Positions 1 to 64,000 of a stretch of DNA of 64,000 nucleotides are shown here, piece after piece (the stretch's first letter is position 1; the number at the start of each line of letters is the position of its first letter). The notes beneath the pieces were generated by a model that worked only from the letters and a program-made list of their open reading frames with translations, had not been told where the DNA came from and did not search any database. Where the stretch lies: positions 22,339 through 86,338 of the forward strand of contig JADFXH010000009.1 in the NCBI GenBank assembly GCA_015233675.1, read 5' to 3'. The stretch comes from Candidatus Omnitrophota bacterium. GTDB taxonomy: Bacteria > Omnitrophota > Gorgyraeia > Zapsychrales > Fredricksoniimonadaceae. Made by a program: the position numbers and the translations under genes.

Positions 1-810
1 TTTTACCCGGGCCAAAGCAGATACCAAAGTCGGATTGCCGCAAGCCCAGCCTAATCGCCATCCTGTCATAAAATAAGTCTTTGAAAAGGAGTGGAATTCT
101 ATCGCTATATCACGGGCCCCTTCCACTTCCAATATGCTGGGCGGCTTGATGCCGTCATAATAAACTTCAGAGTAAGCTAAATCTGAAACAATAATGATCC
201 CACGGGCCTTACAAACAGCCACTAAATCCTGGTAAAATTTTTTATCAGCCGTTGCCGCTGTGGGATTATTAGGATAACAAACAAAGATTGCCTTGGCATT
301 TTTCAGATTCTCAATATCTTCAATTTTTGGCAAAAATCCGTGAGAAGCCTTGAGCGGCAGGTACTGGATTTTACCTCCGGCAAAAGTCACCGCCGCCTGA
401 TAAGCCGGATACGCCGGCTCTGTCAAAACAACCTTATCGCCCGGATTGATGATTCCCAACGGCAGATGAGCGATACCTTCTTTGGAGCCGATCAAAGGAT
501 AAATTTCCGTTTGGGGTTCTAATTCGACCCCGAAACGGTTTTTAAACCATTTGGCGATCTCCAAACGCAATTGCGGCACCCCCGCATCAAAAGGATAATG
601 ATGATTATTAACATCCTCCGCGGCTTTTTTCAAAGCGTCAATGATTACCTGATGGGTGCGCTGGTCAGGGTCCCCGACTCCCAAATTAATGACATCGCGT
701 CCGGCGGCAATAGCGGCACGGCGGGCACGATCTATTTCCACGAAAAGATATGGCGGCAATGATTGCAAACGTTGGGAAAATTCAATTTTAAATTCAGCGG
801 CATCGGACAT
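1..810 (-). CDS. dapL: LL-diaminopimelate aminotransferase-type PLP aminotransferase; 3' end runs off the window
   Basis: Absent from the ORF track because no stop lies in the window. My translation from the ATG at 808-810 reads MSDAAEFKIEFSQRLQSLPPYLFVEIDRARR...CYPNNPTAA...FHSFSKTYFMTGWRLGWACGN. The LPPYLF-EID N-terminus and SFSK PLP-lysine region are typical of DapL. It sits in a dapB/dapA/dapF/lysA cluster with no dapD/dapC/dapE. Confidence 0.75.
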   Translation of the reverse strand, partial: MSDAAEFKIEFSQRLQSLPPYLFVEIDRARRAAIAAGRDVINLGVGDPDQRTHQVIIDALKKAAEDVNNHHYPFDAGVPQLRLEIAKWFKNRFGVELEPQTEIYPLIGSKEGIAHLPLGIINPGDKVVLTEPAYPAYQAAVTFAGGKIQYLPLKASHGFLPKIEDIENLKNAKAIFVCYPNNPTAATADKKFYQDLVAVCKARGIIIVSDLAYSEVYYDGIKPPSILEVEGARDIAIEFHSFSKTYFMTGWRLGWACGNPTLVSALARVK

Positions 811-922
811 TATTAATAACTCCTGTTGTACATTCTTTTAGTTTAATTAAGAAGCATATTTTTCATTTTAGAAGTATACCATGAACTTAAAGAAATCCAA
901 AAGAAACCCCCCGCATCATTTT

Positions 923-965
923 GTCATTCCAGCGAAAGCGGGAATCTTTGATGATGAGATTCCCG
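923..965. repeat. short hairpin repeat GTCATTCC(A/C)GCGAAAGCGGGAATC plus a third complementary arm
   Basis: GTCATTCCAGCGAAAGCGGGAATC (923-946), with GATTCCCGC again at 957-965. Overlaps the 3' end of the 924..2669 CDS. Confidence 0.8.
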
Positions 966-2669
966 CAATTTTTTAAGCTCACTGATAAATCCGGGATTAA
1001 CAGCATACTCCAATTCTTTTGCTTTATGTACGTCACTCCACGCTTTATCATATTTTTTTAACTGATAATAAATTTGGGCCCGATTATAATAAGCAATTGA
1101 ATCATCCGGATCTATTTTAATAGCTTTGTTGTAATCTAATAAAGCTAAGGCAAAGTCCCCTTTTATCTTGTAGACATATCCGCGGTTATTATAAATTTCT
1201 GCAATATTCGGATTTATATCAATGATTTTGCTATTAATTAAAATGGCTTGAGCAAAATTGCCTTGATAGAAATAAAAATTGCTCAATATATTATAAATTT
1301 GTAAATATTGCGGGTCTATCTCAATGGCTTTATTATAGTCTACTAGAGCCTGCGCAAAGTTACCTGCAGAGGAGTACGCGCTGGCACGATTGCAATACGG
1401 CCTTGCTTTATGAGGAGATTTTTGGACGACATCATTCCATAAAGCAATTTCGTCTTTCCAAATTTTATTCCTTTGATAAGTCAGCACAGCATTACATCCT
1501 ATTATCACCGTCAGAACGATAACCATCGCTTTAATGCTATTCTTCCCCCAAAGATAGTACCCTCCGCTGACTAAGAATATGCTATAACCCACCAATGGTA
1601 AATATAACCGGTGTTCAAGAATGATGTCTCCCATCGCCCAAAAACTCGATTCAGGTATAGTTAGAGTCAAGAAAAACCAAAAAATGGAAAAAGAAAGCAG
1701 TCTATATCTTAAGAATAGTCGCTTAGCCCAATAAAAAATAGCTGTTAAAAATAAAAGACTGATCAATACAGGCAATTGAAAAATATTCTTAAAAACAGGA
1801 TAATCATAATCAAGGTTCTGGTTGATCGGAATGAATACCAGTCTCATATAGGTGACCATGGTCCTGAATTGGGTCAAGAAATAATGCATAGGGGTGATGA
1901 CACCTCCATGCGCCCTTAAATCACCATGCATGCTTTGAAAAACTTGTGACTTGATAAATAAGAATGTGACGGGAACAATAAATATGGTAAGCAAAAAAGG
2001 AGCAAGACATCTCCAGTTAAGCCTGTCTTTAGTGTTTAGAAAACTACACTCATATAGCAGGATTATCAAGGGTAGCGTTACAGTATTCTCCTTTGTGAAC
2101 ATGGCCACAACTGCAGTTATCAGTGCGGCCGGGTAATAAAATCTCCCAAGTTGTGAATTATATCCCTCAGCCTGCAATAGTCTTGATTTAACATAAAGGC
2201 ATAAGGATGCCAAATAAAACATGGCAGCCATTGAAGCGGCCCTCTGCCAAATATACGTCACTGCTTCGGTCTGGAGAGGGTGGCTTACAAATACCAGACC
2301 TGCAAACAGAGCAATGAGATTAGCATGCCGGATAATTTTATCCTCTTTCATGGCAGGAGTAGAAAGAGTCAAAAGGGTCAGCCACCAAACTAAAATGGCC
2401 GTAATTATATGAACCGCCAAGTTAAACAGGTGGTATCCAAAAACATTAAGGCCGTTAAAGTGATAGTTAAAAGCCAGAGAAAGGAAAACAAAAAAACGGC
2501 CATGAAAATAATGCCAGATCTTTTGCAAATCATGAACGTTTCTTATTGCAGAATTATAGACTATAAATATTTTATCATCGAACTGAAACAAGCAATGAAA
2601 AGTGTTGGAATAAACAACAATTCCCAGACAAAAGATAAGCAGAATTGAAAGCAGATAACACGGCCTCAA
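924..2669 (-). CDS. TMTC/PMT-like GT-C membrane protein with C-terminal TPR domain (tandem paralog 1)
   Basis: 581 aa. A polytopic N-terminal ~400 aa carries an FQFDD motif in the first loop (acidic GT-C-type loop). The C-terminus has TPR repeats (AYYNRAQIYYQLKKYDKAW). The last ~14 codons read into a short hairpin repeat. Confidence 0.6.
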   Translation of the reverse strand: MRPCYLLSILLIFCLGIVVYSNTFHCLFQFDDKIFIVYNSAIRNVHDLQKIWHYFHGRFFVFLSLAFNYHFNGLNVFGYHLFNLAVHIITAILVWWLTLLTLSTPAMKEDKIIRHANLIALFAGLVFVSHPLQTEAVTYIWQRAASMAAMFYLASLCLYVKSRLLQAEGYNSQLGRFYYPAALITAVVAMFTKENTVTLPLIILLYECSFLNTKDRLNWRCLAPFLLTIFIVPVTFLFIKSQVFQSMHGDLRAHGGVITPMHYFLTQFRTMVTYMRLVFIPINQNLDYDYPVFKNIFQLPVLISLLFLTAIFYWAKRLFLRYRLLSFSIFWFFLTLTIPESSFWAMGDIILEHRLYLPLVGYSIFLVSGGYYLWGKNSIKAMVIVLTVIIGCNAVLTYQRNKIWKDEIALWNDVVQKSPHKARPYCNRASAYSSAGNFAQALVDYNKAIEIDPQYLQIYNILSNFYFYQGNFAQAILINSKIIDINPNIAEIYNNRGYVYKIKGDFALALLDYNKAIKIDPDDSIAYYNRAQIYYQLKKYDKAWSDVHKAKELEYAVNPGFISELKKLRESHHQRFPLSLE

Positions 2670-2692
2670 AATGCCCCCCCAATGGTTTGCTT

Positions 2693-4528
2693 TTATCTTC
2701 CGGATGATTTTTTAAGCTCACTGATAAATCCGGGATTAACAGCATATCCCAGTTCTTTTGCTTTATGCGCGTCACTCCACGCTTTATCATATTCTTTTAA
2801 CAAATAGTAAGTGCCAGCCCTGTTATAGTAAGCGTCTGGATAATAAGGATTTATTTCAATAGATTTTGTTAAATCAGAAACAGCTTGAGTGAAATTCTTC
2901 ATTTCACCATAAATGCAACCCCGTATGTTATAAGCGATGAAGTCATAAGGGTCTATTTCAATAGCTTTTGCGGCATCAGACAAGGCTTGAGAAAAATTGC
3001 CAAGTTTATGATATAGAATAGACCGGGTATGATACGGCAACACCCCCCTTGAGAATGATATTTTAATTGCTTTGGTATAATCAGCAATGGCCTTAATGAA
3101 TTCACCGCGGCTCTCATAAATTAATCCGCGGTTAATATAAGGCTCTATGTGGTTATCAGGATCTATGGCAATGGCTTTATTAAAATCAACCATCGCACGA
3201 TCAAAATTTCCTTGATTAAAATAGCCAGCACCTCGACTAAAATAAGGCCCTGGCTTATAAGGTGATTTTAAAACGGCATCATTCCACAAAGTAATATTGT
3301 CTTTCCAAATATTATTCCTTTGATAAGTCAGTAACGAGTTCCATCCTATTATCATCGCTAGAACCATAACCATCATTTTAATGCGATTCTTCCCCCAAAG
3401 ATAGTACGCTCCACTGACTAAAAATATGCTAAATCCCGCCAATGGTAAATATAGCCGGTGTTCAAAAATGATACCTCCCATTGCCCAAAAACTTGATTCA
3501 GGTATAGTTAGAGTCAAAAAAAACCAAAAGATGGAAAAGGAAAACAGCCTATATCTTAAGAATAGTCGTTTCGCCCAATAAAAAATAACTGTTAAAAATA
3601 AAAAACTGATCAATACAGGTAATTCCAAAATATTCTTGAAAATCGGATAATCATAATCTAAGTTCTGGTTTAACGGAATGAATAACAATCTTATATAGGT
3701 GACCATGGTCCTGAATTGAGTCAGGAAATAATGCATAGGGGTGATGACACCTCCATGCGCCCTTAAATCACCATGCATGCTTTGAAAAACTTGTGACTTG
3801 ATAAATAAGAATGTGACAGGAACAATAAATATGGTAAGCAAGAAAGGAGCAAGAATTCTCCAATTAAAACTTTTTTTAGTGTTTAAAAAACTGTACTCAT
3901 AAAACAATATCATTAAGGGCAATGTTACAGCATTCTCCTTAGTAAACATGGCTACAACTGCTGTTATCAAAGATCCTGTGTAATAAAATTTCCAATGGCC
4001 TAAACTAAGTTTTTCAACCTGCAGCAGCCTTGATTTGACATAAAGGCATAAGGACGCCAAATAAAACATGGCCGCCATTGAAGCAGCCCTCTGCCAAATA
4101 TACGTCACTGCTTCAGTTTGGACCGGATGGCTTACAAATACCAACCCTGCAAACAAAGCAATGAGACTAGCATGACGGGTAATTTTATCCTCTTTCATGG
4201 CAGGAGTAGAAAGAGTCAAAAGGGTCAGCCACCAGACTAAAATGGCCGTAATTATATGAACCGCCAAGTTAAACAGGTGGTATCCAAAAACATTAAGGCC
4301 GTTAAAGTGATAGTTAAAAGCCAGAGATAGAAAAACAAAAAAGCGGCCGTGAAAATAATGCCAGATGCTTTGCAAATTAAAAATGTTCCTTATTGGGATA
4401 TTATCGACTATGAATATCCTGTCATCGAACTGAAACGAACAGTGAAAGGAATTGGAATAAACAATAGTTCCCAGACAAGAAATGAGCAGGATTGAAAACA
4501 GATAAAACAGCCTCAAGCAAACCTCCAT
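2693..4528 (-). CDS. TMTC/PMT-like GT-C membrane protein with C-terminal TPR domain (tandem paralog 2)
   Basis: 611 aa. The N-terminal membrane domain is nearly colinear with the 924..2669 product, with long identical runs such as GRFFVFLSLAFNYHFNGLNVFGYHLFNLAVHIITAILVWWLTLLTLSTPAMKEDKI. The TPR region is divergent and one repeat longer. Confidence 0.6.
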   Translation of the reverse strand: MEVCLRLFYLFSILLISCLGTIVYSNSFHCSFQFDDRIFIVDNIPIRNIFNLQSIWHYFHGRFFVFLSLAFNYHFNGLNVFGYHLFNLAVHIITAILVWWLTLLTLSTPAMKEDKITRHASLIALFAGLVFVSHPVQTEAVTYIWQRAASMAAMFYLASLCLYVKSRLLQVEKLSLGHWKFYYTGSLITAVVAMFTKENAVTLPLMILFYEYSFLNTKKSFNWRILAPFLLTIFIVPVTFLFIKSQVFQSMHGDLRAHGGVITPMHYFLTQFRTMVTYIRLLFIPLNQNLDYDYPIFKNILELPVLISFLFLTVIFYWAKRLFLRYRLFSFSIFWFFLTLTIPESSFWAMGGIIFEHRLYLPLAGFSIFLVSGAYYLWGKNRIKMMVMVLAMIIGWNSLLTYQRNNIWKDNITLWNDAVLKSPYKPGPYFSRGAGYFNQGNFDRAMVDFNKAIAIDPDNHIEPYINRGLIYESRGEFIKAIADYTKAIKISFSRGVLPYHTRSILYHKLGNFSQALSDAAKAIEIDPYDFIAYNIRGCIYGEMKNFTQAVSDLTKSIEINPYYPDAYYNRAGTYYLLKEYDKAWSDAHKAKELGYAVNPGFISELKKSSGR

Positions 4529-4534
4529 GAAGTT

Positions 4535-5254
4535 CTATTTTATGCCCAGCACATCCTGCATATCAAACAGACCTTTTTTCTTTTTAGAAAGGAATTTCGC
4601 CGCGACCAGAGCGCCTGATGCAAAAATATCGCGGGTCTTGGCATGGTGATGGATGGAAATCAAATCTACCGGGCTTTCAAAAGTGATAGTATGATCGCCG
4701 ATAACCTCCCCCTCACGGATGGAGGCAATATCTTTGACCTTTATTTTAGAAAATGTTTCGGCAATTTCAGCCATGGTCTTGGCAGTCCCTGAAGGAGCGT
4801 CCTTTTTATGCACATGATGTGTTTCACTTAAAGTAATGGCATAATCTTTTCCGGTAATTTGCGCCGTTTGACGGATAAGGCCAAAGACCAGATTGACCCC
4901 CACCGACATATTAGAAGAAAAAACAATGGCAACTTTAGAAGATACTTTTTTGATTTGAGCGATCTGGGCCTTAGTAAAACCTGTAGTGCCGATGACCATG
5001 CTGACGCCGTATTTCTGGCAGGATTTCAGATGACCGAGAGTTGCTTCAGGGGTCGTAAATTCAATGAGCACATCACTCCCCTTTAATGCGGCATCTTCAA
5101 AATTGACCGGGATATTGTAAGATAACAGAGGCACATCCGGCCTGTTTTTGTTTTCTAAAAGGGCGGATATTTTAAAGACTTTATCCTGAAGCGCCAAAGC
5201 CGTAATACGCTGGCCCATCCTGCCCTGACAGCCCGAAACCGCAAGTTTGATCAT
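4535..5254 (-). CDS. dapB: 4-hydroxy-tetrahydrodipicolinate reductase
   Basis: 239 aa. N-terminal GCQGRMG Rossmann motif and the ETHHVHKKDAPSGTA signature. Confidence 0.9.
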   Translation of the reverse strand: MIKLAVSGCQGRMGQRITALALQDKVFKISALLENKNRPDVPLLSYNIPVNFEDAALKGSDVLIEFTTPEATLGHLKSCQKYGVSMVIGTTGFTKAQIAQIKKVSSKVAIVFSSNMSVGVNLVFGLIRQTAQITGKDYAITLSETHHVHKKDAPSGTAKTMAEIAETFSKIKVKDIASIREGEVIGDHTITFESPVDLISIHHHAKTRDIFASGALVAAKFLSKKKKGLFDMQDVLGIK

Positions 5255-5287
5255 CGAAATCCCTCCGTAAATAATTCATTCATTAGA

Positions 5288-5553
5288 GCATGCATTATAA
5301 GGACTAAATTTGTTCTTTGAAGCGACTGTAATTAAGTACATGAGTATGGATGGACAGGTATTATCAATACGGCACATTAAGGAATTTTTCGCCAAATGTC
5401 TGCGAGGATTTACGACAAAAATGTTCCAAATGAAGAGAAACTTTAGAACATTTTTGTTGTAAACCGAAGCAGACGGCGAAAATATTCCGTGCCGAATTGA
5501 TAATACCTGTCCATCCATCACGCTACAAATTGCACGAATGAAAAGAATAAATT
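5288..5553. repeat. composite: type II-like arms flanking type I copy A
   Basis: Left arm GCATGCATTATAAGGACTAAATTTGTTCTTTGAAGCGACTGT (5288-5329) is homologous to the arms of the 62701-62940 palindrome. Right arm GCACGAATGAAAAGAATAAATT (5532-5553) is partly complementary to it. Confidence 0.7.
5346..5518 (-). repeat. type I long-hairpin repeat, copy A (basal variant 1, apical variant 1)
   Basis: 173-nt imperfect palindrome ATGGATGGACAGGTATTA...TAATACCTGTCCATCCAT centred on the loop CAAATGAAGAGAAACTTTA. Lies between dapA and dapB. Confidence 0.9.
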
Positions 5554-5562
5554 GAAAGCAAG

Positions 5563-6441
5563 CTATTTGATCAATCCGTAAACCTTTAACGCCTGTTTTA
5601 ATTTAGCCAGATTAGCTTCTTCCATATCGCACATAGGAAGACGGAGTGCGCCATTGCATAATCCCATCAGCTCACATGCTTTTTTAACAGGGATAGGGTT
5701 CGTCTCAACAAATAAAGACCGGACTAACGGCAGTAATTTCAAATTGATCTCTTGGGCTTTCTTTAAATTTCCTTGATTAAAAGCATTAATGAGGGCCACC
5801 ACATCATGGGGAACAATGTTAGCCGCAACCGATATCACCCCAACCCCGCCAATGGCTAAAATAGGCAAAGTCAAGGAATCATCCCCAGATATTAAAGAAA
5901 ATCCCTTCGGACACAGCTCTTTAATGCGGAGCATTTGCTCCAAAGAACCTGACGATTCCTTGACACCGACAATATTTTTAAAATCAGAAGCCAACTTTGC
6001 CATTAAATCCGGCTCAATATTCCTGCCTGTACGCCCGATGATATTGTAAAGAATAATGGGAATATCAGCACTTTCACTGACTGCTTTATAGTGCAGGTAT
6101 ATACCCTTATTGGTAGGCTTATTATAATAAGGGGTGACCACCAGGGCCGCATCCGCGCCAGCCTTGGCCGCGTACTGGGTCATATGCACGGCTTCGCTAG
6201 TTGAGTTAGAACCGGTACCGGCAATAACAGGGATCCTTTTGGCGACAACTTGCACGCAAAGTTTAATGGTTTCTTCATGTTCCTTCTCAGAAAGCGTCGG
6301 CGTCTCACCGGTGGTCCCGCAAGGAACAATGCCGTTGGTGCCCTCTTTAATTTGCCAATCAATGAGCTTTTTGTAAGCCCCTTCGTCAACCCGCTCGCCG
6401 TCAAAAGGCGTCACTAAAGCCACCATAGAACCTTTAAACAT
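5563..6441 (-). CDS. dapA: 4-hydroxy-tetrahydrodipicolinate synthase
   Basis: 292 aa. MVALVTPF, GTTGE and the Schiff-base lysine context GVKESSG. Confidence 0.92.
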   Translation of the reverse strand: MFKGSMVALVTPFDGERVDEGAYKKLIDWQIKEGTNGIVPCGTTGETPTLSEKEHEETIKLCVQVVAKRIPVIAGTGSNSTSEAVHMTQYAAKAGADAALVVTPYYNKPTNKGIYLHYKAVSESADIPIILYNIIGRTGRNIEPDLMAKLASDFKNIVGVKESSGSLEQMLRIKELCPKGFSLISGDDSLTLPILAIGGVGVISVAANIVPHDVVALINAFNQGNLKKAQEINLKLLPLVRSLFVETNPIPVKKACELMGLCNGALRLPMCDMEEANLAKLKQALKVYGLIK

Positions 6442-7261
6442 AAAAATATTCTCCTTTAGCGATCAGCTTCGCTGAGCCCTTAAGCCACACATTATCTATA
6501 TTGTAGCCTTCATCAAAATCAAAGGTGATCTCCAGAATTTCTTTGCTCGCCGTCAATACCTTCATGAAAGCACCCTTTTGCTTTTTAATATTAGGATTAG
6601 CATGGAAATAAGCGATCAATGCCGAGGCCACAGCCCCGGTCCCGCAAGCCAATGTTTCTGCCTCCACCCCTCGCTCAAAAGTGCGCACAGCCACCATGCC
6701 CTCACGGGCACGCTCAACAAAATCAACATTGGTGCCGCGCGGCGCAAACCGAGGGTGATTGCGGACCAAAGCACCCAAGCTATTGGCATCCACATCCTGT
6801 AAACCGTCGACGAAAATCACTGTATGAGGGACACCTGTGTCGATATAATGAACTTCCAATTTCTTATGGGCCACGGTTATATTCAAATTCGGCCTGTAGT
6901 CTTTAGGGTTAGATAAACGCACACGGACCATTTCACCCTGGGCTTCAGCTAAAATCTCGCCGGCTAAGGTCTCAATGCCGAAAGAAGCTTTAGCCGGTTT
7001 TAAATTAGCCATGATATACGCGGCCATGCAACGGGCCCCGTTACCGCACATCTCTGCCTCTGAACCGTCAGCATTAATAATACGCATGCGATAGTCTGAT
7101 TGCGTAGATTTATCAAAAACCAATACTCCGTCAGCGCCGATACCGCTTTGCCGCGCGCAAACGGCTTTGCTGAATTTAGCGTAATCTAAATCCTGGCGAG
7201 CCTCAATGACAATAAAATCATTGCCTGCACCAGCCATTTTTACAAAAGGAATGCTTACCAT
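6434..7261 (-). CDS. dapF: diaminopimelate epimerase
   Basis: 275 aa. GAGNDF plus the two catalytic Cys contexts MCGNGARC and ACGTGAVA. Overlaps dapA by 8 nt. Confidence 0.92.
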   Translation of the reverse strand: MVSIPFVKMAGAGNDFIVIEARQDLDYAKFSKAVCARQSGIGADGVLVFDKSTQSDYRMRIINADGSEAEMCGNGARCMAAYIMANLKPAKASFGIETLAGEILAEAQGEMVRVRLSNPKDYRPNLNITVAHKKLEVHYIDTGVPHTVIFVDGLQDVDANSLGALVRNHPRFAPRGTNVDFVERAREGMVAVRTFERGVEAETLACGTGAVASALIAYFHANPNIKKQKGAFMKVLTASKEILEITFDFDEGYNIDNVWLKGSAKLIAKGEYFYV

Positions 7262-8505
7262 GTCACGATCTTCTCCCCACGCATCAAATCTTTAAAAGTT
7301 TCGCGGTCCTTAATGATCTTAAATTTGTCGCCCTTCACCATGATTTCCCCAACCCGCGGACGCATATTGTAATTGCTGGACATCACATAACCGTAGGCGC
7401 CGGCACTCATAACGGCCAGCAAGTCATTTTTCTTGACCTTGGGCAAAAGGCGGTCATGGGCAAAAAAATCTCCGCTTTCGCAAATAGGGCCCACCACATC
7501 AAATTTTTGCCTGGCACCTTTATTTTGCGCCACACAAACGATCTCGTGATACGCATCATAAAGCATCGGCCTAATCAAGTCATTCATGCCGCCGTCCACG
7601 ATCACAAATTTCTTCAGTCCGTTGTCCTTGACGTAAAGGATCTTGGTCACAAATATACCGGCATTACCGACAATAAAACGCCCAGGCTCCATAATGATCT
7701 TTAAGCCTGTCTTCTCTAAAATAGGAATAACTTTATCAGCATACTGCTGTGCGGTTTGCGGAATTTCATTCTTATAAATAATCCCCAATCCCCCGCCAAT
7801 ATCCAAATATTCAATCTTTATCCCCTCAGCGCTCAACTCATCAATGAAAGTAATTACTTTCTTAATAGCTCCGACAAAAGGAACTCCGGAAGTAATTTGA
7901 GAACCGATATGAATGTGCAAGCCGTTGATCTTCACATGACTGTATTTTTTATAGGCCTTGAAAATTTGACGGGAAGTGCCCAAGTCAATGCCGAATTTCT
8001 TTTTTAAGGAGCCGGTATTCGTATACTCATGCGTTGGCGCCGGGACATCAGGATTGATCCTTAACGCCGCCTGAACCTTCCTGTCCATCTTAACGGCAAT
8101 ACGGTTGATTTCCTCTAATTCCGGCTCAGACTCAACATTAAACAATAAAATACCCGTTTCTATGGCAAATGCTATTTCTTCCTCGGTTTTGCCAACAGAT
8201 GCAAACACGATCTTTTTAGGGTCTGCACCGGCAAGTAAAGCCTTTCCCAATTCACCAATAGAAACAATATCAATACCGGCGCCTAAATCTACCAGGCTTT
8301 TGATGACATTCAGATTACCGTTGGATTTCATGGCAAAGCAAATGATGGGATCAAGTTTGGCAAAAGCCTTCTGGATCTTTAAAAAATGATCAGTGAGTGT
8401 CTTATAGCTGTAAAGATAAAAAGGCGTCCCCACACGTTCGGCAATGGAAGACACCTTGACACCCTCACACCAAAGCTGCCCTTCCTTAAATTCAAAATCA
8501 TGCAT
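7255..8505 (-). CDS. lysA: diaminopimelate decarboxylase
   Basis: 416 aa. FAMKSN PLP-lysine region, GGGLGI and CESGD motifs. Overlaps dapF and argH. Confidence 0.92.
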   Translation of the reverse strand: MHDFEFKEGQLWCEGVKVSSIAERVGTPFYLYSYKTLTDHFLKIQKAFAKLDPIICFAMKSNGNLNVIKSLVDLGAGIDIVSIGELGKALLAGADPKKIVFASVGKTEEEIAFAIETGILLFNVESEPELEEINRIAVKMDRKVQAALRINPDVPAPTHEYTNTGSLKKKFGIDLGTSRQIFKAYKKYSHVKINGLHIHIGSQITSGVPFVGAIKKVITFIDELSAEGIKIEYLDIGGGLGIIYKNEIPQTAQQYADKVIPILEKTGLKIIMEPGRFIVGNAGIFVTKILYVKDNGLKKFVIVDGGMNDLIRPMLYDAYHEIVCVAQNKGARQKFDVVGPICESGDFFAHDRLLPKVKKNDLLAVMSAGAYGYVMSSNYNMRPRVGEIMVKGDKFKIIKDRETFKDLMRGEKIVTW

Positions 8506-9874
8506 TTAACTTCTTGCTCCATTGATTTAACTGTTGTGCAACCAAATTTGGGTTCGTCGAACCCAAAGAAGATTTAATTTTAACAGACATTTGCGGATTA
8601 AAAAGTTTTTTTACATCCGCACCAAACAGCAAAGAATATTGTTTCAACTCTCCCAAACTTAACGAAGATAGGGGCCTGCCCTGATCCAAACATTCACGGA
8701 CCATTTTCCCTAAAATGTCATGAGCATCCCGATTAGAGACTCCTTTTTTGACCAAATAATCCATCACATCAACGGTAAAAAAACTTTCATCCAACACCCG
8801 TTGAGCCGCATTGCCTTTTTTGACTTCCATTGAAGCAAAAATTTTACTCAAAACCAAAAGAACATTCTTGGCGGTATCAACACTGTCAAACAACGCCGGT
8901 TTATCTAATTGCAAATCCCGGTTATAGGTCAACGGCAGCCCTTTCAATAAAACATGAATTTGGGCCAGAAGACCTGTAACTTTAGCAGAACTGCCGCGGA
9001 CTAGCTCCAGCACATCCGGGTTTTTCTTGTGCGGCATAATGGAGGAACCTGTACAAAAACTGCTGTCAATATCAACAAGATCGAACTCTTTGGTGGCCCA
9101 CAAAATCAAGTCTTCAGCGACCCGGGAAAGATGTGTTGTGATCATGGCACAATCGCCGATCAACTCAACAATGAAATCCCGGTCAGAAACAACGTCCATG
9201 CTGTTGGCCGCAACCTGGCTAAATCCGAGCAAAGATGCCAAGTAGACACGGTCCGTTTTAAGCGATGTGCCTGATAAAGCACAGGAACCTAACGGCATAA
9301 AATCCGTGCGATTGGCACAATCAAAAAGCCTCGTTTTATCCCTCTCAAGCATCTCGATATAAGCAAGCATATGATGGGACAACAATACAACCTGCGCCGC
9401 CTGCAAATGAGTATATGCCGGGATTATGACATCTTTATTTTTATTGGCAAATTCCAGAATCTCTTTTTGTAAATAGGTAATGGCTGCCACAAGCTTAGCA
9501 ATTTCATCCCGGCAATAAAGCTTCATGTCCAAAACAACCTGATCATTGCGAGAACGGGCTGTATGCAGTTTATCTGCGGGCTTACCGATAAAAAATTTAA
9601 GACGGTTTTGAATATCCGTATGAATGTCCTCAGCCTTTGGGTCGAATTTGAATTTATCCGTTTCAATTTGCAATAGGATCTTCTTTAGCCCTGCAACAAT
9701 TTTGGCAGAGTCACCCTTTGGAATAATCCCCTGCTTTGACAACATCCGGGCATGGGCTATCGATCCAATGACATCATATTTAGCCAAACGATGGTCATAG
9801 CTAATGCTGAAGGTAAATTGATCAGCCAGCCAATCAGACTTCTTATTAAAACGCCCACCCCAGAGTTTTGACAT
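8498..9874 (-). CDS. argH: argininosuccinate lyase
   Basis: 458 aa. MSKLWGGRF N-terminus and the GSSIMPHKKNP fumarate-lyase signature. Confidence 0.93.
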   Translation of the reverse strand: MSKLWGGRFNKKSDWLADQFTFSISYDHRLAKYDVIGSIAHARMLSKQGIIPKGDSAKIVAGLKKILLQIETDKFKFDPKAEDIHTDIQNRLKFFIGKPADKLHTARSRNDQVVLDMKLYCRDEIAKLVAAITYLQKEILEFANKNKDVIIPAYTHLQAAQVVLLSHHMLAYIEMLERDKTRLFDCANRTDFMPLGSCALSGTSLKTDRVYLASLLGFSQVAANSMDVVSDRDFIVELIGDCAMITTHLSRVAEDLILWATKEFDLVDIDSSFCTGSSIMPHKKNPDVLELVRGSSAKVTGLLAQIHVLLKGLPLTYNRDLQLDKPALFDSVDTAKNVLLVLSKIFASMEVKKGNAAQRVLDESFFTVDVMDYLVKKGVSNRDAHDILGKMVRECLDQGRPLSSLSLGELKQYSLLFGADVKKLFNPQMSVKIKSSLGSTNPNLVAQQLNQWSKKLNA

Positions 9875-9888
9875 AGATGCTCCCTAGT

Positions 9889-11052
9889 TTAATACGGCAT
9901 ACCCCAAAGCCGGATAAAGCCTTCGGAAAGTTTGGGATCGAATATGTCTTTATCGCCGTAGGTCGCAAGCTCCTCTTTATAACGTGAAAACCGGGATTTG
10001 CGCCCCGCCACCTGACAGCTTCCTTTAAACAGTTTCAGCTTCACAACCCCGCTGACACGCTCCTGGGTCTTGTTAATAAACGCGTCTAATTGGATCTTGA
10101 GCGGAGTCTCCCATAATCCGTAGTACGTCAACTCGGCATAGCGGGGAGATATCAATTCCTTATAATGCAGGGTCTCACGATCAAGGACCAGGGCTTCGAG
10201 TTCTTTGTGCGCTGTCATTAAAACAGTTCCTGCAGGATTTTCATAAATCTCGCGGGATTTAATGCCTACCAAACGGTTTTCCACCATATCCACACGCCCC
10301 ACCCCATTGCGCCCCCCAATCTCATTGAGCTTAATGATCAACTCAACGGGGCCGTACGCTTTGCCATTCACTTTAAGGGGATTCCCTTTGACAAATTCCA
10401 CCTCGACATATTCCGGACGATCAGGGCATTTAAGCGGATTTTTGGTCATCGCATAGATTTCTTCCGGCGGCTCAACCCAGGGATCTTCCAAAACACCGCA
10501 CTCAATGGAACGGCCGTAAAGATTAATGTCCGTTGAGTACGGACTCTTTTTGGTGACATCAATAGGTATCTTATATTTATGCGCGTATTCAATTTCCTGT
10601 TCGCGGGTTTTAAATTCCCATGTGCGCAAAGGTGCCAATAACTCCAGATGAGGCGCCAATATTTTAGCGGTCACTTCAAAACGCACCTGGTCATTGCCCT
10701 TGCCCGTACAGCCGTGGGCAACAGCCGTTGCTTTTTCTTTTTTTGCCACCGCCACCTGATGCTTGGCAATCAAAGGCCGCGACAAAGCAGTCGCTAAAAA
10801 ATATTTACCTTCATAAACCGCATTAGCCTTGATCGCAGGAAAGACATAATCCTTAACAAATTCCTGCTTTAAATCAAGGATGTAAACCTTGGAAGCGCCT
10901 GTTGCCAGGGCACGCTTTTCGATTGCCTTAAAATCGCTCCCCTGCCCCACATCAGCCATAAAAGCAATGACCTCATAGTCCTTGTCTTTCAACCAACGGA
11001 TCAGGCAGCTGGTGTCTAAACCGCCAGAATAAGCTAAAATAACTTTCTTCAT
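9889..11052 (-). CDS. argG: argininosuccinate synthase
   Basis: 387 aa. AYSGGLDTS ATP-binding motif and GCTGKGNDQVRFE. Confidence 0.93.
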   Translation of the reverse strand: MKKVILAYSGGLDTSCLIRWLKDKDYEVIAFMADVGQGSDFKAIEKRALATGASKVYILDLKQEFVKDYVFPAIKANAVYEGKYFLATALSRPLIAKHQVAVAKKEKATAVAHGCTGKGNDQVRFEVTAKILAPHLELLAPLRTWEFKTREQEIEYAHKYKIPIDVTKKSPYSTDINLYGRSIECGVLEDPWVEPPEEIYAMTKNPLKCPDRPEYVEVEFVKGNPLKVNGKAYGPVELIIKLNEIGGRNGVGRVDMVENRLVGIKSREIYENPAGTVLMTAHKELEALVLDRETLHYKELISPRYAELTYYGLWETPLKIQLDAFINKTQERVSGVVKLKLFKGSCQVAGRKSRFSRYKEELATYGDKDIFDPKLSEGFIRLWGMPY

Positions 11053-11057
11053 AATAT

Positions 11058-11112
11058 CCCCTTCCTTAAAATTCCATTACCTTTCCATTGATTAGGTCGG
11101 GCCAACGCCCTT
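11058..11112 (-). repeat. ~56-nt repeat forming the argG 5' leader and Shine-Dalgarno region
   Basis: Minus-strand AAGGGCGTTGGCCCGACCTAATCAATGGAAAGGTAATGGAATTTTAAGGAAGGG, followed by GATATT and the ATG. A second copy lies at 12328-12383. Confidence 0.85.
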
Positions 11113-11128
11113 CCTTAAAATTCTGTTC

Positions 11129-11377
11129 TGTCAAAATTCTTGCAGATTATGCATGAGAAGAGATATTATTTGCTCAACGGGATATTTTCGCCGTTGGCGT
11201 CGGTTTACAGCAAAAATGTTCTAAAGTCTCTCTTCATTTGGAACATTTTTCCTGTAAATCCTAGCCAACTTTTGGCGAAAAATCCCTGAATGTTTCGCAA
11301 ACAATATCCCTTCTCATGCATAACATACAATCCTTGCCCAGGCTGATACTGATATTCAGTGTCAGCCGTCCATGTAT
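11129..11377. repeat. TGTCAAAA-ended composite element carrying type I copy B (right end truncated or diverged)
   Basis: The left end TGTCAAAATTCTTGCAG and the internal sequence are colinear with 53304-53691, apart from the 112-nt insert. Homology ends near 11377 and there is no right TTTTGACA. Confidence 0.65.
11147..11323 (+). repeat. type I long-hairpin repeat, copy B (basal variant 3, apical variant 1)
   Basis: 177-nt palindrome TTATGCATGAGAAG...CTTCTCATGCATAA, sharing the middle stem and apical loop with the other copies. Confidence 0.9.
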
Positions 11378-11407
11378 TCATGTGTCGGGCCGACACAAGG
11401 TCAGTCC

Positions 11408-12322
11408 CTACGCTAACAACTTTAAAAGAACTGCCTTTTGCGCGTGCAAACGGTTTTCAGCCTGATCAAAAACTACCGAGTGTTCTCCGTCAATGATATC
11501 CGCTGTCACTTCCAGACCGCGATGTGCGGGCAGGCAATGCATGAAAATATAATCCTTATGGGCCGCTTTCACCAGATCCTTATTGACCTGATAACCCTTA
11601 AATTCTTTGATGCGTTTGGCTTTTTCTTTTTCCTGCCCCATACTGACCCATACGTCAGAATATATAATATCTGCTCCCTTAACGGCTTGCTGGGGATTTC
11701 GCCCTAATTCAATAGTACACCTATTTTTTTTGGCGCTATCTTTTGCATCTTGCACAATTTCATAGTTAGGATCATACCCTTTTGGGCCGGCAAAACGCAC
11801 ATTAATCCCCACTTTAGCACAAGCAATCATCAACGAATGAAAAACATTATTCCCATCACCAACATAAGCCAAGGTCAAGCCCTTGAATGAACCCATCTTC
11901 TCACGGATAGTCTGAATATCTGCCAGAGCTTGGCAGGGATGATACAGGTCGCACAAGGCATTAATGACCGGCACATCTGCGTGCTGGGCCAGTTCAAAAA
12001 TATCTTTACTGTCAAAAACCCTCGCAACAATACAATGCACATAACGCGACAAGGTCTTGGCCACATCATAAGTAGACTCACGCTTGCCCAGATTGATCTC
12101 TTCAGGCCCCAGATAAAGGCAATGCCCGCCTAATTCATAAACGCCCACTTCAAAAGAAACACGTGTGCGGTTAGATGGTTTTTGGAACACCAACGCGACT
12201 GTTTTGCCTTTCAAATCAGCACGCAATTTTCCTTTTTGTTTCTTTAACAAGCCTGCCGAATCAATCAAAGACACTATTTCGGCGCCGGAATAATCAGACA
12301 ATTTTATCAAATCACGTTTCAT
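11408..12322 (-). CDS. argF: ornithine carbamoyltransferase
   Basis: 304 aa. SNRTRVSFE carbamoyl-phosphate motif and HCLPAHRG. Confidence 0.92.
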   Translation of the reverse strand: MKRDLIKLSDYSGAEIVSLIDSAGLLKKQKGKLRADLKGKTVALVFQKPSNRTRVSFEVGVYELGGHCLYLGPEEINLGKRESTYDVAKTLSRYVHCIVARVFDSKDIFELAQHADVPVINALCDLYHPCQALADIQTIREKMGSFKGLTLAYVGDGNNVFHSLMIACAKVGINVRFAGPKGYDPNYEIVQDAKDSAKKNRCTIELGRNPQQAVKGADIIYSDVWVSMGQEKEKAKRIKEFKGYQVNKDLVKAAHKDYIFMHCLPAHRGLEVTADIIDGEHSVVFDQAENRLHAQKAVLLKLLA

Positions 12323-13580
12323 ACTTTCCCTTCCTTAAAATTCCACAAGCCTTGCCATTGATTAGGTCGGGCCAACGCCCTTTCGTCACAGCTCCCTTTT
12401 TCAAAACCGCCTCAATTGCCCCATCCAAAATATGAATAGCTTTATTAATTTGACGCCGGGTCACATTAAGTGCCGGCATAATACGTAATACATTGTCCTG
12501 CGTACAATTGATAATTAATCCCCTGCTAAAACATTCCTTAAAAATTGCGGCACCTTCAATTGTCAACTCCACTCCGATCATAAGCCCCAAGCCGCGCACT
12601 TCTTTAATAACGTCATATTTAGACTTCAATTCGTTTAACTTCATGACCAAATAGGGGCCCTGAACTTTAACCTTTTTCATTATTTTTTCAGCATAAATAG
12701 CTTTAATTACTCCCAAAGCTGCCTTACATACCAAGGGACTGCCGGCAAAGGTCGATCCGTGCATGCCCGGCTTAAAGATGTCAGCCAGCTCTTTTTTTAC
12801 AATCATAGCCCCTATGGGCAAGCCGCCGCCTAAGGCCTTGGCCAGGCACATCACATCCGGTGTTATGCCGTAATGCTTAAAGGCGAAGATCTCACCAGTG
12901 CGGGCCATGCCCGACTGAACTTCATCAATGATCAGCAGAATTTTTTGCTCATCGCAGATTTGGCGCAGAGCCTTCACATATTCCTTAGTAGCAACATTAA
13001 TCCCGCCTTCACCCTGAATAAGCTCAATCATAATGGCCGCTGTTTGATCATTGACCGCTGCTTTTAAAGCGCCGATGTCATTAAAAGGCACATGTTTGAA
13101 TCCGGGCACAAGAGGAGAAAACCCTTTTTGGTGCTTCTCCTGCCCTGTTGCCGTCAAGGCGCCCATGGTTCGGCCATGAAAAGCATTAATGGTCGTGATG
13201 ATCTCAAATTTCTTGCCCTCGCCGTACTTCCTGGCAAATTTAATGGCCGCCTCCACAGATTCCGTGCCGCTGTTACAGAAAAAAATCTTGCCCTCAAAAG
13301 AAATACGGATCAATTCTTTAGCTAATTTGGCCTGGTGAGGATTATAAAAATTATTCGGAATATGGATTAATTTCCCGATCTGTTCACGCACCGCACCCAT
13401 GACCTTAGGATGGCAATGCCCTAAGTTGCTTACACCCCAGCCAGGAAAAAAATCTAAATATTTCTTACCTTGAAAATCCGTCAGCTGTGACCCTTTGCCT
13501 TTAACAAAGATCGCAGGCATGCGGGTATACGTCAGAAGGATATGGTCGTTATATTCTTTAAAAATTTCGTCAGCTTTCAT
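12312..13580 (-). CDS. argD: acetylornithine aminotransferase (class III); the last ~23 codons are repeat-derived
   Basis: 422 aa. NSGTESVE, DEVQSGMARTG and the PLP lysine region. The C-terminal KGRWPDLINGKACGILRKGKYET is encoded by the 56-nt repeat also found upstream of argG. Confidence 0.88.
   Translation of the reverse strand: MKADEIFKEYNDHILLTYTRMPAIFVKGKGSQLTDFQGKKYLDFFPGWGVSNLGHCHPKVMGAVREQIGKLIHIPNNFYNPHQAKLAKELIRISFEGKIFFCNSGTESVEAAIKFARKYGEGKKFEIITTINAFHGRTMGALTATGQEKHQKGFSPLVPGFKHVPFNDIGALKAAVNDQTAAIMIELIQGEGGINVATKEYVKALRQICDEQKILLIIDEVQSGMARTGEIFAFKHYGITPDVMCLAKALGGGLPIGAMIVKKELADIFKPGMHGSTFAGSPLVCKAALGVIKAIYAEKIMKKVKVQGPYLVMKLNELKSKYDVIKEVRGLGLMIGVELTIEGAAIFKECFSRGLIINCTQDNVLRIMPALNVTRRQINKAIHILDGAIEAVLKKGAVTKGRWPDLINGKACGILRKGKYET
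12328..12383 (-). repeat. ~56-nt repeat forming the argF leader/SD and the argD C-terminal codons
   Basis: Minus-strand AAAGGGCGTTGGCCCGACCTAATCAATGGCAAGGCTTGTGGAATTTTAAGGAAGGG, followed by AAAGT and the ATG. Colinear with 11058-11112. Confidence 0.85.
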
Positions 13581-13589
13581 GTCTTAGTG

Positions 13590-14450
13590 TCACTTTTTAA
13601 TGATCTGCGTTCCAACACCCTGGTCCGTAAAGAACTCCAAAAGCAATGCATGCGGCATGCGGGCATCAATAATGTGGGTTTTGTTGACCCCTCCACCCTT
13701 CAAGGCTTCGACGCAGGAACTTACCTTGGGGATCATCCCTCCTGCAATCACGCCGCTTGCAATCAATTCATCCACTTGAGCCAAAGTCAGTGTTGATAAT
13801 AATGTGCTCATATCTTTTAGGTCACGCATGACCCCTGGAACATCGGTCAAAAGAACTAATTTTTCCGCCTTCATGGAATTAGCTATGGCGCTGGCTACTT
13901 CGTCCGCATTGACATTATGAGGCTGTTTCTCCATCGTCATGCCCATCGGGGATACCACGGTGATCTGCCCCTGAGCCAGGTGTGTCTCCAAGTGCTCTTT
14001 ATTCACTGAAGTGATCGTTCCCACGAACCCCAGGTCTTTGACGGCTTTTTTCTTTTTTACAAAAATAATATTTTCCTGCCCGCGCAGGCCTGTGACATCG
14101 CCCTTGAGGGACTTGATTTCCGTAACGATTTGCAGGTTTAATTTCTCCAATTCTTCACCGACAATCGTAAGCGTTTCTTTATCTGTAACCCTAATACCAT
14201 CGACAAACTCATTCTTTAACCCCTTTTCTTTCATACGGGCAGAAATATGAGGGCCGCCGCCGTGGACAATGATAACCCTGATCCCCACATAACTTAAAAA
14301 TACAATGTCCTGTAAAACATTATGACGGATTTTAGGATCGTCCAAAATACTGCCGCCATATTTTACGACAAAAATTTTACGGCGGAAAGCCTGAATATAA
14401 GGAATAGCCTCGATCAGGATGGAGGCTTTTTTTACAATTTGATCCATCAA
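13590..14450 (-). CDS. argB: acetylglutamate kinase
   Basis: 286 aa. VVKYGGS, VHGGGP and amino-acid-kinase fold motifs. Confidence 0.92.
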   Translation of the reverse strand: MMDQIVKKASILIEAIPYIQAFRRKIFVVKYGGSILDDPKIRHNVLQDIVFLSYVGIRVIIVHGGGPHISARMKEKGLKNEFVDGIRVTDKETLTIVGEELEKLNLQIVTEIKSLKGDVTGLRGQENIIFVKKKKAVKDLGFVGTITSVNKEHLETHLAQGQITVVSPMGMTMEKQPHNVNADEVASAIANSMKAEKLVLLTDVPGVMRDLKDMSTLLSTLTLAQVDELIASGVIAGGMIPKVSSCVEALKGGGVNKTHIIDARMPHALLLEFFTDQGVGTQIIKK

Positions 14451-15589
14451 TTATATTCTCCATTTATACGCACATAGTCATAAGAAAAATCACAGGTGTA
14501 AACCGTAGCGGCTGCCCCTCCCAGAGAAAGCTCGACGCAAATAGCAATTTCTTTCTTATTAAACGGCGAAAAAGTAATTTTCATATTATGCTCATCGATT
14601 TGACTGATCCCCAAAGAGCCCACTGCCGCACCTACCCGTCCCCAATTAGGATTACTGCCGAAAGCCGCAGTTTTAACCAAAGCGGAGTTGGCAATAGTTT
14701 TGGCAATTTTCCTGGCCTGTATCTCATTGGCAGCACCTTTGACATCAATGGTCAAAAACTTGGTAGCCCCTTCACCATCGCGGACAATTTTCTTGGCCAG
14801 ATCAATACATATAAACTCAAGGGCCTGATAAAACTTCTTAAAATCTCCGTCTTGTGTCACAATCTTTTTATTCCCTGCCAATTGGTTGGCCTGCAAAGTG
14901 ACCATATCATTGGTGCTCATGCACCCATCAACAGTAATGCTGTTAAAGGACCTCTCGGTCGCGCGCTTTAAAGCGATCTTCAGCATCTGAAGGGATATCG
15001 CAGCATCCGTCGTTATAAAGCCCAGCATCGTCGCCATATTAGGCTCGATCATTCCCGATCCTTTGCCGCAGCCGCCGATCGTAACCTTCTTTTTGCCGAT
15101 CATGATCTCAAGGGCGATTTCTTTAACTATTAAATCCGTAGTCATGATTGAGCGGGCGAATTTAGAGCCACCAAGAGTGCTCAATCCTTTGATCAGAATC
15201 GGCGCCGCATCAACAATTTTATTATACGGCAATGGCTTTCCAATGATCCCCGTTGATGTTACCAAAACATCAGCAGGGCTGATACCAAGGAGTTTGGCAA
15301 CAATTTCTGTCGAACCTTGTGCATGTTCCAAGCCGGATTTACCGGTATAACAATTAGCATTACCGGAATTAACCAATACCGCTCGTCCCATGCCTTTTTT
15401 AATATTCTTCATGCTGACAACCAGCGGAGCCGCCTTAATCGAATTCTTGGTAAAGACACCCGTGGTGACAGCCGGAAGCTCTGAAACTATAATACCCAAA
15501 TCCGGTTTGCCCGAACGCTTAATACCCGCTGATATCCCGTTGGCTAAAAACCCTTTGGGTGCCGTTACCCCCCCTTTAATGATTTTCAT
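14447..15589 (-). CDS. argJ: bifunctional ornithine acetyltransferase / N-acetylglutamate synthase
   Basis: 380 aa. Autoprocessing site context PNMATMLGFITTDA. Confidence 0.92.
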   Translation of the reverse strand: MKIIKGGVTAPKGFLANGISAGIKRSGKPDLGIIVSELPAVTTGVFTKNSIKAAPLVVSMKNIKKGMGRAVLVNSGNANCYTGKSGLEHAQGSTEIVAKLLGISPADVLVTSTGIIGKPLPYNKIVDAAPILIKGLSTLGGSKFARSIMTTDLIVKEIALEIMIGKKKVTIGGCGKGSGMIEPNMATMLGFITTDAAISLQMLKIALKRATERSFNSITVDGCMSTNDMVTLQANQLAGNKKIVTQDGDFKKFYQALEFICIDLAKKIVRDGEGATKFLTIDVKGAANEIQARKIAKTIANSALVKTAAFGSNPNWGRVGAAVGSLGISQIDEHNMKITFSPFNKKEIAICVELSLGGAAATVYTCDFSYDYVRINGEYN

Positions 15590-16635
15590 AACAGCCCCTC
15601 GATCTCATTAAAACCATACATAATATTCATATTTTGCAGTGCTTGTCCTGCAGCTCCCTTGACCAAGTTGTCAATAGCTGAGGTAACGACTACCATTTTT
15701 TTATCAGAGCTGACAACCACACCTATATCACAAAAATTAGTTTTAGCCACGCGTTTGGTCTCAGGCTGACTTCCAAGCGGATAAACACGCACAAAGGGTT
15801 CTGTTTTGTAGAATTTTTTATATAAACTATGAGCTTGATTCATTGTAATACCCTCTTTTAAATGCACGTACATCGTATTTAAAATCCCCCTCGTTATAGG
15901 AAGCAAATGCGCCACAAAATGGATGCGCGTTGCACGACCGGCTAATTGGGACAGATACTGCTCAATTTCCGGGGAATGTTGATGGCTTAGGACCTTATAC
16001 GCTTTAAAATTCTCATTAACTTCGGATGAAAGCAAGCCTATGGAGGGCTTGCGTCCGGCACCCGAAACCCCTGATTTGGCATCCACCACAATCGACCCGA
16101 TGTCCCTCCGGGTAGAAATCAAAGGCGCCAACCCTAAAATAGCAGCCGTTGGATAACAGCCGGGATTAGCAATGAAATTAGCTCCCTTGATCTTCTGCCG
16201 GAATAATTCCGGTAAGCCATAAATGGCCTTGCTTAAATTCTTTGTATCAGCATGCTTGTGGCCATACCAGTGTTCATATACCTTGCTGCTTTTAAACCGG
16301 TAATCAGCGCTTAGATCAATTACCTTCAGCCCCGCCTTTAATAATTTAGGCACCACATTCATGGATTCAGTATGCGGCAGGGCTAAAAAAACCACATCGC
16401 ATTTTTCAACCGCTTTTTTAATATCAAACTTATGACAAACCAGAGTCGTGCGGTTTAAAAATTCCGGATAAATTTCAGACATGGCTCCTTGCGTATTATT
16501 CGCCGCCACATAGGTCAGCCGCACGCCAGGATGCTTTAAAAGCAAATCAAAAGCCTCCCTGCCGGTATAACCGCTAACACCTAAAATACCGGCACGTATG
16601 GTCTTTAAAGGACATCCCAGCTCTTTATTCTTCAT
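15586..16635 (-). CDS. argC: N-acetyl-gamma-glutamyl-phosphate reductase
   Basis: 349 aa. GVSGYTG Rossmann motif and active-site ANPGCYPTA. Confidence 0.92.
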   Translation of the reverse strand: MKNKELGCPLKTIRAGILGVSGYTGREAFDLLLKHPGVRLTYVAANNTQGAMSEIYPEFLNRTTLVCHKFDIKKAVEKCDVVFLALPHTESMNVVPKLLKAGLKVIDLSADYRFKSSKVYEHWYGHKHADTKNLSKAIYGLPELFRQKIKGANFIANPGCYPTAAILGLAPLISTRRDIGSIVVDAKSGVSGAGRKPSIGLLSSEVNENFKAYKVLSHQHSPEIEQYLSQLAGRATRIHFVAHLLPITRGILNTMYVHLKEGITMNQAHSLYKKFYKTEPFVRVYPLGSQPETKRVAKTNFCDIGVVVSSDKKMVVVTSAIDNLVKGAAGQALQNMNIMYGFNEIEGLL

Positions 16636-16675
16636 ATATTCCCCGTCGATAATAAGTCATTCAGTGAATCCGTTT

Positions 16676-16704
16676 ATAATAAATAAAAAAGCCCATCTCG
16701 TCAA
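16676..16704 (-). promoter_or_regulatory. candidate arg operon promoter overlapping the rpsI terminator
   Basis: Minus-strand TTGACG (16704-16699), a 17-nt spacer, then TATTAT (16681-16676). Confidence 0.5.
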
Positions 16705-16728
16705 CGTATTTCGAAGGGAGATGGGCTT
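16689..16728 (-). terminator. intrinsic terminator after rpsI
   Basis: The 11-bp stem AAGCCCATCTC pairs with GAGATGGGCTT, followed on the minus strand by TTTTTTAT. Confidence 0.8.
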
Positions 16729-16752
16729 ATTCTTTTTATATTTTAATTGGCG

Positions 16753-17148
16753 TTAACGTTTAACCCATTGGAATTTACGACGAGCTCCCTTCTGACCGGG
16801 TTTCTTTCTCTCTTTCATTCTGTCATCTCTGGTCAGGCAGCTGGCCTTTTTCAAGATGCCCCGGGTTAAAGGATCGCAAGAAATGATAGCACGTGACAGG
16901 CCTAATTTAAAAGCGCCCGCCTGTCCGGTTGAACCACCGCCGGTAACACGTACGGAAATATCGAATTTATTTTCCAAATTTACCAATTTTAAAGGCTGCA
17001 TAATAGAAATACGATCAGTTTCTCGGGGAAAATAATTAAGAAACTCGCGTTTATTAACCATGATCTTCCCACCCCCAGGAGTTAGAACTACACGGGCAAC
17101 TGAGCTTTTTCGACGACCTGTACCTGCATATTTGACAACTTCAACCAT
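16753..17148 (-). CDS. rpsI: 30S ribosomal protein S9
   Basis: 131 aa. GGGSTGQAGA motif and a basic C-terminus. Confidence 0.95.
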   Translation of the reverse strand: MVEVVKYAGTGRRKSSVARVVLTPGGGKIMVNKREFLNYFPRETDRISIMQPLKLVNLENKFDISVRVTGGGSTGQAGAFKLGLSRAIISCDPLTRGILKKASCLTRDDRMKERKKPGQKGARRKFQWVKR

Positions 17149-17164
17149 GTAACTCTCCTAAAAT

Positions 17165-17593
17165 TTAAACTTCCAAGGCAATTGGTTTTTGTGCTGCATG
17201 AGGATGAGCCTCTCCCGCATAAACTTTCAACTTGGCCGTCTGCTTATAAGCTAAGGGCCCCCTTGGAAACATGCGTGAAACCGCTAATTCCAGGACTTTC
17301 TCCGGCCGCTTCGCCAGCATATTCCCCAAGGTCATTTCCCTAAACCCGCTGGGATAACCCGTATAACGGGAATACACTTTGTCCGTTAATTTCTTACCGG
17401 TCACCCTGACTTTATCAGCATTAATGATGATAACAGTATCTCCGGTATCCAAAAACGGCGTATAAATGCGTTTATGTTTGCCGCGCAGCACTGAAGCCGC
17501 CTTGGCCGCAACCTTGCCTAAAATCTTATCCTTGGCATCGATCACGTAACACTTATGTTCAATTTCATTAACTTTTGGTAAAAACGTTTTCAT
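17165..17593 (-). CDS. rplM: 50S ribosomal protein L13
   Basis: The ORF track gives 17165..17644. The conserved L13 N-terminus begins at the internal MKTFLPK (ATG at 17593), so the upstream 17 codons are probably not translated. Confidence 0.9.
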   Translation of the reverse strand: MKTFLPKVNEIEHKCYVIDAKDKILGKVAAKAASVLRGKHKRIYTPFLDTGDTVIIINADKVRVTGKKLTDKVYSRYTGYPSGFREMTLGNMLAKRPEKVLELAVSRMFPRGPLAYKQTAKLKVYAGEAHPHAAQKPIALEV

Positions 17594-17695
17594 ATAGTTA
17601 GCCTTAAAAATAGGCATCCCCAAAATGCGAGAATGCCCTTCCATTGCAAGATTCTAAAATATAACATCTTTCAGACAAATGTCAAATATTTTTAA

Positions 17696-18439
17696 TTAAT
17701 ATTTAACTTTCATAAGGCATAGTCCTTGCGCTGGAGCGGTGTCCCAGGCAGCCTTACGGTTTTTAGCTTTTAATATTTTTGGCATATCCTCCAAAGGCAA
17801 TTGGCCTGAACCTATCGCCAAAAGCGTCCCAACGATATTACGCACCATTTTATAAAGGAAACCATCTGCTGTTATATCAATATAGATCAAATCTCCTTGT
17901 TTCTTAATCACCATTTTCTTGATCGTACGCACTGTCTGACGTTCTACGCGCAGGGGATCATGGGCCTGAAATGACCTGAAATCACGACGACCGGTCAAAT
18001 GTTTAGCGGCTTTGCGCATACACGCAATATTTAATGGGTAAGGATAAAAGAAAGAGCGGTCTCTTAAAAATACAGAACGGTACTTGCGATTTAAAACCGT
18101 ATAGCGGTAGGTCTTTTCTTTAACGCTATATTGCGCATGAAAATCAATCTTAACTTCCTTAACCTCAAGCACGGCAATATCCGCCGGCAAGAGGCTGTTG
18201 AAAGCCCTCTGGATTTCAAAAGGTTTCATGTTGGTGTCAACCTTGAAAGAAACCACCTGTCCGTGGGCATGCACGCCGCTGTCGGTACGGCCTGAAGCGA
18301 CGGCCTGCGCCGGTTGTTTAAAAATCCTTAAAAAAACAGCCTCCAATTCTCCCTGAACGGTACGCTCACCCTGGGCCTGTATTTGCCATCCGCAAAATCC
18401 GGTCCCATCATATTCAAAAGTAATTTTAAAATTACGCAT
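17696..18439 (-). CDS. truA: tRNA pseudouridine(38-40) synthase
   Basis: 247 aa. GRTDSGVHA catalytic-Asp motif. Confidence 0.92.
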   Translation of the reverse strand: MRNFKITFEYDGTGFCGWQIQAQGERTVQGELEAVFLRIFKQPAQAVASGRTDSGVHAHGQVVSFKVDTNMKPFEIQRAFNSLLPADIAVLEVKEVKIDFHAQYSVKEKTYRYTVLNRKYRSVFLRDRSFFYPYPLNIACMRKAAKHLTGRRDFRSFQAHDPLRVERQTVRTIKKMVIKKQGDLIYIDITADGFLYKMVRNIVGTLLAIGSGQLPLEDMPKILKAKNRKAAWDTAPAQGLCLMKVKY

Positions 18440-18448
18440 ATTTTATAC

Positions 18449-19981
18449 CTATATCTTAGGGACTAATAAATCTACTTGCTGATCAGAAAATATCTTAGTA
18501 TACCCCACAGGGTCAACCCATTGAAAACTATATTTCCCCCAATCACCATGAGAATTTTTCTCACCCTTAACTAAAAAAATGACAAACTTTTTCTGAGAAG
18601 CCGCTAATTTAACCAGATCATACGGCGTATAATGACTCAACATGCGCACATTGCGTTGAACATGGTAATACACTAAATCCGGAAAATTGGTAATGATCAT
18701 GTTGTCCTTGGGGACCTTTCTCAAAATAAGAACATAACGCTCTATTGATTTTGAAGAAGCCAATGTCTTTTCTTGTCCTTTTAGAAAATCTTTACCCAGA
18801 AGCATCTGGACAACAATAAACATACTCAGCAAAATAAATGCTACATGCGCCCGCTTTAAATTTTTCGACCTTTTTAAGAGGCCCGTTGCGATATCCGCAG
18901 CAAGCACAACAGCTATCATCATGATCCAGGCAACCTGTATCAAATACCGGTCATTGATTTTCTCAGCAGAAAACCGTAGCGTTTGAAAAATAATCAGAAA
19001 TATGGAATTAACCAAAAAATATGCTGTCAAAACAATCGTAAAAACAAACACCTTCTTGTCTACTTCGATCATCTCCCTTTCGATCATCTCCCTGGATTTT
19101 TTCACAATAAAAACCACTGCCGCAATAATTAAGAATGCCGCAAGCCCCATCATCGAGGGCTCGGCCCAAAGCATCATGGCAATACTGCCTAAAAAATCCT
19201 TGATATTACCGGCTAAAGGAGTTTGTGAAGGAGGGATAAAACAAGGCTGAATAGTCCCAAAAACACACCAATTCCTGAAAAGAAACGGCACGATAACAAG
19301 CGATATTCCTCCAGCATAAATAGTTATTATCCTAAAAAAATCTTTTTTCGATAACAAATTTAGAATCCAACAAACAATAAAACCAAGCACGATGCAGCCA
19401 ATCAAACATATCCCGACAAACCTTATCAAGAACACATACCCTGCCAGTAATCCAGATAGAAAAACTAAAGAAGAAGCCGCTTTATGTCCTTTTTCAATGA
19501 CATAAAATACCGCAAGCAGGGCCATCAAGCTAAAACACAGGCATGGAATATCCGACCATGCCATCATGGAACATTTAACTGCCGGGAACATGAAAGTGCA
19601 AACAAAGGAGCCAATCATGGCCTGTGATGAAGGCATCATTCGTTTAAATATCGAATAAAAAAGAAAGGGCAATATCAGAAAACACAAACGCGGCACTAAA
19701 AGACCGGCCGTATATCCATCAAGTCCAAACAGCATCAAAAAAGCGATCAAAATAGGGTAACCTGGCGGCTGCAAAAAAGCAGGGAAATATTCTTGTGTCG
19801 GCCCTTCAACAAGGAAATTCCAACACAGCATTCCTTGTCCACGATGTATGTTTTCAGCCGTGCTGATATAGATCATTGAGTCAAAAGTATATGGGAAAAC
19901 CCTGCCGGACAATAAACACAAGAGGGCAACCCCTAAAACGACCAGCAAGAAAAAAAATATCTTTTTCAAAAAAAAGGCCAT
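18449..19981 (-). CDS. polytopic GT-C (ArnT/PMT_2-like) membrane glycosyltransferase-like protein
   Basis: Many predicted TM helices. The first-loop motif FDSMIYISTAENIHRGQG resembles the D-x3-Y-x3-A-x4-G loop of GT39/GT83-type enzymes. The likely start is MAFFLKK (ATG at 19981), 2 nt after the stop of the upstream gene; the track start at 20053 overlaps that gene. Confidence 0.5.
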   Translation of the reverse strand: MAFFLKKIFFFLLVVLGVALLCLLSGRVFPYTFDSMIYISTAENIHRGQGMLCWNFLVEGPTQEYFPAFLQPPGYPILIAFLMLFGLDGYTAGLLVPRLCFLILPFLFYSIFKRMMPSSQAMIGSFVCTFMFPAVKCSMMAWSDIPCLCFSLMALLAVFYVIEKGHKAASSLVFLSGLLAGYVFLIRFVGICLIGCIVLGFIVCWILNLLSKKDFFRIITIYAGGISLVIVPFLFRNWCVFGTIQPCFIPPSQTPLAGNIKDFLGSIAMMLWAEPSMMGLAAFLIIAAVVFIVKKSREMIEREMIEVDKKVFVFTIVLTAYFLVNSIFLIIFQTLRFSAEKINDRYLIQVAWIMMIAVVLAADIATGLLKRSKNLKRAHVAFILLSMFIVVQMLLGKDFLKGQEKTLASSKSIERYVLILRKVPKDNMIITNFPDLVYYHVQRNVRMLSHYTPYDLVKLAASQKKFVIFLVKGEKNSHGDWGKYSFQWVDPVGYTKIFSDQQVDLLVPKI

Positions 19982-19983
19982 TA

Positions 19984-20643
19984 TCAATTTACCCGGTTTG
20001 ACTGCCAAAACTCTTTTGTATCCACATCCATGATCGTAAGCCGCGCACCCCATCCTGCCCCGGTATCTAACCCCCAGACATTACAGAATTTCTGGGGTCC
20101 TTCTTTCCCAAAATTCAGCGTCGGAGTATGGCCGACAAAAATCTCATCGTAATTCCCGAATTTATAATCCGCTGAAGCCATCTGAAACTGTTGTGCTTTT
20201 TTTAACAAACTTCTATCCCAAAGAAAGATTTCCTTGGGAGTTTCTTCAACAGTACGTTGGGGGTCAAAACCCCCGTGAACAAACAGCCTGTTTTGATCAA
20301 CAAAATAAAAATGAGCTTCAGCCAAAAAACGGATATGCTCGCCGGGCATTCCGGTTTCCTTATAAGACATCATCGTCTGTGCTCCTCCCTGATCCAGCCA
20401 TTCTTGAGGCATTTTCCCATTAATCGCCCACTCTAAGCTCCAAGCGTCATGGTTCCCCAAAATATAAATACACCCGGGAAGAGTCAAAAGCTCATCAATA
20501 CACTCTCTGACCTGTTTACCCCTGTCGCAGACATCGCCCAAACAGATAAGCCGGTCTTTGTCCCTGTCAAATCGGGACAGCTCTAAACATTGAAGCAGGG
20601 CCTTATAAGTCCCATGAATATCACCTATAACAAATGTCTTCAT
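19984..20643 (-). CDS. calcineurin-like metallophosphoesterase (PrpA/ApaH-type Ser/Thr phosphatase family)
   Basis: 219 aa. GDIHG, GDVCDRG and GNHD metallophosphatase motifs. Confidence 0.85.
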   Translation of the reverse strand: MKTFVIGDIHGTYKALLQCLELSRFDRDKDRLICLGDVCDRGKQVRECIDELLTLPGCIYILGNHDAWSLEWAINGKMPQEWLDQGGAQTMMSYKETGMPGEHIRFLAEAHFYFVDQNRLFVHGGFDPQRTVEETPKEIFLWDRSLLKKAQQFQMASADYKFGNYDEIFVGHTPTLNFGKEGPQKFCNVWGLDTGAGWGARLTIMDVDTKEFWQSNRVN

Positions 20644-20683
20644 AAATTTTATAAAGAATAAATTTATTCTTTTCGTTCGCGCA

Positions 20684-20855
20684 TTGAGATGAACAGCTAT
20701 TATATATTCGGCACGGGAATTTTTCGCCGTCTGCTACGGTTTACAGCTTGGCTGCTATCGCGATAAGGCATTCGCGGCAGCCAAGCTGTAAATCCTTGCA
20801 GACTTTTGGCAAAAAATTCCTATCGTGCCTCACACATAATAGCTGTTCATCTCAA
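20684..20855 (+). repeat. type I long-hairpin repeat, copy C (basal variant 2, apical variant 2)
   Basis: TTGAGATGAACAGCTATTA...TAATAGCTGTTCATCTCAA. The apex is CTTGGCTGCTATCGCGATAAGGCATTCGCGGCAGCCAAG. Confidence 0.9.
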
Positions 20856-20916
20856 GCGCATGCGTCATTATAAGAGATAAATTCTTTAAAACGAAACTAT
20901 GATTTAGTACATTAGT

Positions 20917-21089
20917 ATGGATGGACAGGTATTATTAATTCGGCACATTCAGGAATTTTTTCCCAAAAGTCTGCGAGGAGTTACAACAAAAATGTTCCAA
21001 ATGAAGAGAATCTTTAGAACATTTTTGTTGTAAACCGAAGCAGACGGAAAAAATATTCCGTGCCGAATTAATAATACCTGTCCATCCAT
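20917..21089 (-). repeat. type I long-hairpin repeat, copy A' (basal variant 1, apical variant 1)
   Basis: Near-identical to copy A over 173 nt. Sits 61 nt from copy C in the asd / phosphatase intergenic gap. Confidence 0.9.
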
Positions 21090-21139
21090 CACGCTACAAA
21101 TTGCGCTAAGAATAAATTGTTTTGAAATGCCCTTAGACT

Positions 21140-22117
21140 TTATTTATTCTTGATCAAAAATTCCGCAATTTGGACGGCATTTAGGGCGGCGCCCTTGCGT
21201 AGATTATCCGAAACCACCCACAGATTCAAACCATTGGGAATGGAAATGTCCTCGCGGATGCGGCCGACAAAGGTCTCATCACGGCCGTCAGACATAATAG
21301 GCAGCGGATACAGGGATGAGGAAACATCATCAACAACCTTGACCCCCGGCGCCTTGCTTAAAATTCTAATCGCTTGGGCACGGGTGATCTTTTTCTTGGT
21401 CTCAATATTTATTGATTCAGAGTGGCTGTTTTTGACCGGTACCCGCACACAAGTGGGGCACACCTGAATCTTTTGGTCATGAAACATCTTGCGGGTTTCA
21501 TTGACCATTTTCATCTCTTCTTTAGTATAAAAATTATCCGTAAACACATCAATGTGCGGAATCAAATTATGCGCTATTTGATGAGGAAATTTCTTAACGG
21601 TCTTTTGACCGGCCAACTGATCTTCTAATTCCGCCACAGCCTCAGCGCCGGCGCCAGAAACCGCCTGATACGTTGAAACAACGATACGTTTGATCTTGGC
21701 AAAATCATGCAGGGGCTTTAAAGCCACCAGCATTTGTATGGTCGAACAATTTGGATTAGCAATGATCCCTTTATGTTTTTTGATATCTTCAGGATTAACT
21801 TCAGGCACCACCAAAGGGACTTTCGGATCCATACGAAATTGTGACGTATTGTCAATCACAACTGCCCCTGCCTTGACCGCAATAGGCGCCCATATCTTGG
21901 AAATCTCAGCGCCGGGTGACGCCAAAACAATGTCTACCCCGTTAAATACATCATGGGTCAATGGCACGTACTTATGCCCCTCCAGTTGGCCGCCTGCGCC
22001 GCTGGGTGAAATTAATATCAATTTATTAACAGGAAATTTACGCTCTTTGACAATGCGGTACATGCATTGGCCTACTGCTCCCCGAATACCTAAAATAGCA
22101 ACATTATATTTTTTCAT
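21140..22117 (-). CDS. asd: aspartate-semialdehyde dehydrogenase
   Basis: 325 aa. GIRGAVG Rossmann motif and active-site NPNCSTIQ. Confidence 0.92.
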   Translation of the reverse strand: MKKYNVAILGIRGAVGQCMYRIVKERKFPVNKLILISPSGAGGQLEGHKYVPLTHDVFNGVDIVLASPGAEISKIWAPIAVKAGAVVIDNTSQFRMDPKVPLVVPEVNPEDIKKHKGIIANPNCSTIQMLVALKPLHDFAKIKRIVVSTYQAVSGAGAEAVAELEDQLAGQKTVKKFPHQIAHNLIPHIDVFTDNFYTKEEMKMVNETRKMFHDQKIQVCPTCVRVPVKNSHSESINIETKKKITRAQAIRILSKAPGVKVVDDVSSSLYPLPIMSDGRDETFVGRIREDISIPNGLNLWVVSDNLRKGAALNAVQIAEFLIKNK

Positions 22118-22125
22118 TTGGACTC

Positions 22126-23184
22126 CTAAACAAGTTCTTTAATAACAAGATCACCAACTTCTGCTGTGGTATAACCCATTTTCCCGGCTGCTAAATCTTT
22201 GATCTTGGTTAAAACCACGCATTTGACTGCATCCTCGATAGAAGTCGCGGCTTTAGCCTCCCCCACTTGCCTTAATAACATGGCGCCCGCACAAATCGCC
22301 GCCAAAGGATTAATAACATTCTTGCCCGTATATTTAGGAGTTGAGCCGCCAATAGGCTCAAACATGGAAACGCCTGTTGGATTAATGTTGCCTCCTGCGG
22401 CAATTCCCATGCCTCCTTGGATCATAGCCCCCAAATCAGTTATAATGTCCCCGAACATATTATCCGTCACAATCACATCAAACCACTCCGGATTCTTAAC
22501 AAACCACATCGTAGTTGCATCCACGTGAGTATATTCTGTTGTGACATCAGGGTACTCTTTGGCAATCTCATAAAACGTACGTTCCCAAAGGTCAAACGCA
22601 AACGTCAGGACATTCGTCTTGCCGCAAAGCGTCAATTTCTTCTTTTTCCCATGCTGACGTGTGTATTCAAAAGCGTAACGGATGCAACGCTCCACCCCGC
22701 GCCTGGTATTATGAGAAATCTGAATGGCAACTTCATCAGCCGTTCCTTTATTCTGAAATTCTCCAAGACCTTTGTACAGCCCTTCGGAATTCTCACGAAC
22801 AACTACAAAATCAATATCCTCCGGCTTTTTATTTTTCAATGGACAAAAGCGTTCATCAAAAAGCGTAACAGGCCGCAAATTAATGTATTGATCTAAATCA
22901 AAACGCAAGCGCAGCAAAATCCCTTTTTCTAGAATCCCCGGCTTCACATCAGGGTGGCCTATAGCCCCCAAATAAATAGCATCAAATTTTTTTAATTCAC
23001 TAATGCTTGAGTCCGGCAAAATTTCTTTGGTGCGAAGATATCTTTCCCCTCCAAAATCATAAGAATGCGTTTCATATTTAAAACCATATTTTAAGGAGGC
23101 TTCATGTATGACCTTAAGGCCTTCTCTGATAACTTCAGGGCCTGTTCCGTCACCGGGTATAATGGCAAATTTGTAATTTTTCAT
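22126..23184 (-). CDS. leuB: 3-isopropylmalate dehydrogenase family enzyme (isopropylmalate/tartrate/isocitrate DH superfamily)
   Basis: 352 aa. [10 protein letters not shown] and DQYINLRPV motifs. The subfamily (LeuB versus tartrate/D-malate DH-like) cannot be fixed by eye. Confidence 0.65.
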
Positions 23185-23200
23185 AAATAACCCTTGGGAA

Positions 23201-23236
23201 TTCCCTCCCCCTTGTAATGAGGATTAGGGAGGGGAA
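23201..23236. repeat. pyrimidine/purine-tract hairpin TTCCCTCCCCC...GGGAGGGGAA upstream of leuB
   Basis: Lies between the fabF stop and the leuB start. Related to 38325-38345. Confidence 0.55.
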
Positions 23237-23244
23237 AATTTACT

Positions 23245-24489
23245 TTAAGCTTTATATCTTTTAACTACCAATGTAGCGTTATGTCCACCGAAACCTAAAG
23301 AATTTGATAAAGCCACATCCACCGTAACCTTGCGAGCAACATTAGGCACATAGTCCAGATCACATTCAGGATCCGGAGTTTCATAATTAATTGTCGGATG
23401 CACTATATTATCCCTGATCGACATGACACAAGCCGCAAGCTCAATACCACCGGCCGCCCCCAAAAGATGACCGGTCATAGATTTAGTCGAAGAAACAGGA
23501 ATTCTTTTAGCATAATCACCGAATAGTTTCTTAATGGCCATTGATTCAATCTGGTCATTAAGTTTGGTCGAAGTCCCGTGCGCATTAATATAACTGATAT
23601 CTGTGGTTTTTAAACCAGCATCTTTGATCGCCATGTCCATTGACCTGAGAGCCCCCAAACCTTCCGGATGAGGAGCCGTAATGTGATAAGCATCCGAGGT
23701 CCTGCCATAACCGGCTAATTCCGCCAAAATTTTAGCTTGACGGCGACTGGCAAACTCAAGACTTTCTAATATCACCACACCGGCCCCTTCGCCCATAACA
23801 AAACCATCGCGGTTTAAATCAAAAGGCCGACTGGCTTTTTGAGGAGCATCGTTTCTCTTGCTTAAAGCCTTCAAGGCACAAAAGCCGCCTAATCCAATCC
23901 TGGAAGTCGCACTTTCCGCACCGCCGGCAATGACCACATCCGCTTCGCCGTGCTGGATCATACGCATGCCTTCACCAATACAATTATTGGCCGTTGCACA
24001 CGCCGTGACAATAGCAAAACAAGGGCCAGTCGCGCCTGTATTGATTGACACTTGGCCCGCGGCTTCATTAATAATCATGCGAGTAATAAAAAACGGTGAG
24101 ATGCGCCCGGGCCCCTTCTCTATATATTTACCGTATTCTTCTTCCGCGGAAACGATACTGCCAATGCCCGACCCTATGACCACGGCAGCACGGGAAGTAT
24201 CCATTTGACGGATGTCGAGTTTAGCTTGAGCTAAAGCTTCATTGGCCGCCACCACCCCGAACTGTATAAAACGCGCCATGTTACGGGCGTCTTTAGAATT
24301 AAAATGTGCTAAAGGATCATAATCAATAACATCTCCATTTACACACGAATCAAACGCAGATGCGTCAAAATGACTGATGGTACGAATCCCGCTTTGGCCT
24401 TTGATCAAGGCCTGCCAAAACTTTTCAACCCCAGTACCAACCGGAGAGACGACCCCCATACCTGTTATAACCACACGTTTATTCTGCAT
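23245..24489 (-). CDS. fabF: 3-oxoacyl-ACP synthase II
   Basis: 414 aa. Active-site Cys context ACATANN, HGTST and GHLLGAAG. Confidence 0.93.
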
Positions 24490-24515
24490 TGGACTAAAGG
24501 CCCCCTATTAAAGAT

Positions 24516-24557
24516 TTGCCCCCGCTGTCCCACCATAGGCAAGGTGAGCGGGGGCAA
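24516..24557 (-). promoter_or_regulatory. intercistronic stem-loop between acpP and fabF
   Basis: The perfect 11-bp stem TTGCCCCCGCT pairs with AGCGGGGGCAA around a 20-nt loop, with a weak U-tract. Possible partial terminator or processing site. Confidence 0.45.
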
Positions 24558-24587
24558 GTCATGATAATATAAAACGCTTAAGAACTA

Positions 24588-24824
24588 TTAAGCGCCGGCT
24601 TTTTCTTCAATGTATTTAATCGCATCACCGACGGTCTTCATCTTTTCAGCATCTTCGTCAGGAATTTCAACGTTAAATTCCTCTTCCAAAGCCATGATAA
24701 GCTCTACGGTATCCAAAGAATCCGCACCTAAATCATCCACAAAAGACGCTGTCGGCGTAACTTCTTCGGGTTTAACACCCAATTGTTCCGCGATAATTGT
24801 CTTGATTTTGCTTTCTACTGCCAT
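24588..24824 (-). CDS. acpP: acyl carrier protein
   Basis: 78 aa. [12 protein letters not shown] phosphopantetheine-attachment motif. Confidence 0.95.
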
Positions 24825-24851
24825 GTATTCCTCCTTGATTAGTTCACCCTA

Positions 24852-25592
24852 TTATACCGTCAATCCGCCATCCACTACAATCGTCTGTCCGGTAATGTAA
24901 TCAGCTGCCGTGGAAGCCAAGAACAAACAAACGCCCGCAACATCAGCAACTTCCCCAAAACGGGACAATGGAATACGTTCCAGGACTTTCTTTTGTACTT
25001 CTTCAGGTATTTTAGCCGTCATGCTCGTGCGAATATACCCCGGAGCCACACAATTTACCGTGATATTCCTGCAGGCAAATTCCTTGGCCACTGATTTAGA
25101 AAAAGCGATGACCCCTGCTTTGCTGGCCGCATAATTTGCCTGACCAATATTGCCTGTCATGCCAATAACCGATGCGATACTGATAATCTTGCCCTTGCGA
25201 GCCTTCAACATGGCTTTGGTGACAACCTTGGTCACATTAAAGGTCCCCTTAAGGTTTACCTTAATAACATCGTCCCAATCATTCTCCTCAAGTCTCAGGA
25301 GTAAATTGTCACGAGTTATGCCAGCATTGTTGACTAATATATCAATGTGTTTATGAATGTCAAGAATTTTATTAACAGTTTCTTGAACATTGCTCAAATT
25401 AGTCACATCACAGCCAAATCCATCTGCCAGATAACCTTCTGTCTTGAGCTGGGCGGCAACCTCTTGTGTTTGCTGGCCATTAAGATCCATGATAATGACC
25501 AAGGCCCCCTGCTGGGCAAATGCCTGGGCTATATTTAAGCCTATCCCGCGGGCGGATCCGGTCACTAAAACCACTTTATCTTTAAATTGCAT
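24852..25592 (-). CDS. fabG: 3-oxoacyl-ACP reductase
   Basis: 246 aa. TGSARGIG and YAASKAG SDR motifs, located next to acpP and fabF. Confidence 0.92.
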   Translation of the reverse strand: MQFKDKVVLVTGSARGIGLNIAQAFAQQGALVIIMDLNGQQTQEVAAQLKTEGYLADGFGCDVTNLSNVQETVNKILDIHKHIDILVNNAGITRDNLLLRLEENDWDDVIKVNLKGTFNVTKVVTKAMLKARKGKIISIASVIGMTGNIGQANYAASKAGVIAFSKSVAKEFACRNITVNCVAPGYIRTSMTAKIPEEVQKKVLERIPLSRFGEVADVAGVCLFLASTAADYITGQTIVVDGGLTV

Positions 25593-25687
25593 ATAACACC
25601 TCGATATTTTGCATTGTAAAATCCCTCAAAATCAAAGACTAAAATACTTTGACAAAACGGGATAACCGTATATTACCAATGAAAAAC

Positions 25688-26065
25688 TTATCTGCAAGTA
25701 AAATTTTGAATAATTGTGCGAGCCGACGAAAGTTCGAAAGACACACACCCGGCTTCGGGCAAAGCGTGGGGCTTATCAACGCGCACACAGGCAGATTGAA
25801 CCCTTTTATCAGACATAATGCCTGTCAAAAGCTTTGAAGCCAACTTTTCTAATAAGGTATAACGCGAACCCTGAGCCGTCTTAATTGCCTTTGCGGCAAC
25901 TGACTCGTAATTGAGCGCATCTTTAAGATTATCGGAAATACAAGCTTTAGAAGAATCATATTCAATGGTAATATTAATGACCACTTCCTGTTTATTAACC
26001 TTCTCCCAAGGATGGGCGCCTATAATTGTCCTGACTTTCAAATCATTAATCCTTATAATCGCCAT
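25688..26065 (-). CDS. folB: dihydroneopterin aldolase
   Basis: The FolB-like sequence starts at MAIIRINDLKVRTIIGAHPWEK (ATG at 26065, AAGGAAAAAT upstream). The track ORF extends to 26149 through a short hairpin repeat (VILSAAKDL...) and is probably over-extended. Confidence 0.8.
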   Translation of the reverse strand: MAIIRINDLKVRTIIGAHPWEKVNKQEVVINITIEYDSSKACISDNLKDALNYESVAAKAIKTAQGSRYTLLEKLASKLLTGIMSDKRVQSACVRVDKPHALPEAGCVSFELSSARTIIQNFTCR

Positions 26066-26121
26066 ATTTTTCCTTGCCCTGCCATTCTGAGGTGCAGCCG
26101 AAGAATCAAACGGCCCCTTAA

Positions 26122-26146
26122 GATCCTTTGCTGCGCTCAGTATGAC
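26122..26146. repeat. short repeat GATCCTTTGCTGCGCTCAGTATGAC
   Basis: Between the SDR gene and folB. A related unit at 35433-35461 shares the GATCCTT..GC....CAG.AT.AC ends. Confidence 0.6.
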
Positions 26147-26155
26147 CAAAAATTA

Positions 26156-26881
26156 TCAAATCAAACTTTCCCCGCCGTCATTAGTGATGATCTGGCCGGT
26201 CAAAAAATCGTTTTCCAGCAAAAATTGAACACTCTGCATGATATTGCGGGCGTTTCCAATTTTTTGCAAAGGTATTTTTCGCGCCCTCTTTATTCGATCA
26301 TCCGGTTGATTATTGACCGGAGCTAAAATCATACCCGGTGATATGCCATTGACCCTGATCCGAGGCCCCCATTGGACCGCAGCCATTTTCGTAAACTCCA
26401 TCAAAGCTTTTTTGGTCATCATATAATCCGCATACTTAGTCTTATACTTGATGACATTAGCATCTACAAAATTGATCACCTGTCCGCTTTTGACCAAGCG
26501 TGCAAACTCGCAGGTCAAAATATAAGGAGCTTTAAAATTTGTGTTCCAATGAGCCTTAAAAAGAGACAAATCACCTGCGCCAAATTGATTAGGGATAAAA
26601 ATCGAAGCACTGTTGATCAAAACATTAAAATTAGGAAAAGCTTTGAATACCTGCGGCGCCAATTTAAGAATTTGGGACTCATCCGCCAAATCGCAACAAA
26701 AAAGTTCACAAGGAACACCGGTTTTATAAATAGCTTGAGCCGTTGACATGGCCTCGATTTTAGAACGATGATAATGCAACGCAATCCCATACCCTAAACG
26801 AGCCAAATGCAAAGCTACGTGAGCGCCAATACGTTTAGCCGCACCCGTCACCAATACTGTTCCCTTTGTTTTAGAAACCAT
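26156..26881 (-). CDS. short-chain dehydrogenase, pteridine-reductase/FolM-like
   Basis: 241 aa. The VTGAAKRIG glycine motif and position between folE and folB suggest a pterin reductase. The family call rests on context. Confidence 0.6.
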   Translation of the reverse strand: MVSKTKGTVLVTGAAKRIGAHVALHLARLGYGIALHYHRSKIEAMSTAQAIYKTGVPCELFCCDLADESQILKLAPQVFKAFPNFNVLINSASIFIPNQFGAGDLSLFKAHWNTNFKAPYILTCEFARLVKSGQVINFVDANVIKYKTKYADYMMTKKALMEFTKMAAVQWGPRIRVNGISPGMILAPVNNQPDDRIKRARKIPLQKIGNARNIMQSVQFLLENDFLTGQIITNDGGESLI

Positions 26882-26885
26882 AATC

Positions 26886-27425
26886 TTAAGAGATAAGTGT
26901 CAGGAATTCCTTGCGGGTCGCTTCCCCTTTACGGAAGACCCCCAGAAGGCAGGATGTTTTCATAACTGAATTTTGCTTTTCTACCCCGCGCATCATCATG
27001 CATAAATGCTGAGCTTCGATCACAACCCCAACACCTAATGCGCCGGTAGCCAGCATCAAAGTTTGAGCGATCTGTCTGGTCAAATTTTCCTGCACTTGCA
27101 GGCGGCGGGCATACATGTCCACGATTCGGGCAATTTTAGAAAGACCTATTATTTTTCCGTTGGGGATATAACCTACATGGGCCTTGCCAAAAAACGGCAA
27201 AAGATGATGTTCGCACAAAGAATATAACTCAATGTCTTTGACAATTACCATTTCATCATTGTCAGAAGTAAAAATAGCCCCATTGACTATTTCATCAACA
27301 TTTTTTTTATAGCCCTGGGTCATGAACTCAAAGGCTTGGGCCGCCCGCTGGGGAGTCTTCAAAAGCCCCTCACGTTTAGGATTCTCTCCTATAGACTCGA
27401 TTAATTCTCTAAAATATTGGTCCAT
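26886..27425 (-). CDS. folE: GTP cyclohydrolase I
   Basis: 179 aa. CEHHLLPF zinc/active-site motif. Confidence 0.93.
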
Positions 27426-27505
27426 TCCATTTCTCCTGCGTACTGTTTAAGGAAAGAATACATACACTCTAAATGCTTAGAAGGATAAATTGAAATATTA
27501 CCATA

Positions 27506-27532
27506 TTGACTATTCCCTGTCCATGCTATAAT
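27506..27532 (+). promoter_or_regulatory. extended -10 promoter of the PHP phosphatase gene
   Basis: TTGACT (27506-27511), a 15-nt spacer, then TGCTATAAT (27524-27532). The ATG begins 8 nt after the -10 and there is no SD. Confidence 0.5.
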
Positions 27533-27540
27533 CTCGTTCT

Positions 27541-28344
27541 ATGATTCTTTACGGTGACTACCACATTCATACTCCTCTTTGCGGTCATGCCATCGGTGAG
27601 CCCGAAGAGTACATTAAACAAGCCATTAAAGTTGGTCTTAAAGAAATCGGATTCTCTGATCATGCGCCCATGGTGCACAAACCCATGCCCGGAATAACAA
27701 TGTCTTTTGACCAACTGCCTGGGTATAACGCCATGATCGAAGACATCCGTAAACGCTTTGCTTCTCAAATCAGCATTAAAATCGCCATAGAATTAGATTT
27801 TCTGCCTGGATATGAAAATAAAACTAAAGCTATTGCTGATAGCTATCCTTATGATTATATCATCGGTTCGGTCCATTTTATCGATGGCTGGGCTTTTGAT
27901 GACCCTGCTACCCGTGAATACTGGAAAAAATACGATGTCAATGAAGTCTACCGCAAATACTACGCCCTTTTAAGGCAGTCTGCCCAAACCGGATTTTATC
28001 AAATTATAGGCCATTGCGACTTGCCTAAAAAATTCGGCGCCAGGCCTGGCGTTGATCTAACCGATGAGATCAAAGCAACGGCTAAAATTTTTAAGGACAC
28101 AGGCATAGCTGTTGAAATCAACACCTCGGGTTTACGCAAACCCATCGGCGAAATGTTCCCGGATCTTAATTGCCTAAAAATATATCGTGAAGCTAAGGTG
28201 CCTTTGGTATTCGGCTCTGACGCGCATGACCCTCTTGACGTTGGCAAAGATTTTGACAAAGCCGTTGACTTGGCCAAAGCTGCCGGATACAACGAATATC
28301 TAATATTCAAAAACAAAAGAATAGAAAGACTAATTAAAATCTAG
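27541..28344 (+). CDS. PHP-family histidinol-phosphatase (HisJ type)
   Basis: 267 aa. YGDYHIHTPLCGHA N-terminal PHP metal motif, plus later SDHAP, GSVHF and GSDAH motifs. Confidence 0.8.
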   Translation: MILYGDYHIHTPLCGHAIGEPEEYIKQAIKVGLKEIGFSDHAPMVHKPMPGITMSFDQLPGYNAMIEDIRKRFASQISIKIAIELDFLPGYENKTKAIADSYPYDYIIGSVHFIDGWAFDDPATREYWKKYDVNEVYRKYYALLRQSAQTGFYQIIGHCDLPKKFGARPGVDLTDEIKATAKIFKDTGIAVEINTSGLRKPIGEMFPDLNCLKIYREAKVPLVFGSDAHDPLDVGKDFDKAVDLAKAAGYNEYLIFKNKRIERLIKI

Positions 28345-28386
28345 ACAAGCACGATTAGAAAAAACCTTATTCGTTTAGCCTGCGTC

Positions 28387-29454
28387 TTACCTTGGGATAA
28401 AATCCATTTTAGGAGTAATCTCTAAAATAGTTTCCGCAATCAAAACAGCACAGTTATCCAGATCGTCAAAAGAGCAAGTCTCAACCATCGTGTGCATGTA
28501 ACGGTTAGGAACGCTGATGAGCGCGGTGGCTACCCCTTCACGGCTTAATTGCATGGCACCGGTATCTGTACCATCGGTTCTGCCAAGGGATGAAAATTGA
28601 TAGGGGATCTTCTTGCGTTTGGCAACATCAATAAACATCTTTCCAATAGCGCGATTTATCGCAGGCCCCGCGTGCAGGATCGGCCCTTTGCCCAAAGCCA
28701 CCTCACCAACAATCCTCTTATCAATGCCGGGGGTATCCGAAGCAAAACCAACATCCACCGCAACGCCTACTTGAGGATTAATGCCATAAGCACTGGTTCG
28801 TGCGCCGCGCAAGCCCACTTCTTCCTGAACTGTTGACACCCCGTAAACACCGATGTCCTTGCTCAATTTCTTGCCGCTTAAAATCTTGATAACTTCAGAA
28901 ACAACAAAGGCTCCGACTTTATCGTCGCAGCCTTTTGAAGAAAAGTTATTATTACGTAATTCCATATAATTTGGCGCAAAAGAAACCGCATCGCCTAAAG
29001 CCACGACTTTAAGCGCGTCTTCCCTGTCTTTGGCACCGATATCCACCCATAAATCTTTTATAGGCACACTTTTATTACGGTCACATTCTTCCATCAGGTG
29101 CACGGGCTTCTTGCCAATAACCCCATCGACCAATCCTTTTTCAGTCTGCACCTTAACCTGGCTGCCCGGCAAAACGCCGCTGTCAATACCGCCCACCGGC
29201 ACCACGCACAAAAAACCTTCACTGGTGATATGGCTGATGATGAATCCAATCTCATCGCAGTGTCCCGCAATCATAATTTTATAATCTGCCTTGTTATTTA
29301 AAATAGCTATAGCATTGCCATGTACGTCCCGCTTGATTGCTTGTGCATATTCTTTGGTTCGCTTGGCCCATACGTTTTGGCTGGCCTCTTCAAAGCCTGA
29401 AGGACCGCATTGACTTAAAAAATCACGTAAGAATTTCTTTGATTCACTATTCAT
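28387..29454 (-). CDS. M42 family metallo-aminopeptidase (FrvX/YsdC-like)
   Basis: AGHCDEIGF, GCDDKVG and TVQEEVGLRGA motifs. The likely start is MNSESKK (29454); the track start is 29481. Confidence 0.85.
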   Translation of the reverse strand: MNSESKKFLRDFLSQCGPSGFEEASQNVWAKRTKEYAQAIKRDVHGNAIAILNNKADYKIMIAGHCDEIGFIISHITSEGFLCVVPVGGIDSGVLPGSQVKVQTEKGLVDGVIGKKPVHLMEECDRNKSVPIKDLWVDIGAKDREDALKVVALGDAVSFAPNYMELRNNNFSSKGCDDKVGAFVVSEVIKILSGKKLSKDIGVYGVSTVQEEVGLRGARTSAYGINPQVGVAVDVGFASDTPGIDKRIVGEVALGKGPILHAGPAINRAIGKMFIDVAKRKKIPYQFSSLGRTDGTDTGAMQLSREGVATALISVPNRYMHTMVETCSFDDLDNCAVLIAETILEITPKMDFIPR

Positions 29455-29497
29455 GAAACACCCCCACCTTGCCTCCCCCATGAAAAAAGAGGAATAT

Positions 29498-30706
29498 TTA
29501 TGTGTACCGCTGCTTTATAAACGTTTCTAAAATCTCAATAAACTCTTCCTTAATATGATCACCCTTTAAAGTCTTGAATTCCTTGCCGTCAATATACACC
29601 GGAGCAATCGGATTCTCAGATCTACCCGGCAGGCTGATACCGATGTCCGCGTGACGGCTTTCACCCGGGCCGTTGACCACACATCCCATGACCGCAATTT
29701 TCATTTTTTCAATACCCGGATACTCCTTTTGCCACAAAGGCATTTTTAACTTAATGTAACTGTTAATGTCCTGCGCCAAATATTGAAATAAATCAGAGCT
29801 AGTACGCCCGCAACCAGGACAGCTTGTCACCGACGGCGTAAAATAGCGCAGCCCCATGGACTGCAAAAGCTCCTTGCAAACCTCCACCTCTTGGGAGCGC
29901 GGCACATGAGGCTTGGGGGTCAATGACACCCGGATAGTATCACCAATACCCTGTTGGAGCAAAATAGAAAGCGCCGCGGCTGACGAGACAGAGCCTTTGA
30001 TATCAGCGCCTGCTTCGGTCAATCCCAGATGCAAAGCAAAATCACAGGCCGTTGCCAGCCGCTGATAAACTTCAACCATGTCCTGCAATCCCGACATCTT
30101 GACACTTAAAACCAATTTTTCCCGGGACAACCCTAACTTTAAAGCATATTGCGCTGACTGCAAAGCGCTTTGCACCATGGCGTCGATCATGACCTCATTA
30201 AAATCTTTGGGATTAGACGATTTGGCATTACGATCCATCCATTCTGACAACAATTCCTGGTCTAATGAACCCCAATTAACGCCGACGCGAACAGCCTTGC
30301 CGTTTTCAACCGCGATTCTAACAATCCGGGCAAAATTATCATCATGCAAACGGCCGCGACCGACATTGCCGGGATTGATGCGATACTTGTCTAATAATTT
30401 AGCTGTTTGCGGATTTTTCTCAAGAAGGGTATGCCCGTTAAAATGGAAATCCCCGATGATGGGAGTTGTTATGCCTTCTGCGCGAAGACGGCTGATCGCT
30501 TGAGCAGCTGCTTTGGCCGCATCATGATCATTGACTGTCCAACGCACAAGTTCAGAGCCGGCGGTAATCAATTCCCTGGTTTGAGCCAAGGTAGCATCAA
30601 TGTCCGCCGTAAGGGTGTCAGTCATAGACTGGATGCGTATGGGATAGGCTTCCCCCAGCTTGAGTGAACCTATCATGACAGCGGGAGTTTTTCGACGAGG
30701 CAACAT
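29498..30706 (-). CDS. ispG: 4-hydroxy-3-methylbut-2-enyl diphosphate synthase
   Basis: 402 aa GcpE. IRIQSMT, CPGCGRT and GCVVNGPGE Fe-S Cys contexts. Confidence 0.92.
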   Translation of the reverse strand: MLPRRKTPAVMIGSLKLGEAYPIRIQSMTDTLTADIDATLAQTRELITAGSELVRWTVNDHDAAKAAAQAISRLRAEGITTPIIGDFHFNGHTLLEKNPQTAKLLDKYRINPGNVGRGRLHDDNFARIVRIAVENGKAVRVGVNWGSLDQELLSEWMDRNAKSSNPKDFNEVMIDAMVQSALQSAQYALKLGLSREKLVLSVKMSGLQDMVEVYQRLATACDFALHLGLTEAGADIKGSVSSAAALSILLQQGIGDTIRVSLTPKPHVPRSQEVEVCKELLQSMGLRYFTPSVTSCPGCGRTSSDLFQYLAQDINSYIKLKMPLWQKEYPGIEKMKIAVMGCVVNGPGESRHADIGISLPGRSENPIAPVYIDGKEFKTLKGDHIKEEFIEILETFIKQRYT

Positions 30707-30712
30707 TTGAAT

Positions 30713-30739
30713 TTACACCTTCCGACAAAATGCTATAAT
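30713..30739 (+). promoter_or_regulatory. extended -10 promoter of ispH
   Basis: TTACAC (30713-30718), a 15-nt spacer, then TGCTATAAT (30731-30739). Confidence 0.45.
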
Positions 30740-30812
30740 TATTCGCTTTGAGGCGTTATTATAAGAAATGTATCGATAAAAAGCAAGTTAAGAAGCTGAT
30801 AGGACTTTAACA

Positions 30813-31739
30813 ATGGAAATATTTTTAGCTAAAACTCAAGGGTTTTGCGCCGGAGTTGCGAGTGCTATTGACATTGTCGAGTTGGCCCTCAAAACTTACG
30901 GCACTCCTTTATACGTCTATCATGACATCGTGCACAACACTCCCGTCGTTGAAAACATGAAAGCCCGGGGAGTTGTCTTCGTCGAAAACTTAAGCGATAT
31001 CCCTACCGGTTCACGAATTATCTTCAGCGCACATGGTGTTGGGCCTGATCTCATCAATGAAGCCCGTAAACGCCGTTTAAAATACGTCGATGCCACCTGC
31101 CCTCTGGTGACAAAGGTCCACAAGGAAGCCGTCAAATTTTCCAGCCAAAAAGTAGATACTGTGCTTATCGGCCATGTGGGGCATCAAGAATTGATCGGCA
31201 CCTCTGGATATGTGCATCCGGACTTACTCCACATCATTGAAAACGAAAAAGATGTCGACACTTTGAACATCGATCCCCAAAAAAACATTGCCTACATAAC
31301 ACAGACAACACTTTCCACCGATGAAACTAAGGGCATCATTGAGAAATTAAAATCAAAATTCCCTAAACTGGCAGGCCCCACTCGATCGGACATTTGTTAC
31401 GCAACCCAAAACCGCCAAGATGCCGTCAAAGAACTGGCGGGCTTCTGTGATATCATTATCATTTGCGGTTCTCCTCACTCTTCCAACAGCAATCGCCTGC
31501 GGGAAACAGGCGCACATATGGGCGTGGCCAGCTATATCGTCGACACAGCCGCAGATTTGGACTGCTCTATTTTTAAAGGAAAACAAAAAACAGGTTTGAG
31601 TTCTGGGGCTTCTGTGCCCCGTTATCTGGTGGATGAAATCATTGATAAGGTCAAAATCTTTGTCCCCCAAACCATTGTTCATGAATTCAGCAATCCTGAA
31701 AAAAACATTATGTTTCCGGTATTACAATTTAAGGAATAA
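30813..31739 (+). CDS. ispH: 4-hydroxy-3-methylbut-2-enyl diphosphate reductase
   Basis: 308 aa LytB. Three conserved Cys contexts: GFCAGV, ATCPLV and ICYATQNRQ. Confidence 0.92.
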   Translation: MEIFLAKTQGFCAGVASAIDIVELALKTYGTPLYVYHDIVHNTPVVENMKARGVVFVENLSDIPTGSRIIFSAHGVGPDLINEARKRRLKYVDATCPLVTKVHKEAVKFSSQKVDTVLIGHVGHQELIGTSGYVHPDLLHIIENEKDVDTLNIDPQKNIAYITQTTLSTDETKGIIEKLKSKFPKLAGPTRSDICYATQNRQDAVKELAGFCDIIIICGSPHSSNSNRLRETGAHMGVASYIVDTAADLDCSIFKGKQKTGLSSGASVPRYLVDEIIDKVKIFVPQTIVHEFSNPEKNIMFPVLQFKE

Positions 31740-31744
31740 AATAA

Positions 31745-31772
31745 ATTCCCGATTAAAGCATTTGGGAATGAC
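31745..31772. repeat. degenerate member of the GGGAATGAC hairpin family
   Basis: ATTCCCGATTAAAGCATTTGGGAATGAC, between ispH and the ferredoxin gene. Confidence 0.5.
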
Positions 31773-31781
31773 ATATCATTT

Positions 31782-32036
31782 ATGGCAAAATTAATTATTG
31801 ATAATATCACTTACGAAGTTGCCGATGGCGAACAAATGGCCCAGGCCTGCGCCAATGCCGGCATCCCCTTTAACTGCAATTCCGGCGTATGCGGCAGCTG
31901 TCAAATTAAAATCCTGGAAGGTGAGAAAAACATCAATGAGTTAAACAAAGAAGAAATGGACTTGGGACTAGACCGCACTCACCGTTTAGGATGCCAGTGC
32001 AAAATCTTAACCGGAACAGTAAAAGCAACCTATTAA
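31782..32036 (+). CDS. small plant-type [2Fe-2S] ferredoxin
   Basis: 84 aa. C-x4-C-x2-C (CNSGVCGSC) plus a distal Cys in GCQC. Abuts moaE with no gap. Confidence 0.8.
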   Translation: MAKLIIDNITYEVADGEQMAQACANAGIPFNCNSGVCGSCQIKILEGEKNINELNKEEMDLGLDRTHRLGCQCKILTGTVKATY

Positions 32037-32468
32037 ATGTTTATATTACAAGAAAACCCCATTGATGTACTCCACGCCAGAAACATGTGCCGTAACCCTG
32101 CCAATGGCGCATTGGTCAGTTTTGAAGGCATGGTCAGGGCTGATGAACCGCAAGGCCATGTGGTCAGCGGACTTTTGTATATCGCGGATAGTGTATCTGT
32201 AGTCGAGGAAGGTGAAAAAATAATCAAAGAGGCCCTTACCTTGTATTCCATCACCGAAGCAGTGTGCATTCAAAGGACCGGCCAATTAAAGACATCAGAA
32301 GTCCCCGTATGGATCGGCGTGTGGGCGCCCCACCGGGACGAAGCTTTTAAAGGCTGCCGCTACATCATCGAGGAAATCAAAAAAAGACTTCTCATCTGGA
32401 AGAAAGAATTTTATACCGATGGCAACAGCGCATGGATCCGCGGCCCCCAAACACCTGTTATCTTTTAA
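32037..32468 (+). CDS. moaE: molybdopterin synthase catalytic subunit
   Basis: 143 aa. HRDEAFKGCRYIIEEIKKRLLIWKKE matches the MoaE C-terminal signature. Confidence 0.85.
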   Translation: MFILQENPIDVLHARNMCRNPANGALVSFEGMVRADEPQGHVVSGLLYIADSVSVVEEGEKIIKEALTLYSITEAVCIQRTGQLKTSEVPVWIGVWAPHRDEAFKGCRYIIEEIKKRLLIWKKEFYTDGNSAWIRGPQTPVIF

Positions 32469-32469
32469 T

Positions 32470-33399
32470 ATGAATATAAAACCCCATGCCATACTGTCAG
32501 ACTACACCACTTTTCAATTAGGCGGAGCTTGCCTTTGTCTGGTCGAGTGTACAACACCGGATGAACTGATACAAACAGTTAAAAAATTCAAGGAAGAAAA
32601 TACGCATTTTTTATTGATCGGTGGCGGATCCAACTTAGTGGTCTCTGACCGTGGCCTGAACACTCACCTCATCCGCTACGTGTCCCCTGCCCCCCTGATT
32701 AAGCGCAAAGGCCTTGATGTCACGGTAACGGCCAGCTCCCTGTTGGATGATTTAGCCCTTTACTGCGTTGATGAAGGTCTGGAAGGCCTAAATTTCACGA
32801 CGGGCATACCGGGGACTGTCGGGGGCGCCGTCGTCGGAAATGCCGGAGCCTGGGGCAAACAAGCCGGCGATGTATTAAAATCCGCCGTTATCCTTGATCA
32901 CCAAGGCCAGCCCAAAACCGTAGGGCCTGAATACTTTGCTTTTTCTTATCGTCACTCGCGTCTCAAGGAGACGAATGAAATTATTGTTTCCGTTGCCTTT
33001 GCCTTAACTCCGGGTGATCCCGCGGTATTGGCCCGTGAGCGCGCCGAAATACTCAAAAAACGCTCCCAGAAACATCCCTGCTTATCTACCCACCCATGCG
33101 CAGGCTCTTTTTTTCGTAATATTGAACCAACATCGAAAGCAGAGCGCCGTCAGGCGGCAGGATGGTTCCTTGAACAAGCCGGAGGCAAGGATCTAAAAGC
33201 TGGCGGAGCTTATATTTTCGAAAGACATGCAAATATCATCATCAAAGGCCCGAATGCCACCGCCCAGGATGTGCATGACCTGCATTTAAAAATGATAGAT
33301 TTGGTCAAATCAAAATTTAATTTACTTTTGACCCGTGAAGTGCGTTTTATGGGGAAATTCAACAATATTTTGCAGGCTGACCAGGAGGGATTTTGGTAA
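32470..33399 (+). CDS. murB: UDP-N-acetylenolpyruvoylglucosamine reductase
   Basis: TTFQLGG, GGGSNL and AGSFFRN motifs. The likely start is MNIKPHA (ATG at 32470, directly after the moaE stop); the track start at 32419 overlaps moaE. Confidence 0.9.
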   Translation: MNIKPHAILSDYTTFQLGGACLCLVECTTPDELIQTVKKFKEENTHFLLIGGGSNLVVSDRGLNTHLIRYVSPAPLIKRKGLDVTVTASSLLDDLALYCVDEGLEGLNFTTGIPGTVGGAVVGNAGAWGKQAGDVLKSAVILDHQGQPKTVGPEYFAFSYRHSRLKETNEIIVSVAFALTPGDPAVLARERAEILKKRSQKHPCLSTHPCAGSFFRNIEPTSKAERRQAAGWFLEQAGGKDLKAGGAYIFERHANIIIKGPNATAQDVHDLHLKMIDLVKSKFNLLLTREVRFMGKFNNILQADQEGFW

Positions 33400-33428
33400 T
33401 ACCGCTTTATGGCCCCCCAGTGCGTATA

Positions 33429-33818
33429 TCAATGGATCCATTCAAAATTCTTATTCTCTTTTAATCCCTTATCAAACGTATATGTCTTAAGATTTCTTGA
33501 AGCGCCAATTTCTCCGAACAAAGCATCATTAAAGCTGAAGCCTCTCGCACATTTAGAAATGGCCAATCGTACGGACGTTTCATACTCAAAACAAAACTGC
33601 GGCACCTTTAAAAGCTCTTCAAACGAATTTAAGACACTTTCTTTGGATAAACCATACTTTTTGGTAAGGACAAAGTGCGTTTCAATTAAAACACCATGGC
33701 AAACGAATATTTCTCTTGGGCCATAGCTTTCAATCAAGGCAATGGCCTTCTTAACCCTGGGTTCATCATCAAGGGCAATAATCCTTATCAAAATATTGGT
33801 ATCTAGGGCGATTTTCAT
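33429..33818 (-). CDS. vapC: PIN-domain toxin (VapC family)
   Basis: 129 aa. N-terminal LDTNILI acidic motif and further conserved acidic residues. Overlaps the upstream antitoxin gene by 4 nt. Confidence 0.85.
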   Translation of the reverse strand: MKIALDTNILIRIIALDDEPRVKKAIALIESYGPREIFVCHGVLIETHFVLTKKYGLSKESVLNSFEELLKVPQFCFEYETSVRLAISKCARGFSFNDALFGEIGASRNLKTYTFDKGLKENKNFEWIH

Positions 33819-34072
33819 TTATTTTCGCTTTCTTCCCATGTTTCTTGACGCGCTTTGCGGATTTCTTCATCGGTTAATTTCTTTGTCCCCTGTCCACGAT
33901 GATTATTAACAAAATCTCTGATAGTGAATCTTTCCATCCGCGGTTTCACTTCGACATGCCCGTTCTTTTCTTCAAAAACAAGATTGTCGCCCGGGTTTAA
34001 CTTTAAACGGACCATTAGCTTTAAAGGAACAGTGATTTGTCTTTTGGATGAGATTTTAGCGGCGATAACCAT
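33815..34072 (-). CDS. vapB: AbrB/SpoVT-fold antitoxin (VapB/MazE-like)
   Basis: 85 aa. SKRQITVPLKLMVRLKLNPGD is a swapped-hairpin AbrB motif. AAGGAGG lies upstream. Confidence 0.8.
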   Translation of the reverse strand: MVIAAKISSKRQITVPLKLMVRLKLNPGDNLVFEEKNGHVEVKPRMERFTIRDFVNNHRGQGTKKLTDEEIRKARQETWEESENK

Positions 34073-34087
34073 TGCGCAAGACCTCCT

Positions 34088-34124
34088 TTGTTACGATAAC
34101 AATCTTACATTGTTCACATAACAA
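34088..34124. promoter_or_regulatory. two tandem palindromic candidate VapB operators
   Basis: TTGTTACGATAACAA (34088-34102) and TTGTTCACATAACAA (34110-34124). Centres are 22 bp apart, between the candidate -10 and the vapB SD. Confidence 0.5.
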
Positions 34125-34151
34125 ATATATCATATTTAAAATGAATAGCAA
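34124..34151 (-). promoter_or_regulatory. candidate vapBC promoter
   Basis: Minus-strand TTGCTA (34151-34146), a 16-nt spacer, then TGATATATT extended -10 ending at 34124. Confidence 0.4.
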
Positions 34152-34166
34152 GAATATTGTTCGTAT

Positions 34167-35427
34167 CACACCTGTCCGGTAAAAAATAAGGAAACCACGT
34201 CCATCGTGTTAGAATAAGGTTACGCGAATAACCAAACCACGAGGAGGGTTCCCAATGGCTCATTCTAACACGCTTTTCCACGAACTGCTAAAACTTATCC
34301 CGAGACATCAATTTGATACAATCGTCAAAAATCATGGCGGTAACCGTTACGTTAAGCATTTTAATTGCTGGCAACAGTTCGCCACACTGCTTTATGCCTA
34401 AGCCGCAGACAAAGATTCTTTACGCGAAATTGAGCAAGGCATGCAAATCAATGATCCCCGGCTGTATCACTTGGGCCTGACACGCATTAAACGCTCAACT
34501 TTATCAGATGCTAATCGCAATCGCCCCAGCGAAATTTTCCAAGCATTGTTTTATAAATTAGTTGAACGCTGTCAGACATTGACACCCAAGCACAAATTTA
34601 AATTTAAGAATCCTCTTTATACTTGGGACGCCACGCTCATCAGCCTATGCCTGTCTTTGTTCCCCTGGTCCAAGTTTGGTCAGACCAAGGGAGCTCTTAA
34701 ACTTCACGTTCAGATTAACCATAGCGGGCATATTCCTGACTTTATAGTTGCAACGCCAGCATTCAATCATGAAAGCATGGTTGTTAAAAGGTCGTTTCAA
34801 ATTAAACCGGACAGCATTTATTGCTTTGACCGCGGCTATTGGGACTATTCGTTGTTCCGTCGGATACATAACGCCAAGGCCTTCTTCGTGACACGCACCA
34901 AGGAAACCATGAAATACACGGTTACCGGACAGCATAGCGAAACATCAAAAAAAGGCATACTCTCTGATGAGATTATTCAACTGGTTAACGATCCATATCA
35001 AAAAGAATTACGGCTAGTGCGGTACTATGATGAGGAGTCCGGAGAAATATTTGAATTCTTGACCAATAATCTTCATTTGGCGGCTACAACCATTGGGAAA
35101 ATTTATCAGGCAAGGTGGCAAATCGAAGCTTTTTTCAAGTGGGTTAAACAAAACTTGAAGATCAAAACATTCTTGGGGACGAATCAAAATGCGGTTTTAT
35201 CCCAAATCTGGGTGGCGATGTGCTACTTCTTGCTTTTGGCCTATATAAAAAATTCCAGACCAAGTTCCAAAAATCACTCTTTTATCTGCATAAACTGGTC
35301 CAGGATGCACTGTTTTCACCTTTAACCATCGTTGACTTGCTTACAGCCTCGCAAAGAAAGCTTGAGCGATTTAAGACCAACGAATTCCAGTTTGCATTCC
35401 TCTAGAAAGTTTTACCGGACAGCTGTG
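34167..35427 (+). mobile_element. IS4-family insertion sequence, decayed
   Basis: 18-19 bp terminal inverted repeats: CACACCTGTCCGGTAAAA (34167-34184) and its near-complement GTTTTACCGGACAGCTGTG (35409-35427). They bracket a DDE transposase reading frame. No clear target-site duplication seen. Confidence 0.8.
34255..35405 (+). pseudogene. IS4-family (DUF4372 + DDE) transposase, inactivated
   Basis: Starts at the ATG at 34255 (GAGGAGGG upstream) with MAHSNTLFHELLKLIPRHQFD. There is an in-frame TAA at 34399-34401, and the frame resumes as the 34441..35325 ORF. A frameshift near the A-run around 35250 moves the conserved C-terminus into the 35220..35405 frame. Confidence 0.8.
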
Positions 35428-35432
35428 GTTAA

Positions 35433-35461
35433 GATCCTTCGCCCTTCGGGTTCAGGATAAC
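35433..35461. repeat. short repeat GATCCTTCGCCCTTCGGGTTCAGGATAAC
   Basis: Immediately outside the right IR of the IS. Contains the small hairpin CGCCC-TTC-GGGTT. Confidence 0.6.
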
Positions 35462-35547
35462 ATCGTCAGTTCTCTCAGAACACTAAACCATACACTTGCT
35501 TTCAATCTCTATAACATGAACGGGCGGACACAAGGTCCGCACCTACA

Positions 35548-36564
35548 CTACCCGCCGATTTGGAACATTTCAATCTTGGGCGATGTTTTAGAAGTATTGC
35601 GGACCGAGGAACGGATTTCAGAATAATGGTCTTCTCGTTTGATCCATAACTCACGTATCAAATGGCTTAAAAACTCATCTGTAGCGCCACCTCTTAAATG
35701 CGCGCCTAAATCCATACCATGCGTGGCAAAAAGGCAAGGGTACATTTTGCCGTCGGCTGATAAACGCAAACGGCTGCAGGTGCCGCAAAAGGCCTTTGTA
35801 ACTGAAGAAATAAACCCAATTTCACCTTTGCCCTCTTTAAAACGATAAGTCTCTGAAGTGCTCCTGTTTTGCGTGATTTGAAGACGTTGTAAAGGAAACT
35901 GAGCGTCAATCAAAGAAATGACCTCGCTGGATGCAACCACTTGGGCATTTTCCCAATGATTTTGATTGCCCACATCCATGTATTCGATAAAGCGTACGGT
36001 ATGAGGGGTGCCGTAAAAATATTTGACCAGATCCAGGATCGTATGGTCATTGATCCCACGCTGAACAACACAATTGATTTTGATAGAATCAAACCCTGCA
36101 TGCTCTGCGGCACAAATGCCATGTAGCACATCTTTTACCGAGCCTTGTTGGCCGCTCATTTGACGGAATATAGCCTCATCTAAAGTGTCAAGGCTGACCG
36201 TTAAACGGCCAAGCTGGGCCTCTTTCAGGCGAGGAGCCCATTCTTTCAGCAAAAAGCCATTGGTGGTCAATGCTAAATCATCGACTCCTTTGATCGCTGA
36301 CAATTGGCGGATAAGCTCATCAATGTCCGGCCTTAACAGAGGCTCTCCGCCGGTCAAACGCAATTTAGTGACGCCTAGGCTGACAAAAATCCGCACCAGA
36401 CGCACAATTTCCTCAAAACTTAACCATTCTTTTTTATCAAGAAATTGATAAGCCTGATGAAATCCTTCCGAAGGCATGCAATAGGGACAGCGACAATTGC
36501 ATCGGTCAATCAAAGAAATCCGCAAATCACGCAAAGGTCTATTTAGCGCATCTGTAATTGACAT
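35548..36564 (-). CDS. moaA: GTP 3',8-cyclase (radical SAM)
   Basis: CNCRCPYCMP CxxxCxxC motif and GGEPLLR. The likely start is MSITDALN (36564); the track start at 36627 overlaps sufU. Confidence 0.9.
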   Translation of the reverse strand: MSITDALNRPLRDLRISLIDRCNCRCPYCMPSEGFHQAYQFLDKKEWLSFEEIVRLVRIFVSLGVTKLRLTGGEPLLRPDIDELIRQLSAIKGVDDLALTTNGFLLKEWAPRLKEAQLGRLTVSLDTLDEAIFRQMSGQQGSVKDVLHGICAAEHAGFDSIKINCVVQRGINDHTILDLVKYFYGTPHTVRFIEYMDVGNQNHWENAQVVASSEVISLIDAQFPLQRLQITQNRSTSETYRFKEGKGEIGFISSVTKAFCGTCSRLRLSADGKMYPCLFATHGMDLGAHLRGGATDEFLSHLIRELWIKREDHYSEIRSSVRNTSKTSPKIEMFQIGG

Positions 36565-36586
36565 GACTTTATTTATGCGTCCTCTA

Positions 36587-37033
36587 TTATTCTGTGGATA
36601 CGGTCTTGGCCTTTTCCAGAGCTCCATGCATGGTATGCCAGCTTAAAGAAGCGCATTTAACCCTTGCGGGATATTGCCAAATCCCGGAAAAAACCGTTAA
36701 TTTGCCCAAATGATTAGAATGTTCGTCAGGCTTAAGTTCACCTATAACTAATTTATGAAATTCTTCAAACAACACCTTGGCCTCCGCTATACTTTTCCCC
36801 TTAAGTGAAGCCGTCATCATCGATGCTGATGCCTTGGATATGGCACAGCCGGAGCCTTCGAAAGCAGCGTCCTCAATGGTCCCTACGGGATTGACCTTCA
36901 CATACACCCACAAATGGTCCCCGCATAAAGGATTATAACCCTCAGCCACATGAGTTGCCCCCTCAAGCTTTCTGAAATTACGGGGATTGCGGTTGTGTTC
37001 TAAAATAGTTTGCTGGTATAATTCGTCACGCAT
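36587..37033 (-). CDS. sufU: SufU/IscU-type Fe-S assembly scaffold / sulfur acceptor
   Basis: NPLCGD, GSGCAIS and a C-terminal Cys. The likely start is MRDELYQQ (37033). The track N-terminus MSFPRKRESK is translation of a hairpin repeat. Confidence 0.85.
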   Translation of the reverse strand: MRDELYQQTILEHNRNPRNFRKLEGATHVAEGYNPLCGDHLWVYVKVNPVGTIEDAAFEGSGCAISKASASMMTASLKGKSIAEAKVLFEEFHKLVIGELKPDEHSNHLGKLTVFSGIWQYPARVKCASLSWHTMHGALEKAKTVSTE

Positions 37034-37055
37034 ATAAATTAAAATTCTTGTTTTG

Positions 37056-37079
37056 GATTCCCGCTTTCGCGGGAATGAC
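37056..37079. repeat. short hairpin repeat, same family (GATTCCCGC-TTTC-GCGGGAATGAC)
   Basis: Perfect 9-bp stem with tetraloop between sufS and sufU. Reverse complement of the 923-946 unit. Confidence 0.8.
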
Positions 37080-37084
37080 ACATC

Positions 37085-38308
37085 TTATTTAAAAATCTCT
37101 TTAGCCCGGTAAATGGCTTTGACTAAAATATCGATTTCTTCTTTCGTATTGTAAAATGCTAACGATGCACGGGCGGTCGCAGGCACTTTAAAAAACTCCA
37201 TGACCGGCTGGGTGCAATGGTGCCCGGTGCGGATAGCCACCCCGTCTTCATCGACAATGGTCCCCAAATCATGAGGATGAATGCCTTCAACCACAAAAGA
37301 TAAAATGGATGTTTTTTCCCGAGCTGTCCCAATCAGACGCACACCGGGGACAGAACATAAAATATTTGTACCATAAAAAAGCAGCTCCTTTTTATAAGCA
37401 GCCATATTCTCAAGACCAATAGCCTGCACATATTTTATTGCCGCATTGAGACCTATGACCTCGGCAATAGCGGGTGTGCCAGCCTCAAATTTATAAGGCA
37501 AAACATTATAAGTTGTTTTAGCAAAGGAGACTGAGGCAATCATGTCACCCCCTCCCTGATAAGGCGGCATGGATTCTAAAAATTGCTGTTTGCCATAAAG
37601 AACGCCTATGCCGGTGGGGCCGAATATTTTATGCCCCGAAAAAGCAAAAAAGTCGCAGTCAAGCGCCTGTACATCCACCGGATGATGAGTCACCGCCTGA
37701 GCTCCATCGACTAAAACAGGAATATTACGGGAGTGGGCTTCTTTAATGACCCGGGCGATAGGATTTATTGTCCCCAGAGAATTGGACACATAAACCATGG
37801 CCACTAAACGCGTTTTAGGCGTCAATAAGCGGACGAATTCTTCATAAAGAAGTTCGCCTTTTTGATTCATGGGTGCAACTTTTAATGTACAGCCAATTTG
37901 CTGGCAAAGAATCTGCCAGGGAACGATGTTGGAATGGTGCTCCATTGCGGAAATAAGAATTTCATCACCTTCCTTAAAAAATGTACGGCCGAAAGACTGG
38001 GCAACCAGGTTAATTGACTCTGTAGTACCTCTTGTAAAAATAATCTCCTGCGTACTTTTGGCATTAAGGAACACTTTGACAGTCTGGCGGGAATCCTCAT
38101 AAGCTTTTGTCGCCTGCTCACTTAAGAAATGCACCCCTCGATGCACGTTGGAGGCCCCATGAGCATAATGATTACTAATGGCATCGACCACATATTGAGG
38201 CTTAAATGTGGTTGCGGCATTGTCCAGATAGACTAAGGGCTTCCCGTAAACTTTAAGATTAAGGTTAGGAAAATCCTTACGGAGTTTTTGTACGTCCAGA
38301 GCAGGCAT
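37085..38308 (-). CDS. sufS: cysteine desulfurase
   Basis: 407 aa. SGHKIFGPTGIG PLP-lysine motif and RTGHHCTQP catalytic Cys. Confidence 0.92.
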   Translation of the reverse strand: MPALDVQKLRKDFPNLNLKVYGKPLVYLDNAATTFKPQYVVDAISNHYAHGASNVHRGVHFLSEQATKAYEDSRQTVKVFLNAKSTQEIIFTRGTTESINLVAQSFGRTFFKEGDEILISAMEHHSNIVPWQILCQQIGCTLKVAPMNQKGELLYEEFVRLLTPKTRLVAMVYVSNSLGTINPIARVIKEAHSRNIPVLVDGAQAVTHHPVDVQALDCDFFAFSGHKIFGPTGIGVLYGKQQFLESMPPYQGGGDMIASVSFAKTTYNVLPYKFEAGTPAIAEVIGLNAAIKYVQAIGLENMAAYKKELLFYGTNILCSVPGVRLIGTAREKTSILSFVVEGIHPHDLGTIVDEDGVAIRTGHHCTQPVMEFFKVPATARASLAFYNTKEEIDILVKAIYRAKEIFK

Positions 38309-38324
38309 TTGCCCTCCTCCCTAA

Positions 38325-38345
38325 CCCTCCCCAGCAGGGGGAGGG
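38325..38345. repeat. hairpin with CCCTCCCC and GGGGAGGG arms upstream of sufS
   Basis: Perfect 8-bp stem, 12 nt upstream of the GGGAGGAGGG Shine-Dalgarno-like tract of sufS. Confidence 0.7.
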
Positions 38346-38354
38346 AATAATTGG

Positions 38355-39671
38355 CTAAAGCTTAACTTCCGGGAATTTCTTAAGCAACAGGCGGCTTAAT
38401 TTGCCGCGGATAGAATTGTTCTTGACGGTGCTGATAATATCGTCAATGAATCCTCTTGATAATAATCGAATAGCCGTATGTTTAGGAATGCAACGGCTTT
38501 GCAAATAAAAAATTTCCTCTTCACTTAACTGGCCGATAGTGGCTCCATGGGTGCATTTGACATCATCCGCAAAAATTTCCAGCTGAGGCTTTGTATCCAC
38601 ATGCGCCTGACTGCCTAACAATAAATGTTTATTAAGCTGATATGCGTCTGTATTTTGAGCAATGGCATGCACATAAATCTTGCCGTTAAAAACAGCCCTG
38701 GAGGAATCATTAAGCAATCCTTTATAAAGCTGATACCCAGTGCAGTTAGGATGCTGAATATCCAACAAGGTATGATTATCAACATGCTGGTTACCGTCAA
38801 TAGCGTAAAGACCATTCATGACCGTATTTGTCCTCTCGCCTTTAATCAAAACGGATAAATTATTACGTATCAATGCTCCGCCATTATTAAAAGAAAAAGA
38901 ATCAAGGGAACTTGCTTTTCCCTGCCATATGCGGGTCGTGCCAATATGCACGGCCTGATGGCTTTCCGACTGGACCTTGCAATAACCGACATCGGCATTT
39001 TCTGCAACGCGAACATCGGTCAAGGCGACAGATAAATAAGACACCGGCTCAAAACCAAGATGGCTTTCCAGAATATTCACCCTGGCTGCCTCTGCCACCG
39101 AAATAAAAGCACGGGGAAAAACAACGGTATTAGCTTCAATCCCACTGGTCACATGAATAATGTGGACCAAAGGCTCAATGACGGCATTTGAGGCTACCTG
39201 AATATAGACTCCGTCTAAAAAAAGCGCCTGGTTCATCCACAAGAATGCCTTGGCATCATTGGGAGTAATCTTTGAAATAGTCTCCTGGATTTCAGCATTG
39301 TTATGCGCCAATGCCTCATTTAATGAGGAAACCACAAGCCCATGAGGCAAATGTTTTAAATCTGATAATTCAGCCCACAAAACACCATTGACCAAAACAA
39401 TGTTAATATCACCCTCGCTGCGGTAATTCTTAAATTGCTTGTCTTCAATCAATTGATGGCGCAAGGCCAATTGATAACGGCGCATGACCACATCAGCCAA
39501 GGGGGTGTATTTCCATTCTTCGTCTTTAGGCTTGGGAATGCCAACCTGGACCCATTGATCAAAATTTAAATGACGAAAAGCCTTAAGCCATGCACCGCAG
39601 TTGTTTTCTAATTTAGACCGATACTCTTGCAGGCCTTCAATATCCAAGGGAGTCTGTTGCTGTGTCATCAT
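38355..39671 (-). CDS. sufD: Fe-S cluster assembly protein SufD
   Basis: 438 aa. SufB/SufD beta-helix C-terminal pattern (DVKCTHGATIGQL), between sufC and sufS. Confidence 0.88.
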   Translation of the reverse strand: MMTQQQTPLDIEGLQEYRSKLENNCGAWLKAFRHLNFDQWVQVGIPKPKDEEWKYTPLADVVMRRYQLALRHQLIEDKQFKNYRSEGDINIVLVNGVLWAELSDLKHLPHGLVVSSLNEALAHNNAEIQETISKITPNDAKAFLWMNQALFLDGVYIQVASNAVIEPLVHIIHVTSGIEANTVVFPRAFISVAEAARVNILESHLGFEPVSYLSVALTDVRVAENADVGYCKVQSESHQAVHIGTTRIWQGKASSLDSFSFNNGGALIRNNLSVLIKGERTNTVMNGLYAIDGNQHVDNHTLLDIQHPNCTGYQLYKGLLNDSSRAVFNGKIYVHAIAQNTDAYQLNKHLLLGSQAHVDTKPQLEIFADDVKCTHGATIGQLSEEEIFYLQSRCIPKHTAIRLLSRGFIDDIISTVKNNSIRGKLSRLLLKKFPEVKL

Positions 39672-39736
39672 ATTTTCTCTTTTAGTCTATTAAATATTTA
39701 ATAACGCGCATGCCGCAAAACGAGCGGCCAGCCCTA

Positions 39737-40489
39737 TTATTTTATCAGCCAATCGTAACCTCGGTTTTCTACTTCCAGGGCCAATTCTTTGCCTTCAGAC
39801 TTGATGATTTTACCGTCGTGAAGAATATGAACAAAATCAGGCTGGATATAATTAAGCAGACGTTGATAGTGAGTGATCAAAATAATAGCATTGTCCTTTC
39901 TACGCAATTTATTGACCCCTTCTGCGACAATTTTCATGGAGTCTATGTCGAGGCCGGAATCCGTTTCATCCAGAACAGCCAAACGCGGATTTAAAACCGC
40001 CATTTGTAAGATCTCATTACGCTTCTTTTCTCCTCCTGAAAAATCCACATTGACCGGCCGGTCAATAAATTTTTCATCCATGCTAAACAGCTTCATTTTC
40101 TCATGGAGGTATTTATCAAAATCGATAGGGTCCATTTCTTCTGCCCCCTGATGACGGCATATCGCATTAAAGGCCGCGCGTAAAAATACAGAGCTTGGCA
40201 CCCCCGGAAGTTCAACGGGGTATTGAAATGCTAAAAACACACCTTCCCTAGCACGCTCGTCAGGCTCCATTCCCAGTAAATTTATTTTCTTGAAGTTGAC
40301 CTCATAATCAATAGTCCCTCCGGTAACTTCATATTGCGGATGACCCGCGATCACCTTGGATAAAGTGCTTTTACCCGAACCATTAGGCCCCATGACTGCG
40401 TGTACTTCTCCTGCATTAACATTCAAATTAATTCCCTTTAATATTTCCTTGCCTTCGATACCGGCATGCAGATCCTTTATTTCTAACAT
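39737..40489 (-). CDS. sufC: Fe-S cluster assembly ATPase SufC
   Basis: 250 aa. GPNGSGKST Walker A, FSGGEKKR signature and LDETDSGLD Walker B. Confidence 0.93.
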   Translation of the reverse strand: MLEIKDLHAGIEGKEILKGINLNVNAGEVHAVMGPNGSGKSTLSKVIAGHPQYEVTGGTIDYEVNFKKINLLGMEPDERAREGVFLAFQYPVELPGVPSSVFLRAAFNAICRHQGAEEMDPIDFDKYLHEKMKLFSMDEKFIDRPVNVDFSGGEKKRNEILQMAVLNPRLAVLDETDSGLDIDSMKIVAEGVNKLRRKDNAIILITHYQRLLNYIQPDFVHILHDGKIIKSEGKELALEVENRGYDWLIK

Positions 40490-41952
40490 TAACCGACACT
40501 CCCTTCCAATTTCATTTCCAATAATTTAACAGCCTCAACCGAAAACTCCAGGGGCAGCTCTTTAAAAACGTCCTTGCAAAAACCATTAATGATCAAAGAA
40601 ACAGCTTCTTCCAAATCCAAACCGCGTGAACGCAAATAAAACATCTGTTCCGCATTGATTTTGGAAGTAGAAGCCTCATGTTCTACGACAGCCGTATTGT
40701 TTTTAACCTCAATATAAGGGAAGGTGTTGGCTGAGCAATGATTCCCCACCAGCATGGAGTCGCATTGGGAAAAATTACGAGCCCCATCCGCGCTCGGCAT
40801 TATCTTGACTAATCCGCGATAACTGTTGTGTGCAAAATCCGAAGAAATACCTTTAGAGACAATGGTGCTTTTGGTGTTTTTCCCGATATGGATCATCTTG
40901 GTCCCGGTATCCGCGGTCATGTGATTATTAGTCAAGGCCACAGAATAAAATTTCCCGACTGAATTTTCCCCCTGCAAAATAACGCTGGGGTATTTCCAGG
41001 TAATGGCACTTCCTGCCTCCACCTGGGTCCAGGAAATCTTGGAATTTAACCCTGCGCATTTACCGCGCTTGGTTACAAAATTATAAATACCGCCAAGCCC
41101 ATTTTTATCACCGGAATACCAGTTTTGTACCGTCGAATATTTGATCTCGGCATTGTCTAAAGCCACCAGCTCAACGACCGCCGCGTGCAATTGATTGGTG
41201 TCACGCATGGGGGCAGTACAACCTTCCAGATAACTGACATAACTGCTGTCTTCAGCAATAATCAAGGTGCGTTCAAACTGACCGGTATCCTCGGCATTAA
41301 TACGAAAATAGGTGGAAAGATCCATCGGGCAGCGTACATTTTTGGGTATGTAGCAAAATGAACCATCAGAAAAGACCGCTGAATTTAAAGCCGCAAAGAA
41401 ATTATCCGTATAAGGAACCACAGATCCTATATATTTCTTAACCAGGTCAGGATGGTTAATAACAGCTTCAGACATGGAACAAAATATAATGCCGTATTTG
41501 GCCAATTCTCCCTGGTGTGTCGTCCCTACGGATATACTGTCAAAAACAGCATCGACTGCAACACCGGTCAGACGCTTTTGCTCGCTTAACGCTATGCCCA
41601 AACGGTCAAAAGTCTTAAGAAGCTCTTCATCAACCTCTTCCAAGCTCGCGGGTTTTTCTTTTTTTTGCTTGGGGGCTGAATAATAATATATATCCTGATA
41701 GTCTATAGGCCCATACTCAAAGTTGGGCCACGTGGGCTCCTGCATTTTAAGCCAATGACGAAAAGCCTTTAAACGCCACTCAAGCATCCACTCAGGTTCT
41801 TTCTTCTTAAAAGAAATAAGGCGCACCGTATCTTCATTGAGACCTTTGGGAGGCTTATCTTCCGCAATATCCGTATGAAATCCATAACGGTATTCGCCGG
41901 CACCTGATAATTTATTGTCTTGTAATTCTTTTTGTTTAACGTTATCTGACAT
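40489..41952 (-). CDS. sufB: Fe-S cluster assembly protein SufB
   Basis: 487 aa with highly conserved SufB sequence (e.g. [10 protein letters not shown]). Confidence 0.93.
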
Positions 41953-41980
41953 ATATTATTCCCTTGCCTCGCTCCGGTTC

Positions 41981-42029
41981 TGTCAAAATTCTTGCAGGCT
42001 CGTCCATTGCACTCATATAACTTTTGATA
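41981..42029. repeat. TGTCAAAA-ended element, minimal 49-nt form
   Basis: TGTCAAAATTCTTGCAGGCTCGTCCATTGCACTCATATAACTTTTGATA lies between the sufB start and the Rrf2 stop, overlapping the last Rrf2 codons. Confidence 0.7.
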
Positions 42030-42492
42030 CTACCTCGACTCCCTGCATAAAATGCTTAGTCCGGATTTGCCGTTCACCTTGATTACGCGAAGAAATCAAA
42101 TCACGCACATTGATGGTTTTAAACAGTTCTGAAAGCCGTTCATTCAAATTCAGCATGGGCGAAATGACATTGCATTGGGAGGTCATATCGCAATTCGAGT
42201 AATTGCCATGGAAGCAATTAACGATCTTGATAGGCCCCTCAATGATCTGAGTTAAATCAAAAAGCGTGATTTTCGAAAGGTCCTTGAGTATCTGGTAGCC
42301 GCCATGGGCCCCTTGCTCAGCGCGAACGATCTCATTTTGAGCCATGATCTGTAAAACGCGCGAAGTTGGGTCAAAAGGCGTATGGTATATATCACAAATT
42401 TCCTTGGCTGAGCTCAACTGGCCCGGCGCTTTACTGCTCATATGCCGCAAGGAGATCAGGGCATATTCTAATTTACGATTAATTTTAAACAT
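42013..42492 (-). CDS. Rrf2-family transcriptional regulator (IscR/SufR-role candidate)
   Basis: 159 aa. N-terminal wHTH (RKLEYALISLRHMS) and three clustered Cys (NCFHGNYSNCDMTSQC) compatible with an Fe-S ligand set. First gene of the suf cluster. The last ~5 codons lie in a 49-nt TGTCAAAA-type element. Confidence 0.8.
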   Translation of the reverse strand: MFKINRKLEYALISLRHMSSKAPGQLSSAKEICDIYHTPFDPTSRVLQIMAQNEIVRAEQGAHGGYQILKDLSKITLFDLTQIIEGPIKIVNCFHGNYSNCDMTSQCNVISPMLNLNERLSELFKTINVRDLISSRNQGERQIRTKHFMQGVEVVSKVI

Positions 42493-42518
42493 ATCCCCCC
42501 TAACTCCCTCTTTGGTTC

Positions 42519-42714
42519 TGTCAAAATTCCGCTTCTAGATGACGCGGGTCCTGTCCTTAGTCTCAACGTTAAGGTGCTCCTCAGACGGGGGCAACCTTAA
42601 CAGCAGCACCGACGGTGATATTCCCTATACCGCCCACTTGAGCAGGTGCCGTGCGCGCCTTAACATTGAAACTAAGGACACCCGCTAATCCATGTTTTCA
42701 TAAAACTTTTGACA
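42519..42714. repeat. TGTCAAAA-ended element with GC-rich structured cargo (196 nt)
   Basis: Ends are TGTCAAAATTCC... and ...AAAACTTTTGACA. The inner long stem GCGGGTCCTGTCCTTAGTCTCAACGTTAAGG (42544-42574) pairs with CCTTAACATTGAAACTAAGGACACCCGC (42658-42685), enclosing a GC-rich ~80-nt core. Confidence 0.75.
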
Positions 42715-42744
42715 CAACCCCCTCTTTTACTAAAGAGGAAAAAT

Positions 42745-43077
42745 TTAGGAAATTTGATTAACCTTTGCAGCCACAATCAAATCATTCTCGGTAATTCCGC
42801 CAAGAGAATGCGTATATAAAACCACTTTCAAGTTCTTATACCCGGTCAAATGCAAATCCGGATGGTGCATTTCATCCTCCGCAATATCTTTAATCTTATT
42901 GATAAAATTAACGCAGGCGACAAAATTCTTCAATATAAAGGCACGTTCAATGCTTTTGCCATCTTTACCCAAAACCCAACCCGAAATTTCAGCTAACCGG
43001 GATTGGGCTTCATCAGAAGTATAGGCCCGCCCAATACCTTCACAAGGCACACATTTTTTCTTAGTAAGCTGTCCCAT
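42745..43077 (-). CDS. phhB: pterin-4-alpha-carbinolamine dehydratase
   Basis: The conserved part starts at MGQLTKKKCVPCEG (43077) and contains the EMHHPDL motif. The track start at 43179 is probably over-extended. Confidence 0.8.
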   Translation of the reverse strand: MGQLTKKKCVPCEGIGRAYTSDEAQSRLAEISGWVLGKDGKSIERAFILKNFVACVNFINKIKDIAEDEMHHPDLHLTGYKNLKVVLYTHSLGGITENDLIVAAKVNQIS

Positions 43078-43651
43078 ACTCCTGCTCCTGCATATACCCA
43101 TCAGTTTGTACCGTGATTTCAGGATTATATTGGTCACGTAATATATTCTCAATAACATTAAGGGTTCCCATCGTGGCACTGGGGCATGAGCCGCACGCTC
43201 CCTGGTAATGAACCGTCAAATTGATCCCATCAAAACTCACAATTTGAAGGTCCCCTCCGTCCATTTGAAGCCCCGGGCGTATAGTATTATCTAAAATCGC
43301 ACTGATCTTAGCAATTTCAGGATCATCAGAACCTGCTATTGATGGTTTTTTATTTTCCTCTACCTGAAAATTGGGATCATGGTCCGCGGCATATTCTAAA
43401 ACAATCTTTTTGATCTGTTCCTGGATTTGATCCCAGTCTAAACTGCCATCCTGGGTCACTGTGACATAATTATCAAAAAAATAAACTTCTGTGATATTAG
43501 GAATGGTAAATAAAGCTGCGGCCATGGGATTATGAACGCATTGTTGGGCATTTTTATACGAAACCTTGCCTTGGGTTTTAAGAGGAACATTTAAAATAAA
43601 TTTAAGCGCGTTTGGATTTGGCGTGCTCTGAACCATCATTTTAATTTCCAT
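43061..43651 (-). CDS. Nfu/NifU-like Fe-S scaffold (Nfu_N + NifU C-terminal CxxC domain)
   Basis: TPNPNALKF Nfu_N motif and GACGSCPS. The likely start is MEIKMMVQ (43651), with TAAGGAGAG upstream; the track start is 43798. Confidence 0.82.
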   Translation of the reverse strand: MEIKMMVQSTPNPNALKFILNVPLKTQGKVSYKNAQQCVHNPMAAALFTIPNITEVYFFDNYVTVTQDGSLDWDQIQEQIKKIVLEYAADHDPNFQVEENKKPSIAGSDDPEIAKISAILDNTIRPGLQMDGGDLQIVSFDGINLTVHYQGACGSCPSATMGTLNVIENILRDQYNPEITVQTDGYMQEQEYGTAY

Positions 43652-43839
43652 ACCGTACACTCTCCTTACAGGCCCTGCCGATTGCCCGCACCGCGCTTTA
43701 TTGCGGCAGCTATCAGAACAAACAGGACTATATACTTCGACTTTTGACGTATATAGATTACCACGATTCAATCGGTTTGACAAGAAAGTTGTGGCCAAGT
43801 TGTGGCCAATGGCAGGAGATTTTAAAGAGTTTTTTGACT

Positions 43840-45876
43840 TTATCTATCCACTAATGCTTTAATAGCGGGCAGGGCCTTATGGGCGGCTTCTTCGCCGCGT
43901 TTAATCAATTCGTTGACTTTGTTCAGTTCATACCATTGGATGCCCCTTAAGTCCGGATGGATCAGGACATCAGCCTGTTTGGCGCTTTGCTCTGCTATCA
44001 CAAATTCAGTTGCCTGCAGGGTCCGCACGATAATATCCGCAATATTAGGCGTAAATATTTTTGAAAAAATCCTGTGTAAACGAAAACCTATATACTTGAA
44101 AGGATGTTTGGAAAAAGGAAGGTCAAAAAATTTAATTAAATTTTCATCTTCCTTTTTTTGAGACCAATCCACTTCTTCGGGGGATTGCAAAACATTGACC
44201 GCAATGATCTTTTTAACACCCATCTGCGTCAATACATTTGTCGGCAGCGGATTTAATACGCCGCCGTCAATAATCATTTGTTTGCCTTCCATGATAGGCC
44301 TGATAACACCGGGGATGGCTATACTTTTACAAACAGCATCGACCAAAGAGCCGTCGCTCACAACAATTTCTTTTCGATGAAAAAGGTCATAAACAACTAT
44401 CCGTATCGGAATTTTACTATCGTGAAATGTTTTGTTTTCCAATTTTCCCTTAAGCCACTGGCGTATGCCCTCTCCTCCCACAAAACCCGCGATCGGGACA
44501 ATGGGGTCATAAATATTAAGCAGCCCCATAATATTTTCAAATTCACGGCCATATTCTTCCATATCATCCGCGGTATGTCCCAGAGACCATATGCTCCCGA
44601 TTAAAGCCCCCATACTGCTTCCGACAACAATATCAATGGGAATTCCTTCGCGTTCCAAAACCCTGATAACTCCGATATGAGTTATGCCTAATGCAGCTCC
44701 GCCTCCTAAAACAAGCCCAATCATCACATTGCTGATTTGACGAGAGAGACGGCGTATAGTTTGAGCGTATTCACTCTTGGCTTCCACCTCAACAAATGTA
44801 AATCCCGGAATTATTTTCTTACATGTAAACTCCGAAGCCTGTAAATAAGGCAAAAAAAGAAAAACATCATAGTTTAGAATTTTTTTAATTTCTTCGGGAG
44901 AAAAGCGGTTTTCTGTTTTGACCCCGCTGATAATAACCTGAACCCTCTCAGCATCGAATCTTTCTTTGAGCTGCTCACTGATCTTATCAATCACTTGACG
45001 GGTAGTATCCAGATCCCTTTCATTGTCAACGCTGACTAGATGAACAACGTCAGCTTGTGTCAACGTTTTCATGACTACATCATCCATTTCATTGGGCAAA
45101 TCCAGTACAATATAATTGTAGTCATTCACCAGCGCGCTGACAAATTGGCTGATATTGCTCATAAGTGTCGTATTTTGCTGATCAAATTTAGCACTTAAAA
45201 GATCAACGCTCAGCGCCCCCTTGATGATCGTATTTAGAATAGAATGATGATCCCCTGCAATATGCGTCAAATCCATGCGATCCTCACTCATGTCGGAAGA
45301 CAGACTGAAAAGTAATATCCGTTTATCCGTCTGTTCTTTTAAACCTAAAGCCAGATTCGTAGCATAAGTGGAAGCGCCGGCCCCCTGTACAGGCGCGTAG
45401 ACGGCAATAATGGTGCTTTCTTGAGTATTTTTAGTATGAGTGACCTGTTTGCGTATTCGTTGAGACAAGCTCTGGCTTAAGGCCACTGCCAACTGGGGGA
45501 TTGATTTAAGCAGTTGTGAAAAACTGTCTTTGTTGATCTTGATAACAACGGAATCATTAATTGCCTCATATGTTCGGGAATGATTTTCTCCGGTCAATGT
45601 TGAGACAATACCAAATTGCATCCCGCGCAGGATAAAATCAACATCTTCTTTGTGGCCGGAAGGATTAAGGCTGTAAGAATAAACCCGTCCCGAAACCAGG
45701 GCATAAAAAGCATCCGCAGGCGCACCCTGCTGGCAAATAATGTCACCTTTGTTAAAGTCAACAATTTCAACGCAACGGCTGATGCGGTTTAATACAAACC
45801 AATTTAAACCCTGAAAAATAGGGATTTGCTTTAAAATTGGTATTTTATTGTTAAAAAATGATGGAAGCGCTGTCAT
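43840..45876 (-). CDS. three-domain protein: cNMP-binding (CAP_ED) + degenerate ParA/MinD-like domain + patatin-like phospholipase
   Basis: 678 aa. N-terminal FQGL...KGD.I..QG...D.FY.LVSGRV cNMP-binding pattern. The middle IIAVYAPVQGAGASTYATNLALGL looks like a Walker-A region without the lysines. The C-terminal patatin motifs are GGGAALG, GSSMG and DGG. Confidence 0.7.
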   Translation of the reverse strand: MTALPSFFNNKIPILKQIPIFQGLNWFVLNRISRCVEIVDFNKGDIICQQGAPADAFYALVSGRVYSYSLNPSGHKEDVDFILRGMQFGIVSTLTGENHSRTYEAINDSVVIKINKDSFSQLLKSIPQLAVALSQSLSQRIRKQVTHTKNTQESTIIAVYAPVQGAGASTYATNLALGLKEQTDKRILLFSLSSDMSEDRMDLTHIAGDHHSILNTIIKGALSVDLLSAKFDQQNTTLMSNISQFVSALVNDYNYIVLDLPNEMDDVVMKTLTQADVVHLVSVDNERDLDTTRQVIDKISEQLKERFDAERVQVIISGVKTENRFSPEEIKKILNYDVFLFLPYLQASEFTCKKIIPGFTFVEVEAKSEYAQTIRRLSRQISNVMIGLVLGGGAALGITHIGVIRVLEREGIPIDIVVGSSMGALIGSIWSLGHTADDMEEYGREFENIMGLLNIYDPIVPIAGFVGGEGIRQWLKGKLENKTFHDSKIPIRIVVYDLFHRKEIVVSDGSLVDAVCKSIAIPGVIRPIMEGKQMIIDGGVLNPLPTNVLTQMGVKKIIAVNVLQSPEEVDWSQKKEDENLIKFFDLPFSKHPFKYIGFRLHRIFSKIFTPNIADIIVRTLQATEFVIAEQSAKQADVLIHPDLRGIQWYELNKVNELIKRGEEAAHKALPAIKALVDR

Positions 45877-45983
45877 AAATTGTTATCAAAAAAATGAAAA
45901 AACCGAAAATATTAAGAAAATGAATCTGTCTATTCTCAGTATAAACGGCATAGAAATAAAACGCAATCACTCTATCGTGTTTC

Positions 45984-46139
45984 TTAACGCTTGTTTCTTT
46001 TTGCGGTACGTTTCAAGGCTTTTGCCATACGGGCTAAAGCTTCTGCTTTACTTTTGCCCTCAGTTAAATGTTCACTGCAAATGGCAGCATACCCACTGCG
46101 GTTCTTAATTTTGAAAATAGCGATTTTCTTTTGTGCCAT
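45984..46139 (-). CDS. small basic hypothetical protein (51 aa)
   Basis: Below the ORF-track size cutoff. ATG at 46139 preceded by AAAGGGGGATGAGT. Translation: MAQKKIAIFKIKNRSGYAAICSEHLTEGKSKAEALARMAKALKRTAKRNKR. No family recognised. Confidence 0.4.
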   Translation of the reverse strand: MAQKKIAIFKIKNRSGYAAICSEHLTEGKSKAEALARMAKALKRTAKRNKR

Positions 46140-46248
46140 ACTCATCCCCCTTTTGGATTATCAGGACCTTTCTCGGCGTTGCTGTTGTGGAACGCATGGA
46201 CTTCCAAAAATATCCCAAGAGCTGTTTAATGCACTCCTTGAGCATAGC

Positions 46249-47292
46249 CTATTTACCCGATGCCGTTTTTAAAGCTTCGATAAAACCAGGGTTAACCGTG
46301 CCCCCTAATTCCTGAGTCTTGCGCACATCAGCCCATGCCTTATCGTATTGTTTTAACTGATAATAACCAACAGCCCGGTTATAGTAAGCCTTTGTATAAT
46401 TTGGATTTAAATCCAGAGCCTTAGTCAAATCAGCAATAGCTTCGTTAGGTTTAATCTCTCGAAGATAAGAAAGAGCACGGATCATATAGTTTTTAGCATC
46501 TTTTGAGTTTATAGCAATAAGTTGGGTAAAATCAGAAATGGCCTGAATAAAATTTTGCTGATCATAATAGATGCTCCCACGGATATAATAGGCAACGCTA
46601 TCTTTACTGTTGAGCTCAATAGCTTTGTTATAGTCTGCAATGGCGGCAGATAAATCTCTTTTTTTGATATAGACAAGACCTCGCTTCCTGTAAAGAATCC
46701 CCTCTTTAGGAAAAAATTCAATAGCTTTATTATAATCCATCAAAGCAGCATCGAAATTGCCTTGTTTTACATAGGCCTTACCGCGGTTAACCAAGGCTAT
46801 GACATCCTTAGGATAAACTTCAACAGCTTTCGAATAGTCAGAAATAGCATCAGTGATTTTGCCTTGGTTATAGTAAATAATGCCGCGATTGTTGTAGGCA
46901 GCTGCGAATTTTGGGTTTATTTTTATAGCTTCGTTATAATCTGACAAAGCAGCTGTTAAATTTCCTTGTTTAACATAGAATTGGCCGCGATCAGTATAGG
47001 CCTTAAAATCTTTTGGATCTATTTCAATGGCTTGTGTAGAATCAGAGATGGCATCAGTTAAGTTGCCTAATTTGGCTAGAGCAAGAGCACGGTTGGCATA
47101 TCCTGAAGCATTTTTGTGGTCTGCTTCAATCGCCTTGGTAAATTCCGCGACAGCTTCCTTGAAATTGCCCTGTTTCATGTAGGTCAATCCTAAATCATTA
47201 GGCCCCTTGACCGTCTGTGCATATACAGATGAAATAATTAAAAAAAGCATGGCCGCTAAAGTCAGTTTTTTTAATCCAAAACAATATTCCAT
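46249..47292 (-). CDS. secreted/periplasmic TPR-repeat protein
   Basis: 347 aa. N-terminal signal-like segment (LTLAAMLFLIISSVYAQ), then ~9-10 TPR units. The C-terminal cap is shared with the two TMTC-like proteins. Confidence 0.75.
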   Translation of the reverse strand: MEYCFGLKKLTLAAMLFLIISSVYAQTVKGPNDLGLTYMKQGNFKEAVAEFTKAIEADHKNASGYANRALALAKLGNLTDAISDSTQAIEIDPKDFKAYTDRGQFYVKQGNLTAALSDYNEAIKINPKFAAAYNNRGIIYYNQGKITDAISDYSKAVEVYPKDVIALVNRGKAYVKQGNFDAALMDYNKAIEFFPKEGILYRKRGLVYIKKRDLSAAIADYNKAIELNSKDSVAYYIRGSIYYDQQNFIQAISDFTQLIAINSKDAKNYMIRALSYLREIKPNEAIADLTKALDLNPNYTKAYYNRAVGYYQLKQYDKAWADVRKTQELGGTVNPGFIEALKTASGK

Positions 47293-47304
47293 AAAGGCCT
47301 TCCC

Positions 47305-47592
47305 TTATTGAATATACTTTTGCGCCAATTGAGGGACATCTTCCAGGCGCACGTCACTGTGCCAAACATTATCGGGGTAGACCATAATATTGACACCCTT
47401 GGCGCACTGTCCTAAACATTGGGCCTGAGTCACACGAATGTTCGGATGCAGATTACGCTCCTTGGCGATTTCGCGCAATAAGCGAAAAACTTCTTGTCCC
47501 TTATGGTCCCCACAGGAGACTTTTTGGCCATTAGCATTATTAGTGCATACAAAAATAATACGCTGATAAGGTATTTTATTTGTCTGCATCAA
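47305..47592 (-). CDS. thioredoxin-like [2Fe-2S] ferredoxin domain protein
   Basis: 95 aa. IFVCTN...C...CLGQCAKGVN..VYP..VW pattern. Confidence 0.7.
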   Translation of the reverse strand: MMQTNKIPYQRIIFVCTNNANGQKVSCGDHKGQEVFRLLREIAKERNLHPNIRVTQAQCLGQCAKGVNIMVYPDNVWHSDVRLEDVPQLAQKYIQ

Positions 47593-48427
47593 CGATCTTC
47601 CTGAAAATATATAAAACTAAACGCGGTGGTAATATTTTTTGCGCTATCATGCGAGACCAGGAGGATAAATCAGAAACGTAACGCAACCGCGGTTTGGAAT
47701 TATTGACAATGTCCTCAATAAGCCGGGCCACATCATCAGGATCACGCTTAAGCTTTTTAGTATTATTTTGAGCAAGATTTTTCAATTTTTGACTAAACAG
47801 GAAATAGGGACTTTGGGCATTGTCAAAATTCCCGGCATAATGCGCGTTTTGGGTAAAAATATTAGTGGGATAACTCCCCGGCTCAACTATACAAACAGAG
47901 ATCCCAAACAAAGCCAGCTCAAAATAAAGGCTTTCGCTAAAAGCTTCCAAGGCCCATTTGCTGACATTATATGCGCCCAAACAAGGGCTAGCTACCTGAC
48001 CGGCAATACTGGAAATATTAATAATTTTCCCTCGTGAGCGCTTACGCATCAAAGGGATGACTTCACGGCATACGTTTTGTACCCCGAAGAAATTAACTTC
48101 CATCTGCGAACGGATTTCTTCTTCGCTCAAATCTTCAAAAAATCCACCGATGCCATAACCCGCATTATTAATAAGCACATCAATAATGCCATGCGTTTTC
48201 TGAATTTCTTCGATGACATTTTTGATGGTGAAAGGCTTGGTAACATCAAGTTCTCGGATAACGGCCTGAGCATTGCGCTTGGCCAATTCATTTTCCAAGG
48301 ACTGTTTGCGAGTTAAATCCCGCATGGTCGCCCAAACTAAATGACCCTTGCCAGCCAGACGTACTGCGGTCAACAAACCAAAACCGCTCGAACAGCCAGT
48401 GATAAGAATGACTTTTTGATTATCCAT
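47576..48427 (-). CDS. short-chain dehydrogenase/reductase
   Basis: 283 aa. ITGCSSGFG and YNVSKWA (YxxxK) motifs. Confidence 0.8.
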   Translation of the reverse strand: MDNQKVILITGCSSGFGLLTAVRLAGKGHLVWATMRDLTRKQSLENELAKRNAQAVIRELDVTKPFTIKNVIEEIQKTHGIIDVLINNAGYGIGGFFEDLSEEEIRSQMEVNFFGVQNVCREVIPLMRKRSRGKIINISSIAGQVASPCLGAYNVSKWALEAFSESLYFELALFGISVCIVEPGSYPTNIFTQNAHYAGNFDNAQSPYFLFSQKLKNLAQNNTKKLKRDPDDVARLIEDIVNNSKPRLRYVSDLSSWSRMIAQKILPPRLVLYIFRKIVDADK

Positions 48428-48443
48428 GTGCCAGTGATAGGAT

Positions 48444-49511
48444 TTACAATTTTGTAGCTTTTTGAATCATTAAACAATCGACGAGCGTCAACGCTATCAT
48501 AGCTTCAGCCACCGGCACAATCCTTGGCGCCAAACAAGGATCGTGGCGGCCTTTGACCCGCACCTGAACTTCCTGGTATTTTTCATTAAGCGTTTTTTGC
48601 AGTTGGGATATAGACGACGGAGGTTTTAAGCCTAAGCGTATAATAATATCTTCACCGGTAGATATGCCGCCTATAATACCTCCGGAGTGATTAGTAAGGC
48701 AAGAGACTCTCTTAGCTTTAAGGACAAAGCGGTCATTATTCACTGAGCCAGTTGACCGGCTGGCACCAAATCCGTCACCGAATTCAATTGCTTTGACCGA
48801 ACCAATAGACATTAACCCTAAGGATAAACGGGCATTGAGCTTATCAAAGCAAGGATCACCTAAACCCGGCGGACATCCTTTGACAACACATTCAAGTATA
48901 GCCCCAATAGAGTCCCCTTGCTTTCGGGCTTCTTCAATCTTGGCAATCATAACAGCAGCTGCTTTGGCATCAGCCGTACGTACAGCGTTTTGTTCGATAA
49001 TTTTATAATCAATATTTTGGGCATAAATATCCCCCACAGCCAGGGTATAAACAATGATTTGGATCTTATGTTTCGCTAAAATCTTTTTAGCTACAGCCCC
49101 GGCAGCGACACGGGAAGCAGTCTCACGTCCGGATGAACGCCCTCCTCCGCGATAATCGCGATAGCCGAACTTGGCCATATAACTAAAATCCGCGTGTCCG
49201 GGGCGAAACACATCTTTGATATTCTCATAATCTTTGGGACGCTGATCTTCATTACGGATAAGAATGGCCAGCGGCGCTCCGGTGGTTTGGCCTTCAAAAA
49301 CTCCGGAGAGGATTTGAGCCCGGTCAGTTTCATGACGCTGGGTAGTAATTTTGCTTTGTCCGGGCCTGCGGCGATCCAAATCTTTTTGAATATCAGCGTC
49401 AGATAAAGGCAATTTCGGCGGCACGCCGTCAATGACGACACCAATGGCGGGCCCATGGCTTTCGCCAAAAGTAGTGATCTTAAAAAGTTGTCCGAATGAA
49501 TTTCCAGCCAT
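48444..49511 (-). CDS. aroC: chorismate synthase
   Basis: 355 aa. TFGESHGPAIG N-terminus and GRHDPC motif. Confidence 0.93.
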   Translation of the reverse strand: MAGNSFGQLFKITTFGESHGPAIGVVIDGVPPKLPLSDADIQKDLDRRRPGQSKITTQRHETDRAQILSGVFEGQTTGAPLAILIRNEDQRPKDYENIKDVFRPGHADFSYMAKFGYRDYRGGGRSSGRETASRVAAGAVAKKILAKHKIQIIVYTLAVGDIYAQNIDYKIIEQNAVRTADAKAAAVMIAKIEEARKQGDSIGAILECVVKGCPPGLGDPCFDKLNARLSLGLMSIGSVKAIEFGDGFGASRSTGSVNNDRFVLKAKRVSCLTNHSGGIIGGISTGEDIIIRLGLKPPSSISQLQKTLNEKYQEVQVRVKGRHDPCLAPRIVPVAEAMIALTLVDCLMIQKATKL

Positions 49512-49513
49512 AG

Positions 49514-51187
49514 TTAATCTGTCACCGCCCCTTTTGAGGCGCTGGTTACCAGTTTAGCATACTTTGACAAAACACCGCTCGTATATCTTTGTTTTGGCTG
49601 CTTCCAAACTTTTTGGCGTTTTTTGATCTCTGCTATGGATAAATTTAAATTAATTTGCCGTTTAACGGCATCAATAGTAATAATGTCCCCATTCTTAACA
49701 ATGGCCAATAATCCGCCATTAAAAGCTTCAGGAGTAATATGCCCCACCACAAAACCATGGCTGCCTCCGGAAAAACGACCATCCGTGACCAAAGCCACGT
49801 CTTTGCCTAAACCTCGTCCGGAAATAGCAGAAGTCGGAGAGAGCATTTCACGCATGCCCGGGCCACCGCGAGGCCCTTCATAACGGATCACAACCACATC
49901 TCCCTTGACGATCTTACCATTTAAAATAGCCTTAAGCGCCGTTTCTTCCGATTCAAAAACTTTAGCCTTACCGCTAAACGACAGGCCTTCCTTGCCGGTG
50001 ATTTTAGCAACAGCCCCTTCACTGGCCAAATTGCCGTATAACATAATCAAATGGCCTTCTTTTTTAATAGCATTATTCAAAGGACGGATGATCTGCTGTC
50101 CTTCACGATAATACTGAACATCCTTTAAATTTTCACGGACAGTTTTACCTGTCACCGTCATACAATCGCCATGCAACAAACCATTATCCAAAAGCATTTT
50201 CATTAAGGGCACAAGCCCTCCTATAGCAGCTAATTCTGCCGCCACAAAGCGTCCGCTAGGCTTAAGGTCAGCTAAGACCGGTGTTTTCTTGCCGATGCGA
50301 GTAAAATCATCTAAGGTCAATTTTACCCCTGCAGAATGGGCAATAGCGATCAAATGTAAAACAGCATTCGTTGAACCGCCCAAAACCGTCACCACTGTAA
50401 TGGCATTTTCAAAAGCTTTTTTGGTCATGATGTCGCGGGGTTTAAGGTTTTGTTTCAATAAATTTAATACTGCCCGGCCGGCATTGACGCAGTCCAATTC
50501 TTTTTCAGGTGAAACAGCAATTTGCATGGAACTGTTTGGCAGGCTCATACCCAAAGCTTCAATGGCGCTGGCCATGGTATTGGCCGTATACATGCCTCCG
50601 CATGAACCAGGACCGGGGATAGCACAGGTTTCAATATCTTTAAGTTCCTGGTCAGAAATCTTTTGGGCGGCGTGTTTGCCTACCGCTTCAAAGACCGATA
50701 CAATGTCCACATTCTGGCCTTTATGGCAGCCGGGCAGAATCGTACCGCCGTAAACAAAAACCGACGGACGATTTAAACGGGCCATAGCCATGACACAACC
50801 CGGCATGTTTTTATCGCAGCCGCCGATGGCTACTAATCCATCGAAACCTTCGCAGGCAGCAACGGTCTCCACTGAATCAGCAATCACCTCGCGTGACACT
50901 AAAGAATATTTCATCCCTTCGGTACCCATGGAAATACCGTCGGCCACAGTAATTGTCCCAAAAATAATCCCTTTGCCCCCGGCCGCGTCCGTGCCCTCAA
51001 CCGCCTTACGGGCCAATTTATCGATATGCATATTGCAGGGTGTTAACATGCTCCAGGTGGAAGCAACCCCGATTTGCGGTTTTTGAAAGTCTTCATCCTT
51101 AAAACCGGTAGCTCGAAGCATTGAGCGGTTGGGAGCCCGATCATTACCGTCGACAACTATAGAAGAAAATTTCCTTATTTCAGACAT
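49514..51187 (-). CDS. ilvD: dihydroxy-acid dehydratase
   Basis: GGCDKNMPG and Fe-S Cys contexts. The likely start is MSEIRKFSS (51187), just after the leuD stop; the track start is 51208. Confidence 0.92.
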
Positions 51188-51189
51188 AA

Positions 51190-51807
51190 TTAACCCCTCG
51201 AAAGCCATGGATACTGATTTTTAATCTTGTTTTCATAGGCCGCGATTTTATCCTGAAATTGCAGTGTCCAGCCAATACCATCCAGCCCCTTAAGCAAGCA
51301 TTCCTTATTAAAAGCATCAATTGCAAATGAATAAGTCTTGCCTCCAGCTGTGACTGTTTGCGCCGGCAAATCGGCACTGATCACGGCTCCTTTATTCTTT
51401 TCAACGAAAGTGAATATCTCATCAACTTCTTGGGATTTTAATTGAGCCAGTAAAATACCATTTTTAACACAATTATTGTAAAAAATATCCGCGAATGAAG
51501 GGGCAATGATCAATCTAAATCCGAAATCCCCTAAAGCCCAGGGAGCATGCTCACGGCTGGAACCGCAGCCAAAATTATCCCGGGCTAACAGGACCGTCGC
51601 CTTACGATAGGGTTCCTGATTCAAAATAAAATCAGGGTTCTCTCTGGTGCCTTCATAATCACTGTATCGCCATTCGTGAAAAAGATGTTTGCCAAAACCA
51701 ACTTTTTCAATTTTTCTTAAAAATTGTTTGGGAATAATAGCGTCAGTATCCACATTTACTCTATTTACAAAAGCTGCGATGCCTGAATGAAATTTGAATG
51801 GTTGCAT
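51190..51807 (-). CDS. leuD: 3-isopropylmalate dehydratase small subunit
   Basis: 205 aa. [13 protein letters not shown] motif. Confidence 0.92.
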
Positions 51808-51816
51808 ACACCCTCT

Positions 51817-53220
51817 TTAACTTTTAAAAATTCTTACATCCGTGATTTTGCCTTCTAAGGCGGCAACGGCAGCCATTACGGGGCTCATTAAATGCGTACG
51901 TCCGCCGGGGCCTTGCCTGCCTTCAAAATTGCGATTACTGGTTGATGCGCAACGCTCGCCTTTTTTTAATTGATCATCATTCATCCCCAAACACATGGAA
52001 CAACCGGCAAAACGCCACTCCAATCCGGCATTAATAAAAATTTGATCAAGCCCTTCTTTTTCGGCTTGAAGACGCACGCGCCCGGATCCGGGGACGACGA
52101 TGGCAGTGACCCCGGGAGCGACTCTCCTGCCGCTGACAATTTGGGCTGCTTCACGTAAATCTTCAATCCGCCCGTTGGTGCACGAACCTATAAAAACCTT
52201 GTCGATCTTGATATCTGATATTTTTGTCCCGGGTTTCAAGTCCATATAAGCCAAGGCATTTTGGGCCGCCGTACGCTCAACCGCATCTTCCATCCTCTCC
52301 GGATCAGGAACAACCCCCTCTACAGTGGTCACCTGACCAGGAGACGTGCCCCATGTCACCATGGGTTTAATATCTTCCGCCTTGATATTGATAACTCTGT
52401 CAAATTTTGCATTCTTATCACTGGGTAAGGTTTTCCAATAGGCAACGGCCTTTCCCCAGTCGGATCCCTTAGGAGCAAAGTCACGGCCTTTGATGTAATT
52501 AAAAGTTATTTCATCAGGAGCGATCATCCCTGCCCGGGCCCCGGCCTCGATAGACATGTTACAAATGGTCATACGCGCTTCCATTGACAAGTCTCGTATC
52601 GCAGAACCCGCATACTCGATGACATAACCAGTCCCTCCGGCTGTACCGATCTGACCAATAACACACAAGATTATATCTTTGGAGGTCACTTTTTTGCCTA
52701 ATTTACCGTCTATATTGATCAGCATGGTTTTAGGCTGGCTCTGTTGCAATGTTTGCGTAGCTAAAACATGTTCAACTTCAGAAGTGCCTATGCCGAAAGC
52801 CAATGATCCAAAAGCTCCGTGTGTCGCGGTATGGGAATCACCGCAGACAATGGTGAGACCCGGGAGAGTCAAACCCAATTCAGGGCCTATAACATGTACG
52901 ATCCCCTGGTCTTTGTCCGCAAAATCATATAAGCGAACACCAAATTCCTGACAATTTTTAGACAAGGTATCCATTTGCGTTCGGGATGTTGCATCAACCT
53001 TGGCAATATCTTTGGTGCGTGTCGATACATTATGGTCCATGGTGGCCACTGTTTTTTGCGGACAGCGCACCATCCTTTTATTTTCTCGTAATGCCGCAAA
53101 AGCCTGCGGACTTGTCACTTCATGCACCAGATGCAAGTCAATATAGATAATAGATGTGTCTCCCTGAGACTCTCTAACCAGATGGTCTTGCCATATTTTC
53201 TCAAACATAGTTTTATTCAT
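51817..53220 (-). CDS. leuC: 3-isopropylmalate dehydratase large subunit
   Basis: Aconitase-family Cys contexts ([15 protein letters not shown]). The track start at 53232 is a GTG. The ATG at 53220 ([10 protein letters not shown]) has GAGGG 5 nt upstream and fits the predicted promoter. Confidence 0.92.
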
Positions 53221-53244
53221 AACAGCCCTCACTTTGAATTTGTA

Positions 53245-53273
53245 ATTATATAGAAAGCCTTCTCATATGTCAA
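53245..53273 (-). promoter_or_regulatory. sigma70-type promoter of leuC (TTGACA-N17-TATAAT)
   Basis: Minus-strand TTGACA (53273-53268), a 17-nt spacer, then TATAAT (53250-53245). This predicts a ~18-nt leader to the ATG at 53220. Confidence 0.7.
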
Positions 53274-53322
53274 CACAGGACATCCCTGCCGGGCGCATGG
53301 TCGTGTCAGAAATTCTTGCAGG

Positions 53323-53499
53323 TTATGCATAAAAAGAGATATTATTTGCTCAACGGGACATTTTCGCCGTTGGCGTCGGTTTACAGCAAAAATGTTCTAA
53401 AGTTTCTCTTCATTTGGAACATTTTTGCTGTAAATCCTAGCCAACTTTTGACGAAAAATCCCTGAATGTTTCGCAAACAATATCTCTTTTCATGCATAA
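53323..53499 (+). repeat. type I long-hairpin repeat, copy B'
   Basis: Near-identical to copy B (TTATGCATAAAAAG...CTTTTCATGCATAA). Confidence 0.9.
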
Positions 53500-53531
53500 C
53501 ACCCAATCCTTGCTCAGGCTGATACTGATAT

Positions 53532-53643
53532 GTTGTTCTGACGTATAAAAATCTGAAACCTTGCATTCGGCTGGTCTTGACGCGTGACCCCGAATGTGGG
53601 AAACCACCCTACCAGCATGAACAAAGATTTTAGCCAGAACAAC
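53532..53643. repeat. 112-nt nested hairpin insert with 9-nt terminal inverted repeats
   Basis: GTTGTTCTG...CAGAACAAC, flanked by ATAT on both sides. The paralogous site at 11351-11359 (GATATTCAG) is uninterrupted. Confidence 0.8.
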
Positions 53644-53704
53644 ATATCAGTGTCAGCCGTCCATGTATCACGCGCTCATAAACTTTTGACACTGCCGGGC
53701 GCAC

Positions 53705-53733
53705 CATAAAAAACCCGTCTTTGAAGGACGGGG
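53705..53733 (-). terminator. intrinsic terminator after the 53751..54104 gene
   Basis: Minus strand: the CCCGTC and GACGGG arms flank a TTCAAA loop (with extra G-C pairing possible), followed by TTTTTTAT. Confidence 0.7.
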
Positions 53734-53750
53734 CTTCGGGCAACGGCTAA

Positions 53751-54104
53751 TTATTTCAGGATTTTAATGGATTTGCCTATATTCACGCCTTCAGGTGTCG
53801 TGAGATAAATTACATTCACATGACCATTGGCGACGATTTTATCCGGCAAGAGGGGTTTTGCATCCGCATCCCAAAGGGTGGTGGTTGACGTCACCAGGAT
53901 ATGAATGGTCTTTTTGTCGGCGTCAATAACGACAATTTCAGATTTTGTCCCTTTGGCTGGGTCTGCCCAAGAAACAGATTTGACTACTCCCGACAATATT
54001 GTTTGCGAACTGTCCATCATTGTGGCGGCCATTGCCAAATCATCTGCCCAAGCCGAGGCAATGCTGCCAACAAAAACACATAAAGTTAAAACAATTTTTT
54101 TCAT
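53751..54104 (-). CDS. small secreted hypothetical protein
   Basis: Likely start MKKIVLTLCVFVGSIASAWADD (signal peptide). Last gene after the sensor kinase and followed by an intrinsic terminator. No family recognised. Confidence 0.5.
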   Translation of the reverse strand: MKKIVLTLCVFVGSIASAWADDLAMAATMMDSSQTILSGVVKSVSWADPAKGTKSEIVVIDADKKTIHILVTSTTTLWDADAKPLLPDKIVANGHVNVIYLTTPEGVNIGKSIKILK

Positions 54105-54214
54105 TATTGTCCTGTTGAGCCCCATTATAGAGCTAAACACTTATGGAGTATGTTAGTTTAACCCCCTGCGTATTAAACGATCATTAAAACAAAATTAAAA
54201 TTCTATAACTTTAT

Positions 54215-55699
54215 TTAACTTCCGTTCGTTGTCTTTGATTTTATAGGAAGGGAAATAGTAAAAACAGTCCCTTTAGGGAGGTTGGCCCTGGCGGAAATTT
54301 TTCCTCCATGAGCCATGGCAATAGACTGGGAAATACTTAAGCCTAAACCAAAACCGATGCTGCTGCGGGATTTGTCAACCCTGTAAAAACGGTCAAAAAT
54401 ATAAGGCAATTCACTTTCGGGCATACCAATACCGGTGTCTACGATATCAATATTCGCTGAATCTTTCTGCTGACTTAAATCTATGGAAATTTTTCCTCCG
54501 GATGGCGTGTATTTAATAGCGTTATCCAAAATGTTAAGGATCAGTCTCTTGATTTGATTCTTGTCAGCGATAATATCTAACGTATGAGCCCTATTAAATT
54601 GAATCGTTACTTCTTTTTGTATGGCTAACACCTGAATAGCTTCCACAACGTCTTTAATCAACAAGTTAAGGTCCAGGGGCGCCGCCTGAAGTGTTGTGGT
54701 TTTTGCATCAAAGCGGGCCAATGTCAAAAGATTTTCTACAATGCCTGCCAGACGATTGACTTCCTCAAGGTTGCTATGCAGAGCTGATTCATATTCCTGG
54801 GGAGAACGGATCCTCTTCAAAGTGACTTCCAATTCCCCCTTCAAAACGGATAAAGGGGTCTTGAGTTCATGAGAAATATCTTCCATAAATTGCCTCTGGG
54901 AGGTAAACGATTCATCAAGACGGGTAATCATTTCATTAAAAGTTTTTGCTAAAGACTCTATTTCATCCTTGGTGCCCGGCATTGTCAGACGCAGCTTAAG
55001 ATTTTCAGCCGTGATCTGATGAATAGTTTCAATCATTTGATTAACCGGACGAAGCGTCAATTGAACTAAAAAAATCCCGCTCAAACCCGTTAATACAGCT
55101 GTCAAGGGCAGCAAAAAAAGCAAAGAAAATCTCAAATTACGAAGCACCGTGTGAAGCTGGACCAAGGGGCTTGCCACCTGCACCACATAAGAAAGCCTTT
55201 TATATTCCATGACCGGGGTGGTAAAGATCCTAAACAAAGAAGATTTTTCATTAACATAAATATAGGCATTCTCAAAGTGATCAGCGCCCTTTTTAACATC
55301 GTAAAAAATATGTGAATTAAGATGCTCCATAGGAATATTCCGGCTAGAGGCAATCGGAGAACCGTGAGCATCAAAAATACGGACAATGATATTGATCAAA
55401 TCCGGATCATTGATCTTTTCCCCAACCCAGCGCTTGGCAATCTTTATAAAATTGATATTGTCTTCTTTGGTAAAATGGACTTTTGAATCACCATCAGCAA
55501 TATTCATACGTTCAGCTTCCCAATAAGTATTGATAGATTGCTCAATACCTTTAGCGCGTGAGCGTAAAATATCATCCGTATCATTGGAGATCTTTAGGGA
55601 AAGATTATGATAGAGCACCATCCCAAAAACGAATAGGGCCAAAGATAAAATGAACATGTGCCACAGGACGATTTTAAAACGGATGGACTGAAGAAGCAT
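54215..55699 (-). CDS. sensor histidine kinase (HAMP-HisKA-HATPase, CusS/heavy-metal-sensor-like)
   Basis: 494 aa. Two TM segments flank a periplasmic domain. H-box SHELKTPLSVLKGELEV, plus N, G1 and G2 boxes (DNAIKYTP, DTGIGM, GLGLSI). Confidence 0.85.
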   Translation of the reverse strand: MLLQSIRFKIVLWHMFILSLALFVFGMVLYHNLSLKISNDTDDILRSRAKGIEQSINTYWEAERMNIADGDSKVHFTKEDNINFIKIAKRWVGEKINDPDLINIIVRIFDAHGSPIASSRNIPMEHLNSHIFYDVKKGADHFENAYIYVNEKSSLFRIFTTPVMEYKRLSYVVQVASPLVQLHTVLRNLRFSLLFLLPLTAVLTGLSGIFLVQLTLRPVNQMIETIHQITAENLKLRLTMPGTKDEIESLAKTFNEMITRLDESFTSQRQFMEDISHELKTPLSVLKGELEVTLKRIRSPQEYESALHSNLEEVNRLAGIVENLLTLARFDAKTTTLQAAPLDLNLLIKDVVEAIQVLAIQKEVTIQFNRAHTLDIIADKNQIKRLILNILDNAIKYTPSGGKISIDLSQQKDSANIDIVDTGIGMPESELPYIFDRFYRVDKSRSSIGFGLGLSISQSIAMAHGGKISARANLPKGTVFTISLPIKSKTTNGS

Positions 55700-55702
55700 G
55701 TT

Positions 55703-56371
55703 TTACTTTTTAAGAAGATACCCTTTACCACGTACGGTGTGGATCATTTTATTATCAAAGCCGCTGTCAATCTTATTACGCAGGTAATTGATATAGACAT
55801 CAATAACATTGGTAAAGGTGTCGAAATTAATATCCCATACGTGCTCAGAAATCATGGTGCGGGTAACGATATTTCCCGCGTTGCGCATCAAATATTCCAA
55901 TAGCGCGTATTCCTTGACAGTAAGATCAATCTCGCGGTCTGCTCGTATGACTTTATGGGTCAATAGATCCAGGCTCAAATCGTCCACTTTCAACTGGGTC
56001 TGCACGCGGCCGTCTTTTTTGCGCAATAACACACGCACGCGCGCCAGTAATTCTTCAAATGCAAAAGGCTTTGGGAGATAGTCATCCGCCCCTGAATCCA
56101 AACCCTTGACCTTATCTTTGACCGCATCCTTGGCAGTCAGCATGATAATGGGCGTTTGATTGCCTTCTGTGCGTAATGTGCGACAGAGAGTTAACCCATC
56201 TACTTTCGGAAGCATTAAATCCAGAATGATGGCGTCGTATTCATTTGAACTTAACAAAAAATGCCCCTCTTCTCCATCGTTAACAACATCAACTGCGTAG
56301 CCCTCTTCTTTAAGGCCACGCTTGATGAATTGGGCTATTTTAACTTCGTCTTCTATAACCAGGATACGCAT
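55703..56371 (-). CDS. OmpR-family response regulator (CusR/CopR-like)
   Basis: 222 aa. Receiver domain (ILDLMLP, KPFAFEELLARV) plus a winged-helix C-terminus. Confidence 0.88.
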   Translation of the reverse strand: MRILVIEDEVKIAQFIKRGLKEEGYAVDVVNDGEEGHFLLSSNEYDAIILDLMLPKVDGLTLCRTLRTEGNQTPIIMLTAKDAVKDKVKGLDSGADDYLPKPFAFEELLARVRVLLRKKDGRVQTQLKVDDLSLDLLTHKVIRADREIDLTVKEYALLEYLMRNAGNIVTRTMISEHVWDINFDTFTNVIDVYINYLRNKIDSGFDNKMIHTVRGKGYLLKK

Positions 56372-56375
56372 AATT

Positions 56376-57035
56376 TTAAACCATTCTGATAAGTTGTTGG
56401 ACGAGCTTTTCTATTCCCTCGCTGATTTCACTAATACGAGCATCAAGCATATAACAAGGCGTTGTTACAATTTTATTATCATGATCAATCACAATACTGC
56501 GGGCATCGGTATTGACGGTCTTGGCTCCTGATTTTTGAAAAATGGCGTTTATCTTTTCATCTTTACCAAAGGTCACGCTCACCTCTTTCAATACCTGAGC
56601 AATGATTACCGGAGATATGCACAAGGCGCCAATAGGTTTGCCAGCCTCATGCATGGCACGTACACTGGCCTCCACTTGTGGCAAGACAGTCATTCTACCC
56701 CCATCAACGGCAAATGTACAAAGATTATATGCCACCCCGCTACCACCGGGAAAAATCAAAATGTCAAAATCCTGTTGGTCAAAATCAGATAATGGCTTTA
56801 TTTTACTGCGCGCAATCCGGGCGGATTCAAGAAGCACATTACGCTTTTCTTTCATTTCTTCGTTGGTCAAAAAATTAAGCACGCGGCCTTGCGGCACATC
56901 AGGAGCAAAGCACTGGTATTGATGGCCTGTCCTGTCAATGCTCAATAGCGTTAAAACAGATTCATGAATCTCGGAACCGTCCTTATTGCCACAGCCGGCT
57001 AAAATGACTGCCAAACGTAAAACTTTCTGACTCAT
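56376..57035 (-). CDS. elbB: DJ-1/PfpI-family ElbB-like protein
   Basis: 219 aa. LAVILAGCGNKDGSEIHESVLTLL...CFAPD closely follows the ElbB N-terminal pattern. Confidence 0.8.
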   Translation of the reverse strand: MSQKVLRLAVILAGCGNKDGSEIHESVLTLLSIDRTGHQYQCFAPDVPQGRVLNFLTNEEMKEKRNVLLESARIARSKIKPLSDFDQQDFDILIFPGGSGVAYNLCTFAVDGGRMTVLPQVEASVRAMHEAGKPIGALCISPVIIAQVLKEVSVTFGKDEKINAIFQKSGAKTVNTDARSIVIDHDNKIVTTPCYMLDARISEISEGIEKLVQQLIRMV

Positions 57036-57039
57036 TGTT

Positions 57040-57318
57040 CTACTCCCTCCAAAAATATAACGCGGCAGTCAGGGCAATACCGGTGATAAAGAATACTATG
57101 GTATTAGGAATAAAATACGGGTAAACCATGAGCGCAATGCCTATCACCATCGGACGCCAGCATTTTTCTTTTTTCCCATAAGCGAAAGCACACATGCCGA
57201 TAATACCAAAAATAATGCCCCCCAAAATATTCCACCAATTAAATCCCCCGCCGCCGCTGATAGGATTGGACACGCCGTAAGATTGAAGGATACTGTTTAA
57301 CGCATGTTCATCAGGCAT
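57040..57318 (-). CDS. small membrane protein, unknown function
   Basis: Gly-rich segment then two to three hydrophobic helices. The likely start is MPDEHALN (57318), which avoids overlap with the upstream gene. Confidence 0.5.
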   Translation of the reverse strand: MPDEHALNSILQSYGVSNPISGGGGFNWWNILGGIIFGIIGMCAFAYGKKEKCWRPMVIGIALMVYPYFIPNTIVFFITGIALTAALYFWRE

Positions 57319-57323
57319 TGGTT

Positions 57324-57974
57324 TTACTCCAGAATAATAACCGGTTGATTTTGTTGGCACAACCAATGTAAAATTCTACGCAGACACCTTTGATTAAGAG
57401 CCACACATCCCGCCGTTGGACTATTGTACCTGCGCCAAACATGCATAAAAATGGCGCTTCCAGCTCCGATTATAACCGGATGTGTATTATACCCGATGAC
57501 AATTCCGTATTGATAAAGATTATCCAAACGCTTCATCTTTTCAAAAGAACCGGCAGCAGGTTTCCCAACAACCCACTGATTATATCGCAAGGACCGCACA
57601 TCATCCACCCAAAAATCATTATCCGTAACCTGACGATATAAAAGCCCTGTATTTATCCGGGACGCGTAACCAAACGCAGGCCCCAATAGATATATGCCTG
57701 ATGGCGTTTTGCCATCCCCTTCTTTTTTCTCACCCGGTAAAGCCAAGCCATTTCTGCCGATCACGGCGCTAACAAAATATTTACGATACCAAATATTGCC
57801 TTGCTTTTGCCATGCACTTAAAAACGCTTGGCCGGGAACTTTCATCGCAGGAGAAACAAGAATAGCCTGACGAATAGACCCATCGAGTCCTTGCAGTACT
57901 TTTGGGGTAATGACACAGCAGCCAGATAGAGCCAGCAAACTAAACAAAAGCATAAGACTAAAATACCGAGTCAT
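57324..57974 (-). CDS. L,D-transpeptidase (YkuD-family) lipoprotein
   Basis: Lipobox LLALSGC and the catalytic HVWRRYNSPTAGCVAL (His...Cys) motif. The likely start is MTRYFSL (57974). Confidence 0.75.
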   Translation of the reverse strand: MTRYFSLMLLFSLLALSGCCVITPKVLQGLDGSIRQAILVSPAMKVPGQAFLSAWQKQGNIWYRKYFVSAVIGRNGLALPGEKKEGDGKTPSGIYLLGPAFGYASRINTGLLYRQVTDNDFWVDDVRSLRYNQWVVGKPAAGSFEKMKRLDNLYQYGIVIGYNTHPVIIGAGSAIFMHVWRRYNSPTAGCVALNQRCLRRILHWLCQQNQPVIILE

Positions 57975-58016
57975 ATGTTTATTGCTTCGAGTCAAAAGCA
58001 AGGGGCATACCGTAGC

Positions 58017-59261
58017 TCAGGGCCTTGAAGGTTGTTCATAATTCGACATCCAATTTTTACCGCCCAAGATGCGGGCAACCAGCATGCTACTCACATTGTC
58101 TCCAATTGCGTTAACCATAGTAGCGGGAGGATCTACAAGAGTGCCTATCATTGAAATGATGGGCATGGCTATGATCGGGAAACCATAAAGAGTAACAATC
58201 ATCAATTCACCCAAAAACCCGCCCGCAGGGATCCCGCTCATAACCGTACCGCTCAAAAGAGCGACCCCGACGGCAGTAACCATGGCCCATGGGGATGAGA
58301 AATTCATATGAAATAATCCAAACAGCACGGCAGTTTTAAGAACGGCGGAAAGACAAGAGCCGTCCATATGAATCGTTGAACCAATAGGAATAACCATCTC
58401 GCGGATATCCTGAGGAACGCCTATACGTTCGGCCGCTTCTAAATTCACCGGAATGGTGGCCATACTGCTGCTTGTCGCAAGAGCTGTCAATGCCGCGGGC
58501 ATAATATTGGGCCAAAAAACCTTTAACCCCTTTTTACCCGAGGCTAAAAATACATAAAAAGAAAAACCGATAAAGAAGTACGCAATAGCTATCGGATAAT
58601 AAATCGTCATAGCACGCACATAGGTGCCAAGCAATTGCGGCCCAAGTACCCCGATCAAATAGGCAAAATACGCCCCCAATCCAACAGGCGCGTAAAGCAT
58701 AATATAAGAAATAGCTTTCATCATCACCGCATTGCCGGACAATAAAAAAACGGTGAACGCTTTTGACTTTTCTCCAACGGAACAAGCACTAAGGCCTATC
58801 AGCGAAGCAAAAATGATCAAAGCTAACATGTTCTTTTTAGACAATAAACCAAAAAAATCAGAGACTGTAAAAGCTTTAACAATTTGGTCAGACACATTCA
58901 ATGGTTCAAAATGAATATCACCCGGCAAGGAGATGTTGATGCCTTGTGCAGGCGGGTAAATCTGTACCGCGATCAGCATAAGGACTGAGGCGATAACGCC
59001 GGAAACAATAAACACCACCATCATCCATAAAATGATCTTCCCAAGGCGTTGAATATTGTTCATGGAAGCCACAGCTGAGGAAATAGAAAAAAAGACCAGG
59101 GGAACAACAATAGTAAAAAGCAGATTAAGGAAAATATCGCCGAAAGGCTTGAAAACAACAGATTTTTCTTTAAAGATCAGCCCCAGCAGACAGCCAATAG
59201 AAATAGCGCCTAAAAGTTTCAAAGATGCGGCATTATGTTTTAAGAAATTCGATTGTCTCAT
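58017..59261 (-). CDS. dicarboxylate/amino acid:cation symporter (DAACS family)
   Basis: 414 aa polytopic protein with SSMATIPV and DGSCLSA-type hairpin motifs typical of GltP/SstT-like carriers. Confidence 0.85.
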   Translation of the reverse strand: MRQSNFLKHNAASLKLLGAISIGCLLGLIFKEKSVVFKPFGDIFLNLLFTIVVPLVFFSISSAVASMNNIQRLGKIILWMMVVFIVSGVIASVLMLIAVQIYPPAQGINISLPGDIHFEPLNVSDQIVKAFTVSDFFGLLSKKNMLALIIFASLIGLSACSVGEKSKAFTVFLLSGNAVMMKAISYIMLYAPVGLGAYFAYLIGVLGPQLLGTYVRAMTIYYPIAIAYFFIGFSFYVFLASGKKGLKVFWPNIMPAALTALATSSSMATIPVNLEAAERIGVPQDIREMVIPIGSTIHMDGSCLSAVLKTAVLFGLFHMNFSSPWAMVTAVGVALLSGTVMSGIPAGGFLGELMIVTLYGFPIIAMPIISMIGTLVDPPATMVNAIGDNVSSMLVARILGGKNWMSNYEQPSRP

Positions 59262-59297
59262 TAAAATAAAGTTTCAATAATGATGATATCAGAATTT

Positions 59298-59789
59298 TTA
59301 TAGCCATCCGGAAAAAACAAAAGCACAAATGCTCTTTGCGTCCACGAGTTTCCCCTGCGTCATGAGCCCTCGAATCTTAGATCTAGTCATAGGCATGGTT
59401 TCAATTACTTCATATTCTTCCGGCTGTCCTAAAGTCAAAGTCAATTGCTCAGCTTTGTAGATATGAATAACTTCCGTTGAATAACCGGGCACAGGATATA
59501 TGAAACCTAATTTAGTCAATTTTTGAGCTTTAAGGCCGGTTTCTTCTAGCAATTCCCGACGAGCGCAAACAGCCATGGATTCATGGGGGTCAAAAGTACC
59601 TGCAGGCAGTTCATATATGTACTTTTTTAATGCCGGACGGAATTGCCTCAACATGACAACGGTATCCTTGTTTAGAAACGGGACGATGATAACAGCTCCG
59701 GGATGATTAATAATAGTAATACGCGTGGTGCGGCCATTGGGAAGTTTAACCGCTTGATTGTGCCTGACATCAAGTTTGAGACGTGCCAT
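59298..59789 (-). CDS. NUDIX hydrolase (ADP-ribose pyrophosphatase-like)
   Basis: 163 aa. Nudix box GTFDPHESMAVCARRELLEETGL. Confidence 0.85.
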   Translation of the reverse strand: MARLKLDVRHNQAVKLPNGRTTRITIINHPGAVIIVPFLNKDTVVMLRQFRPALKKYIYELPAGTFDPHESMAVCARRELLEETGLKAQKLTKLGFIYPVPGYSTEVIHIYKAEQLTLTLGQPEEYEVIETMPMTRSKIRGLMTQGKLVDAKSICAFVFSGWL

Positions 59790-59852
59790 ATTACGCCGCC
59801 GATTTTGTTTGGACCATGCTTGGTCGTTTAAAATTTCTTCAAACCATAGTAA

Positions 59853-61238
59853 TTATTGCTGAAGTTCTACAACGACCCACGAAGCATTGTCTAATGGGAA
59901 ATTAGCCAATGATGTTTTAGCGCTTGTGAGAATCCTTTGAGGATAGCCTAACAATTTCAAAGGAACCGTAATTGTAACATCATTAGGTCTCCTGCTCACA
60001 TGTACTACCTCCTGATCCAGACGTTTATTCTGATCATAAACGCTATAACTCAATACCCCCAAACGAACATTAATTTTAGGCATTTGAGCAAAAGCGATTT
60101 TACTGTTATATCCAAAAAAATAAATCGATGCCTCCACATCCTGTGCCAGGGGTTTGGAGAGGCCAATGGTGACAACCAAGTTTTCAGGCTCCCAACGCAA
60201 GGACTTCCAGTCGACACCAACAAAAGCCAAACGCTCCCGGTCATTTAATTCTTCAGGCAACTCCATTGTCGTCATAAGCTTCTTCTGTCCTGAAATAGCC
60301 GAAATATTCTCATTCAAATGCAATTTCAGCAGCGGAAAATCGCCAAAAAGTTCGTTGAATTTTACAAAAGACAAAAGATACTTGGGGCTGGAAAAATATT
60401 GGCTCTTATGTACCTGCAAAGCTTTTTTCTTGTTCTCTATTTGTAAAGCGCTTAAATGAAATTGTTTCCAGATTTCATGGCTTGCTAAAGCTTCGGGAGG
60501 CACAATGTCTTTTTCAGGATGAAAGCCTTTGGGTTTTGGCCATGTTAAATAATGAACGAGATAAGGATACAACTGGACAGCCTCCCCCATCCCGTCATCC
60601 CAAAGAGCTACGCGCAAATACAAATATAACGCCAAATGATCGCCGTTATGATCCGCCGGATGAGAAACAAAAATTTTGGTCGGTTTAAAATCTTTTAGAA
60701 TAGATTTCAGATCCTGAAGAATTTCTTCCCCCTTATACGGCGCGCCAAAACGATAGGCCCCTTTATAAGGGACAGATGTCACACGGGTCATAATACTTCT
60801 ATATGCCGGCCGCTGGTTCCAATGATAATACCAAATATTTAAAGTGCCAAAATCCGGATAGCCCAAAAATATCAAGCTATCCCCTGCCACCCCTAAAATA
60901 CGGTCAGCATTTATCGCTTCATCATGCCGCACTAATCCCATCGTTTCCACAGCACCAGGGAAAACCACCGGATGCTTTCTATAAAGAAGAAAAGACCATT
61001 GATTGCTGTCCCCGTAAGTAAGAAAAACTATTTTTAAAGGCAATTTCATGGCTGCGGCCTGCTGAATCACTCCGCCCGCACCTAACACTTCATCGTCCGG
61101 ATGAGGAGCAAGCACCAATATACGATCCGTCGGAGCAAGGGTCAAATTATTATTGATTGATTCTCCAGCGAGAGCTACAACGCTGAAAAAAACTAAAAAT
61201 ACGGCAGTGATATTAATGAGCCGAAATTGTTTTGACAT
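59853..61238 (-). CDS. PIG-L/LmbE-family deacetylase with signal peptide and a ~240-aa uncharacterised C-terminal domain
   Basis: LAPHPDDEVLGAGG PIG-L metal motif. The likely start is MSKQFRLINITAVFLVFF (61238). Confidence 0.75.
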   Translation of the reverse strand: MSKQFRLINITAVFLVFFSVVALAGESINNNLTLAPTDRILVLAPHPDDEVLGAGGVIQQAAAMKLPLKIVFLTYGDSNQWSFLLYRKHPVVFPGAVETMGLVRHDEAINADRILGVAGDSLIFLGYPDFGTLNIWYYHWNQRPAYRSIMTRVTSVPYKGAYRFGAPYKGEEILQDLKSILKDFKPTKIFVSHPADHNGDHLALYLYLRVALWDDGMGEAVQLYPYLVHYLTWPKPKGFHPEKDIVPPEALASHEIWKQFHLSALQIENKKKALQVHKSQYFSSPKYLLSFVKFNELFGDFPLLKLHLNENISAISGQKKLMTTMELPEELNDRERLAFVGVDWKSLRWEPENLVVTIGLSKPLAQDVEASIYFFGYNSKIAFAQMPKINVRLGVLSYSVYDQNKRLDQEVVHVSRRPNDVTITVPLKLLGYPQRILTSAKTSLANFPLDNASWVVVELQQ

Positions 61239-61872
61239 ATAACAGGGAATGATAATGTTCCTCCTTTCCATCACGAATCAGAACCATCGGATAACGCTCA
61301 CGGACTACAAAACCCAGAGCCTCAAAGAAACCGCCGGCTGATTTATTAGCGTCATGAACAGAAGCCGCTAATTCAGCAATGCCCAACCCAGCCGCACGTT
61401 CCGCTAATGTATTGACCAAATTATGTCCCAACTGCTGACCACGATAATCTCCCGCGATGCCGACATGCAAATGCCCTTGATGACTATGAAAAGACTTCTT
61501 GCGCCACACAAAGATCCTGCGCCAATTCTTTAATGCTCCACACAACAACTGACGGATTTCAGGCCTGAAAAAAAGGCCATGTTTAAAAGCTTTTATCAAC
61601 ATTGCCGGCAATAAAAGCCAAAACACTACTAGCCCATAACGGCGATTATCCATGCAGCCATTGATGTAACCGACTATGCGCTCATCACATAAAGCAACAA
61701 AAGTCGATTGAGGCTCATAATCCGTATAATACTTAGTCAGCAAATCCGCAGCTATTTCTCGATCGGGAAAAAAATTTTCAATAGGGGCTCCGCGATCCGC
61801 CACATCACAACAAAGTTTGCGCAAAGCGGCCCGGTCTTCTGACATGTAAGGCCTAATAATTATTTTATTCAT
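61213..61872 (-). CDS. GNAT-family N-acetyltransferase with a hydrophobic insertion
   Basis: 219 aa. The acetyl-CoA motif region is GIAGDYRGQQLGHNLV. An insert RYGLVVFWLLLPAMLIKAF lies between the N- and C-terminal GNAT halves. Confidence 0.7.
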   Translation of the reverse strand: MNKIIIRPYMSEDRAALRKLCCDVADRGAPIENFFPDREIAADLLTKYYTDYEPQSTFVALCDERIVGYINGCMDNRRYGLVVFWLLLPAMLIKAFKHGLFFRPEIRQLLCGALKNWRRIFVWRKKSFHSHQGHLHVGIAGDYRGQQLGHNLVNTLAERAAGLGIAELAASVHDANKSAGGFFEALGFVVRERYPMVLIRDGKEEHYHSLLYVKTISAH

Positions 61873-61997
61873 AAAAATTTATGAGAGAATAGTAAATGTT
61901 TATTTTTCGCCCGTCAAGGACTATTACGGTGCCATTGCAAGCCCTGCCAATTAAGTTGTGGCCACGCCTGTTAAGCCGCTCTGCCTCTTCGTTTGTC

Positions 61998-62660
61998 ATG
62001 GCACAATGCCTTTTTTTTCTCTTTTCCTCATTTGGCTGGGCAGATAGCAACCGGATCGATCGTATCCAAAAAACCAAAGAATCTATGGTCACCATCCGGA
62101 CAGAGCTGACCAGGACCATGCCAAAACCCCACCCGCGAACCGTTACTTATGAACGCACGGCTGCAGGGCTGGTCATTGACCCTTACGGTATTATTGTAAC
62201 GAATACGCACACAATTATCCATGCTCCTTTTATTTTTGTGCTTCTTAGAGACGGCACCAAACTTCCGGCAAAAATACTTTTCTCCTCTAAGAACTATGAT
62301 TTTAGTTTTCTGAAAATCCGGCCGCCCTATCCACTGCAAAGCGTTCAATGGGCAGATTCTTCCCTTGTCAAAATCGGAGACCATATTATTGCAGTCAGGA
62401 ATTCAGACTACAACGGCCAATCTATTATGTCGGCCCATATTAAACGCATCCTCAAGAGGCGACGATTTACAAATCATGACTTCCTGGAATTGGATATTGA
62501 TCTCACCCATGGCGACAGCGGCGGTCCTATCCTTGATGATCAGGGCAGGCTCCTGGGAATGATCATGGCCAAACGCCAGTCCATGCCCAACTCCAGCATA
62601 GCCATTGCTTCCAATAAAATCCGCCAGCAATATTTGCAATATAAGAAAAATATGCCATAA
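61998..62660 (+). CDS. secreted trypsin-like (S1/S1C) serine protease
   Basis: TNTH His context and GDSGGPILD Ser motif. The likely start is MAQCLFFLFSSFGWA (61998, signal peptide); the track start is 61896. Confidence 0.75.
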   Translation: MAQCLFFLFSSFGWADSNRIDRIQKTKESMVTIRTELTRTMPKPHPRTVTYERTAAGLVIDPYGIIVTNTHTIIHAPFIFVLLRDGTKLPAKILFSSKNYDFSFLKIRPPYPLQSVQWADSSLVKIGDHIIAVRNSDYNGQSIMSAHIKRILKRRRFTNHDFLELDIDLTHGDSGGPILDDQGRLLGMIMAKRQSMPNSSIAIASNKIRQQYLQYKKNMP

Positions 62661-62700
62661 TCCTCATGAGCACACGGACATAGAAGCATGCAACTCTAGT

Positions 62701-62940
62701 GCATGCATTATAAGGAATGATTTTGTTCTTTTCGCTCCTGAAAGTCATTTTCTTAACGCCAAAAATTCTTATGACGACTCGGTGGTCAAACAACTCGCTC
62801 TTTCTTTCTCTGGAAATAAAGAGCTCAAACATGTTTGACCATTTAAGCCTGAGGGCTTAAATGCCCTCGTCATCATAAGTTTTTTGGCTAAAAATGACAC
62901 AGTCGCTTCAAAGAACAAATTCATTCCTTATAATGCACGC
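62701..62940. repeat. type II ~240-nt Y-shaped palindrome
   Basis: The basal stem GCATGCATTATAAGGAATGA (62701-62720) pairs with TCATTCCTTATAATGCACGC (62921-62940). Two apical hairpins are present: TGGTCAAACA...TGTTTGACCA (62783-62841) and TTTAAGCC-TGAG-GGCTTAAA (62842-62861). Confidence 0.85.
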
Positions 62941-62982
62941 ATCATTAGATGAATTGTCTTTTTAGAAACACATTTAGGATGG

Positions 62983-63158
62983 CTGAACAGCTATTCTTAT
63001 TATGTATTCGGCACATTCTGGAATTTTTTCCCAAATGTCTGCAAGGCTTTACAGCTTGGGTGCCGCATATGCCTTATCGCGATAGCATCCAAGCTGTAAA
63101 CCGTAGCAGACGGGAAAAATATTCCCGTGCCGAATACATAATAAGAATAGCTGTTCAG
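62983..63158 (-). repeat. type I long-hairpin repeat, copy D (basal variant 2, apical variant 2, inverted relative to C)
   Basis: CTGAACAGCTATTCTTATTATGTATTCGGCAC...GTGCCGAATACATAATAAGAATAGCTGTTCAG. The apex is the reverse complement of copy C's apex. Confidence 0.9.
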
Positions 63159-63191
63159 ACTTCACGCGTTCCTGTAAGGAGAATAATTCAT

Positions 63192-64000
63192 TATGGACAA
63201 TAAATCTAAATTCTGGCCATGGGCGCTGGCTTGGCTTATTCTTGTTATTCTAAGCTGCTATATACGGCTTTATCCTCTTCGATCCCATATGTGGGACAAC
63301 GCCCACGAGCAGGCAACTCTTCTAGTTGTCTACAACATCAAACAGACCTTTCTTAAACAAATCTTGAGTCAATCCCCCACCATGCCCCCGGCTCTGGCCA
63401 ATCATCTGGCTGAAGAAAAACTCAATGAAACCATGCACACAGAACATCAAAGATTCATGGATGCGATTGACAGGGTCACCATAAGCTTGGCTAATCAGGC
63501 TAACACCTCTCATAGCGGCCCATCGCAGTTGTTCACCGGCACCCAAAGAATCTATCTCTTGGAATCCGATCCTTATGATTTTTATAATTTGACTGAAAAT
63601 ATCGTCAACAAAGGCCGTATCGCGGACATTATTAAAGGAAGCAAGTATTTTAATCCCTTAATGTGCGCCCCGTTTGGGAATTGGCAGCCTTTTACACTTC
63701 ATCCCTACTGGGGTTTTATGATTTACAAATTCCTGCAAATATTTGACCCTAACATTTCTTTAATGTCAGCGGTGGCCTATACACCGCTCTTTAGTTATCT
63801 TTTCATATTAATCGCCTTTTTATGGGTTTGCCGGCTGCTGAATTATCCCGTAATAGCCTCATTTATCGGTGCTTTATTTCTAATTATGGCACCTATTAAT
63901 TTAAAACGAGGATCTCTGGGATGGTTCCGCACTGATCCCTATAACATTTTATTTCCTTTATTGCTCTTAGGATGCCTTTTATTAGCTTTAAGGTCTACCT
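63192..64000 (+). CDS. polytopic membrane protein, possibly STT3/GT-C-like; 3' end runs off the window
   Basis: Absent from the ORF track (no stop in window). My translation is MDNKSKFWPWALAWLILVILSCYIRLYPL...LLESDPYDFYNLTENIV...FRTDPYNILFPLLLLG. It has one TM helix, a ~110-aa loop with an acidic DPYDFY motif, then several TM helices. The family call is tentative. Confidence 0.35.

Follow-up and report, generated by a model that had tools for sequence, protein, structure and literature searches.

Hairpin repeats in the window

Exactly six copies (c1 to c6) of a long imperfect hairpin, designated type I, were identified by a pattern scan and a covariance model in the 64-kb stretch of Candidatus Omnitrophota DNA that was analysed (the window). 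The copies are located in the spacers of housekeeping genes, including those between dapA and dapB and between argF and argG, beside asd, and upstream of a leuC-like gene. The orientation of each copy was defined so that a 4-nt bulge falls on the 3' arm. The positions of the copies, of the parts of copy c2 and of the type II hairpin sequences found beside two copies are listed in Table 1. The type II element neighbouring a type I copy has an outward promoter-like end. Open reading frames overlapping the elements were considered as candidate peptide genes and were rejected as artefacts of the palindromes.

Table 1. Type I hairpins, parts of copy c2 and type II hairpin sequences in the window
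Feature	Position	Strand	Sequence or remark
Remnant of type II hairpin arm, flanking c1	5288-5330		
Copy c1 (A), between dapA and dapB	5346-5518	-	144 bits
Copy c2 (B), flagged type I hairpin	11147-11323	+	129 bits; -52 kcal/mol, z = -13
c2 conserved core	11161-11305	+	
c2 5' arm, outer part	11179-11192	+	GGGAT-A-TTTTCGCC; pairs with 11274-11286, with 1 nt bulged out of the 5' arm
c2 5' arm, helix	11189-11192	+	CGCC; partner GGCG 11274-11277
c2 5' arm, helix	11193-11198	+	GTTGGC; partner GCCAAC 11264-11269
c2 internal loop, 5' side	11199-11200	+	GT
c2 5' arm, after loop	11201-11203	+	CGG
c2 5' arm, after loop	11204-11210	+	TTTACAG
c2 apical loop	11223-11239	+	AAAGTCTCTCTTCATTT; A1-type apical module
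c2 3' arm	11252-11258	+	CTGTAAA
c2 3' arm	11259-11261	+	TCC
c2 internal loop, 3' side	11262-11263	+	TA
c2 3' arm, helix	11264-11269	+	GCCAAC
c2 one-sided 4-nt bulge, 3' arm	11270-11273	+	TTTT; 0 extra bases in the 5' counterpart
c2 3' arm, outer part	11274-11286	+	GGCGAAAAATCCC
c2 second one-sided 3' bulge	11287-11291	+	TGAAT
Copy c3 (C)	20684-20855	+	123 bits; A2-type apical module GCTTGGCTGCTATCGCG...
Copy c4 (A'), adjoining asd	20917-21089	-	
Copy c5 (B'), upstream of leuC-like aconitase-family gene	53322-53500	+	
Complete type II hairpin beside c6	62700-62941		
Copy c6 (D), adjoining complete type II hairpin	62978-63163	-	

Copy c2 is a near-perfect hairpin of 177 nt, the fold of which was computed for DNA and compared with dinucleotide shuffles. 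The initial annotation held that the hairpins are not random palindromes, and this is upheld by the z-score of c2 and by the core pattern, which was observed six times in the window against 0.16 occurrences expected in shuffles. The covariance model gave the window copies 123-144 bits in the defined orientation and 34-46 bits on the reverse strand. One strand thus scores far above the other, which indicates that the asymmetry is systematic.

Several features of the arms had been described in the initial annotation. The helix GTCTGC/GCAGAC in four copies (c1, c3, c4 and c6) and its replacement by GTTGGC/GCCAAC in the two B copies (c2 and c5) were borne out copy by copy. The adjacent helix is CGCC/GGCG in c1 and c2, CGCC/GGCA in c3, TTCC/GGGA in c4 and TCCC/GGGA in c6, as had been stated, but the description does not hold for c5, in which the 3' helix reads GACG and a C-A mismatch results. 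The four additional nucleotides (WTTT) reported on the 3' arm are present in all six copies as TTTT or ATTT between the two helices, and on that arm only. A mismatched GC-NN-CGG/NCC-NN-GC loop beside TTTACA/TGTAAA is likewise present in all six; the neighbouring helix, which had been given as TTTACAG/CTGTAAA throughout, is exact in only four, being TTTACAA/TCGTAAA in c1 and TTTACAA/TTGTAAC in c4.

Two pairs of copies at unlinked loci are closely similar: c4 and c1 share 92% identity over 214 nt, and c5 and c2 share 95% over 222 nt. The duplicated units reach past the hairpin into neighbouring modules, so some of the spread may be due to segmental duplication or recombination rather than transposition.

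Distribution of the family

A scan of one genome per species (185,579 species), for which the pattern consisted of the 25 fixed bases common to the six window copies, identified 89 stretches in 32 species-level Omnitrophota genomes (MAGs and SAGs); this first collection is therefore ascertained by those 25 bases. The matched genomes are labelled either Candidatus Omnitrophota/Omnitrophica or as "uncultured Planctomycetales" bins, with no other labels. One of the latter bins (L061) is syntenic with the window, with 71-89% amino-acid identity. A covariance model built from 82 of the pattern-scan sequences yielded 104 oriented copies (loci and window together), in every one of which the scores of the two strands differ by about 100 bits. 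Nine further loci were detected in metagenomes with another pattern, for which the outer core served as the anchor, giving 113 copies in total.

No matches were found in viral contigs by the pattern scan or in plasmids by blastn. The ArgG protein of the window, used as an exact query in order to trace strain variants, had no identical record. Rfam gave no match over the window at the gathering threshold, and at a permissive E-value only sub-threshold matches to generic microRNA-precursor hairpins. A literature search on Omnitrophota repeats found no paper describing these elements. The hairpins constitute a previously undescribed repeat family, present in about 33 Candidatus Omnitrophota genomes including that of the window and restricted to this candidate phylum.

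Architecture of the element

The element is composed of an asymmetric conserved core of about 145 nt, an interchangeable apical module and a faster-evolving basal stem, with a total length, basal stem included, of 175-270 nt. All folds were predicted computationally. Perfect pairing of the core is interrupted by two bulges confined to the 3' arm, by a 1-nt bulge on the opposite arm and by a 2x2 internal loop. In several genomes pairing runs on past an internal loop to about 270 nt, and the CG1_02_40_15 group has conserved non-complementary shoulders. At least three alternative apical modules occur across the copies, and one basal stem can bear different inner modules. Six single arms folded as DNA gave z-scores of -1.8 to +0.4 relative to shuffles, which indicates that an arm has no fold of its own.

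Within a genome, the identity between copies is 0.83-0.97 for the inner arms and 0.56-0.75 for the basal stems, compared with about 0.5 for unrelated sequence. The basal arms pair at -38 kcal/mol with their own partner, at -28 kcal/mol with the partner from another copy of the same genome and at -20 kcal/mol with that of a random copy. The basal stems are specific to single copies or small groups of copies; they are homologous among the copies within a genome, and their differences are compensated substitutions.

Covariation of the arms

Covariation was examined at 34 predicted pairs in a MAFFT alignment that was fitted to no structure. Pairing was observed in 96.4% of cells, compared with 81.6% when partners were shuffled (0 of 500 shuffles reached the observed value) and 35-53% when partners were slid by 1-3 columns. 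Cells in which both sides had changed numbered 425, versus 124 in the shuffled and 54-103 in the slid controls, counts that overstate the independent events because the copies are related by descent and recombination. When changes were placed by parsimony on a neighbour-joining tree (100 distinct copies), 168 Watson-Crick to Watson-Crick double changes fell on single branches, against 103 single-sided changes and against 4-20 double changes in the slid controls on the same tree; this tree-aware count and the slid controls offset the relatedness of the copies in part.

The 25 positions fixed by the search pattern are uninformative on covariation either way. Two pairs that the pattern left free occur as CG/UA/GC (65/22/13) and UA/CG/GC (48/44/9) with almost no broken cells; together these two pairs amount to eight dinucleotide variants, each with its exact complement. 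Inner stems released from the pattern also covary, with TTTAC/GTAAA changing to TTTAT/ATAAA and TTTACA/TGTAAA to TTTACGG/CCGTAAA. Mismatches and G-T pairs account for 3-4% of cells. The compensatory pairing first noted in six copies therefore holds in 104. The complementarity of the arms within a strand has been maintained through many independent compensatory changes, and the process behind it is selection or a strongly biased process.

Conserved asymmetry

The imperfections of the hairpin are as persistent as its pairing. Between the GCNNAC and GG helices, 104 of 104 copies have a bulge of 4 nt or more on the 3' arm. Its sequence is ATTT in 60 copies and TTTT in 18, and a few subfamilies have it enlarged to 18-30 nt, again without exception on the 3' arm. 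The second 3' bulge, (C)TRAWT, has 4-6 nt in 103 of the 104 copies (CTAAT, CTGAAT, CTTATT and others), and the 2x2 internal loop (TA/TT, TT/TC, GT/TA) is fully Watson-Crick in none. The preserved asymmetry proposed from the window copies is thus a property of the family.

The initial annotation had allowed that gene conversion between arms might explain the pattern if the arms were always exact copies of each other. They are not: L091 is the sole copy of the 113 in which the loop has been converted to perfect complementarity, and its ATTT bulge is still there. Arm-to-arm correction happens but does not spread, and the specific imperfections are under selection.

Turnover at orthologous sites

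Individual copies appear or vanish, undergo inversion at their site and are swapped among close relatives, and their presence or absence varies between species at about 90% identity. The argF-argG element of the window is missing from L061, in which the spacer measures 108 nt instead of 355 nt; L061 has an element after argG, where the spacer of the window measures 14 nt. A 212-nt segment with the hairpin in L059 (UBA10183) is absent from L086 (OS_PC_MetaG.mb.108), and at this filled/empty pair neither a junction duplication nor dyad symmetry of the empty site was found. Insertion of the core into the centre of existing host palindromes was considered, as it would explain the copy-specific basal stems, and was rejected on the evidence of this pair and of the homologous stems. 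Since the basal stem lies inside the 212-nt indel, the empty site has no dyad and the stems are homologous within a genome, fast compensated divergence combined with module swapping is preferred.

The core adjacent to asd (c4) is inverted relative to the orthologous site in L076, and the outer flank has the same orientation in both. L012 and L030 share, at an orthologous site, a collinear and almost identical outer inverted repeat, AAGCTCTGGCAGGTTTTGAGAAAAG, around an inner element that is inverted between them and also differs in subfamily. In L007 and L042, the flanking proteins of which are about 90% identical, occupancy of the same spacer is independent: the elements differ in subfamily and lie at differing distances. 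Modules are exchanged as contiguous inner segments. L083 and L032 (about 91% identical at the locus) differ in a block of 5 nt in the basal stem, with both arms changed together; this is indicative of templated correction or of exchange between copies, as opposed to stepwise mutation.

Genomic context and strand

Among 85 scorable copies, 77 are located between co-directional genes, 4 between convergent and 4 between divergent genes, which matches the baseline of the same genomes (523:31:31). The copies often lie 0-50 nt from the upstream stop codon and tend to be nearer to that side (medians 46 and 85 nt, with approximate element boundaries). Relative to transcription, 47 copies are in sense and 30 in antisense orientation overall, and 3:3 in the window. 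A scan of the type I element detected no promoter-like or terminator-like site and no U-tract. A candidate promoter formed by TATTAT of the basal stem and an upstream TTGCAG was rejected because the subfamilies do not share it and no site is called there by the scan.

In the 34 core pairs, G-U (47) and A-C (46) combinations are equally frequent; a selected RNA strand would give an excess of G-U over A-C, so the core carries no signature of an RNA strand. Over whole hairpins, the strand complementary to the defined orientation has more G-T pairs (79 vs 51) and folds better by 3-4 kcal/mol in 47-51 of 59 copies, which are not phylogenetically independent. A weak strand preference exists across whole hairpins. 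Together with the mixed orientation and the inversions in place, these counts leave a strand-specific RNA function unsupported, and they agree with a fold formed by single-stranded DNA, whichever of the two strands is exposed.

A cis-acting RNA selected by the host, such as a processing, stability or pausing hairpin (e.g., an RNase III substrate or mRNA stabiliser), is accordingly considered rather unlikely. It would suit the predominance of tandem contexts inside housekeeping operons, often just past the upstream stop codon, the very stable fold with strong covariation, and the conservation of the core throughout the phylum. It would also suit the rate of change of resident copies: among three species that are closely related, 32 of 444 sites (7.2%) of the orthologous core differ, compared with 56 of 427 four-fold degenerate sites (13.1%) of the adjacent gene. 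The core thus diverges at about half the four-fold-site rate, which is a hint of constraint on resident copies that a purely selfish element would not predict. Against it, orientation is mixed and is reversed at orthologous sites of close relatives, yet the asymmetric features are invariant. The equality of G-U and A-C, the differences in presence between species about 90% identical, and the lack of a U-tract, a terminator-like site or an Rfam match also argue against an RNA function. Of the two folded forms proposed in the initial annotation, single-stranded DNA or RNA, the second is therefore not favoured.

Search for a partner enzyme

Pfam identified no transposase, integrase or HUH gene among the 20 open reading frames of the window, and none was found beside the elements elsewhere; besides the housekeeping genes named above, the neighbouring genes include glycosyltransferases. 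A crude tblastn search for Y1 transposases with IS200, IS608 and RAYT queries returned nothing real over 724 kb, a sample that consists of 8-kb chunks around the matches and covers a few percent of the genomes, so that the absence of a partner enzyme from it is weak evidence. One weak tblastn match beside an element in L072 was judged spurious; it lies inside a large open reading frame the translation of which is helicase-like (possibly PriA). A protein family recurring beside the elements in nDJH2bin13 was also rejected as a partner, as its members are GT4 glycosyltransferases. Separated half-elements flanking a gene, as expected of an autonomous element, were sought in the same 724 kb, and two truncated copies were the only finds.

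Transposon, mutational and recombination-site explanations

A classical MITE derived from an insertion sequence with a DDE transposase would be small, non-coding, multi-copy and intergenic, would leave filled and empty sites and would form mosaics with other repeats, as observed here. In such an element the hairpin would be a mere consequence of long terminal inverted repeats bound as double-stranded DNA. Long stem-loops are characteristic of bacterial MITEs (PMC2229807), which also counts for this explanation. Direct repeats at the hairpin boundaries are, on the other hand, no longer than in controls with shifted boundaries, so that no target-site duplication above control was detected, and the filled/empty pair has none. 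The termini of the element are its least conserved part and the centre its most conserved part, the opposite of transposase-bound inverted repeats. The binding of double-stranded repeats does not need compensatory covariation, and no half-elements flanking a gene were found in the 724 kb. An origin as a MITE of this type is considered improbable.

Purely mutational maintenance, in which template switching, conversion between arms or recombination between copies keeps the arms complementary with no selection on structure, draws on much of the evidence given above. Most paired changes are double changes on single branches (168 vs 103 single-sided), the 5-nt basal block of L083 and L032 changed on both arms, the loop of L091 was made perfectly complementary, and module swaps involve contiguous inner segments. 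The same processes would, however, also erase the bulges and the loop, which persist in 104 of 104, 103 of 104 and 112 of 113 copies, respectively, across 33 genomes, and mismatches and G-T pairs are tolerated at the frequency noted above. Arm correction is therefore real but is not the whole explanation, and there is little reason to expect that mutation by itself accounts for the family.

An integron attC site or other site-specific recombination site shares with the repeat a folded imperfect palindrome, function in the folded single strand (probable in the case of the repeat), strand-marking extrahelical bases and a variable centre, but is ruled out by context, the repeat having no R'/R'' core sites (no RYYYAAC/GTTRRRY pair at its ends), no cassette array, no integrase in the window, mixed orientation, and syntenic housekeeping operons as neighbours.

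Comparison with known repeat families

The initial annotation had named REP/RAYT, the ends of IS200/IS605 and attC sites as analogues; none of them fits as a family when arms, ends and context are considered. The repeat appears to work most like REPINs and the long palindromic YPAL, ERIC and Correia repeats. Like the REPIN/RAYT system, it is extragenic, multi-copy and non-coding, with a long imperfect hairpin predicted in single-stranded DNA or mRNA; it occurs as singlets and clusters, contains no transposase, and is restricted to a lineage, which makes long-standing vertical inheritance plausible. REPINs, too, have been described as carrying compensatory changes in both sides of their hairpins (Bertels and Rainey 2011, PMC3116915). 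REPINs, however, measure about 70-110 nt and have highly conserved ends with a variable spacer, whereas the Omnitrophota repeat measures 175-270 nt and has a conserved centre with a variable base. Each REPIN end holds a short REP palindrome (20-40 nt), unlike the single arms of the Omnitrophota repeat, which have no fold of their own. No RAYT gene was detected in the window (Pfam, 20 open reading frames) or by tblastn over the 724 kb.

The enterobacterial palindromic repeats YPAL/RU-2 (about 168 bp) and ERIC/RU-1 (127 bp) and the Correia/NEMIS repeats of Neisseria (PMC2229807) resemble the repeat in being intergenic non-coding elements of 100-200 bp that are often co-transcribed, are found in either orientation, form one long stem-loop over the whole element, and have filled and empty sites among relatives. 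YPAL has no terminal TA, has inverted repeats in its interior and is associated with regions showing dyad symmetry (PMC2229807). Of the features by which YPAL is recognised, the size, the internal inverted repeats and the filled/empty sites are present in the Omnitrophota repeat, and target-site duplications were not found. The outward promoter-like end of Correia elements has its counterpart in the neighbouring type II element. The target-site duplications of these families are mostly TA, or 3-26 bp for YPAL (PMC2229807), whereas none was detected here. The Omnitrophota repeat appears to have no sequence relationship to them, and it differs further in its invariant one-sided bulges and in spanning a candidate phylum instead of a genus or family.

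IS200/IS605 elements and PATEs have imperfect bulged hairpins that are recognised on one DNA strand, and they insert without target-site duplication. Recognition and insertion of this type would explain both the preserved asymmetry and the missing duplications. IS200/IS605 elements, however, carry a pair of small subterminal hairpins that differ from each other (LE and RE), whereas the Omnitrophota repeat is a single full-length hairpin with no TnpA or TnpB near it and no conserved target tetranucleotide identified. As it departs from REPINs, DDE-type MITEs, IS200/IS605 and attC in the features that define each of them, the repeat is best described as a variant of the palindromic repeats that belongs to no named family.

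Proposed mode of maintenance

The data agree better with a mobile hairpin of the REP/REPIN or YPAL kind than with a chance palindrome or with an RNA gene that is strand-specific. The repeat is probably, with some reservation, a dispersed, non-coding and non-autonomous hairpin that is selected as a folded single strand and moved by a trans-acting enzyme encoded elsewhere. We infer that the selected form is most probably DNA, and that the folded strand is what a putative enzyme recognises.

According to this proposal, the hairpin would fold in single-stranded DNA exposed during replication or repair, and its bulged form would be recognised by a putative strand-specific enzyme acting in trans from elsewhere in the genome. 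The enzyme would copy or move the hairpin without duplicating the target site, for which REPIN/RAYT and the chemistry of IS200/IS605 serve as working models. Template switching at the quasi-palindrome and recombination between copies may help to produce the paired double changes, and recombination between the arms may flip the core. The co-transcribed mRNA would be affected only as a side effect, if at all.

More tentatively, the repeat might be specific to the Omnitrophota either as a hairpin replicator that has persisted for long by vertical inheritance or as a structural element that has been domesticated, with a partner enzyme of a type not associated so far with such repeats, an asymmetric core under purifying selection in place and flip/flop inversion by recombination between its own arms; this is a possibility worth keeping in view, held with low confidence.

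Significance for the Omnitrophota

The Omnitrophota, which are uncultured and possibly dependent on hosts, are often ultra-small and have compact genomes, in which six hairpins of 175-270 nt within 64 kb of housekeeping operons are unexpected. For annotation, the covariance model can be used as a lineage marker and as a tool for Omnitrophota MAGs, and the repeats are likely break points in assemblies and binning. The family also provides an unusually clean natural data set in which selection on pairing, selection on imperfections, and mechanical correction between arms can be separated.

The usual range of REP-like repeats is a single species or genus. That the core described here can be recognised throughout a candidate phylum points either to long vertical persistence with a dedicated enzyme or to a function for the host. 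If the repeat is a flip/flop replicator or a domesticated element, the operon spacers of these bacteria would carry an invertible structured module.

Inversion and variation of the type I core

The asymmetric core of the type I hairpin repeat lies in opposite orientations at orthologous sites of closely related species. This was found for L012:430-900 and L030:1150-1680, two loci from other Omnitrophota genomes or metagenomes, and for window copy c4 and L076:6800-7060. In both pairs, the outer inverted repeat and the neighbouring genes remain collinear, and the L012 and L030 cores also belong to different subfamilies. Comparison of the sites suggests flip/flop of the core via arm-arm recombination, together with exchange among copies.

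Two copies depart from the usual structure. The internal loop, invariant elsewhere, has become perfectly complementary (GCTTCGG/CCGAAGC) in L091:9692-9840, which nevertheless retains the ATTT bulge. The 3' arm of L095:399-565 is interrupted by a small additional hairpin (TCCCC...GGGGA). Across all loci, the strand opposite the orientation that places the 4-nt bulge on the 3' arm has a predicted fold better by 3-4 kcal/mol in 47-51 of the 59 complete type I hairpins, and the same strand carries 79 G-T pairs, versus 51 on the other. These values amount to a weak strand bias in predicted folding and G-T pairing.

Type II hairpin family

A second family of long hairpins (type II) is approximately 240 nt in length, with termini GCATGCATTATAAGGAATRAATTTGTTCTTT and an internal asymmetry of its own. 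It is also present at L003, L007, L028, L051, L060, L071 and L089, and is conserved in further Omnitrophota species. Type II hairpins are mostly located immediately adjacent to a type I element, and the neighbours form BIME-like mosaics. The right end, read outward, contains a predicted sigma-70 promoter (TTCAAA-16-TATAAT, 10 of 12 positions matching); such an outward promoter-like end is shared with Correia elements.

Hairpins and repeats of the window (c1, c2 and c5, type I copies)
Feature	Position	Context
Type II hairpin, complete	62700-62941	
Type II single arm	5288-5330	beside c1
Hairpin GGCTGATACTGATAT/TCAGTGTCAGCC	11341-11367	adjoins c2
Counterpart of GGCTGATACTGATAT/TCAGTGTCAGCC	53517-53658	c5 side
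Imperfect hairpin, 129 nt	42552-42680	flanked by Rrf2-family regulator and pterin-4a-carbinolamine dehydratase genes
65-nt leaders	11048-11112, 12318-12382	
Small hairpin TGTGTCGGCCCGACACA	11376-11392	3' of argF stop codon
54-nt units (nine)	1108-1365, 2949-3212, 46607-47068	within the ORFs below
Paralogous large ORFs (three)	924-2669, 2693-4528, 46249-47292	

Other features of the window

The 129-nt hairpin (-62 kcal/mol including flanks) has no sequence relationship to type I or type II. The two 65-nt leaders (mutual identity 78%) lie directly 5' of two start codons, that of argG and that of the gene at 11408-12322. Their sequence includes a small G+C hairpin (GGGCGTTGGCCC), after which come AAGGAAGGGG and ATG. 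The hairpin downstream of argF resembles that of the leaders. Many of the 54-nt units are spaced by 102 nt, and this 34-codon period suggests that the ORFs encode putative TPR-type repeat proteins.

Small hairpins beside or inside type I copies

The small hairpin on the c5 side has approximately 115 nt more in its centre than that adjoining c2, including a longer stem (GTTGTTCTG/CAGAACAAC). Two origins would account for the difference: an insertion nested within the loop of a hairpin, or loss of the centre of a longer palindrome. At L032:3330-3400, a 49-nt small hairpin (CCCTTCGAC...GTCGAGGG) is inserted into the type I element, in its 3' shoulder, with GACGAG on either side. It also occurs in L053 and L001 and is missing from the orthologous type I copies of L073 and L083. 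The 49-nt hairpin looks like another small mobile hairpin of these genomes.

Follow-up and report, generated by a model that had tools for sequence, protein, structure and literature searches.

ERIC (or IRU) elements of enterobacteria and Yersinia are imperfect palindromes of more than 100 nt. They are inserted in transcribed stretches between genes, also within operons, in both orientations, and related species can differ in whether a given site is occupied. They are said to duplicate TA, and no transposase is known for them. In Correia elements, a non-palindromic interior lies between terminal inverted repeats of 26 bp, and TA is duplicated. Correia/NEMIS elements can carry promoter-like sequences and be co-transcribed. 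BIMEs of E. coli are intergenic mosaics in which several short repeat modules are joined in variable combinations. The attC sites of integrons are again imperfect palindromes, and extrahelical bases on one side set which strand of the folded single-stranded DNA is recognised. REPINs are not known to have a target-site duplication. A REPIN consists of two inverted short REP palindromes, each with an unpaired GTAG/CGTC tag at one end (PMC3116915, PMC3733652). A hairpin fold, in single-stranded DNA or in mRNA, is predicted for these REP doublets, which are found with RAYT (Bertels & Rainey 2011, PMC3116915).

The window, which is the whole 64-kb stretch of DNA analysed here, comes from a Candidatus Omnitrophota metagenome-assembled genome (MAG). 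Omnitrophota are an uncultured phylum known almost solely through metagenomes. Six imperfect palindromes of 172-177 nt each are found in the window (Table 1). A repeat search locates all six that an earlier note on this DNA had listed, with offsets of at most a few bases. They share a 19-nt degenerate core pattern, CCGTYKGCNNCGGTTTACA, which has six matches in the window vs 0.07 expected from shuffles. The six copies exceed chance by far. A covariance model of the family described below finds exactly these six in the window and no extras. They are probably small non-autonomous hairpin DNA elements that spread in Omnitrophota and settle between genes.

The genes that flank the hairpins in the window are ordinary biosynthetic genes (dapB/dapA, argG/argF, asd, and leuC). 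The product of dapA is 100% identical to a protein of a Candidatus Omnitrophica MAG. Elsewhere in the window, Pfam scans show housekeeping functions (SUF, TPR proteins, folate and molybdopterin genes, plus a single PIN-domain ORF), and there are no tRNA genes in the 64-kb window. The minus strand carries most of the genes but, contrary to the first description, not all of them; plus-strand stretches are 27541-28344, 30813-35325, and 61896-64000. It had also been claimed that the hairpins and the elements in which they nest fill nearly all gaps larger than 250 bp. This was overstated: when ORFs of 100 aa or more are considered, 11 gaps between them reach 250 nt, and hairpins are found in 5 of these. 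Both orientations do occur. Hairpins B, C, and B' have their forward strand (defined below) on the plus strand, and A, A', and C' have it on the minus strand. Hairpins C and A', described earlier as a tandem pair, are neighbours but inverted, with their bulged arms facing each other.

Table 1. Coordinates of the six hairpins and of the neighbouring repeat modules in the window (bits are scores of the covariance model)
Feature	Position	Strand	Type and score	Site
Hairpin A	5346..5518	-	basal type 1, apical type i; 187.6 bits on minus strand	between dapA stop codon and promoter-like site upstream of dapB
Hairpin B	11147..11323	+	basal type 3, apical type i; 177.6 bits	between argF and argG; opposite orientation to genes
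Hairpin C	20684..20855	+	basal type 1, apical type ii; 156 bits	directly upstream of metallophosphoesterase gene; opposite orientation to genes
Hairpin A'	20917..21089	-	182 bits	adjoins hairpin C, inverted to it; 46 nt downstream of asd stop codon
Hairpin B'	53323..53499	+	173.8 bits	between canonical terminator-like site 53714-53732 (minus) and leuC promoter-like site 53245-53273 (minus)
Hairpin C'	62983..63158	-	apical type ii; 153.3 bits	between promoter-like site 62907-62934 (plus) and plus-strand gene start 63193
Promoter-like module AAAGAACAAATT..TCCTTATAATGCATGC	5288..5318	-	contains TTCAAA-16-TATAAT	adjoins hairpin A
Promoter-like module, copy	62701..62731	-
Promoter-like module, copy	62910..62940	+
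Promoter-like module, diverged copy	near 20866..20900	-
Second hairpin family	62697..62941	.	~245-nt palindrome; ends are copies of promoter-like module	adjoins hairpin C'
Third palindromic element	53517..53658	.	24-nt terminal inverted repeats GGCTGATACTGATATGTTGTTCTG	directly 3' of hairpin B'

Each copy is a single long imperfect hairpin (~175 bp) with variable basal and apical stems and a conserved core. The basal stem usually ends in ...AAGGATG / CATCCTT... The core consists of GGCAC, GGRATATTTTNGCC, GTCTGC, and CGGTTTACA plus their partners, and the consensus arms given in the earlier note are essentially correct. The forward strand is defined here as the one with the 5' arm GGCAC-GGAATATTTTCGCC-GTCTGC-TT-CGGTTTACA. 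Its 3' arm is TGTAAA(N)CC-TC-GCAGAC-ATTT-GGCGAAAAATTCC-TGAAT-GTGCC. Three bulges (one base, ATTT, and TGAAT) are on the 3' arm in all copies, and the 5' arm has one or two extra bases. The six window copies score 153-188 bits on the forward strand vs 64-78 bits on the opposite strand, and all copies of the family score far higher on one strand. The asymmetry of the hairpin is therefore a constant feature. A single copy (A') folds with -62.7 kcal/mol as DNA (z = -17.7) and with -98.8 kcal/mol as RNA (z = -17.4).

The basal and apical parts are discrete modules, as had been claimed. At least three basal types (GGATGRAYAG..., ATATGGTTAAAC..., and TTATGCATGAG...) are freely combined with two apical types (the TTCTAAAG...TTTGGAA loop and the GCTGCTATCGCGATAAGGCATTCGCGGCAGC hairpin). 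In one copy (L119), the two arms are from different basal types. The interior can also be replaced. In about 13 of the 120 metagenome loci listed, an X module of 100-115 nt, which starts with ATATTCCCTRTT and ends with TTGCCGAGCAAG-NAAYAGGGRATAT, substitutes for the conserved interior. These copies retain the outer frame and a segment of the 3' arm, which is now unpaired, and they have their own diversified basal stems. The 3' part of the X module is also found outside the hairpins. An Rfam scan of 11 loci with such extended variants gives nothing relevant.

The family is widespread in Omnitrophota. A genome scan with the 5'-arm core pattern (one genome per species) gives at least 107 loci; about 35 of the 107 listed are true members with both arms. 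The remainder are chance matches, including those in Neisseria, which lie within a coding region. Nearly all members are from MAGs labelled Candidatus Omnitrophota, from one single-cell genome (L056), and from some MAGs deposited under the label 'uncultured Planctomycetales'. The covariance model was built from an alignment of 31 members. For this alignment RNAalifold predicts one long stem of 55 pairs, with compensatory changes in 40 of the 55. A second, independent scan of metagenomes used a pattern of the 3' arm only (TTTGGNNAAAAATYCCTKAWTGT), avoiding the bias of selecting by the 5' arm, and gives at least 120 loci. A full copy (E <= 1e-18) is found in 71 of the first 100 loci searched, and these copies form the metagenome alignment. 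The 5'-arm helices GTCTGC and GGTTTAC are nearly invariant or covarying in this sample, too, so the conserved core is not an artefact of the search. In total, more than 100 further copies were recovered, nearly all from Omnitrophota-labelled genomes or unlabelled metagenome contigs. Among viral contigs there is one match to the pattern, which does not reach 1e-18 with the model. Since copies exist in NCBI MAGs, in the single-cell genome, and in JGI and ENA assemblies, an assembly artefact is ruled out.

These hairpins apparently are an undescribed repeat family. There are no matches to Rfam for the whole window at gathering thresholds, and a permissive scan of the window finds only generic hairpins of miRNA precursors (15-33 bits vs thresholds of 50-140). 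No match is found by blastn (E <= 0.01) against 5,426 E. coli genomes, and none against plasmids and phages. We found no paper on repeats in Omnitrophota or containing the core sequences. Within Rfam, these blastn searches, and the literature, the claim of novelty holds.

The two arms change together. In the metagenome alignment, 96.0% of cells form Watson-Crick or wobble pairs vs 44-48% when partners are slid by 1-3 columns. Changes on both sides are found in 36 of the 55 pairs (672 such cells vs 176 in shuffles). The basal and apical helices vary freely with compensation, and the middle helices are conserved in sequence. G·T wobble is rare (24 of ~3690 paired cells, or 0.65%). It is no more common than A·C (45 cells), which is G·U on the other strand, and wobble is thus favoured on neither strand. 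A real RNA family can accommodate G·U on its transcribed strand. We take the near absence of wobble as a sign that the maintained feature is DNA complementarity and not an RNA fold. Among copies 90-95% identical there are 27 compensated double vs 30 single differences, and among copies 85-90% identical there are 204 vs 105. Independent mutation at that divergence would be expected to give roughly thirty singles per double. Hence either multiplication is limited to lineages whose stem is intact, or each arm is corrected against the other, and both options imply that the hairpin really forms.

Comparison with relatives points to insertion. In two of them (L108 and L111), the arg-lysA-dapF-dapA-dapB order is kept and dapA is 86% and 83% identical. 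The argF-argG gap, 355 nt in the window with hairpin B, is 15 or 1 nt in these relatives, and the dapA-dapB gap, 308 nt in the window with hairpin A, is 46 or 7 nt. No copy is found by the covariance model in 57 kb of the two relatives. In a third relative (L112, 87% identical), a copy directly follows the stop codon of argG; the argG-argH gap measures only 10-14 nt in the window and in two other genomes. The same relative has a second copy 12 kb away. Another filled and empty pair is L089 and L023; the copy in L089 parts two genes that overlap (ATGA) in L023. Empty sites in relatives and copies at other sites imply that the hairpins are insertions. The closest relatives compared are ~87% identical in protein, a distance at which exact insertion junctions are unreadable.

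Hairpins A and A' are 93% identical, B and B' are 95% identical, and each pair is mutually closest. The closest relative of hairpin C is a copy of L112, at another locus in another species (91% identical); C and C' are 80% identical. By these identities, subfamilies are older than the species, with members at different sites, because C is nearer to the L112 copy than to C'. The pairs of window copies, at 91-95% identity, are not very recent. The likeness within A/A' and B/B' extends 13-32 nt past the palindrome, so part of the spread may be duplication or recombination of mosaic blocks.

In these loci, other repeat modules, at least four of them, adjoin the hairpin. The pattern of the promoter-like module has three matches in the window vs none expected (10 of 12 positions in the promoter scan), and the module is also found beside hairpins at three other loci. 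The promoter-like site next to B' is a perfect match to TTGACA-17-TATAAT. The arms of the third palindromic element are 96% complementary. A collapsed version of it follows hairpin B (11341-11367), and its terminal repeat (GGCTGAYACYGATATGTTGTT) is found beside hairpins at five other loci. Many copies have a small palindrome, GTCATTCCCGCGAAAGCGGGAATCCAG, within a few bases of their left end. A TATTAT in the basal stem was considered as a -10 box and rejected; it is not called in the promoter scan and is variable across the family. A small peptide encoded in the apical module was also rejected, since inspection of the sequences shows its ATG to be unconserved.

No gene that could move the hairpins is found next to them. 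The 142 ORFs flanking 86 copies match 201 Pfam families, and the 25 most common are all housekeeping. ORF clustering in the hairpin loci gives no recurrent neighbour gene, and no family-wide conserved sequence exists outside the palindrome. The earlier note saw no transposase or RAYT-like gene in the window. A tblastn search with an Omnitrophota Y1 transposase agrees with this, as do Pfam scans (25 most common of 89 families). The Y1 (HUH) transposase in question (219 aa) is found in L108/L110, L072, and the single-cell genome L056. It is nearer to the NCBIfam RAYT model than to IS200 TnpA, with 58-59 bits vs a cut-off of 80. In the available loci the nearest hairpin is at least 3-6 kb away from its genes, and hairpins never flank them. 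There are two matches in ~1 Mb of hairpin loci, which is not clearly above chance, and none in 792 kb of hairpin-bearing metagenome loci. The Y1 gene is itself an insertion, absent at the same place in L111. In L108 the gene is preceded by a hairpin of its own (GGGACACC...GGTGTCC), and a motif found after it (CCCACCGTAACCT) recurs in other genomes. This hairpin recalls the TIR-associated tyrosine transposases of Di Nocera et al. (PMC3733652). Never adjacent to a hairpin in these loci, this transposase was rejected as the mobiliser.

All copies examined lie between ORFs. Where ORFs are called on both sides, the flanking genes are co-directional for 73 copies, convergent for 4, and divergent for 1. 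The left end is often TAG-YRTG-AAGGATGA, a sequence with stops in several reading frames. Although TAG is enriched there (at most 4 nt from the end), only 19 of 94 copies (~20%) have it, and for this reason insertion beside TAG, as in IS200/IS605, is not claimed. A GTAG tag is found in few copies (A, A', and three from other loci).

The earlier note left two readings, mobile DNA and structured RNA. Empty sites, both orientations, the lack of a gene, and the rare wobble speak for the former, and the rare wobble, mixed orientation, and unconserved sites disfavour the latter. As a structured RNA, each hairpin would be made either as a transcript of its own or within an mRNA, and an RNA-binding protein or a nuclease would bind or cleave it. 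Its role could be to lend stability to the 3' end of the message upstream of it, or to signal where processing takes place. The very strongly conserved pairing, and the bulges and apical loop (TTCTAAAGATTCTCTTCATTTGGAA) conserved across genomes, fit this reading. So does the position of the copies oriented like their co-directional neighbours, which abut or overlap the upstream stop codon (median gap 7 nt, 31 of 45 within 20 nt; the median gap on the other side is 91 nt). Most REP-type repeats, too, follow coding regions, and a role as RNA is assumed for them (PMC3733652). In the window, copies C and C' each have a promoter-like site on one side and a start codon on the other. However, G·U is rarer than A·C, orientation relative to transcription is mixed (45 same vs 28 opposite), and the sites differ between close relatives. 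Copy B' is enclosed by a terminator-like site and a promoter-like one, and no Rfam family matches. The hairpins are not intrinsic terminators, because no T run follows the stem. The terminator scan calls no hairpin whole; its only call overlapping a copy is a 9-pair stem at the left end of C' (62976-62997), with no real T run. We consider a structured RNA family unlikely.

Another reading is a DNA structural site maintained by the host, where a nucleoid protein, a topoisomerase, or a protein of replication or repair binds the cruciform or hairpin, and the copies are kept for chromosome function and not as selfish DNA. A similar role is proposed for REP/BIME, and the asymmetric core conserved phylum-wide, the DNA-like pairing pattern, and the BIME-like mosaics with other repeat modules fit it. 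This is quite unlikely, though. Relatives lack copies at the same sites, with none in the 57 kb of two of them, so no site is indispensable. Copy density differs sharply between close relatives, and ~10% of copies persist without the core. Classical MITEs, deletion derivatives of an IS moved by a DDE transposase that binds terminal inverted repeats, would agree with the size, the intergenic position, the two orientations, and the partly conserved terminal bases (GGATG...CATCC). Such an origin is very unlikely. Direct repeats flanking 91 copies have the same distribution as randomly re-paired flanks, so target-site duplication is absent. Conservation is higher in the internal core than at the termini, whereas a MITE would show the reverse. 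No transposase is found between or beside arms in ~1.7 Mb of loci (part of each genome), and no locus has arms around a transposase gene. The solo arms that might have marked an autonomous parent element are truncations (L039, inside an ORF end; L093; a second arm in L107) or copies with a replaced interior.

The preferred reading is that of small hairpin elements moved in trans. The absence of target-site duplication, the dependence on a stem with one-sided bulges, the DNA-like pairing, and the absence of a linked gene are what is expected of a REPIN-like element of this kind. The hairpin with its one-sided bulges, most likely formed in single-stranded DNA, would be what a trans-acting protein recognises. 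Multiplication would be restricted to copies whose stem is intact, as is proposed for REPINs and RAYT transposases. Movement as single-stranded DNA by a trans-acting enzyme follows the model for REPINs (PMC3116915). That the enzyme might be of the Y1 type is a further step, which we only infer from the hairpins working like a REPIN. Copies within operons would become part of transcripts, and mosaics with the sigma-70-promoter-like module may re-wire expression of the downstream gene. Several points count against mobile DNA. No mobilising enzyme was found in the loci examined, and neither a transposition intermediate nor polymorphism between strains was seen. Bulges and an apical loop conserved phylum-wide would also fit a functional RNA or a binding site of a host protein, and the ~10% of metagenome copies without the conserved core (module-replaced) still diversify. 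A more speculative idea, and an improbable one, is that the hairpin, with its same-side bulges, is the dedicated substrate of a vertically inherited Omnitrophota protein (a new HUH-type or other single-strand-specific enzyme), and that the two form a new type of 'genomic symbiosis' like that of REPIN and RAYT. The modular interior, including the X module (~110 nt), would then reflect a second element or structured nucleic acid for which the hairpin serves as landing pad.

As abundant and phylum-specific structured repeats, the hairpins are a possible marker for binning and strain typing of Omnitrophota, and as palindromes they are likely to break short-read assemblies of these genomes. They are also a possible source of operon re-wiring, as copies come to lie between biosynthetic genes that are translationally coupled and are accompanied by promoter-like modules. 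Since the arms change together with almost no wobble intermediates, the family is a natural data set on the evolution of long DNA hairpins. A protein recognising the asymmetric hairpin would show whether REPIN-like systems exist beyond the RAYT paradigm. The phylum-wide conservation, fixed asymmetry, modular interior, and concerted evolution of the arms are noteworthy, and they overturn nothing known.

Among the known systems, the hairpins resemble REPINs in being intergenic, non-coding, multi-copy, found in both orientations, and hairpin-forming with a conserved stem. They also resemble them in their lasting persistence within a lineage and in a stem seemingly required for spread; target-site duplication is not found here and is not known for REPINs. 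The differences are in structure and in gene linkage. The arms are ~65-nt halves of one continuous stem of ~175 nt, not self-folding REP units, and they have three conserved bulges on the same arm and a modular interior. No RAYT gene is found beside any copy in the loci examined. The label MITE/REPIN-like therefore does not stand in its strict sense, with no RAYT and no REP units for REPINs and no target-site duplication for MITEs. With Correia/NEMIS and other MITEs the family shares small, non-autonomous, intergenic repeats in mosaics, but the hairpin here takes in the entire element, and duplication is absent. Hairpins in a mosaic with other repeat modules are also a feature of BIMEs, whose modules are unrelated in sequence to those found here; the main unit here is five times the length of REP. 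One-sided bulges on an imperfect palindrome are shared with attC. Unlike attC, however, these copies have no R'/R'' motifs (GTTRRRY), are found in both orientations and within housekeeping operons, and have no cassette array or integrase in sight. ERIC is similar in size, in intergenic and intra-operon sites, in both orientations, and in presence or absence at a given site. It differs in host phylum, in sequence (no similarity by blastn in E. coli genomes), and in its TA duplication, while swappable modules are found here. Thus the family falls outside what defines a MITE, REPIN, ERIC, attC site, intrinsic terminator, or Rfam family, yet it behaves like REPINs and ERIC.

In some metagenome copies of the hairpin (the main family of imperfect palindromes), the conserved interior is replaced by an X module of about 100-115 nt. 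This module starts with ATATTCCCTRTT and ends with GTACGCAT...GGTTGCCGAGCAAG-NAAYAGGGRATAT, and at the junction the hairpin's GGRATAT recurs in the end of the module. Its 3' part exists solo in three loci (L178, L199, and L211) and is also found within a promoter-module element (L135 at 6096). An Rfam scan of 11 loci with extended variants gave no match to the X module. One possibility is that the X module is another mobile element, with the hairpin as its target; alternatively, it could be a structured nucleic acid. Other variant copies include a short form and a chimeric one (see table). Because the two arms of the latter are of different basal types (variants of the outer stem), recombination between hairpin copies is indicated.

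Features found in the window and in loci (L-numbers) of other genomes or metagenome contigs
Feature	Location	Remarks
X-module loci	L128, L149, L160, L207, L167/L179, L212, L165, L124, L231, L135 (5700-6000), L225, L154	
Short hairpin form, 116 nt	L114 20280-20395; L116 14197-14312	lacks P4 and apical part
Chimeric hairpin copy	L119 1456-1633	each arm from a different basal type
Element with 24-nt terminal inverted repeats (GGCTGATACTGATATGTTGTTCTG)	window 53517-53658, 11341-11367; L114 6230-6420	
Promoter-like module TTCAAA-16-TATAAT	window 5288-5318 (-), 62701-62731 (-), 62910-62940 (+), ~20866-20900 (-)	repeated
Imperfect palindrome, ~245 nt	window 62697-62941	both ends are the promoter-like module, two inverted copies
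Small palindrome (GT)CATTCCCGCGAAAGCGGGAATCC(AG)	window 925-947 (+), 37055-37077 (-); many loci (L120, L163, L211, L180, L142, L155, L119)	
Short G/C-rich palindromes, type CCCTCCC...GGGAGGG or CCCCTCTTTTGAGGGGTTAGGGGAG	window 23200-23232, 38316-38348; L112 2295-2330; L130	
Motif AAGAATAAATT	window 20653-20672, 5542-5554, 21107-21119	adjoins window hairpins A, A', and C
Imperfect palindrome, no relation to main family	window 42552-42680	26-nt arms, 88% complementary, 77 nt between arms
65-nt repeat, 78% identity	window 11048-11112, 12318-12382	spans argG and argF start codons and upstream regions; contains ...AAGGGCGTTGGCCCGACCTAATCAATGG...
TPR-repeat genes	window 924-2669, 2693-4528, 46249-47292	first two adjacent paralogues, 76% identical in protein; third more distant
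PIN-domain (VapC-like) ORF	window 33429-33818 (-)	
Y1/HUH transposase-like gene, 219 aa	L108 13025-13684; also L110, L072 1558-2214, L056 3555-4019	

Several other repeats accompany the hairpins. The GGCTGATACTGATATGTTGTTCTG element has its full length at window hairpin B' and is collapsed at hairpin B, where only the two repeat tips are left. It is also found in the argG-argH gap of a relative (L114) and adjoining hairpins in several metagenome loci. The promoter-like module, which matches at 10 of 12 positions in a promoter scan, may serve as a promoter for genes severed from their own operon by insertion. It adjoins hairpins in the window, and the same adjacency is seen in other genomes (L078, L005, and L135). 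The palindrome of about 245 nt is a second family of long hairpins.

Shorter palindromes are also present. In many metagenome hairpin copies (GT)CATTCCCGCGAAAGCGGGAATCC(AG) lies 5-20 nt off the left end, and it fills the dapA-dapB gap of the relative L108. The G/C-rich palindromes recur in intergenic gaps, and in L112 and L130 they directly follow the hairpin. One occurrence of motif AAGAATAAATT is a perfect palindrome, AAAGAATAAATTTATTCTTT, and the hairpin of L013 is flanked by this motif as an inverted pair. The palindrome unlike the main family is located in the gap upstream of an Rrf2-family regulator gene.

The 65-nt repeat may be a common regulatory leader or operator of arginine genes. 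The 102-nt periodic repeats D1-D3 are explained by the three TPR-repeat genes. The PIN-domain ORF is overlapped by an opposite-strand ORF of 105 aa, which has no match in Pfam, in a stretch of about 700 nt otherwise devoid of calls; the two may form a toxin-antitoxin pair.

The Y1/HUH transposase-like gene of L108 is missing at the corresponding site of L111, another relative with the same arg-lysA-dapF-dapA-dapB order. Upstream of the gene in L108 lies a hairpin, GGGACACC...GGTGTCC, followed by motif CCCACCGTAACCT, which is found again in L039 and L228. Scoring below the RAYT cut-off, the gene still has the NCBIfam RAYT model as its closest.

Follow-up and report, generated by a model that had tools for sequence, protein, structure and literature searches.

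Short gene-less sequences with terminal inverted repeats, probably mobile elements, in the intergenic spacers of an uncultivated Omnitrophota genome

Genomic setting

The 64-kb stretch of Omnitrophota DNA analysed here (the window) has a G+C content of 43%. Most of its genes are encoded on the minus strand and are separated by gaps of 0-60 bp, and nearly every gap longer than 200 bp is filled by repeats. The homologs of its Rrf2, LeuC and ArgG proteins come from Candidatus Omnitrophica/Omnitrophota, and LeuC is 100% identical to the NCBI protein MBF0571668.1. The largest families of direct repeats in the window are those of paralogous repeat-rich genes with a 102-nt period (924-4528 and 46249-47292), which probably encode TPR-like proteins.

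Four intergenic sequences, designated copies A to D, carry related ends. They adjoin the genes sufB, Rrf2, argG and leuC, the last of which encodes an aconitase-family large subunit and has copy D upstream of it. The copies and the features around them are the following.

41976-42034, plus strand: copy A, the minimal form of the element (59 nt), bounded by the left repeat GGTTCTGTCAAAATTC (41976-41991) and the right repeat AACTTTTGATACTACC (42019-42034).
41968-41975, no strand: left flanking repeat of copy A, CTCGCTCC; its partner is TCGACTCC at 42035-42042, a 7/8 match allowing a 1-nt deletion.
42514-42719, plus strand: copy B, 206 nt long, with its left repeat in 42514-42529 and AACTTTTGACACAACC as its right repeat (42704-42719).
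42506-42513, no strand: left flanking repeat of copy B, CCCTCTTT; its partner is CCCTCTTT at 42720-42727, an 8/8 match.
11124-11383, plus strand: copy C, a composite with its right end truncated or replaced, in which the left repeat TGTTCTGTCAAAATTC (11124-11139) is followed by a type-I hairpin (11140-11330).
53299-53696, plus strand: copy D, a composite of 398 nt, bounded by the left repeat GGTCGTGTCAGAAATTC (53299-53315) and the right repeat AACTTTTGACACTGCC (53681-53696).
53322-53500 and 53532-53643: interior of copy D, comprising a type-I hairpin and a further 112-nt palindromic insert that is not found in copy C.
53286-53298, no strand: left flanking repeat of copy D; 12-mer CTGCCGGGCGCA at 53286-53297, or GGGCGCAT at 53291-53298 in an 8-bp register.
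53692-53704, no strand: right flanking repeat of copy D; 12-mer at 53692-53703, or, in an 8-bp register, the tip CTGCC at 53692-53696 followed by the duplication GGGCGCAC at 53697-53704, a 7/8 match.
53245-53273, minus strand: native leuC promoter of the sigma-70 type, TTGACA-17 nt-TATAAT, matching the consensus at 12/12 positions and lying outside copy D.
53714-53732, minus strand: terminator-like hairpin with a T run, following the 129-aa gene upstream; between this hairpin and the leuC promoter lies copy D.

Copies and their shared ends

Copies A, B and D are complete, whereas copy C, which extends to about 11383, has no recognisable right end. The end sequences listed in an earlier note on this DNA were found where that note had placed them, as left ends in all four copies and as right ends in A, B and D. 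The left-end sequence common to the four copies is GGTTCTGTCAAAATTC. This 16-mer has exact occurrences at 41976 and 42514 and a one-mismatch form (TGTTC...) at 11124; allowing up to two mismatches, the 64-kb window contains three matches vs 0.11 expected, and none of 100 shuffles gave three. The left end of copy D (53299-53315) has diverged by one inserted G and two substitutions. The right end common to A, B and D reads AACTTTTGAYA followed by CWRCC, a search pattern that was built from these copies themselves. The three right ends align with their GG tips included, and none of 2000 shuffles scored equally; approximately 20 nt of subterminal sequence (TATGA...ATGGA) is also shared by them.

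The repeats proposed in the earlier note are real, but they are better read as 16-17-nt imperfect inverted repeats that include the 5-nt tips of the GGTTC type. Read inward, the right repeats are GGTTGTGTCAAAAGTT in copy B, GGTAGTATCAAAAGTT in copy A and GGCAGTGTCAAAAGTT in copy D, and they match the left repeat at about 12-14 of 16 positions. In the model of the core element, GGTTCTGTCAAAATTC on the left is paired with GGYWGTRTCAAAAGTT as the inward reading of the right repeat. Both tips are GG in copies A, B and D, and the left tip of copy C is TG. Similarity among the copies begins exactly at these tips and the flanks are unrelated. All copies have the same orientation and all are located in short intergenic spacers.

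The bare 11-mer TGTCAAAATTC is not significant alone, with 6 matches at up to one mismatch vs 3.0 expected in the window. Its other matches were rejected as further copies: the one at 47821 is coding sequence conserved in relatives, the one at 416 was taken as coding, its translation on the minus strand reading as an aminotransferase motif, and the one-mismatch matches at 9863 and 56762 are presumed to be due to chance.

No open reading frame of at least 80 aa is present within copies A, B or D, and a 63-aa frame at 11205-11396, inside the hairpin of copy C, is probably spurious. Searches against Rfam 15 gave no match at the gathering score; at E values up to 1 there was a single spurious match of a microRNA model, on the type-I hairpin. 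The predicted fold of the minimal copy A (-7.5 kcal/mol, z 0.11) is no better than those of shuffled sequences.

Interior sequences and neighbouring repeats

The "variable cargo" noted earlier consists of nested palindromic repeats, and the strong folds belong to this cargo (z -6.8 for copy B and -10 for copy D). The interior of copy B (about 42530-42690) is a long GC-rich hairpin with an RNA fold of -87.5 kcal/mol, and no other copy of it was found in the window or in the loci of relatives. Copies C and D both contain the type-I hairpin of about 180 nt, a palindrome that is found four more times in the window and also in relatives. C and D are 95% identical over 222 nt, counted inward from the left repeat, and have identical junctions in unrelated flanks; the other type-I hairpins of the window reach only about 88% identity with theirs. 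The hairpin thus entered the element once, and a second site later received a copy of the composite. The similarity between C and D stops near 11378-11383. A candidate right end for copy C at 11417-11434 was discarded as native argF coding sequence, conserved in relatives. In copy D, the 112-nt palindromic insert sits at the centre of a small palindrome that is intact in C.

The six type-I hairpins of the window (5346-5518, 20684-20855, 20917-21089, 62978-63163, 11140-11330 and 53322-53500) share a centre of about 117 nt, conserved at 85-88% identity, and differ in their outer arms. Since they also occur in related Omnitrophota contigs, they predate the TGTCAAAA-ended family and are more widely distributed.

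Several other repeats were observed in the window. An element of about 240 nt (62700-62941) is bounded by 32-nt inverted repeats, TGCATGCATTATAAGGAATGATTTTGTTCTTT, and a related single arm (5273-5329) lies beside the hairpin at 5.3 kb. The motif CGTTGGCCCGAC, with the variants TGTCGGCCCGAC and CGTTGCCCGA, occurs on the minus strand at 53736-53745, 12366-12377, 11384-11395 and 11096-11107; three of the four occurrences are at or just past the 3' end of a gene, and two are on the right-end side of copies C and D. A 49-nt unit is found directly upstream of argG and argF (11059-11123 and 12328-12382), where it supplies the ribosome-binding site of the downstream gene, AAGGAAGGG; the argG unit includes a perfect 16-nt direct repeat, CCCTTCCTTAAAATTC, at 11059-11074 and 11108-11123. 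This unit is missing from relatives, whose argD/argF and argF/argG junctions measure 1-19 bp, and it lengthens the argD reading frame to 422 aa, vs 401 aa in relatives. Kinship of the 49-nt unit with copy A was considered and dropped, the resemblance not being significant (p 0.08-0.16).

Absence of the element from relatives

Orthologous spacers were compared, as the earlier note had proposed, in the closest relatives available (90-94% protein identity), and the element is missing at all four sites. The gap between the pterin-4a dehydratase and Rrf2 genes, which holds copy B, is 252 bp here vs 6 bp or an overlap in relatives with about 90% Rrf2 identity. Similarly, the argF/argG gap is 355 bp vs 1-19 bp in relatives with 93-94% ArgG identity, and the gap between the small upstream gene and leuC is 518 bp vs 63-86 bp in six loci of relatives. 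At the last site the exact empty position for copy D was not located, since the divergence of the relatives' spacer prevents an alignment at the insertion point. The relatives' loci, about 160 kb in all, contain no copy of the ends.

Copy A overlaps the last codons of Rrf2, the regulator of the suf operon, and the Rrf2 stop codon (42013-42015) now lies inside the element. With copy A in place the protein has 159 aa and the tail ...QGVEVVSKVI*. Deletion of copy A and one flanking repeat in silico yields a protein of 156 aa, the usual length of its homologs, with the tail ...QGVEARE*. By this reconstruction the insertion of copy A rewrote the C-terminus of Rrf2, with ...VEARE* as its presumed original form.

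The absence of all four copies from relatives, and the presence in C and D of the same cargo with the same junctions, bear out the earlier description of inserted elements that form one family, alike at their ends and different inside. The four sequences are probably copies of a small gene-less mobile element, that is, a MITE or non-autonomous DNA transposon. It tells against this that the family as described comprises only four copies, three of them complete, all within one 64-kb window.

Flanking direct repeats

The flanks of the three complete copies contain direct repeats. In an 8-bp register these match at 8/8 positions in copy B (CCCTCTTT on both sides), at 7/8 in copy D (GGGCGCAT and GGGCGCAC) and at 7/8 with one indel in copy A, where (C)TCG-CTCC is paired with TCGACTCC. 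The repeats run past 8 bp, with matches at 12/12 positions in D, 11/13 in B and 10/13 in A. The 12-mer CTGCCGGGCGCA was described in the earlier note as a possible, unusually long target duplication that might instead be part of a larger repeat. It occurs exactly twice in the window, bracketing copy D, and is not part of a larger repeat. The repeat as such is thus real, but the unusual length is doubtful: the duplication at D is probably 8 bp. When the ends are read with their 5-nt tips, the CTGCC of the right-hand 12-mer belongs to the right repeat as its tip (GGCAG on the opposite strand), and the matching sequence on the left would reflect chance or preference.

On the inward strand the right tips are GGTAG, GGTTG and GGCAG, compared with the conserved left tip GGTTC. 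The 5 nt to the left of the left duplication resemble the right tip at 11/15 positions when A, B and D are pooled. In the 8-bp model this excess repeat length is accounted for only by chance or by a target preference, and the exact CTGCC at D would have arisen by coincidence, with odds of roughly 1 in 100 to 1 in 1000. Partial matches to the tip are, however, made easier by the location of the left flanks just upstream of ribosome-binding sites, where the coding strand is GG-rich, so that chance matches to a tip starting with GG are inflated.

An earlier reading took the ends to be 11-nt TGTCAAAAKTT repeats, with GGTTC as an extra on one side and with 12-13 bp of target duplicated. The long repeats in all three copies, above all the 12/12 match at D that occurs only twice in the window, agree with it, and GGTAG beside the right end of copy A could plausibly be native Rrf2 codons (E-V; compare the tail ...AEVED of the closest homolog). 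In this 12-13-bp model, however, the right tip is target DNA, and three unrelated flanks would then all start with GG like the left tip, for which the chance is about (1/16)^3. Moreover, a GG tip at one end only would make an odd transposase substrate, and the mismatches in the 13-nt register cluster in the first 5 positions. The reading is accordingly judged unlikely. Equally unlikely is what it would suggest about the enzyme, namely a long-stagger transposase of the sort found in part of the IS4 family; an IS4-family element does exist in the window, but its ends are unrelated. The relatives cannot choose between the two registers because both predict the identical empty site.

A still less probable proposal, which we would put well below the preceding one, treats two observations as real mechanistic features: the 12-13-bp length of the repeats, and the fact that three left tips lie 21-23 nt before start codons in one orientation. 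Targets would then be chosen for carrying a sequence like the right tip (CWRCC plus 8 nt) upstream of ribosome-binding sites, or, equivalently, the right tip would be rebuilt from the target; this part, too, appears improbable. If true, it would be a mode of selection undescribed for IS6-like elements. The placement of the tips and the single orientation are not read as targeting here, because purifying selection would leave such a pattern among spacers of near-zero length. The preferred reading remains an 8-bp duplication next to 16-17-nt inverted repeats with GG tips.

Transposition or recombination

The copies might also be repeated intergenic sequences that spread between spacers by recombination or gene conversion, as chimeric palindromic modules whose flanking repeats are by-products. 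The window is rich in nested palindromic repeats, which fill nearly all of its longer gaps, and copy C does look chimeric: on its right side it is similar (p 0.02) to another sequence, a 49-nt unit, and it shares the GGCCCGAC motif. Against such an origin, the similarity of the copies starts precisely at the inverted-repeat tips, the three complete copies have flanking duplications at those tips, and the paired inverted ends surround unrelated interiors, which is a signature of transposition. Spread by recombination thus seems quite improbable, and insertion by transposition is the reading followed below.

Search for a partner transposase

No partner transposase with matching ends, and no further pair of GGTTCTGTCAAAA-type ends, was found in the window. 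Among 27 of its approximately 67 open reading frames scanned against Pfam, including all those of IS6-transposase size (about 220-270 aa), none matched DDE_Tnp_IS240. The only transposase of the window belongs to a decayed IS4-family element (34167-35427) with the 18-nt inverted repeats CACACCTGTCCGGTAAAA. This element was rejected as the partner, its ends being unrelated to those of the copies and its reading frame interrupted. Its DDE_Tnp_1 frame (34441-35325) has an in-frame TAA in the N-terminal part, there is no clear target duplication, and it adjoins a PIN / MazE-like toxin-antitoxin pair (33429-34072).

Wider searches were also negative. The exact 20-mer TTCTGTCAAAATTCTTGCAG gave 8 matches in genome contigs and 6 in metagenome contigs, all of them single, unrelated, mostly coding and attributable to chance. 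In viral contigs GGTTCTGTCAAAAKTT gave 51 matches, approximately the number expected by chance, with no credible inverted partner within 3.5 kb. A blastn search of copy A against plasmids returned one match (E=4), and a literature search on the end sequences and on Omnitrophota MITEs found nothing relevant.

Relation to known elements

The most likely source of the ends is the IS6 family, an assignment to which we give a roughly even chance. The terminal repeat of IS257 is the 17-mer GGTTCTGTTGCAAAGTT (PMC4856351), and that of IS1216 starts identically (PMC2920175). The ends described here begin with the same 8 nt as both, GGTTCTGT, and continue with a CAAA(A)GTT block. IS6-family repeats are 15-20 bp long, start with GG and contain cTGTt and caaa motifs; the ends of these elements hold -35 sequences, and the family generates 8-bp duplications (PMC7986276). 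The present elements likewise combine GG tips, repeats of 16-17 nt, an 8-bp duplication and an outward -35-like hexamer at both ends. The 8-bp duplication, which the IS6 assignment predicts, was found independently. A difference lies in the TG that separates cTGT from caaa in IS6 repeats: it is absent from the ends here, in which CTGTC is directly followed by AAAA. Only two MITEs of the family are known, of 227 and 336 bp (PMC7986276), both much larger than the 59-nt minimal copy, and the present host is an uncultivated Omnitrophota MAG. Furthermore, IS6 elements move via cointegrate formation (PMC7986276); simple insertions are therefore unexpected, since cointegrates need resolution, for which the very short homology within a 59-nt element is awkward.

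Nor is the match to IS6 exclusive, because parts of the signature are also found in the ends of IS1 and of the IS1016 group of IS1595. The ends of IS1 fit GGnnnTG. Elements of the IS1016 group, such as ISApl4, likewise have 8-bp duplications and a 14-bp repeat that begins GG..CTGT (PMC12561309). Their repeat, GGGGCTGTACTAGA (PMC12561309), matches at 8/13 positions in an ungapped comparison, vs 10/13 for the IS6 repeat, and is without the CAAAAGTT block.

Bacterial MITEs such as Correia elements, RUP, ERIC and MITEAba12 are likewise short and gene-less, with inverted repeats and target duplications; they too are intergenic, often lie beside gene starts, and form size variants through internal insertions and deletions. 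None of these four is known to be related to the present element in its sequence or in the length of its duplication, which in Correia elements, for example, is TA. No promoter or RNA-processing function is in evidence for the element described here. REP/BIME sequences are also intergenic palindromic repeats of compact operons. In contrast to these, the core of the element has no stable palindrome of 20-40 nt (z 0.11) and no GTAG/CGTC head, and it does possess terminal inverted repeats and flanking duplications.

Position relative to host genes

Three of the copies adjoin gene starts, as had been pointed out earlier, the left tip lying 23 nt from sufB, 21 nt from Rrf2 and 71 nt from the start of argG; if copy C is counted without the 49-nt unit, all three distances are 21-23 nt. 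A promoter role of the outward-facing TTGACA in these 5' regions found no support. No -10 hexamer is present 16-18 nt after the outward TTGACA, and no hybrid promoter was detected. At leuC the gene has its own promoter, which has been kept on the leuC side of the insertion; six related contigs that lack the element have this promoter with nearly every base unchanged. That the copies are regulatory or structural elements of the host (an operator-like inverted repeat, a donor of outward -35 sequences, or RNA hairpins before sufB, Rrf2 and argG) is very improbable: the uniform distance of three copies from start codons, the single orientation of all four and the outward TTGACA at both ends, IS6 ends being known -35 donors (PMC7986276), speak for such a role, but relatives have the same operons without the copies, the spacing of the half-sites varies from about 27 to about 370 nt, no -10 is correctly spaced, the core folds no better than shuffled sequence and no Rfam family matches at the gathering score. 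Overall, no support was found for use of the elements by the host.

Proposed mechanism

The core of the element is a non-coding sequence of about 59 nt bounded by the 16-17-nt imperfect terminal inverted repeats. Insertion of other palindromic repeats into its interior produced the longer copies, and C and D go back to one such composite that was later copied whole. Presumably, a DDE transposase encoded elsewhere in the genome binds both ends and joins them to target DNA cut with an 8-bp stagger, which would create the 8-bp flanking duplication. This transposase may most probably be of the IS6/IS26 family, with IS1595- or IS1-like enzymes as the alternatives.

Significance

In kind, the element is an ordinary genome parasite, found in this case in an uncultivated phylum. 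With it, a phylum known only through metagenomes gains a small family of mobile elements. With IS6-like ends, it would be approximately the third case of such a MITE, a class that is rare according to the IS6 review (PMC7986276). Three points are relevant to annotation. The genome is otherwise very compact, and the elements account for most of its unusually long spacers. One copy has altered the C-terminus of Rrf2, which regulates the suf operon. The copies also mark recent insertions and could serve as strain markers.

Follow-up and report, generated by a model that had tools for sequence, protein, structure and literature searches.

Positions 62983–63158 hold a long hairpin, here named copy D, that corresponds exactly to CTGAACAG...CTGTTCAG and is flanked by a trypsin-like peptidase gene and an STT3-like gene. 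Its inverted-repeat arms (62978–63014 and 63127–63163) had 95% complementarity. Folded as RNA, the plus strand reached -109.2 kcal/mol (z = -17.1 vs shuffles) and the minus strand -105 kcal/mol. A palindrome of a different family ('type 2') adjoins copy D 40 nt upstream, with an intact copy at 62697–62941 (arms 62700–62731 and 62910–62941), and the same arms also flank two further copies of the element, A and A'.

On the plus strand, the 5' arm of copy D consisted of a basal stem (CTGAACAGCTATTCTTATTATGTATTCGGCAC, 62983–63014) that holds a 6-nt insertion, TCTTAT, mirrored in the 3' arm; a 5-nt bulge ATTCT (63015–63019; family consensus A-W-T-M-A); the outer mid-stem GGAATTTTTTCCC (63020–63032), whose partner is 63112–63126; a 4-nt bulge AAAT (63033–63036); and an inner core (63037–63054) of GTCTGC, an internal loop AA, GG, a bulged C, and TTTACAG. 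The tip, apex 2 (CTTGGGTGC...GCATCCAAG), spanned 63055–63093, with the palindrome TATCGCGATA at 63075–63084 and a G.T pair at one stem position. The 3' arm descended through the inner core (CTGTAAA, CC, internal loop GTA, GCAGAC; 63094–63111), the outer mid-stem GGGAAAAATATTCCC (63112–63126), and the basal stem (GTGCCGAATACATAATAAGAATAGCTGTTCAG, 63127–63158).

A covariance model built from 48 copies identified exactly six copies of this element in the window, meaning the whole 64,000-nt stretch that was analysed. Each was an imperfect palindrome of ~175–190 nt that scored 158–191 bits on one strand vs 70–83 bits on the other. Copies A (5343–5521, plus strand; between dapB and dapA, within remnants of a type-2 palindrome) and A' (20914–21092, plus strand; 92% identity to A, downstream of asd) combined basal stem 1 with apex 1. 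Copies B (11146–11324, minus strand; between argG and argF) and B' (53322–53500, minus strand; 95% identity to B, beside an aconitase-family gene) combined basal stem 3 with apex 1. Basal stem 2 and apex 2 made up copy C (20682–20857, minus strand) and copy D, which the covariance model delimited at 62982–63159 on the plus strand. Copies C and A' were both located between a metallophosphoesterase gene and asd.

Apex 1 (ACAAAAATGTTC...GAACATTTTTGT) was present at 5415–5457 and 20986–21028, with its first A changed to G at 53386–53428, and with that change plus an extra mismatch in the 3' stem arm at 11210–11252. Its stem ACAAAAATGTTC, allowing at most one mismatch, had eight matches in the window vs 1.1 expected by chance, and these paired up as four inverted pairs near 5415, 11210, 20986, and 53386. 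Within the window, apex 2 with the TATCGCGATA palindrome occurred only in C (20747–20785) and D, and the basal stems GGACAGGTATTAT, AACAGCTATT, and GAGATATTATTTGC occurred only in the six copies. Pattern scans and the covariance model therefore recovered the two apex types, the three basal stems, and the combinations of them that an earlier, sequence-only reading of this DNA had described. The module junction which that reading had placed at TTTACAG|CTGTAAA was present in B, B', C, and D but absent from A and A' (TTTACGA / GTTACAA ... TTGTAAA).

Family architecture, covariation, and strand

The same architecture was shared by ~85 copies from a total of ~25 genomes and metagenomes, all or nearly all of them Omnitrophota. 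From foot to tip, the forward-strand layout begins with a basal stem of ~27–30 bp and the 5-nt bulge A-W-T-M-A in the 5' arm. Above this bulge are the outer mid-stem GGGATTTTTNGCC / GGCNAAAATATCCC, with a 3' arm one base longer, the 4-nt bulge AAAT in the 5' arm, and a stem GTCTGC / GCAGAC. An internal loop GA/GAA (variants AA/GTA and TA/GAC) follows, and then GG / CC, one bulged base, a stem TTTACA / TGTAAA, and the apex. The basal stem was variable in sequence, and the mid-stem was sequence-conserved and asymmetric, with its bulges on the 5' arm and a purine-rich internal loop. Sequence conservation peaked mid-element and was lowest at the termini. Transposons with cleavage at their ends do not usually have their conservation peak in that position.

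The apex was 41–46 nt long in 46 of 58 parsed copies, with outliers of 49–52, 64–66, 81, and 101 nt. At least eight apex sequence types were found, which could not be aligned with one another and had a common layout; C(GAAA)G and C(GTAA)G tips were present in several of them. Basal stems intergraded via compensated substitutions and formed a continuum under single-linkage clustering. The idea that the modules are unrelated cassettes does not fit this near-equal length and common layout of the apex types or the gradation of the basal stems.

Covariation was strong throughout the hairpin. In alignment A5 (48 sequences, 76-pair structure), 90.1% of cells held standard pairs vs 41–46% in a control in which the 3' partners were slid by 1–3 columns. 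Double-sided changes occurred in 52 of the 76 stem pairs, and the covariation score was 0.437 vs ≤0.108 for the slid controls and 0.142 for shuffles. RNAalifold independently found compensatory changes in 32/50 pairs. Six extra copies that the strict pattern had missed covaried in the 'invariant' stems too (TTTGCA/TGCAAA, TTTATGG/CCATAAA, and GG/CC to AA/TT), so the invariance of the 3' arm is partly a product of how the copies were collected. Two copies contained 6-nt insertions mirrored in both arms, D (TCTTAT/ATAAGA) and L054 (AAATAC/GTATTT). The element constitutes a clear natural case of a three-tier hairpin in which sequence constraint (middle) is set apart from structure-only constraint (base and tip), and its very strong covariation signal calls for masking or modelling it when structured RNAs are searched for.

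The element is also oriented, which the sequence-only reading had missed. A, A', and D have the forward strand of the element on the plus strand, and B, B', and C, their reverse complements, have it on the minus strand; the loop of apex 1 is accordingly reverse-complemented in B and B' relative to A. When the six copies were aligned as they stand on the plus strand, mean identity was 64% with staggered gaps, and with B, B', and C reverse-complemented the alignment was collinear at 71% identity. The covariance model scored ~100 bits higher on one strand. Unpaired interior bases on the forward strand were 71% purine and 52% A. G.U cells exceeded A.C cells (113 vs 64) at a similar number of affected pair positions (37 vs 35), and purine-purine mismatches exceeded pyrimidine-pyrimidine mismatches (204 vs 87). 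The forward RNA fold was the more stable strand in 43 of 56 copies, and the first apex stem alternated between a fully paired GCTTGG/CCAAGC and GCGAGG/CCGAGC with tandem G.A. Terminal GNRA loops counted from MFE folds numbered one per strand, with no strand difference. These observations indicate that a single strand is recognised by its fold, whether as DNA or as RNA. The direction of the element was not locked to the direction of transcription, as flanking genes ran in the same direction in 17 cases and the opposite direction in 25, with four convergent and one divergent.

Several of these features would suit an element that works as RNA, either as a multi-copy structured RNA or as a cis-acting structure in operon transcripts (processing, stability, protein binding), for which mobility would be secondary. 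The purine- and A-rich unpaired interior, the excesses of G.U over A.C and of purine-purine mismatches, the alternation of tandem G.A GCGAG/CGAGC with paired GCTTG/CAAGC, the GA/GAA or AA/GUA internal loop beside GG/CC, and the strong covariation all point that way. An RNA-level role would accommodate the C(GAAA)G and C(GTAA)G tips just as readily, and many copies lie within operons and would be co-transcribed. However, G.T wobbles, G.A mismatches, and GNA/GNRA loops are stable in single-stranded DNA too, and with 17 copies in the same direction as flanking genes and 25 opposite, most would be transcribed as the 'wrong' strand. No conserved sequence that might serve as a carried promoter was present upstream of the hairpin. 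Rfam 15 yielded no family match on the window at gathering thresholds, and at permissive thresholds the best sub-threshold score was 23 bits vs a cut-off of 72, with nothing real among the matches. Presence and absence at housekeeping junctions, described below, also argue against a locus-specific host function. We consider a primary role as RNA rather unlikely, though worth keeping in view.

Insertion sites, host range, and the search for an enzyme

Copies of the element are insertions, and their presence or absence varies between relatives. In four relatives (L063, L065, L067, and L068), whose Asd proteins have 90–91% identity to the window Asd, asd and the phosphoesterase gene are contiguous or have a 4-nt overlap, while the window has 496 nt at this position, filled by copies C and A'. 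L042 had a copy between orthologues of the window genes at 8498..9874 and 9889..11052, where the window spacer is 14 nt, and this syntenic genome was without copy B at the argG/argF site. Another copy was located between fabF and leuB in L065, and the same site was empty in L063, L067, L068, and the window. Among near-identical strains, no precise excision or insertion event was seen. Several copies were at contig ends, and the element breaks assemblies.

We found no target-site duplication. Across 58 copies, with ends set by the extent of the hairpin, flanking direct-repeat lengths equalled those of a permuted control, and none was present at the filled site in L042. No conserved flanking target sequence was seen around the copies. 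The 10-mer AAGAATAAAT beside the asd insertion was considered as a possible duplication and rejected, as it belongs to the type-2 arms and also adjoins copy A.

Several copies were nested within the tips of other hairpins. In L051 a whole copy occupied the apex slot of a decayed copy, the L049 copy was within the loop of a GGCTGATACYGAT hairpin of a different family, and A and A' lie within type-2 palindrome arms. The GGCTGATACYGAT hairpin family was also found in the window at 11341–11367 and 53517–53658. L002 and L033 have copies in a common intergenic region, and these proved to be independent insertions with different insertion points, bases, and apexes. L025 and L031-4529, examined as cases of an IS inserted in the apex, were really truncation or deletion derivatives.

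A scan of one genome per species (185,579 species) with the core pattern TGTAAACCGNNGCNNACGGNNAAAA returned 62 loci, of which 60 belonged to Candidatus Omnitrophota or to MAGs labelled 'uncultured Planctomycetales'. The remaining two, in Bacillota/Clostridiales, were chance matches missing the left arm. Loci syntenic with the window at 70–82% identity occurred under both labels (L042, 'Planctomycetales'; L054, Candidatus Omnitrophota), and by this synteny at least the L042 'Planctomycetales' MAG shares the lineage of the window. A 'Candidatus Omnitrophica' protein had 89% identity to the window Asd, for which no protein in the collection exceeded 91%, and an exact-protein look-up gave no match on record for two window proteins. 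The viral contigs searched with the core contained no match. Our literature search found no account of the element or of Omnitrophota repeat content. The element is an undescribed variation on bacterial palindromic repeats and is restricted to one phylum. Omnitrophota is a widespread and largely uncultured phylum, for which the family provides a specific marker.

Candidates for a mobilising enzyme were sought near the copies, and no transposase or recombinase proved to be linked to the element. Searches with tblastn using IS200/IS608-like queries, a weak test, found no Y1/IS200-like gene in 0.65 Mb of element-bearing DNA; the best match, a weak one beside the L043 copy, was MiaA. Genes between clustered copies in L036, L021, and L048 encoded a glycosyltransferase, RuvB, and a T5orf172-domain protein. 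None of the genes between clustered copies belonged to a transposase family, those at L036:4330-5895 and L021:358-882 had no Pfam family, and no integrase was present among genes annotated near copies. The sole IS of the window (34167–35427, DDE_Tnp_1) was rejected as a parent, since its TIR CACACCTGTCCGGTAAAA had only one 8-mer in common with the basal stem, in the wrong orientation.

Reassortment of bases and tips

We classified basal stems into type X (..AGCTATTATGT..GGCAC) and type Y (..GGTGTTGTGGACGAAAC). Type X was found with apex 1a (9 copies), 1b (4), 2 (11), and 3a (2), and type Y with apex 1a (7), 2 (4), and 3a (2), so all six combinations of X and Y with apexes 1a, 2, and 3a exist. 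Fifteen pairs of copies had bases ≥80% identical and apexes <55% identical, and converse pairs with a similar apex and a different base also occurred (e.g., L008 and L031). Base and apex identity matrices were only loosely correlated (r = 0.38). The full set of combinations requires recombination, as convergence on a 41-nt sequence is not credible. Module reassortment, proposed by the sequence-only reading from the six window copies, is therefore both real and general, and dispersed copies exchange an inner segment. The case for recombination was built from incompatible module combinations rather than from watching one fixed locus. An in-situ apex swap was considered for L054 vs copy C and set aside, as the left-flank genes differ and the L054 copy is at the A' position, which makes an independent insertion equally likely.

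The strong compensated change in the family raises a reading with no recombination, in which the types are homologues that diverged by compensated substitutions and their combinations mirror the ancestry of sub-lineages. The length and layout common to all apex types, the continuum of basal stems, and the massive compensated change are what this reading would predict, and co-evolution of the two arms is evident from the mirrored 6-nt indels of D and L054. Yet it would have to produce all six combinations of two bases and three apexes, the 15 pairs with near-identical bases and unalignable apexes, and the converse cases such as L008 and L031, and an apex of 41 nt that is >90% identical on unrelated bases is impossible by convergence. 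We regard divergence alone as an improbable source of the combinations. Most likely, base/tip combinations differ because copies recombine with one another.

The extent of the exchanged segment was indicated by the internal loop. Copies with apex 1a/1b had the loop GA/GAA in 24 cases and AA/GTA in two, and copies with apex 2 had AA/GTA in 19 and GA/GAA in none (Fisher's test 9e-11, for copies that are not independent samples). Loop type did not depend on the base (X 12 to 13, Y 6 to 6), and L028, L037, and L077 were exceptions to the loop-apex linkage. The outer mid-stem variant tended to go with the base, with GGGAT in 12/13 copies of type Y. Because the internal loop outside the TTTACA stem goes with the apex and not with the base, the breakpoints lie in the conserved mid-stem, at variable positions. 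The exchanged unit thus runs approximately from the internal loop through GG/CC and the TTTACA stem up to and including the apex, ~65–75 nt in all, and is larger than the apex that the earlier reading had delimited. A defined junction at TTTACAG|CTGTAAA is not tenable when the loop beyond that stem moves with the apex. Breakpoints in the most invariant stretch (..CCAAATGTCTGC / GCAGACGG..) are the signature expected of homologous recombination or gene conversion, not of cutting at TTTACAG|CTGTAAA.

The combinations could also arise by plain nesting, with apex 1 and apex 2 as separate mini-hairpins inserted in the core tip and the core itself inserted in older basal hairpins. Nesting at hairpin tips does occur in this family (L051, L049, and A/A'), and the enlarged apexes of 81 and 101 nt would be in keeping with it. 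Free-standing apex hairpins, which the sequence-only reading had proposed as a check, were not found: all 41 matches to the apex 1a, 1b, 2, and 3a patterns in 0.5 Mb of local sequence were inside the core arms, and in the metagenome collection the apex-2 loop alone (GCCGCRWATGCCYTATCGCGATAGC) had 20/20 matches inside the element, on at least four basal types. The basal stems of the window never occurred without the core. Direct repeats beside the apex, which the same reading had named as the mark of plain nesting, were not seen, although a short one could escape notice in a palindromic target. Apex type co-varies with the internal loop, which would not be part of such an insert, and a near-constant apex length is unexpected for unrelated inserts. 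Plain nesting is accordingly a very unlikely origin for the modules.

Proposed mechanism and comparison with known systems

Copy D probably belongs to an Omnitrophota-specific family of mobile palindromic repeats that are non-autonomous and REPIN-like in design. The two inverted conserved arms would be the asymmetric mid-stem, a probable recognition site for a putative protein that reads the folded single strand. In the tip, length (41–46 nt) and hairpin-forming capacity would matter and sequence would not, and the basal stem would lengthen the hairpin outward, with pairing rather than sequence under constraint. Copies would enter the very short gaps that separate housekeeping genes, often landing at the tips of other hairpins, and would leave no target-site duplication. 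With base and tip constrained only in structure, lineages could diverge by compensated changes on both arms. Such changes may come from selection for a foldable element, perhaps helped by quasipalindrome template-switch correction; the mirrored 6-nt insertions in D and L054 suggest templating from arm to arm. Lineages co-resident in one genome would then swap the inner segment via homologous recombination or gene conversion, for which the invariant CCAAATGTCTGC and GCAGACGG may supply the homology. The mobilising enzyme, if found, may represent a new hairpin-tip-targeting activity.

The closest analogue appears to be the REPIN. REPINs are REP doublets that form hairpins and are mobilised by RAYT transposases, and they consist of two inverted conserved units around a less conserved spacer whose length and ability to form a hairpin are under constraint and which shows compensatory changes (Bertels & Rainey 2011, PMC3116915). 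Like a REPIN, the element has inverted conserved sequences around a less conserved spacer and folds as a whole into a long hairpin; its apex behaves as a REPIN spacer does, being mostly 41–46 nt long with at least eight sequence types and covarying stems. It is similarly multi-copy, extragenic, present in both orientations, lineage-restricted, and long-lived. Unlike in REPINs, its conserved arms are ~40 nt long and asymmetric, interrupted by bulges of 5 and 4 nt and by an internal loop, and it also has a variable basal stem of 27–30 bp outside these arms, a total length of ~180 nt, and modules that reassort. The REP unit, an imperfect palindrome of 20–40 nt, carries a conserved tetranucleotide, GTAG or CGTC, at one of its ends, and RAYT is a Y1 HUH transposase whose cognate gene is in the same genome, flanked by repeats. 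The element has no invariant GTAG/CGTC: GTAG is found only in the AA/GTA loop variant and is otherwise GAAG or GACG.

In the bacterial interspersed mosaic elements (BIMEs) of E. coli, short REP units and linkers are arrayed in tandem. BIMEs resemble the element as intergenic mosaics that combine a few palindromic and linker motifs, but differ from it in not being one long hairpin built of nested tiers. Hairpin MITEs (Correia/NEMIS, ERIC, RUP, and Rickettsia palindromic elements) are imperfect palindromes of 100–200 nt in many copies, often co-transcribed with their neighbours and polymorphic in insertion between relatives, all of which the element resembles. These MITEs have conserved termini and target-site duplications (e.g., TA in Correia), and a parent IS can usually be recognised. 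In the element, however, the termini are the least conserved part, no duplication is detectable, and the sole IS of the window has unrelated ends; the element had neither the target-site duplication nor the TIRs matching an autonomous IS that define DDE-type MITEs.

IS200/IS605-derived elements have a distinct subterminal hairpin at each end, insert 3' of a fixed tetra- or pentanucleotide, and show a replication strand bias. The absence of a duplication and the strand-specific fold of the element are compatible with this group, but it forms a single long hairpin, has no conserved flanking target, and shows no bias relative to gene direction (17 to 25). Quasipalindrome template-switch correction is a replication-associated mutational mechanism described in E. 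coli that would account for complementary changes arising together, the mirrored 6-nt indels among them. Being a process of mutation, it does not define an element family, and alone it would erase the conserved bulges, yet these are kept.

Integron attC sites have R''/L''...L'/R' boxes with GTTRRRY at the foot, and they occur as co-oriented arrays that bound promoterless cassettes near intI. The sequence-only reading had likened the variable tip to that of recombination-site hairpins. If the copies were attC-like sites, a tyrosine recombinase would act on their folded single strand, the tip would serve as the variable terminal structure, and the sites would delimit mobile gene cassettes. The imperfect hairpin, the extrahelical bases on one strand, the variable tip, and the strand-specific architecture are all shared with attC. 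The likeness fails elsewhere: copies occur singly at scattered sites, in either orientation, between housekeeping biosynthetic genes (dapB/dapA, argG/argF, asd/phosphoesterase), no integrase is nearby, and at ~180 nt the element is above the attC range. Its foot is the least conserved part of the hairpin (GATGAACAGC, ATGGATGGAC, ATATGGTTAA, and others), with no RYYYAAC/GTTRRRY motif, and it differs from attC in conserved boxes, context, size, and orientation pattern. The element is not an attC site, and we find the integron-type reading barely credible.

A functional parallel to attC is more speculative in kind and, though we think it unlikely, less easily dismissed. The element may be the substrate of an undescribed hairpin- and strand-specific Omnitrophota recombinase or transposase, or of an RNA-guided or RNA-level system, that would recognise the mid-stem and act at hairpin tips, both by inserting copies into the apexes of other hairpins and by swapping a length-constrained hypervariable tip cassette between copies. 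If true, this would be a system with an attC-like 'variable terminal structure' in function, outside integrons.

Nesting of hairpin families

Type 2, a second family of long palindromes, was found at window positions 62697-62941, where arms of TGCATGCATTATAAGGAATGATTTTGTTCTTT and its complement surround a 178-nt hairpin differing from the ~180-nt mobile palindromic element. Decayed type-2 arms lie on either side of element copies A (5284-5318 with 5541-5553) and A' (about 20856-20890), and both copies are therefore nested within type 2. A third hairpin family, GGCTGATACYGATAT..., occurred at 11341-11367 and 53517-53658 in the window and around the element copy at locus L049. Its three forms were a short version, a version with a 94-nt insert, and an outer hairpin carrying the L049 element copy in its loop. 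Nesting of one hairpin inside another seems to be a general feature in these genomes.

Mirrored insertions and derivative copies

In copy D and in the element copy at L054 (about 6849-7027), each arm had 6 inserted nt, and the mirrored positions of these insertions were identical in the two copies. The inserted sequences differed, being TCTTAT/ATAAGA in copy D (62996-63001 with 63141-63146) and AAATAC/GTATTT at L054. Insertions that are mirrored within a copy but unlike between copies suggest that one arm of the element was templated from the other. Two loci held deleted or truncated derivatives: at L031 (about 4505-4600, minus strand) the basal 5' arm was fused directly to the 3' core arm, and at L025 (about 300-430) only the 3' half was left, from the apex loop onward. 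Element copies in the metagenome-assembled genome CAZBJT01 (loci L003, L005, L007, L016, L023, L046, L053, and L062) had an apex of 81 nt that was itself bounded by TTTTAC...GTAAAA. Many copies occupied contig ends in this genome, which indicates that the repeat breaks the assembly.

The 3' end of asd

The 10-mer AAGAATAAAT occurred five times in the window, at 5543, 20654, 20662 (reverse complement), 21108, and 21142 (reverse complement). All but one of these surround the 496-nt insertion between asd and the phosphoesterase gene, and one overlaps the final codons of asd. The Asd C-terminus reads ...KNK* in the window vs ...KNL* in relatives, a difference that may reflect remodelling of the gene's 3' end by the insertion.

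Other repeats and an insertion sequence

A dispersed 65-nt repeat (11048-11112 and 12318-12382, 78% identity) overlapped the start codons annotated for argG and argF and extended into the spacer upstream of each, and a GC-rich, hairpin-like repeat of 30 nt was present at 11386-11415 and 35521-35550. An inverted repeat at 42552-42680, whose 26-nt arms are 88% complementary and separated by 77 nt, lay immediately upstream of the gene for an Rrf2-family regulator (42013..42492) and may be an operator or another repeat family. Three ORFs (924-4528 and 46249-47292) had a repeat period of 102 nt, or 34 codons, consistent with TPR-type proteins; two of them were adjacent paralogues with common blocks 80-85% identical. 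The window also contained an IS4/IS5-type insertion sequence (34167-35427) with 18-bp terminal inverted repeats, CACACCTGTCCGGTAAAA. A short ORF upstream of its DDE_Tnp_1 ORF (34441..35325) points to a possible split in the transposase reading frame.
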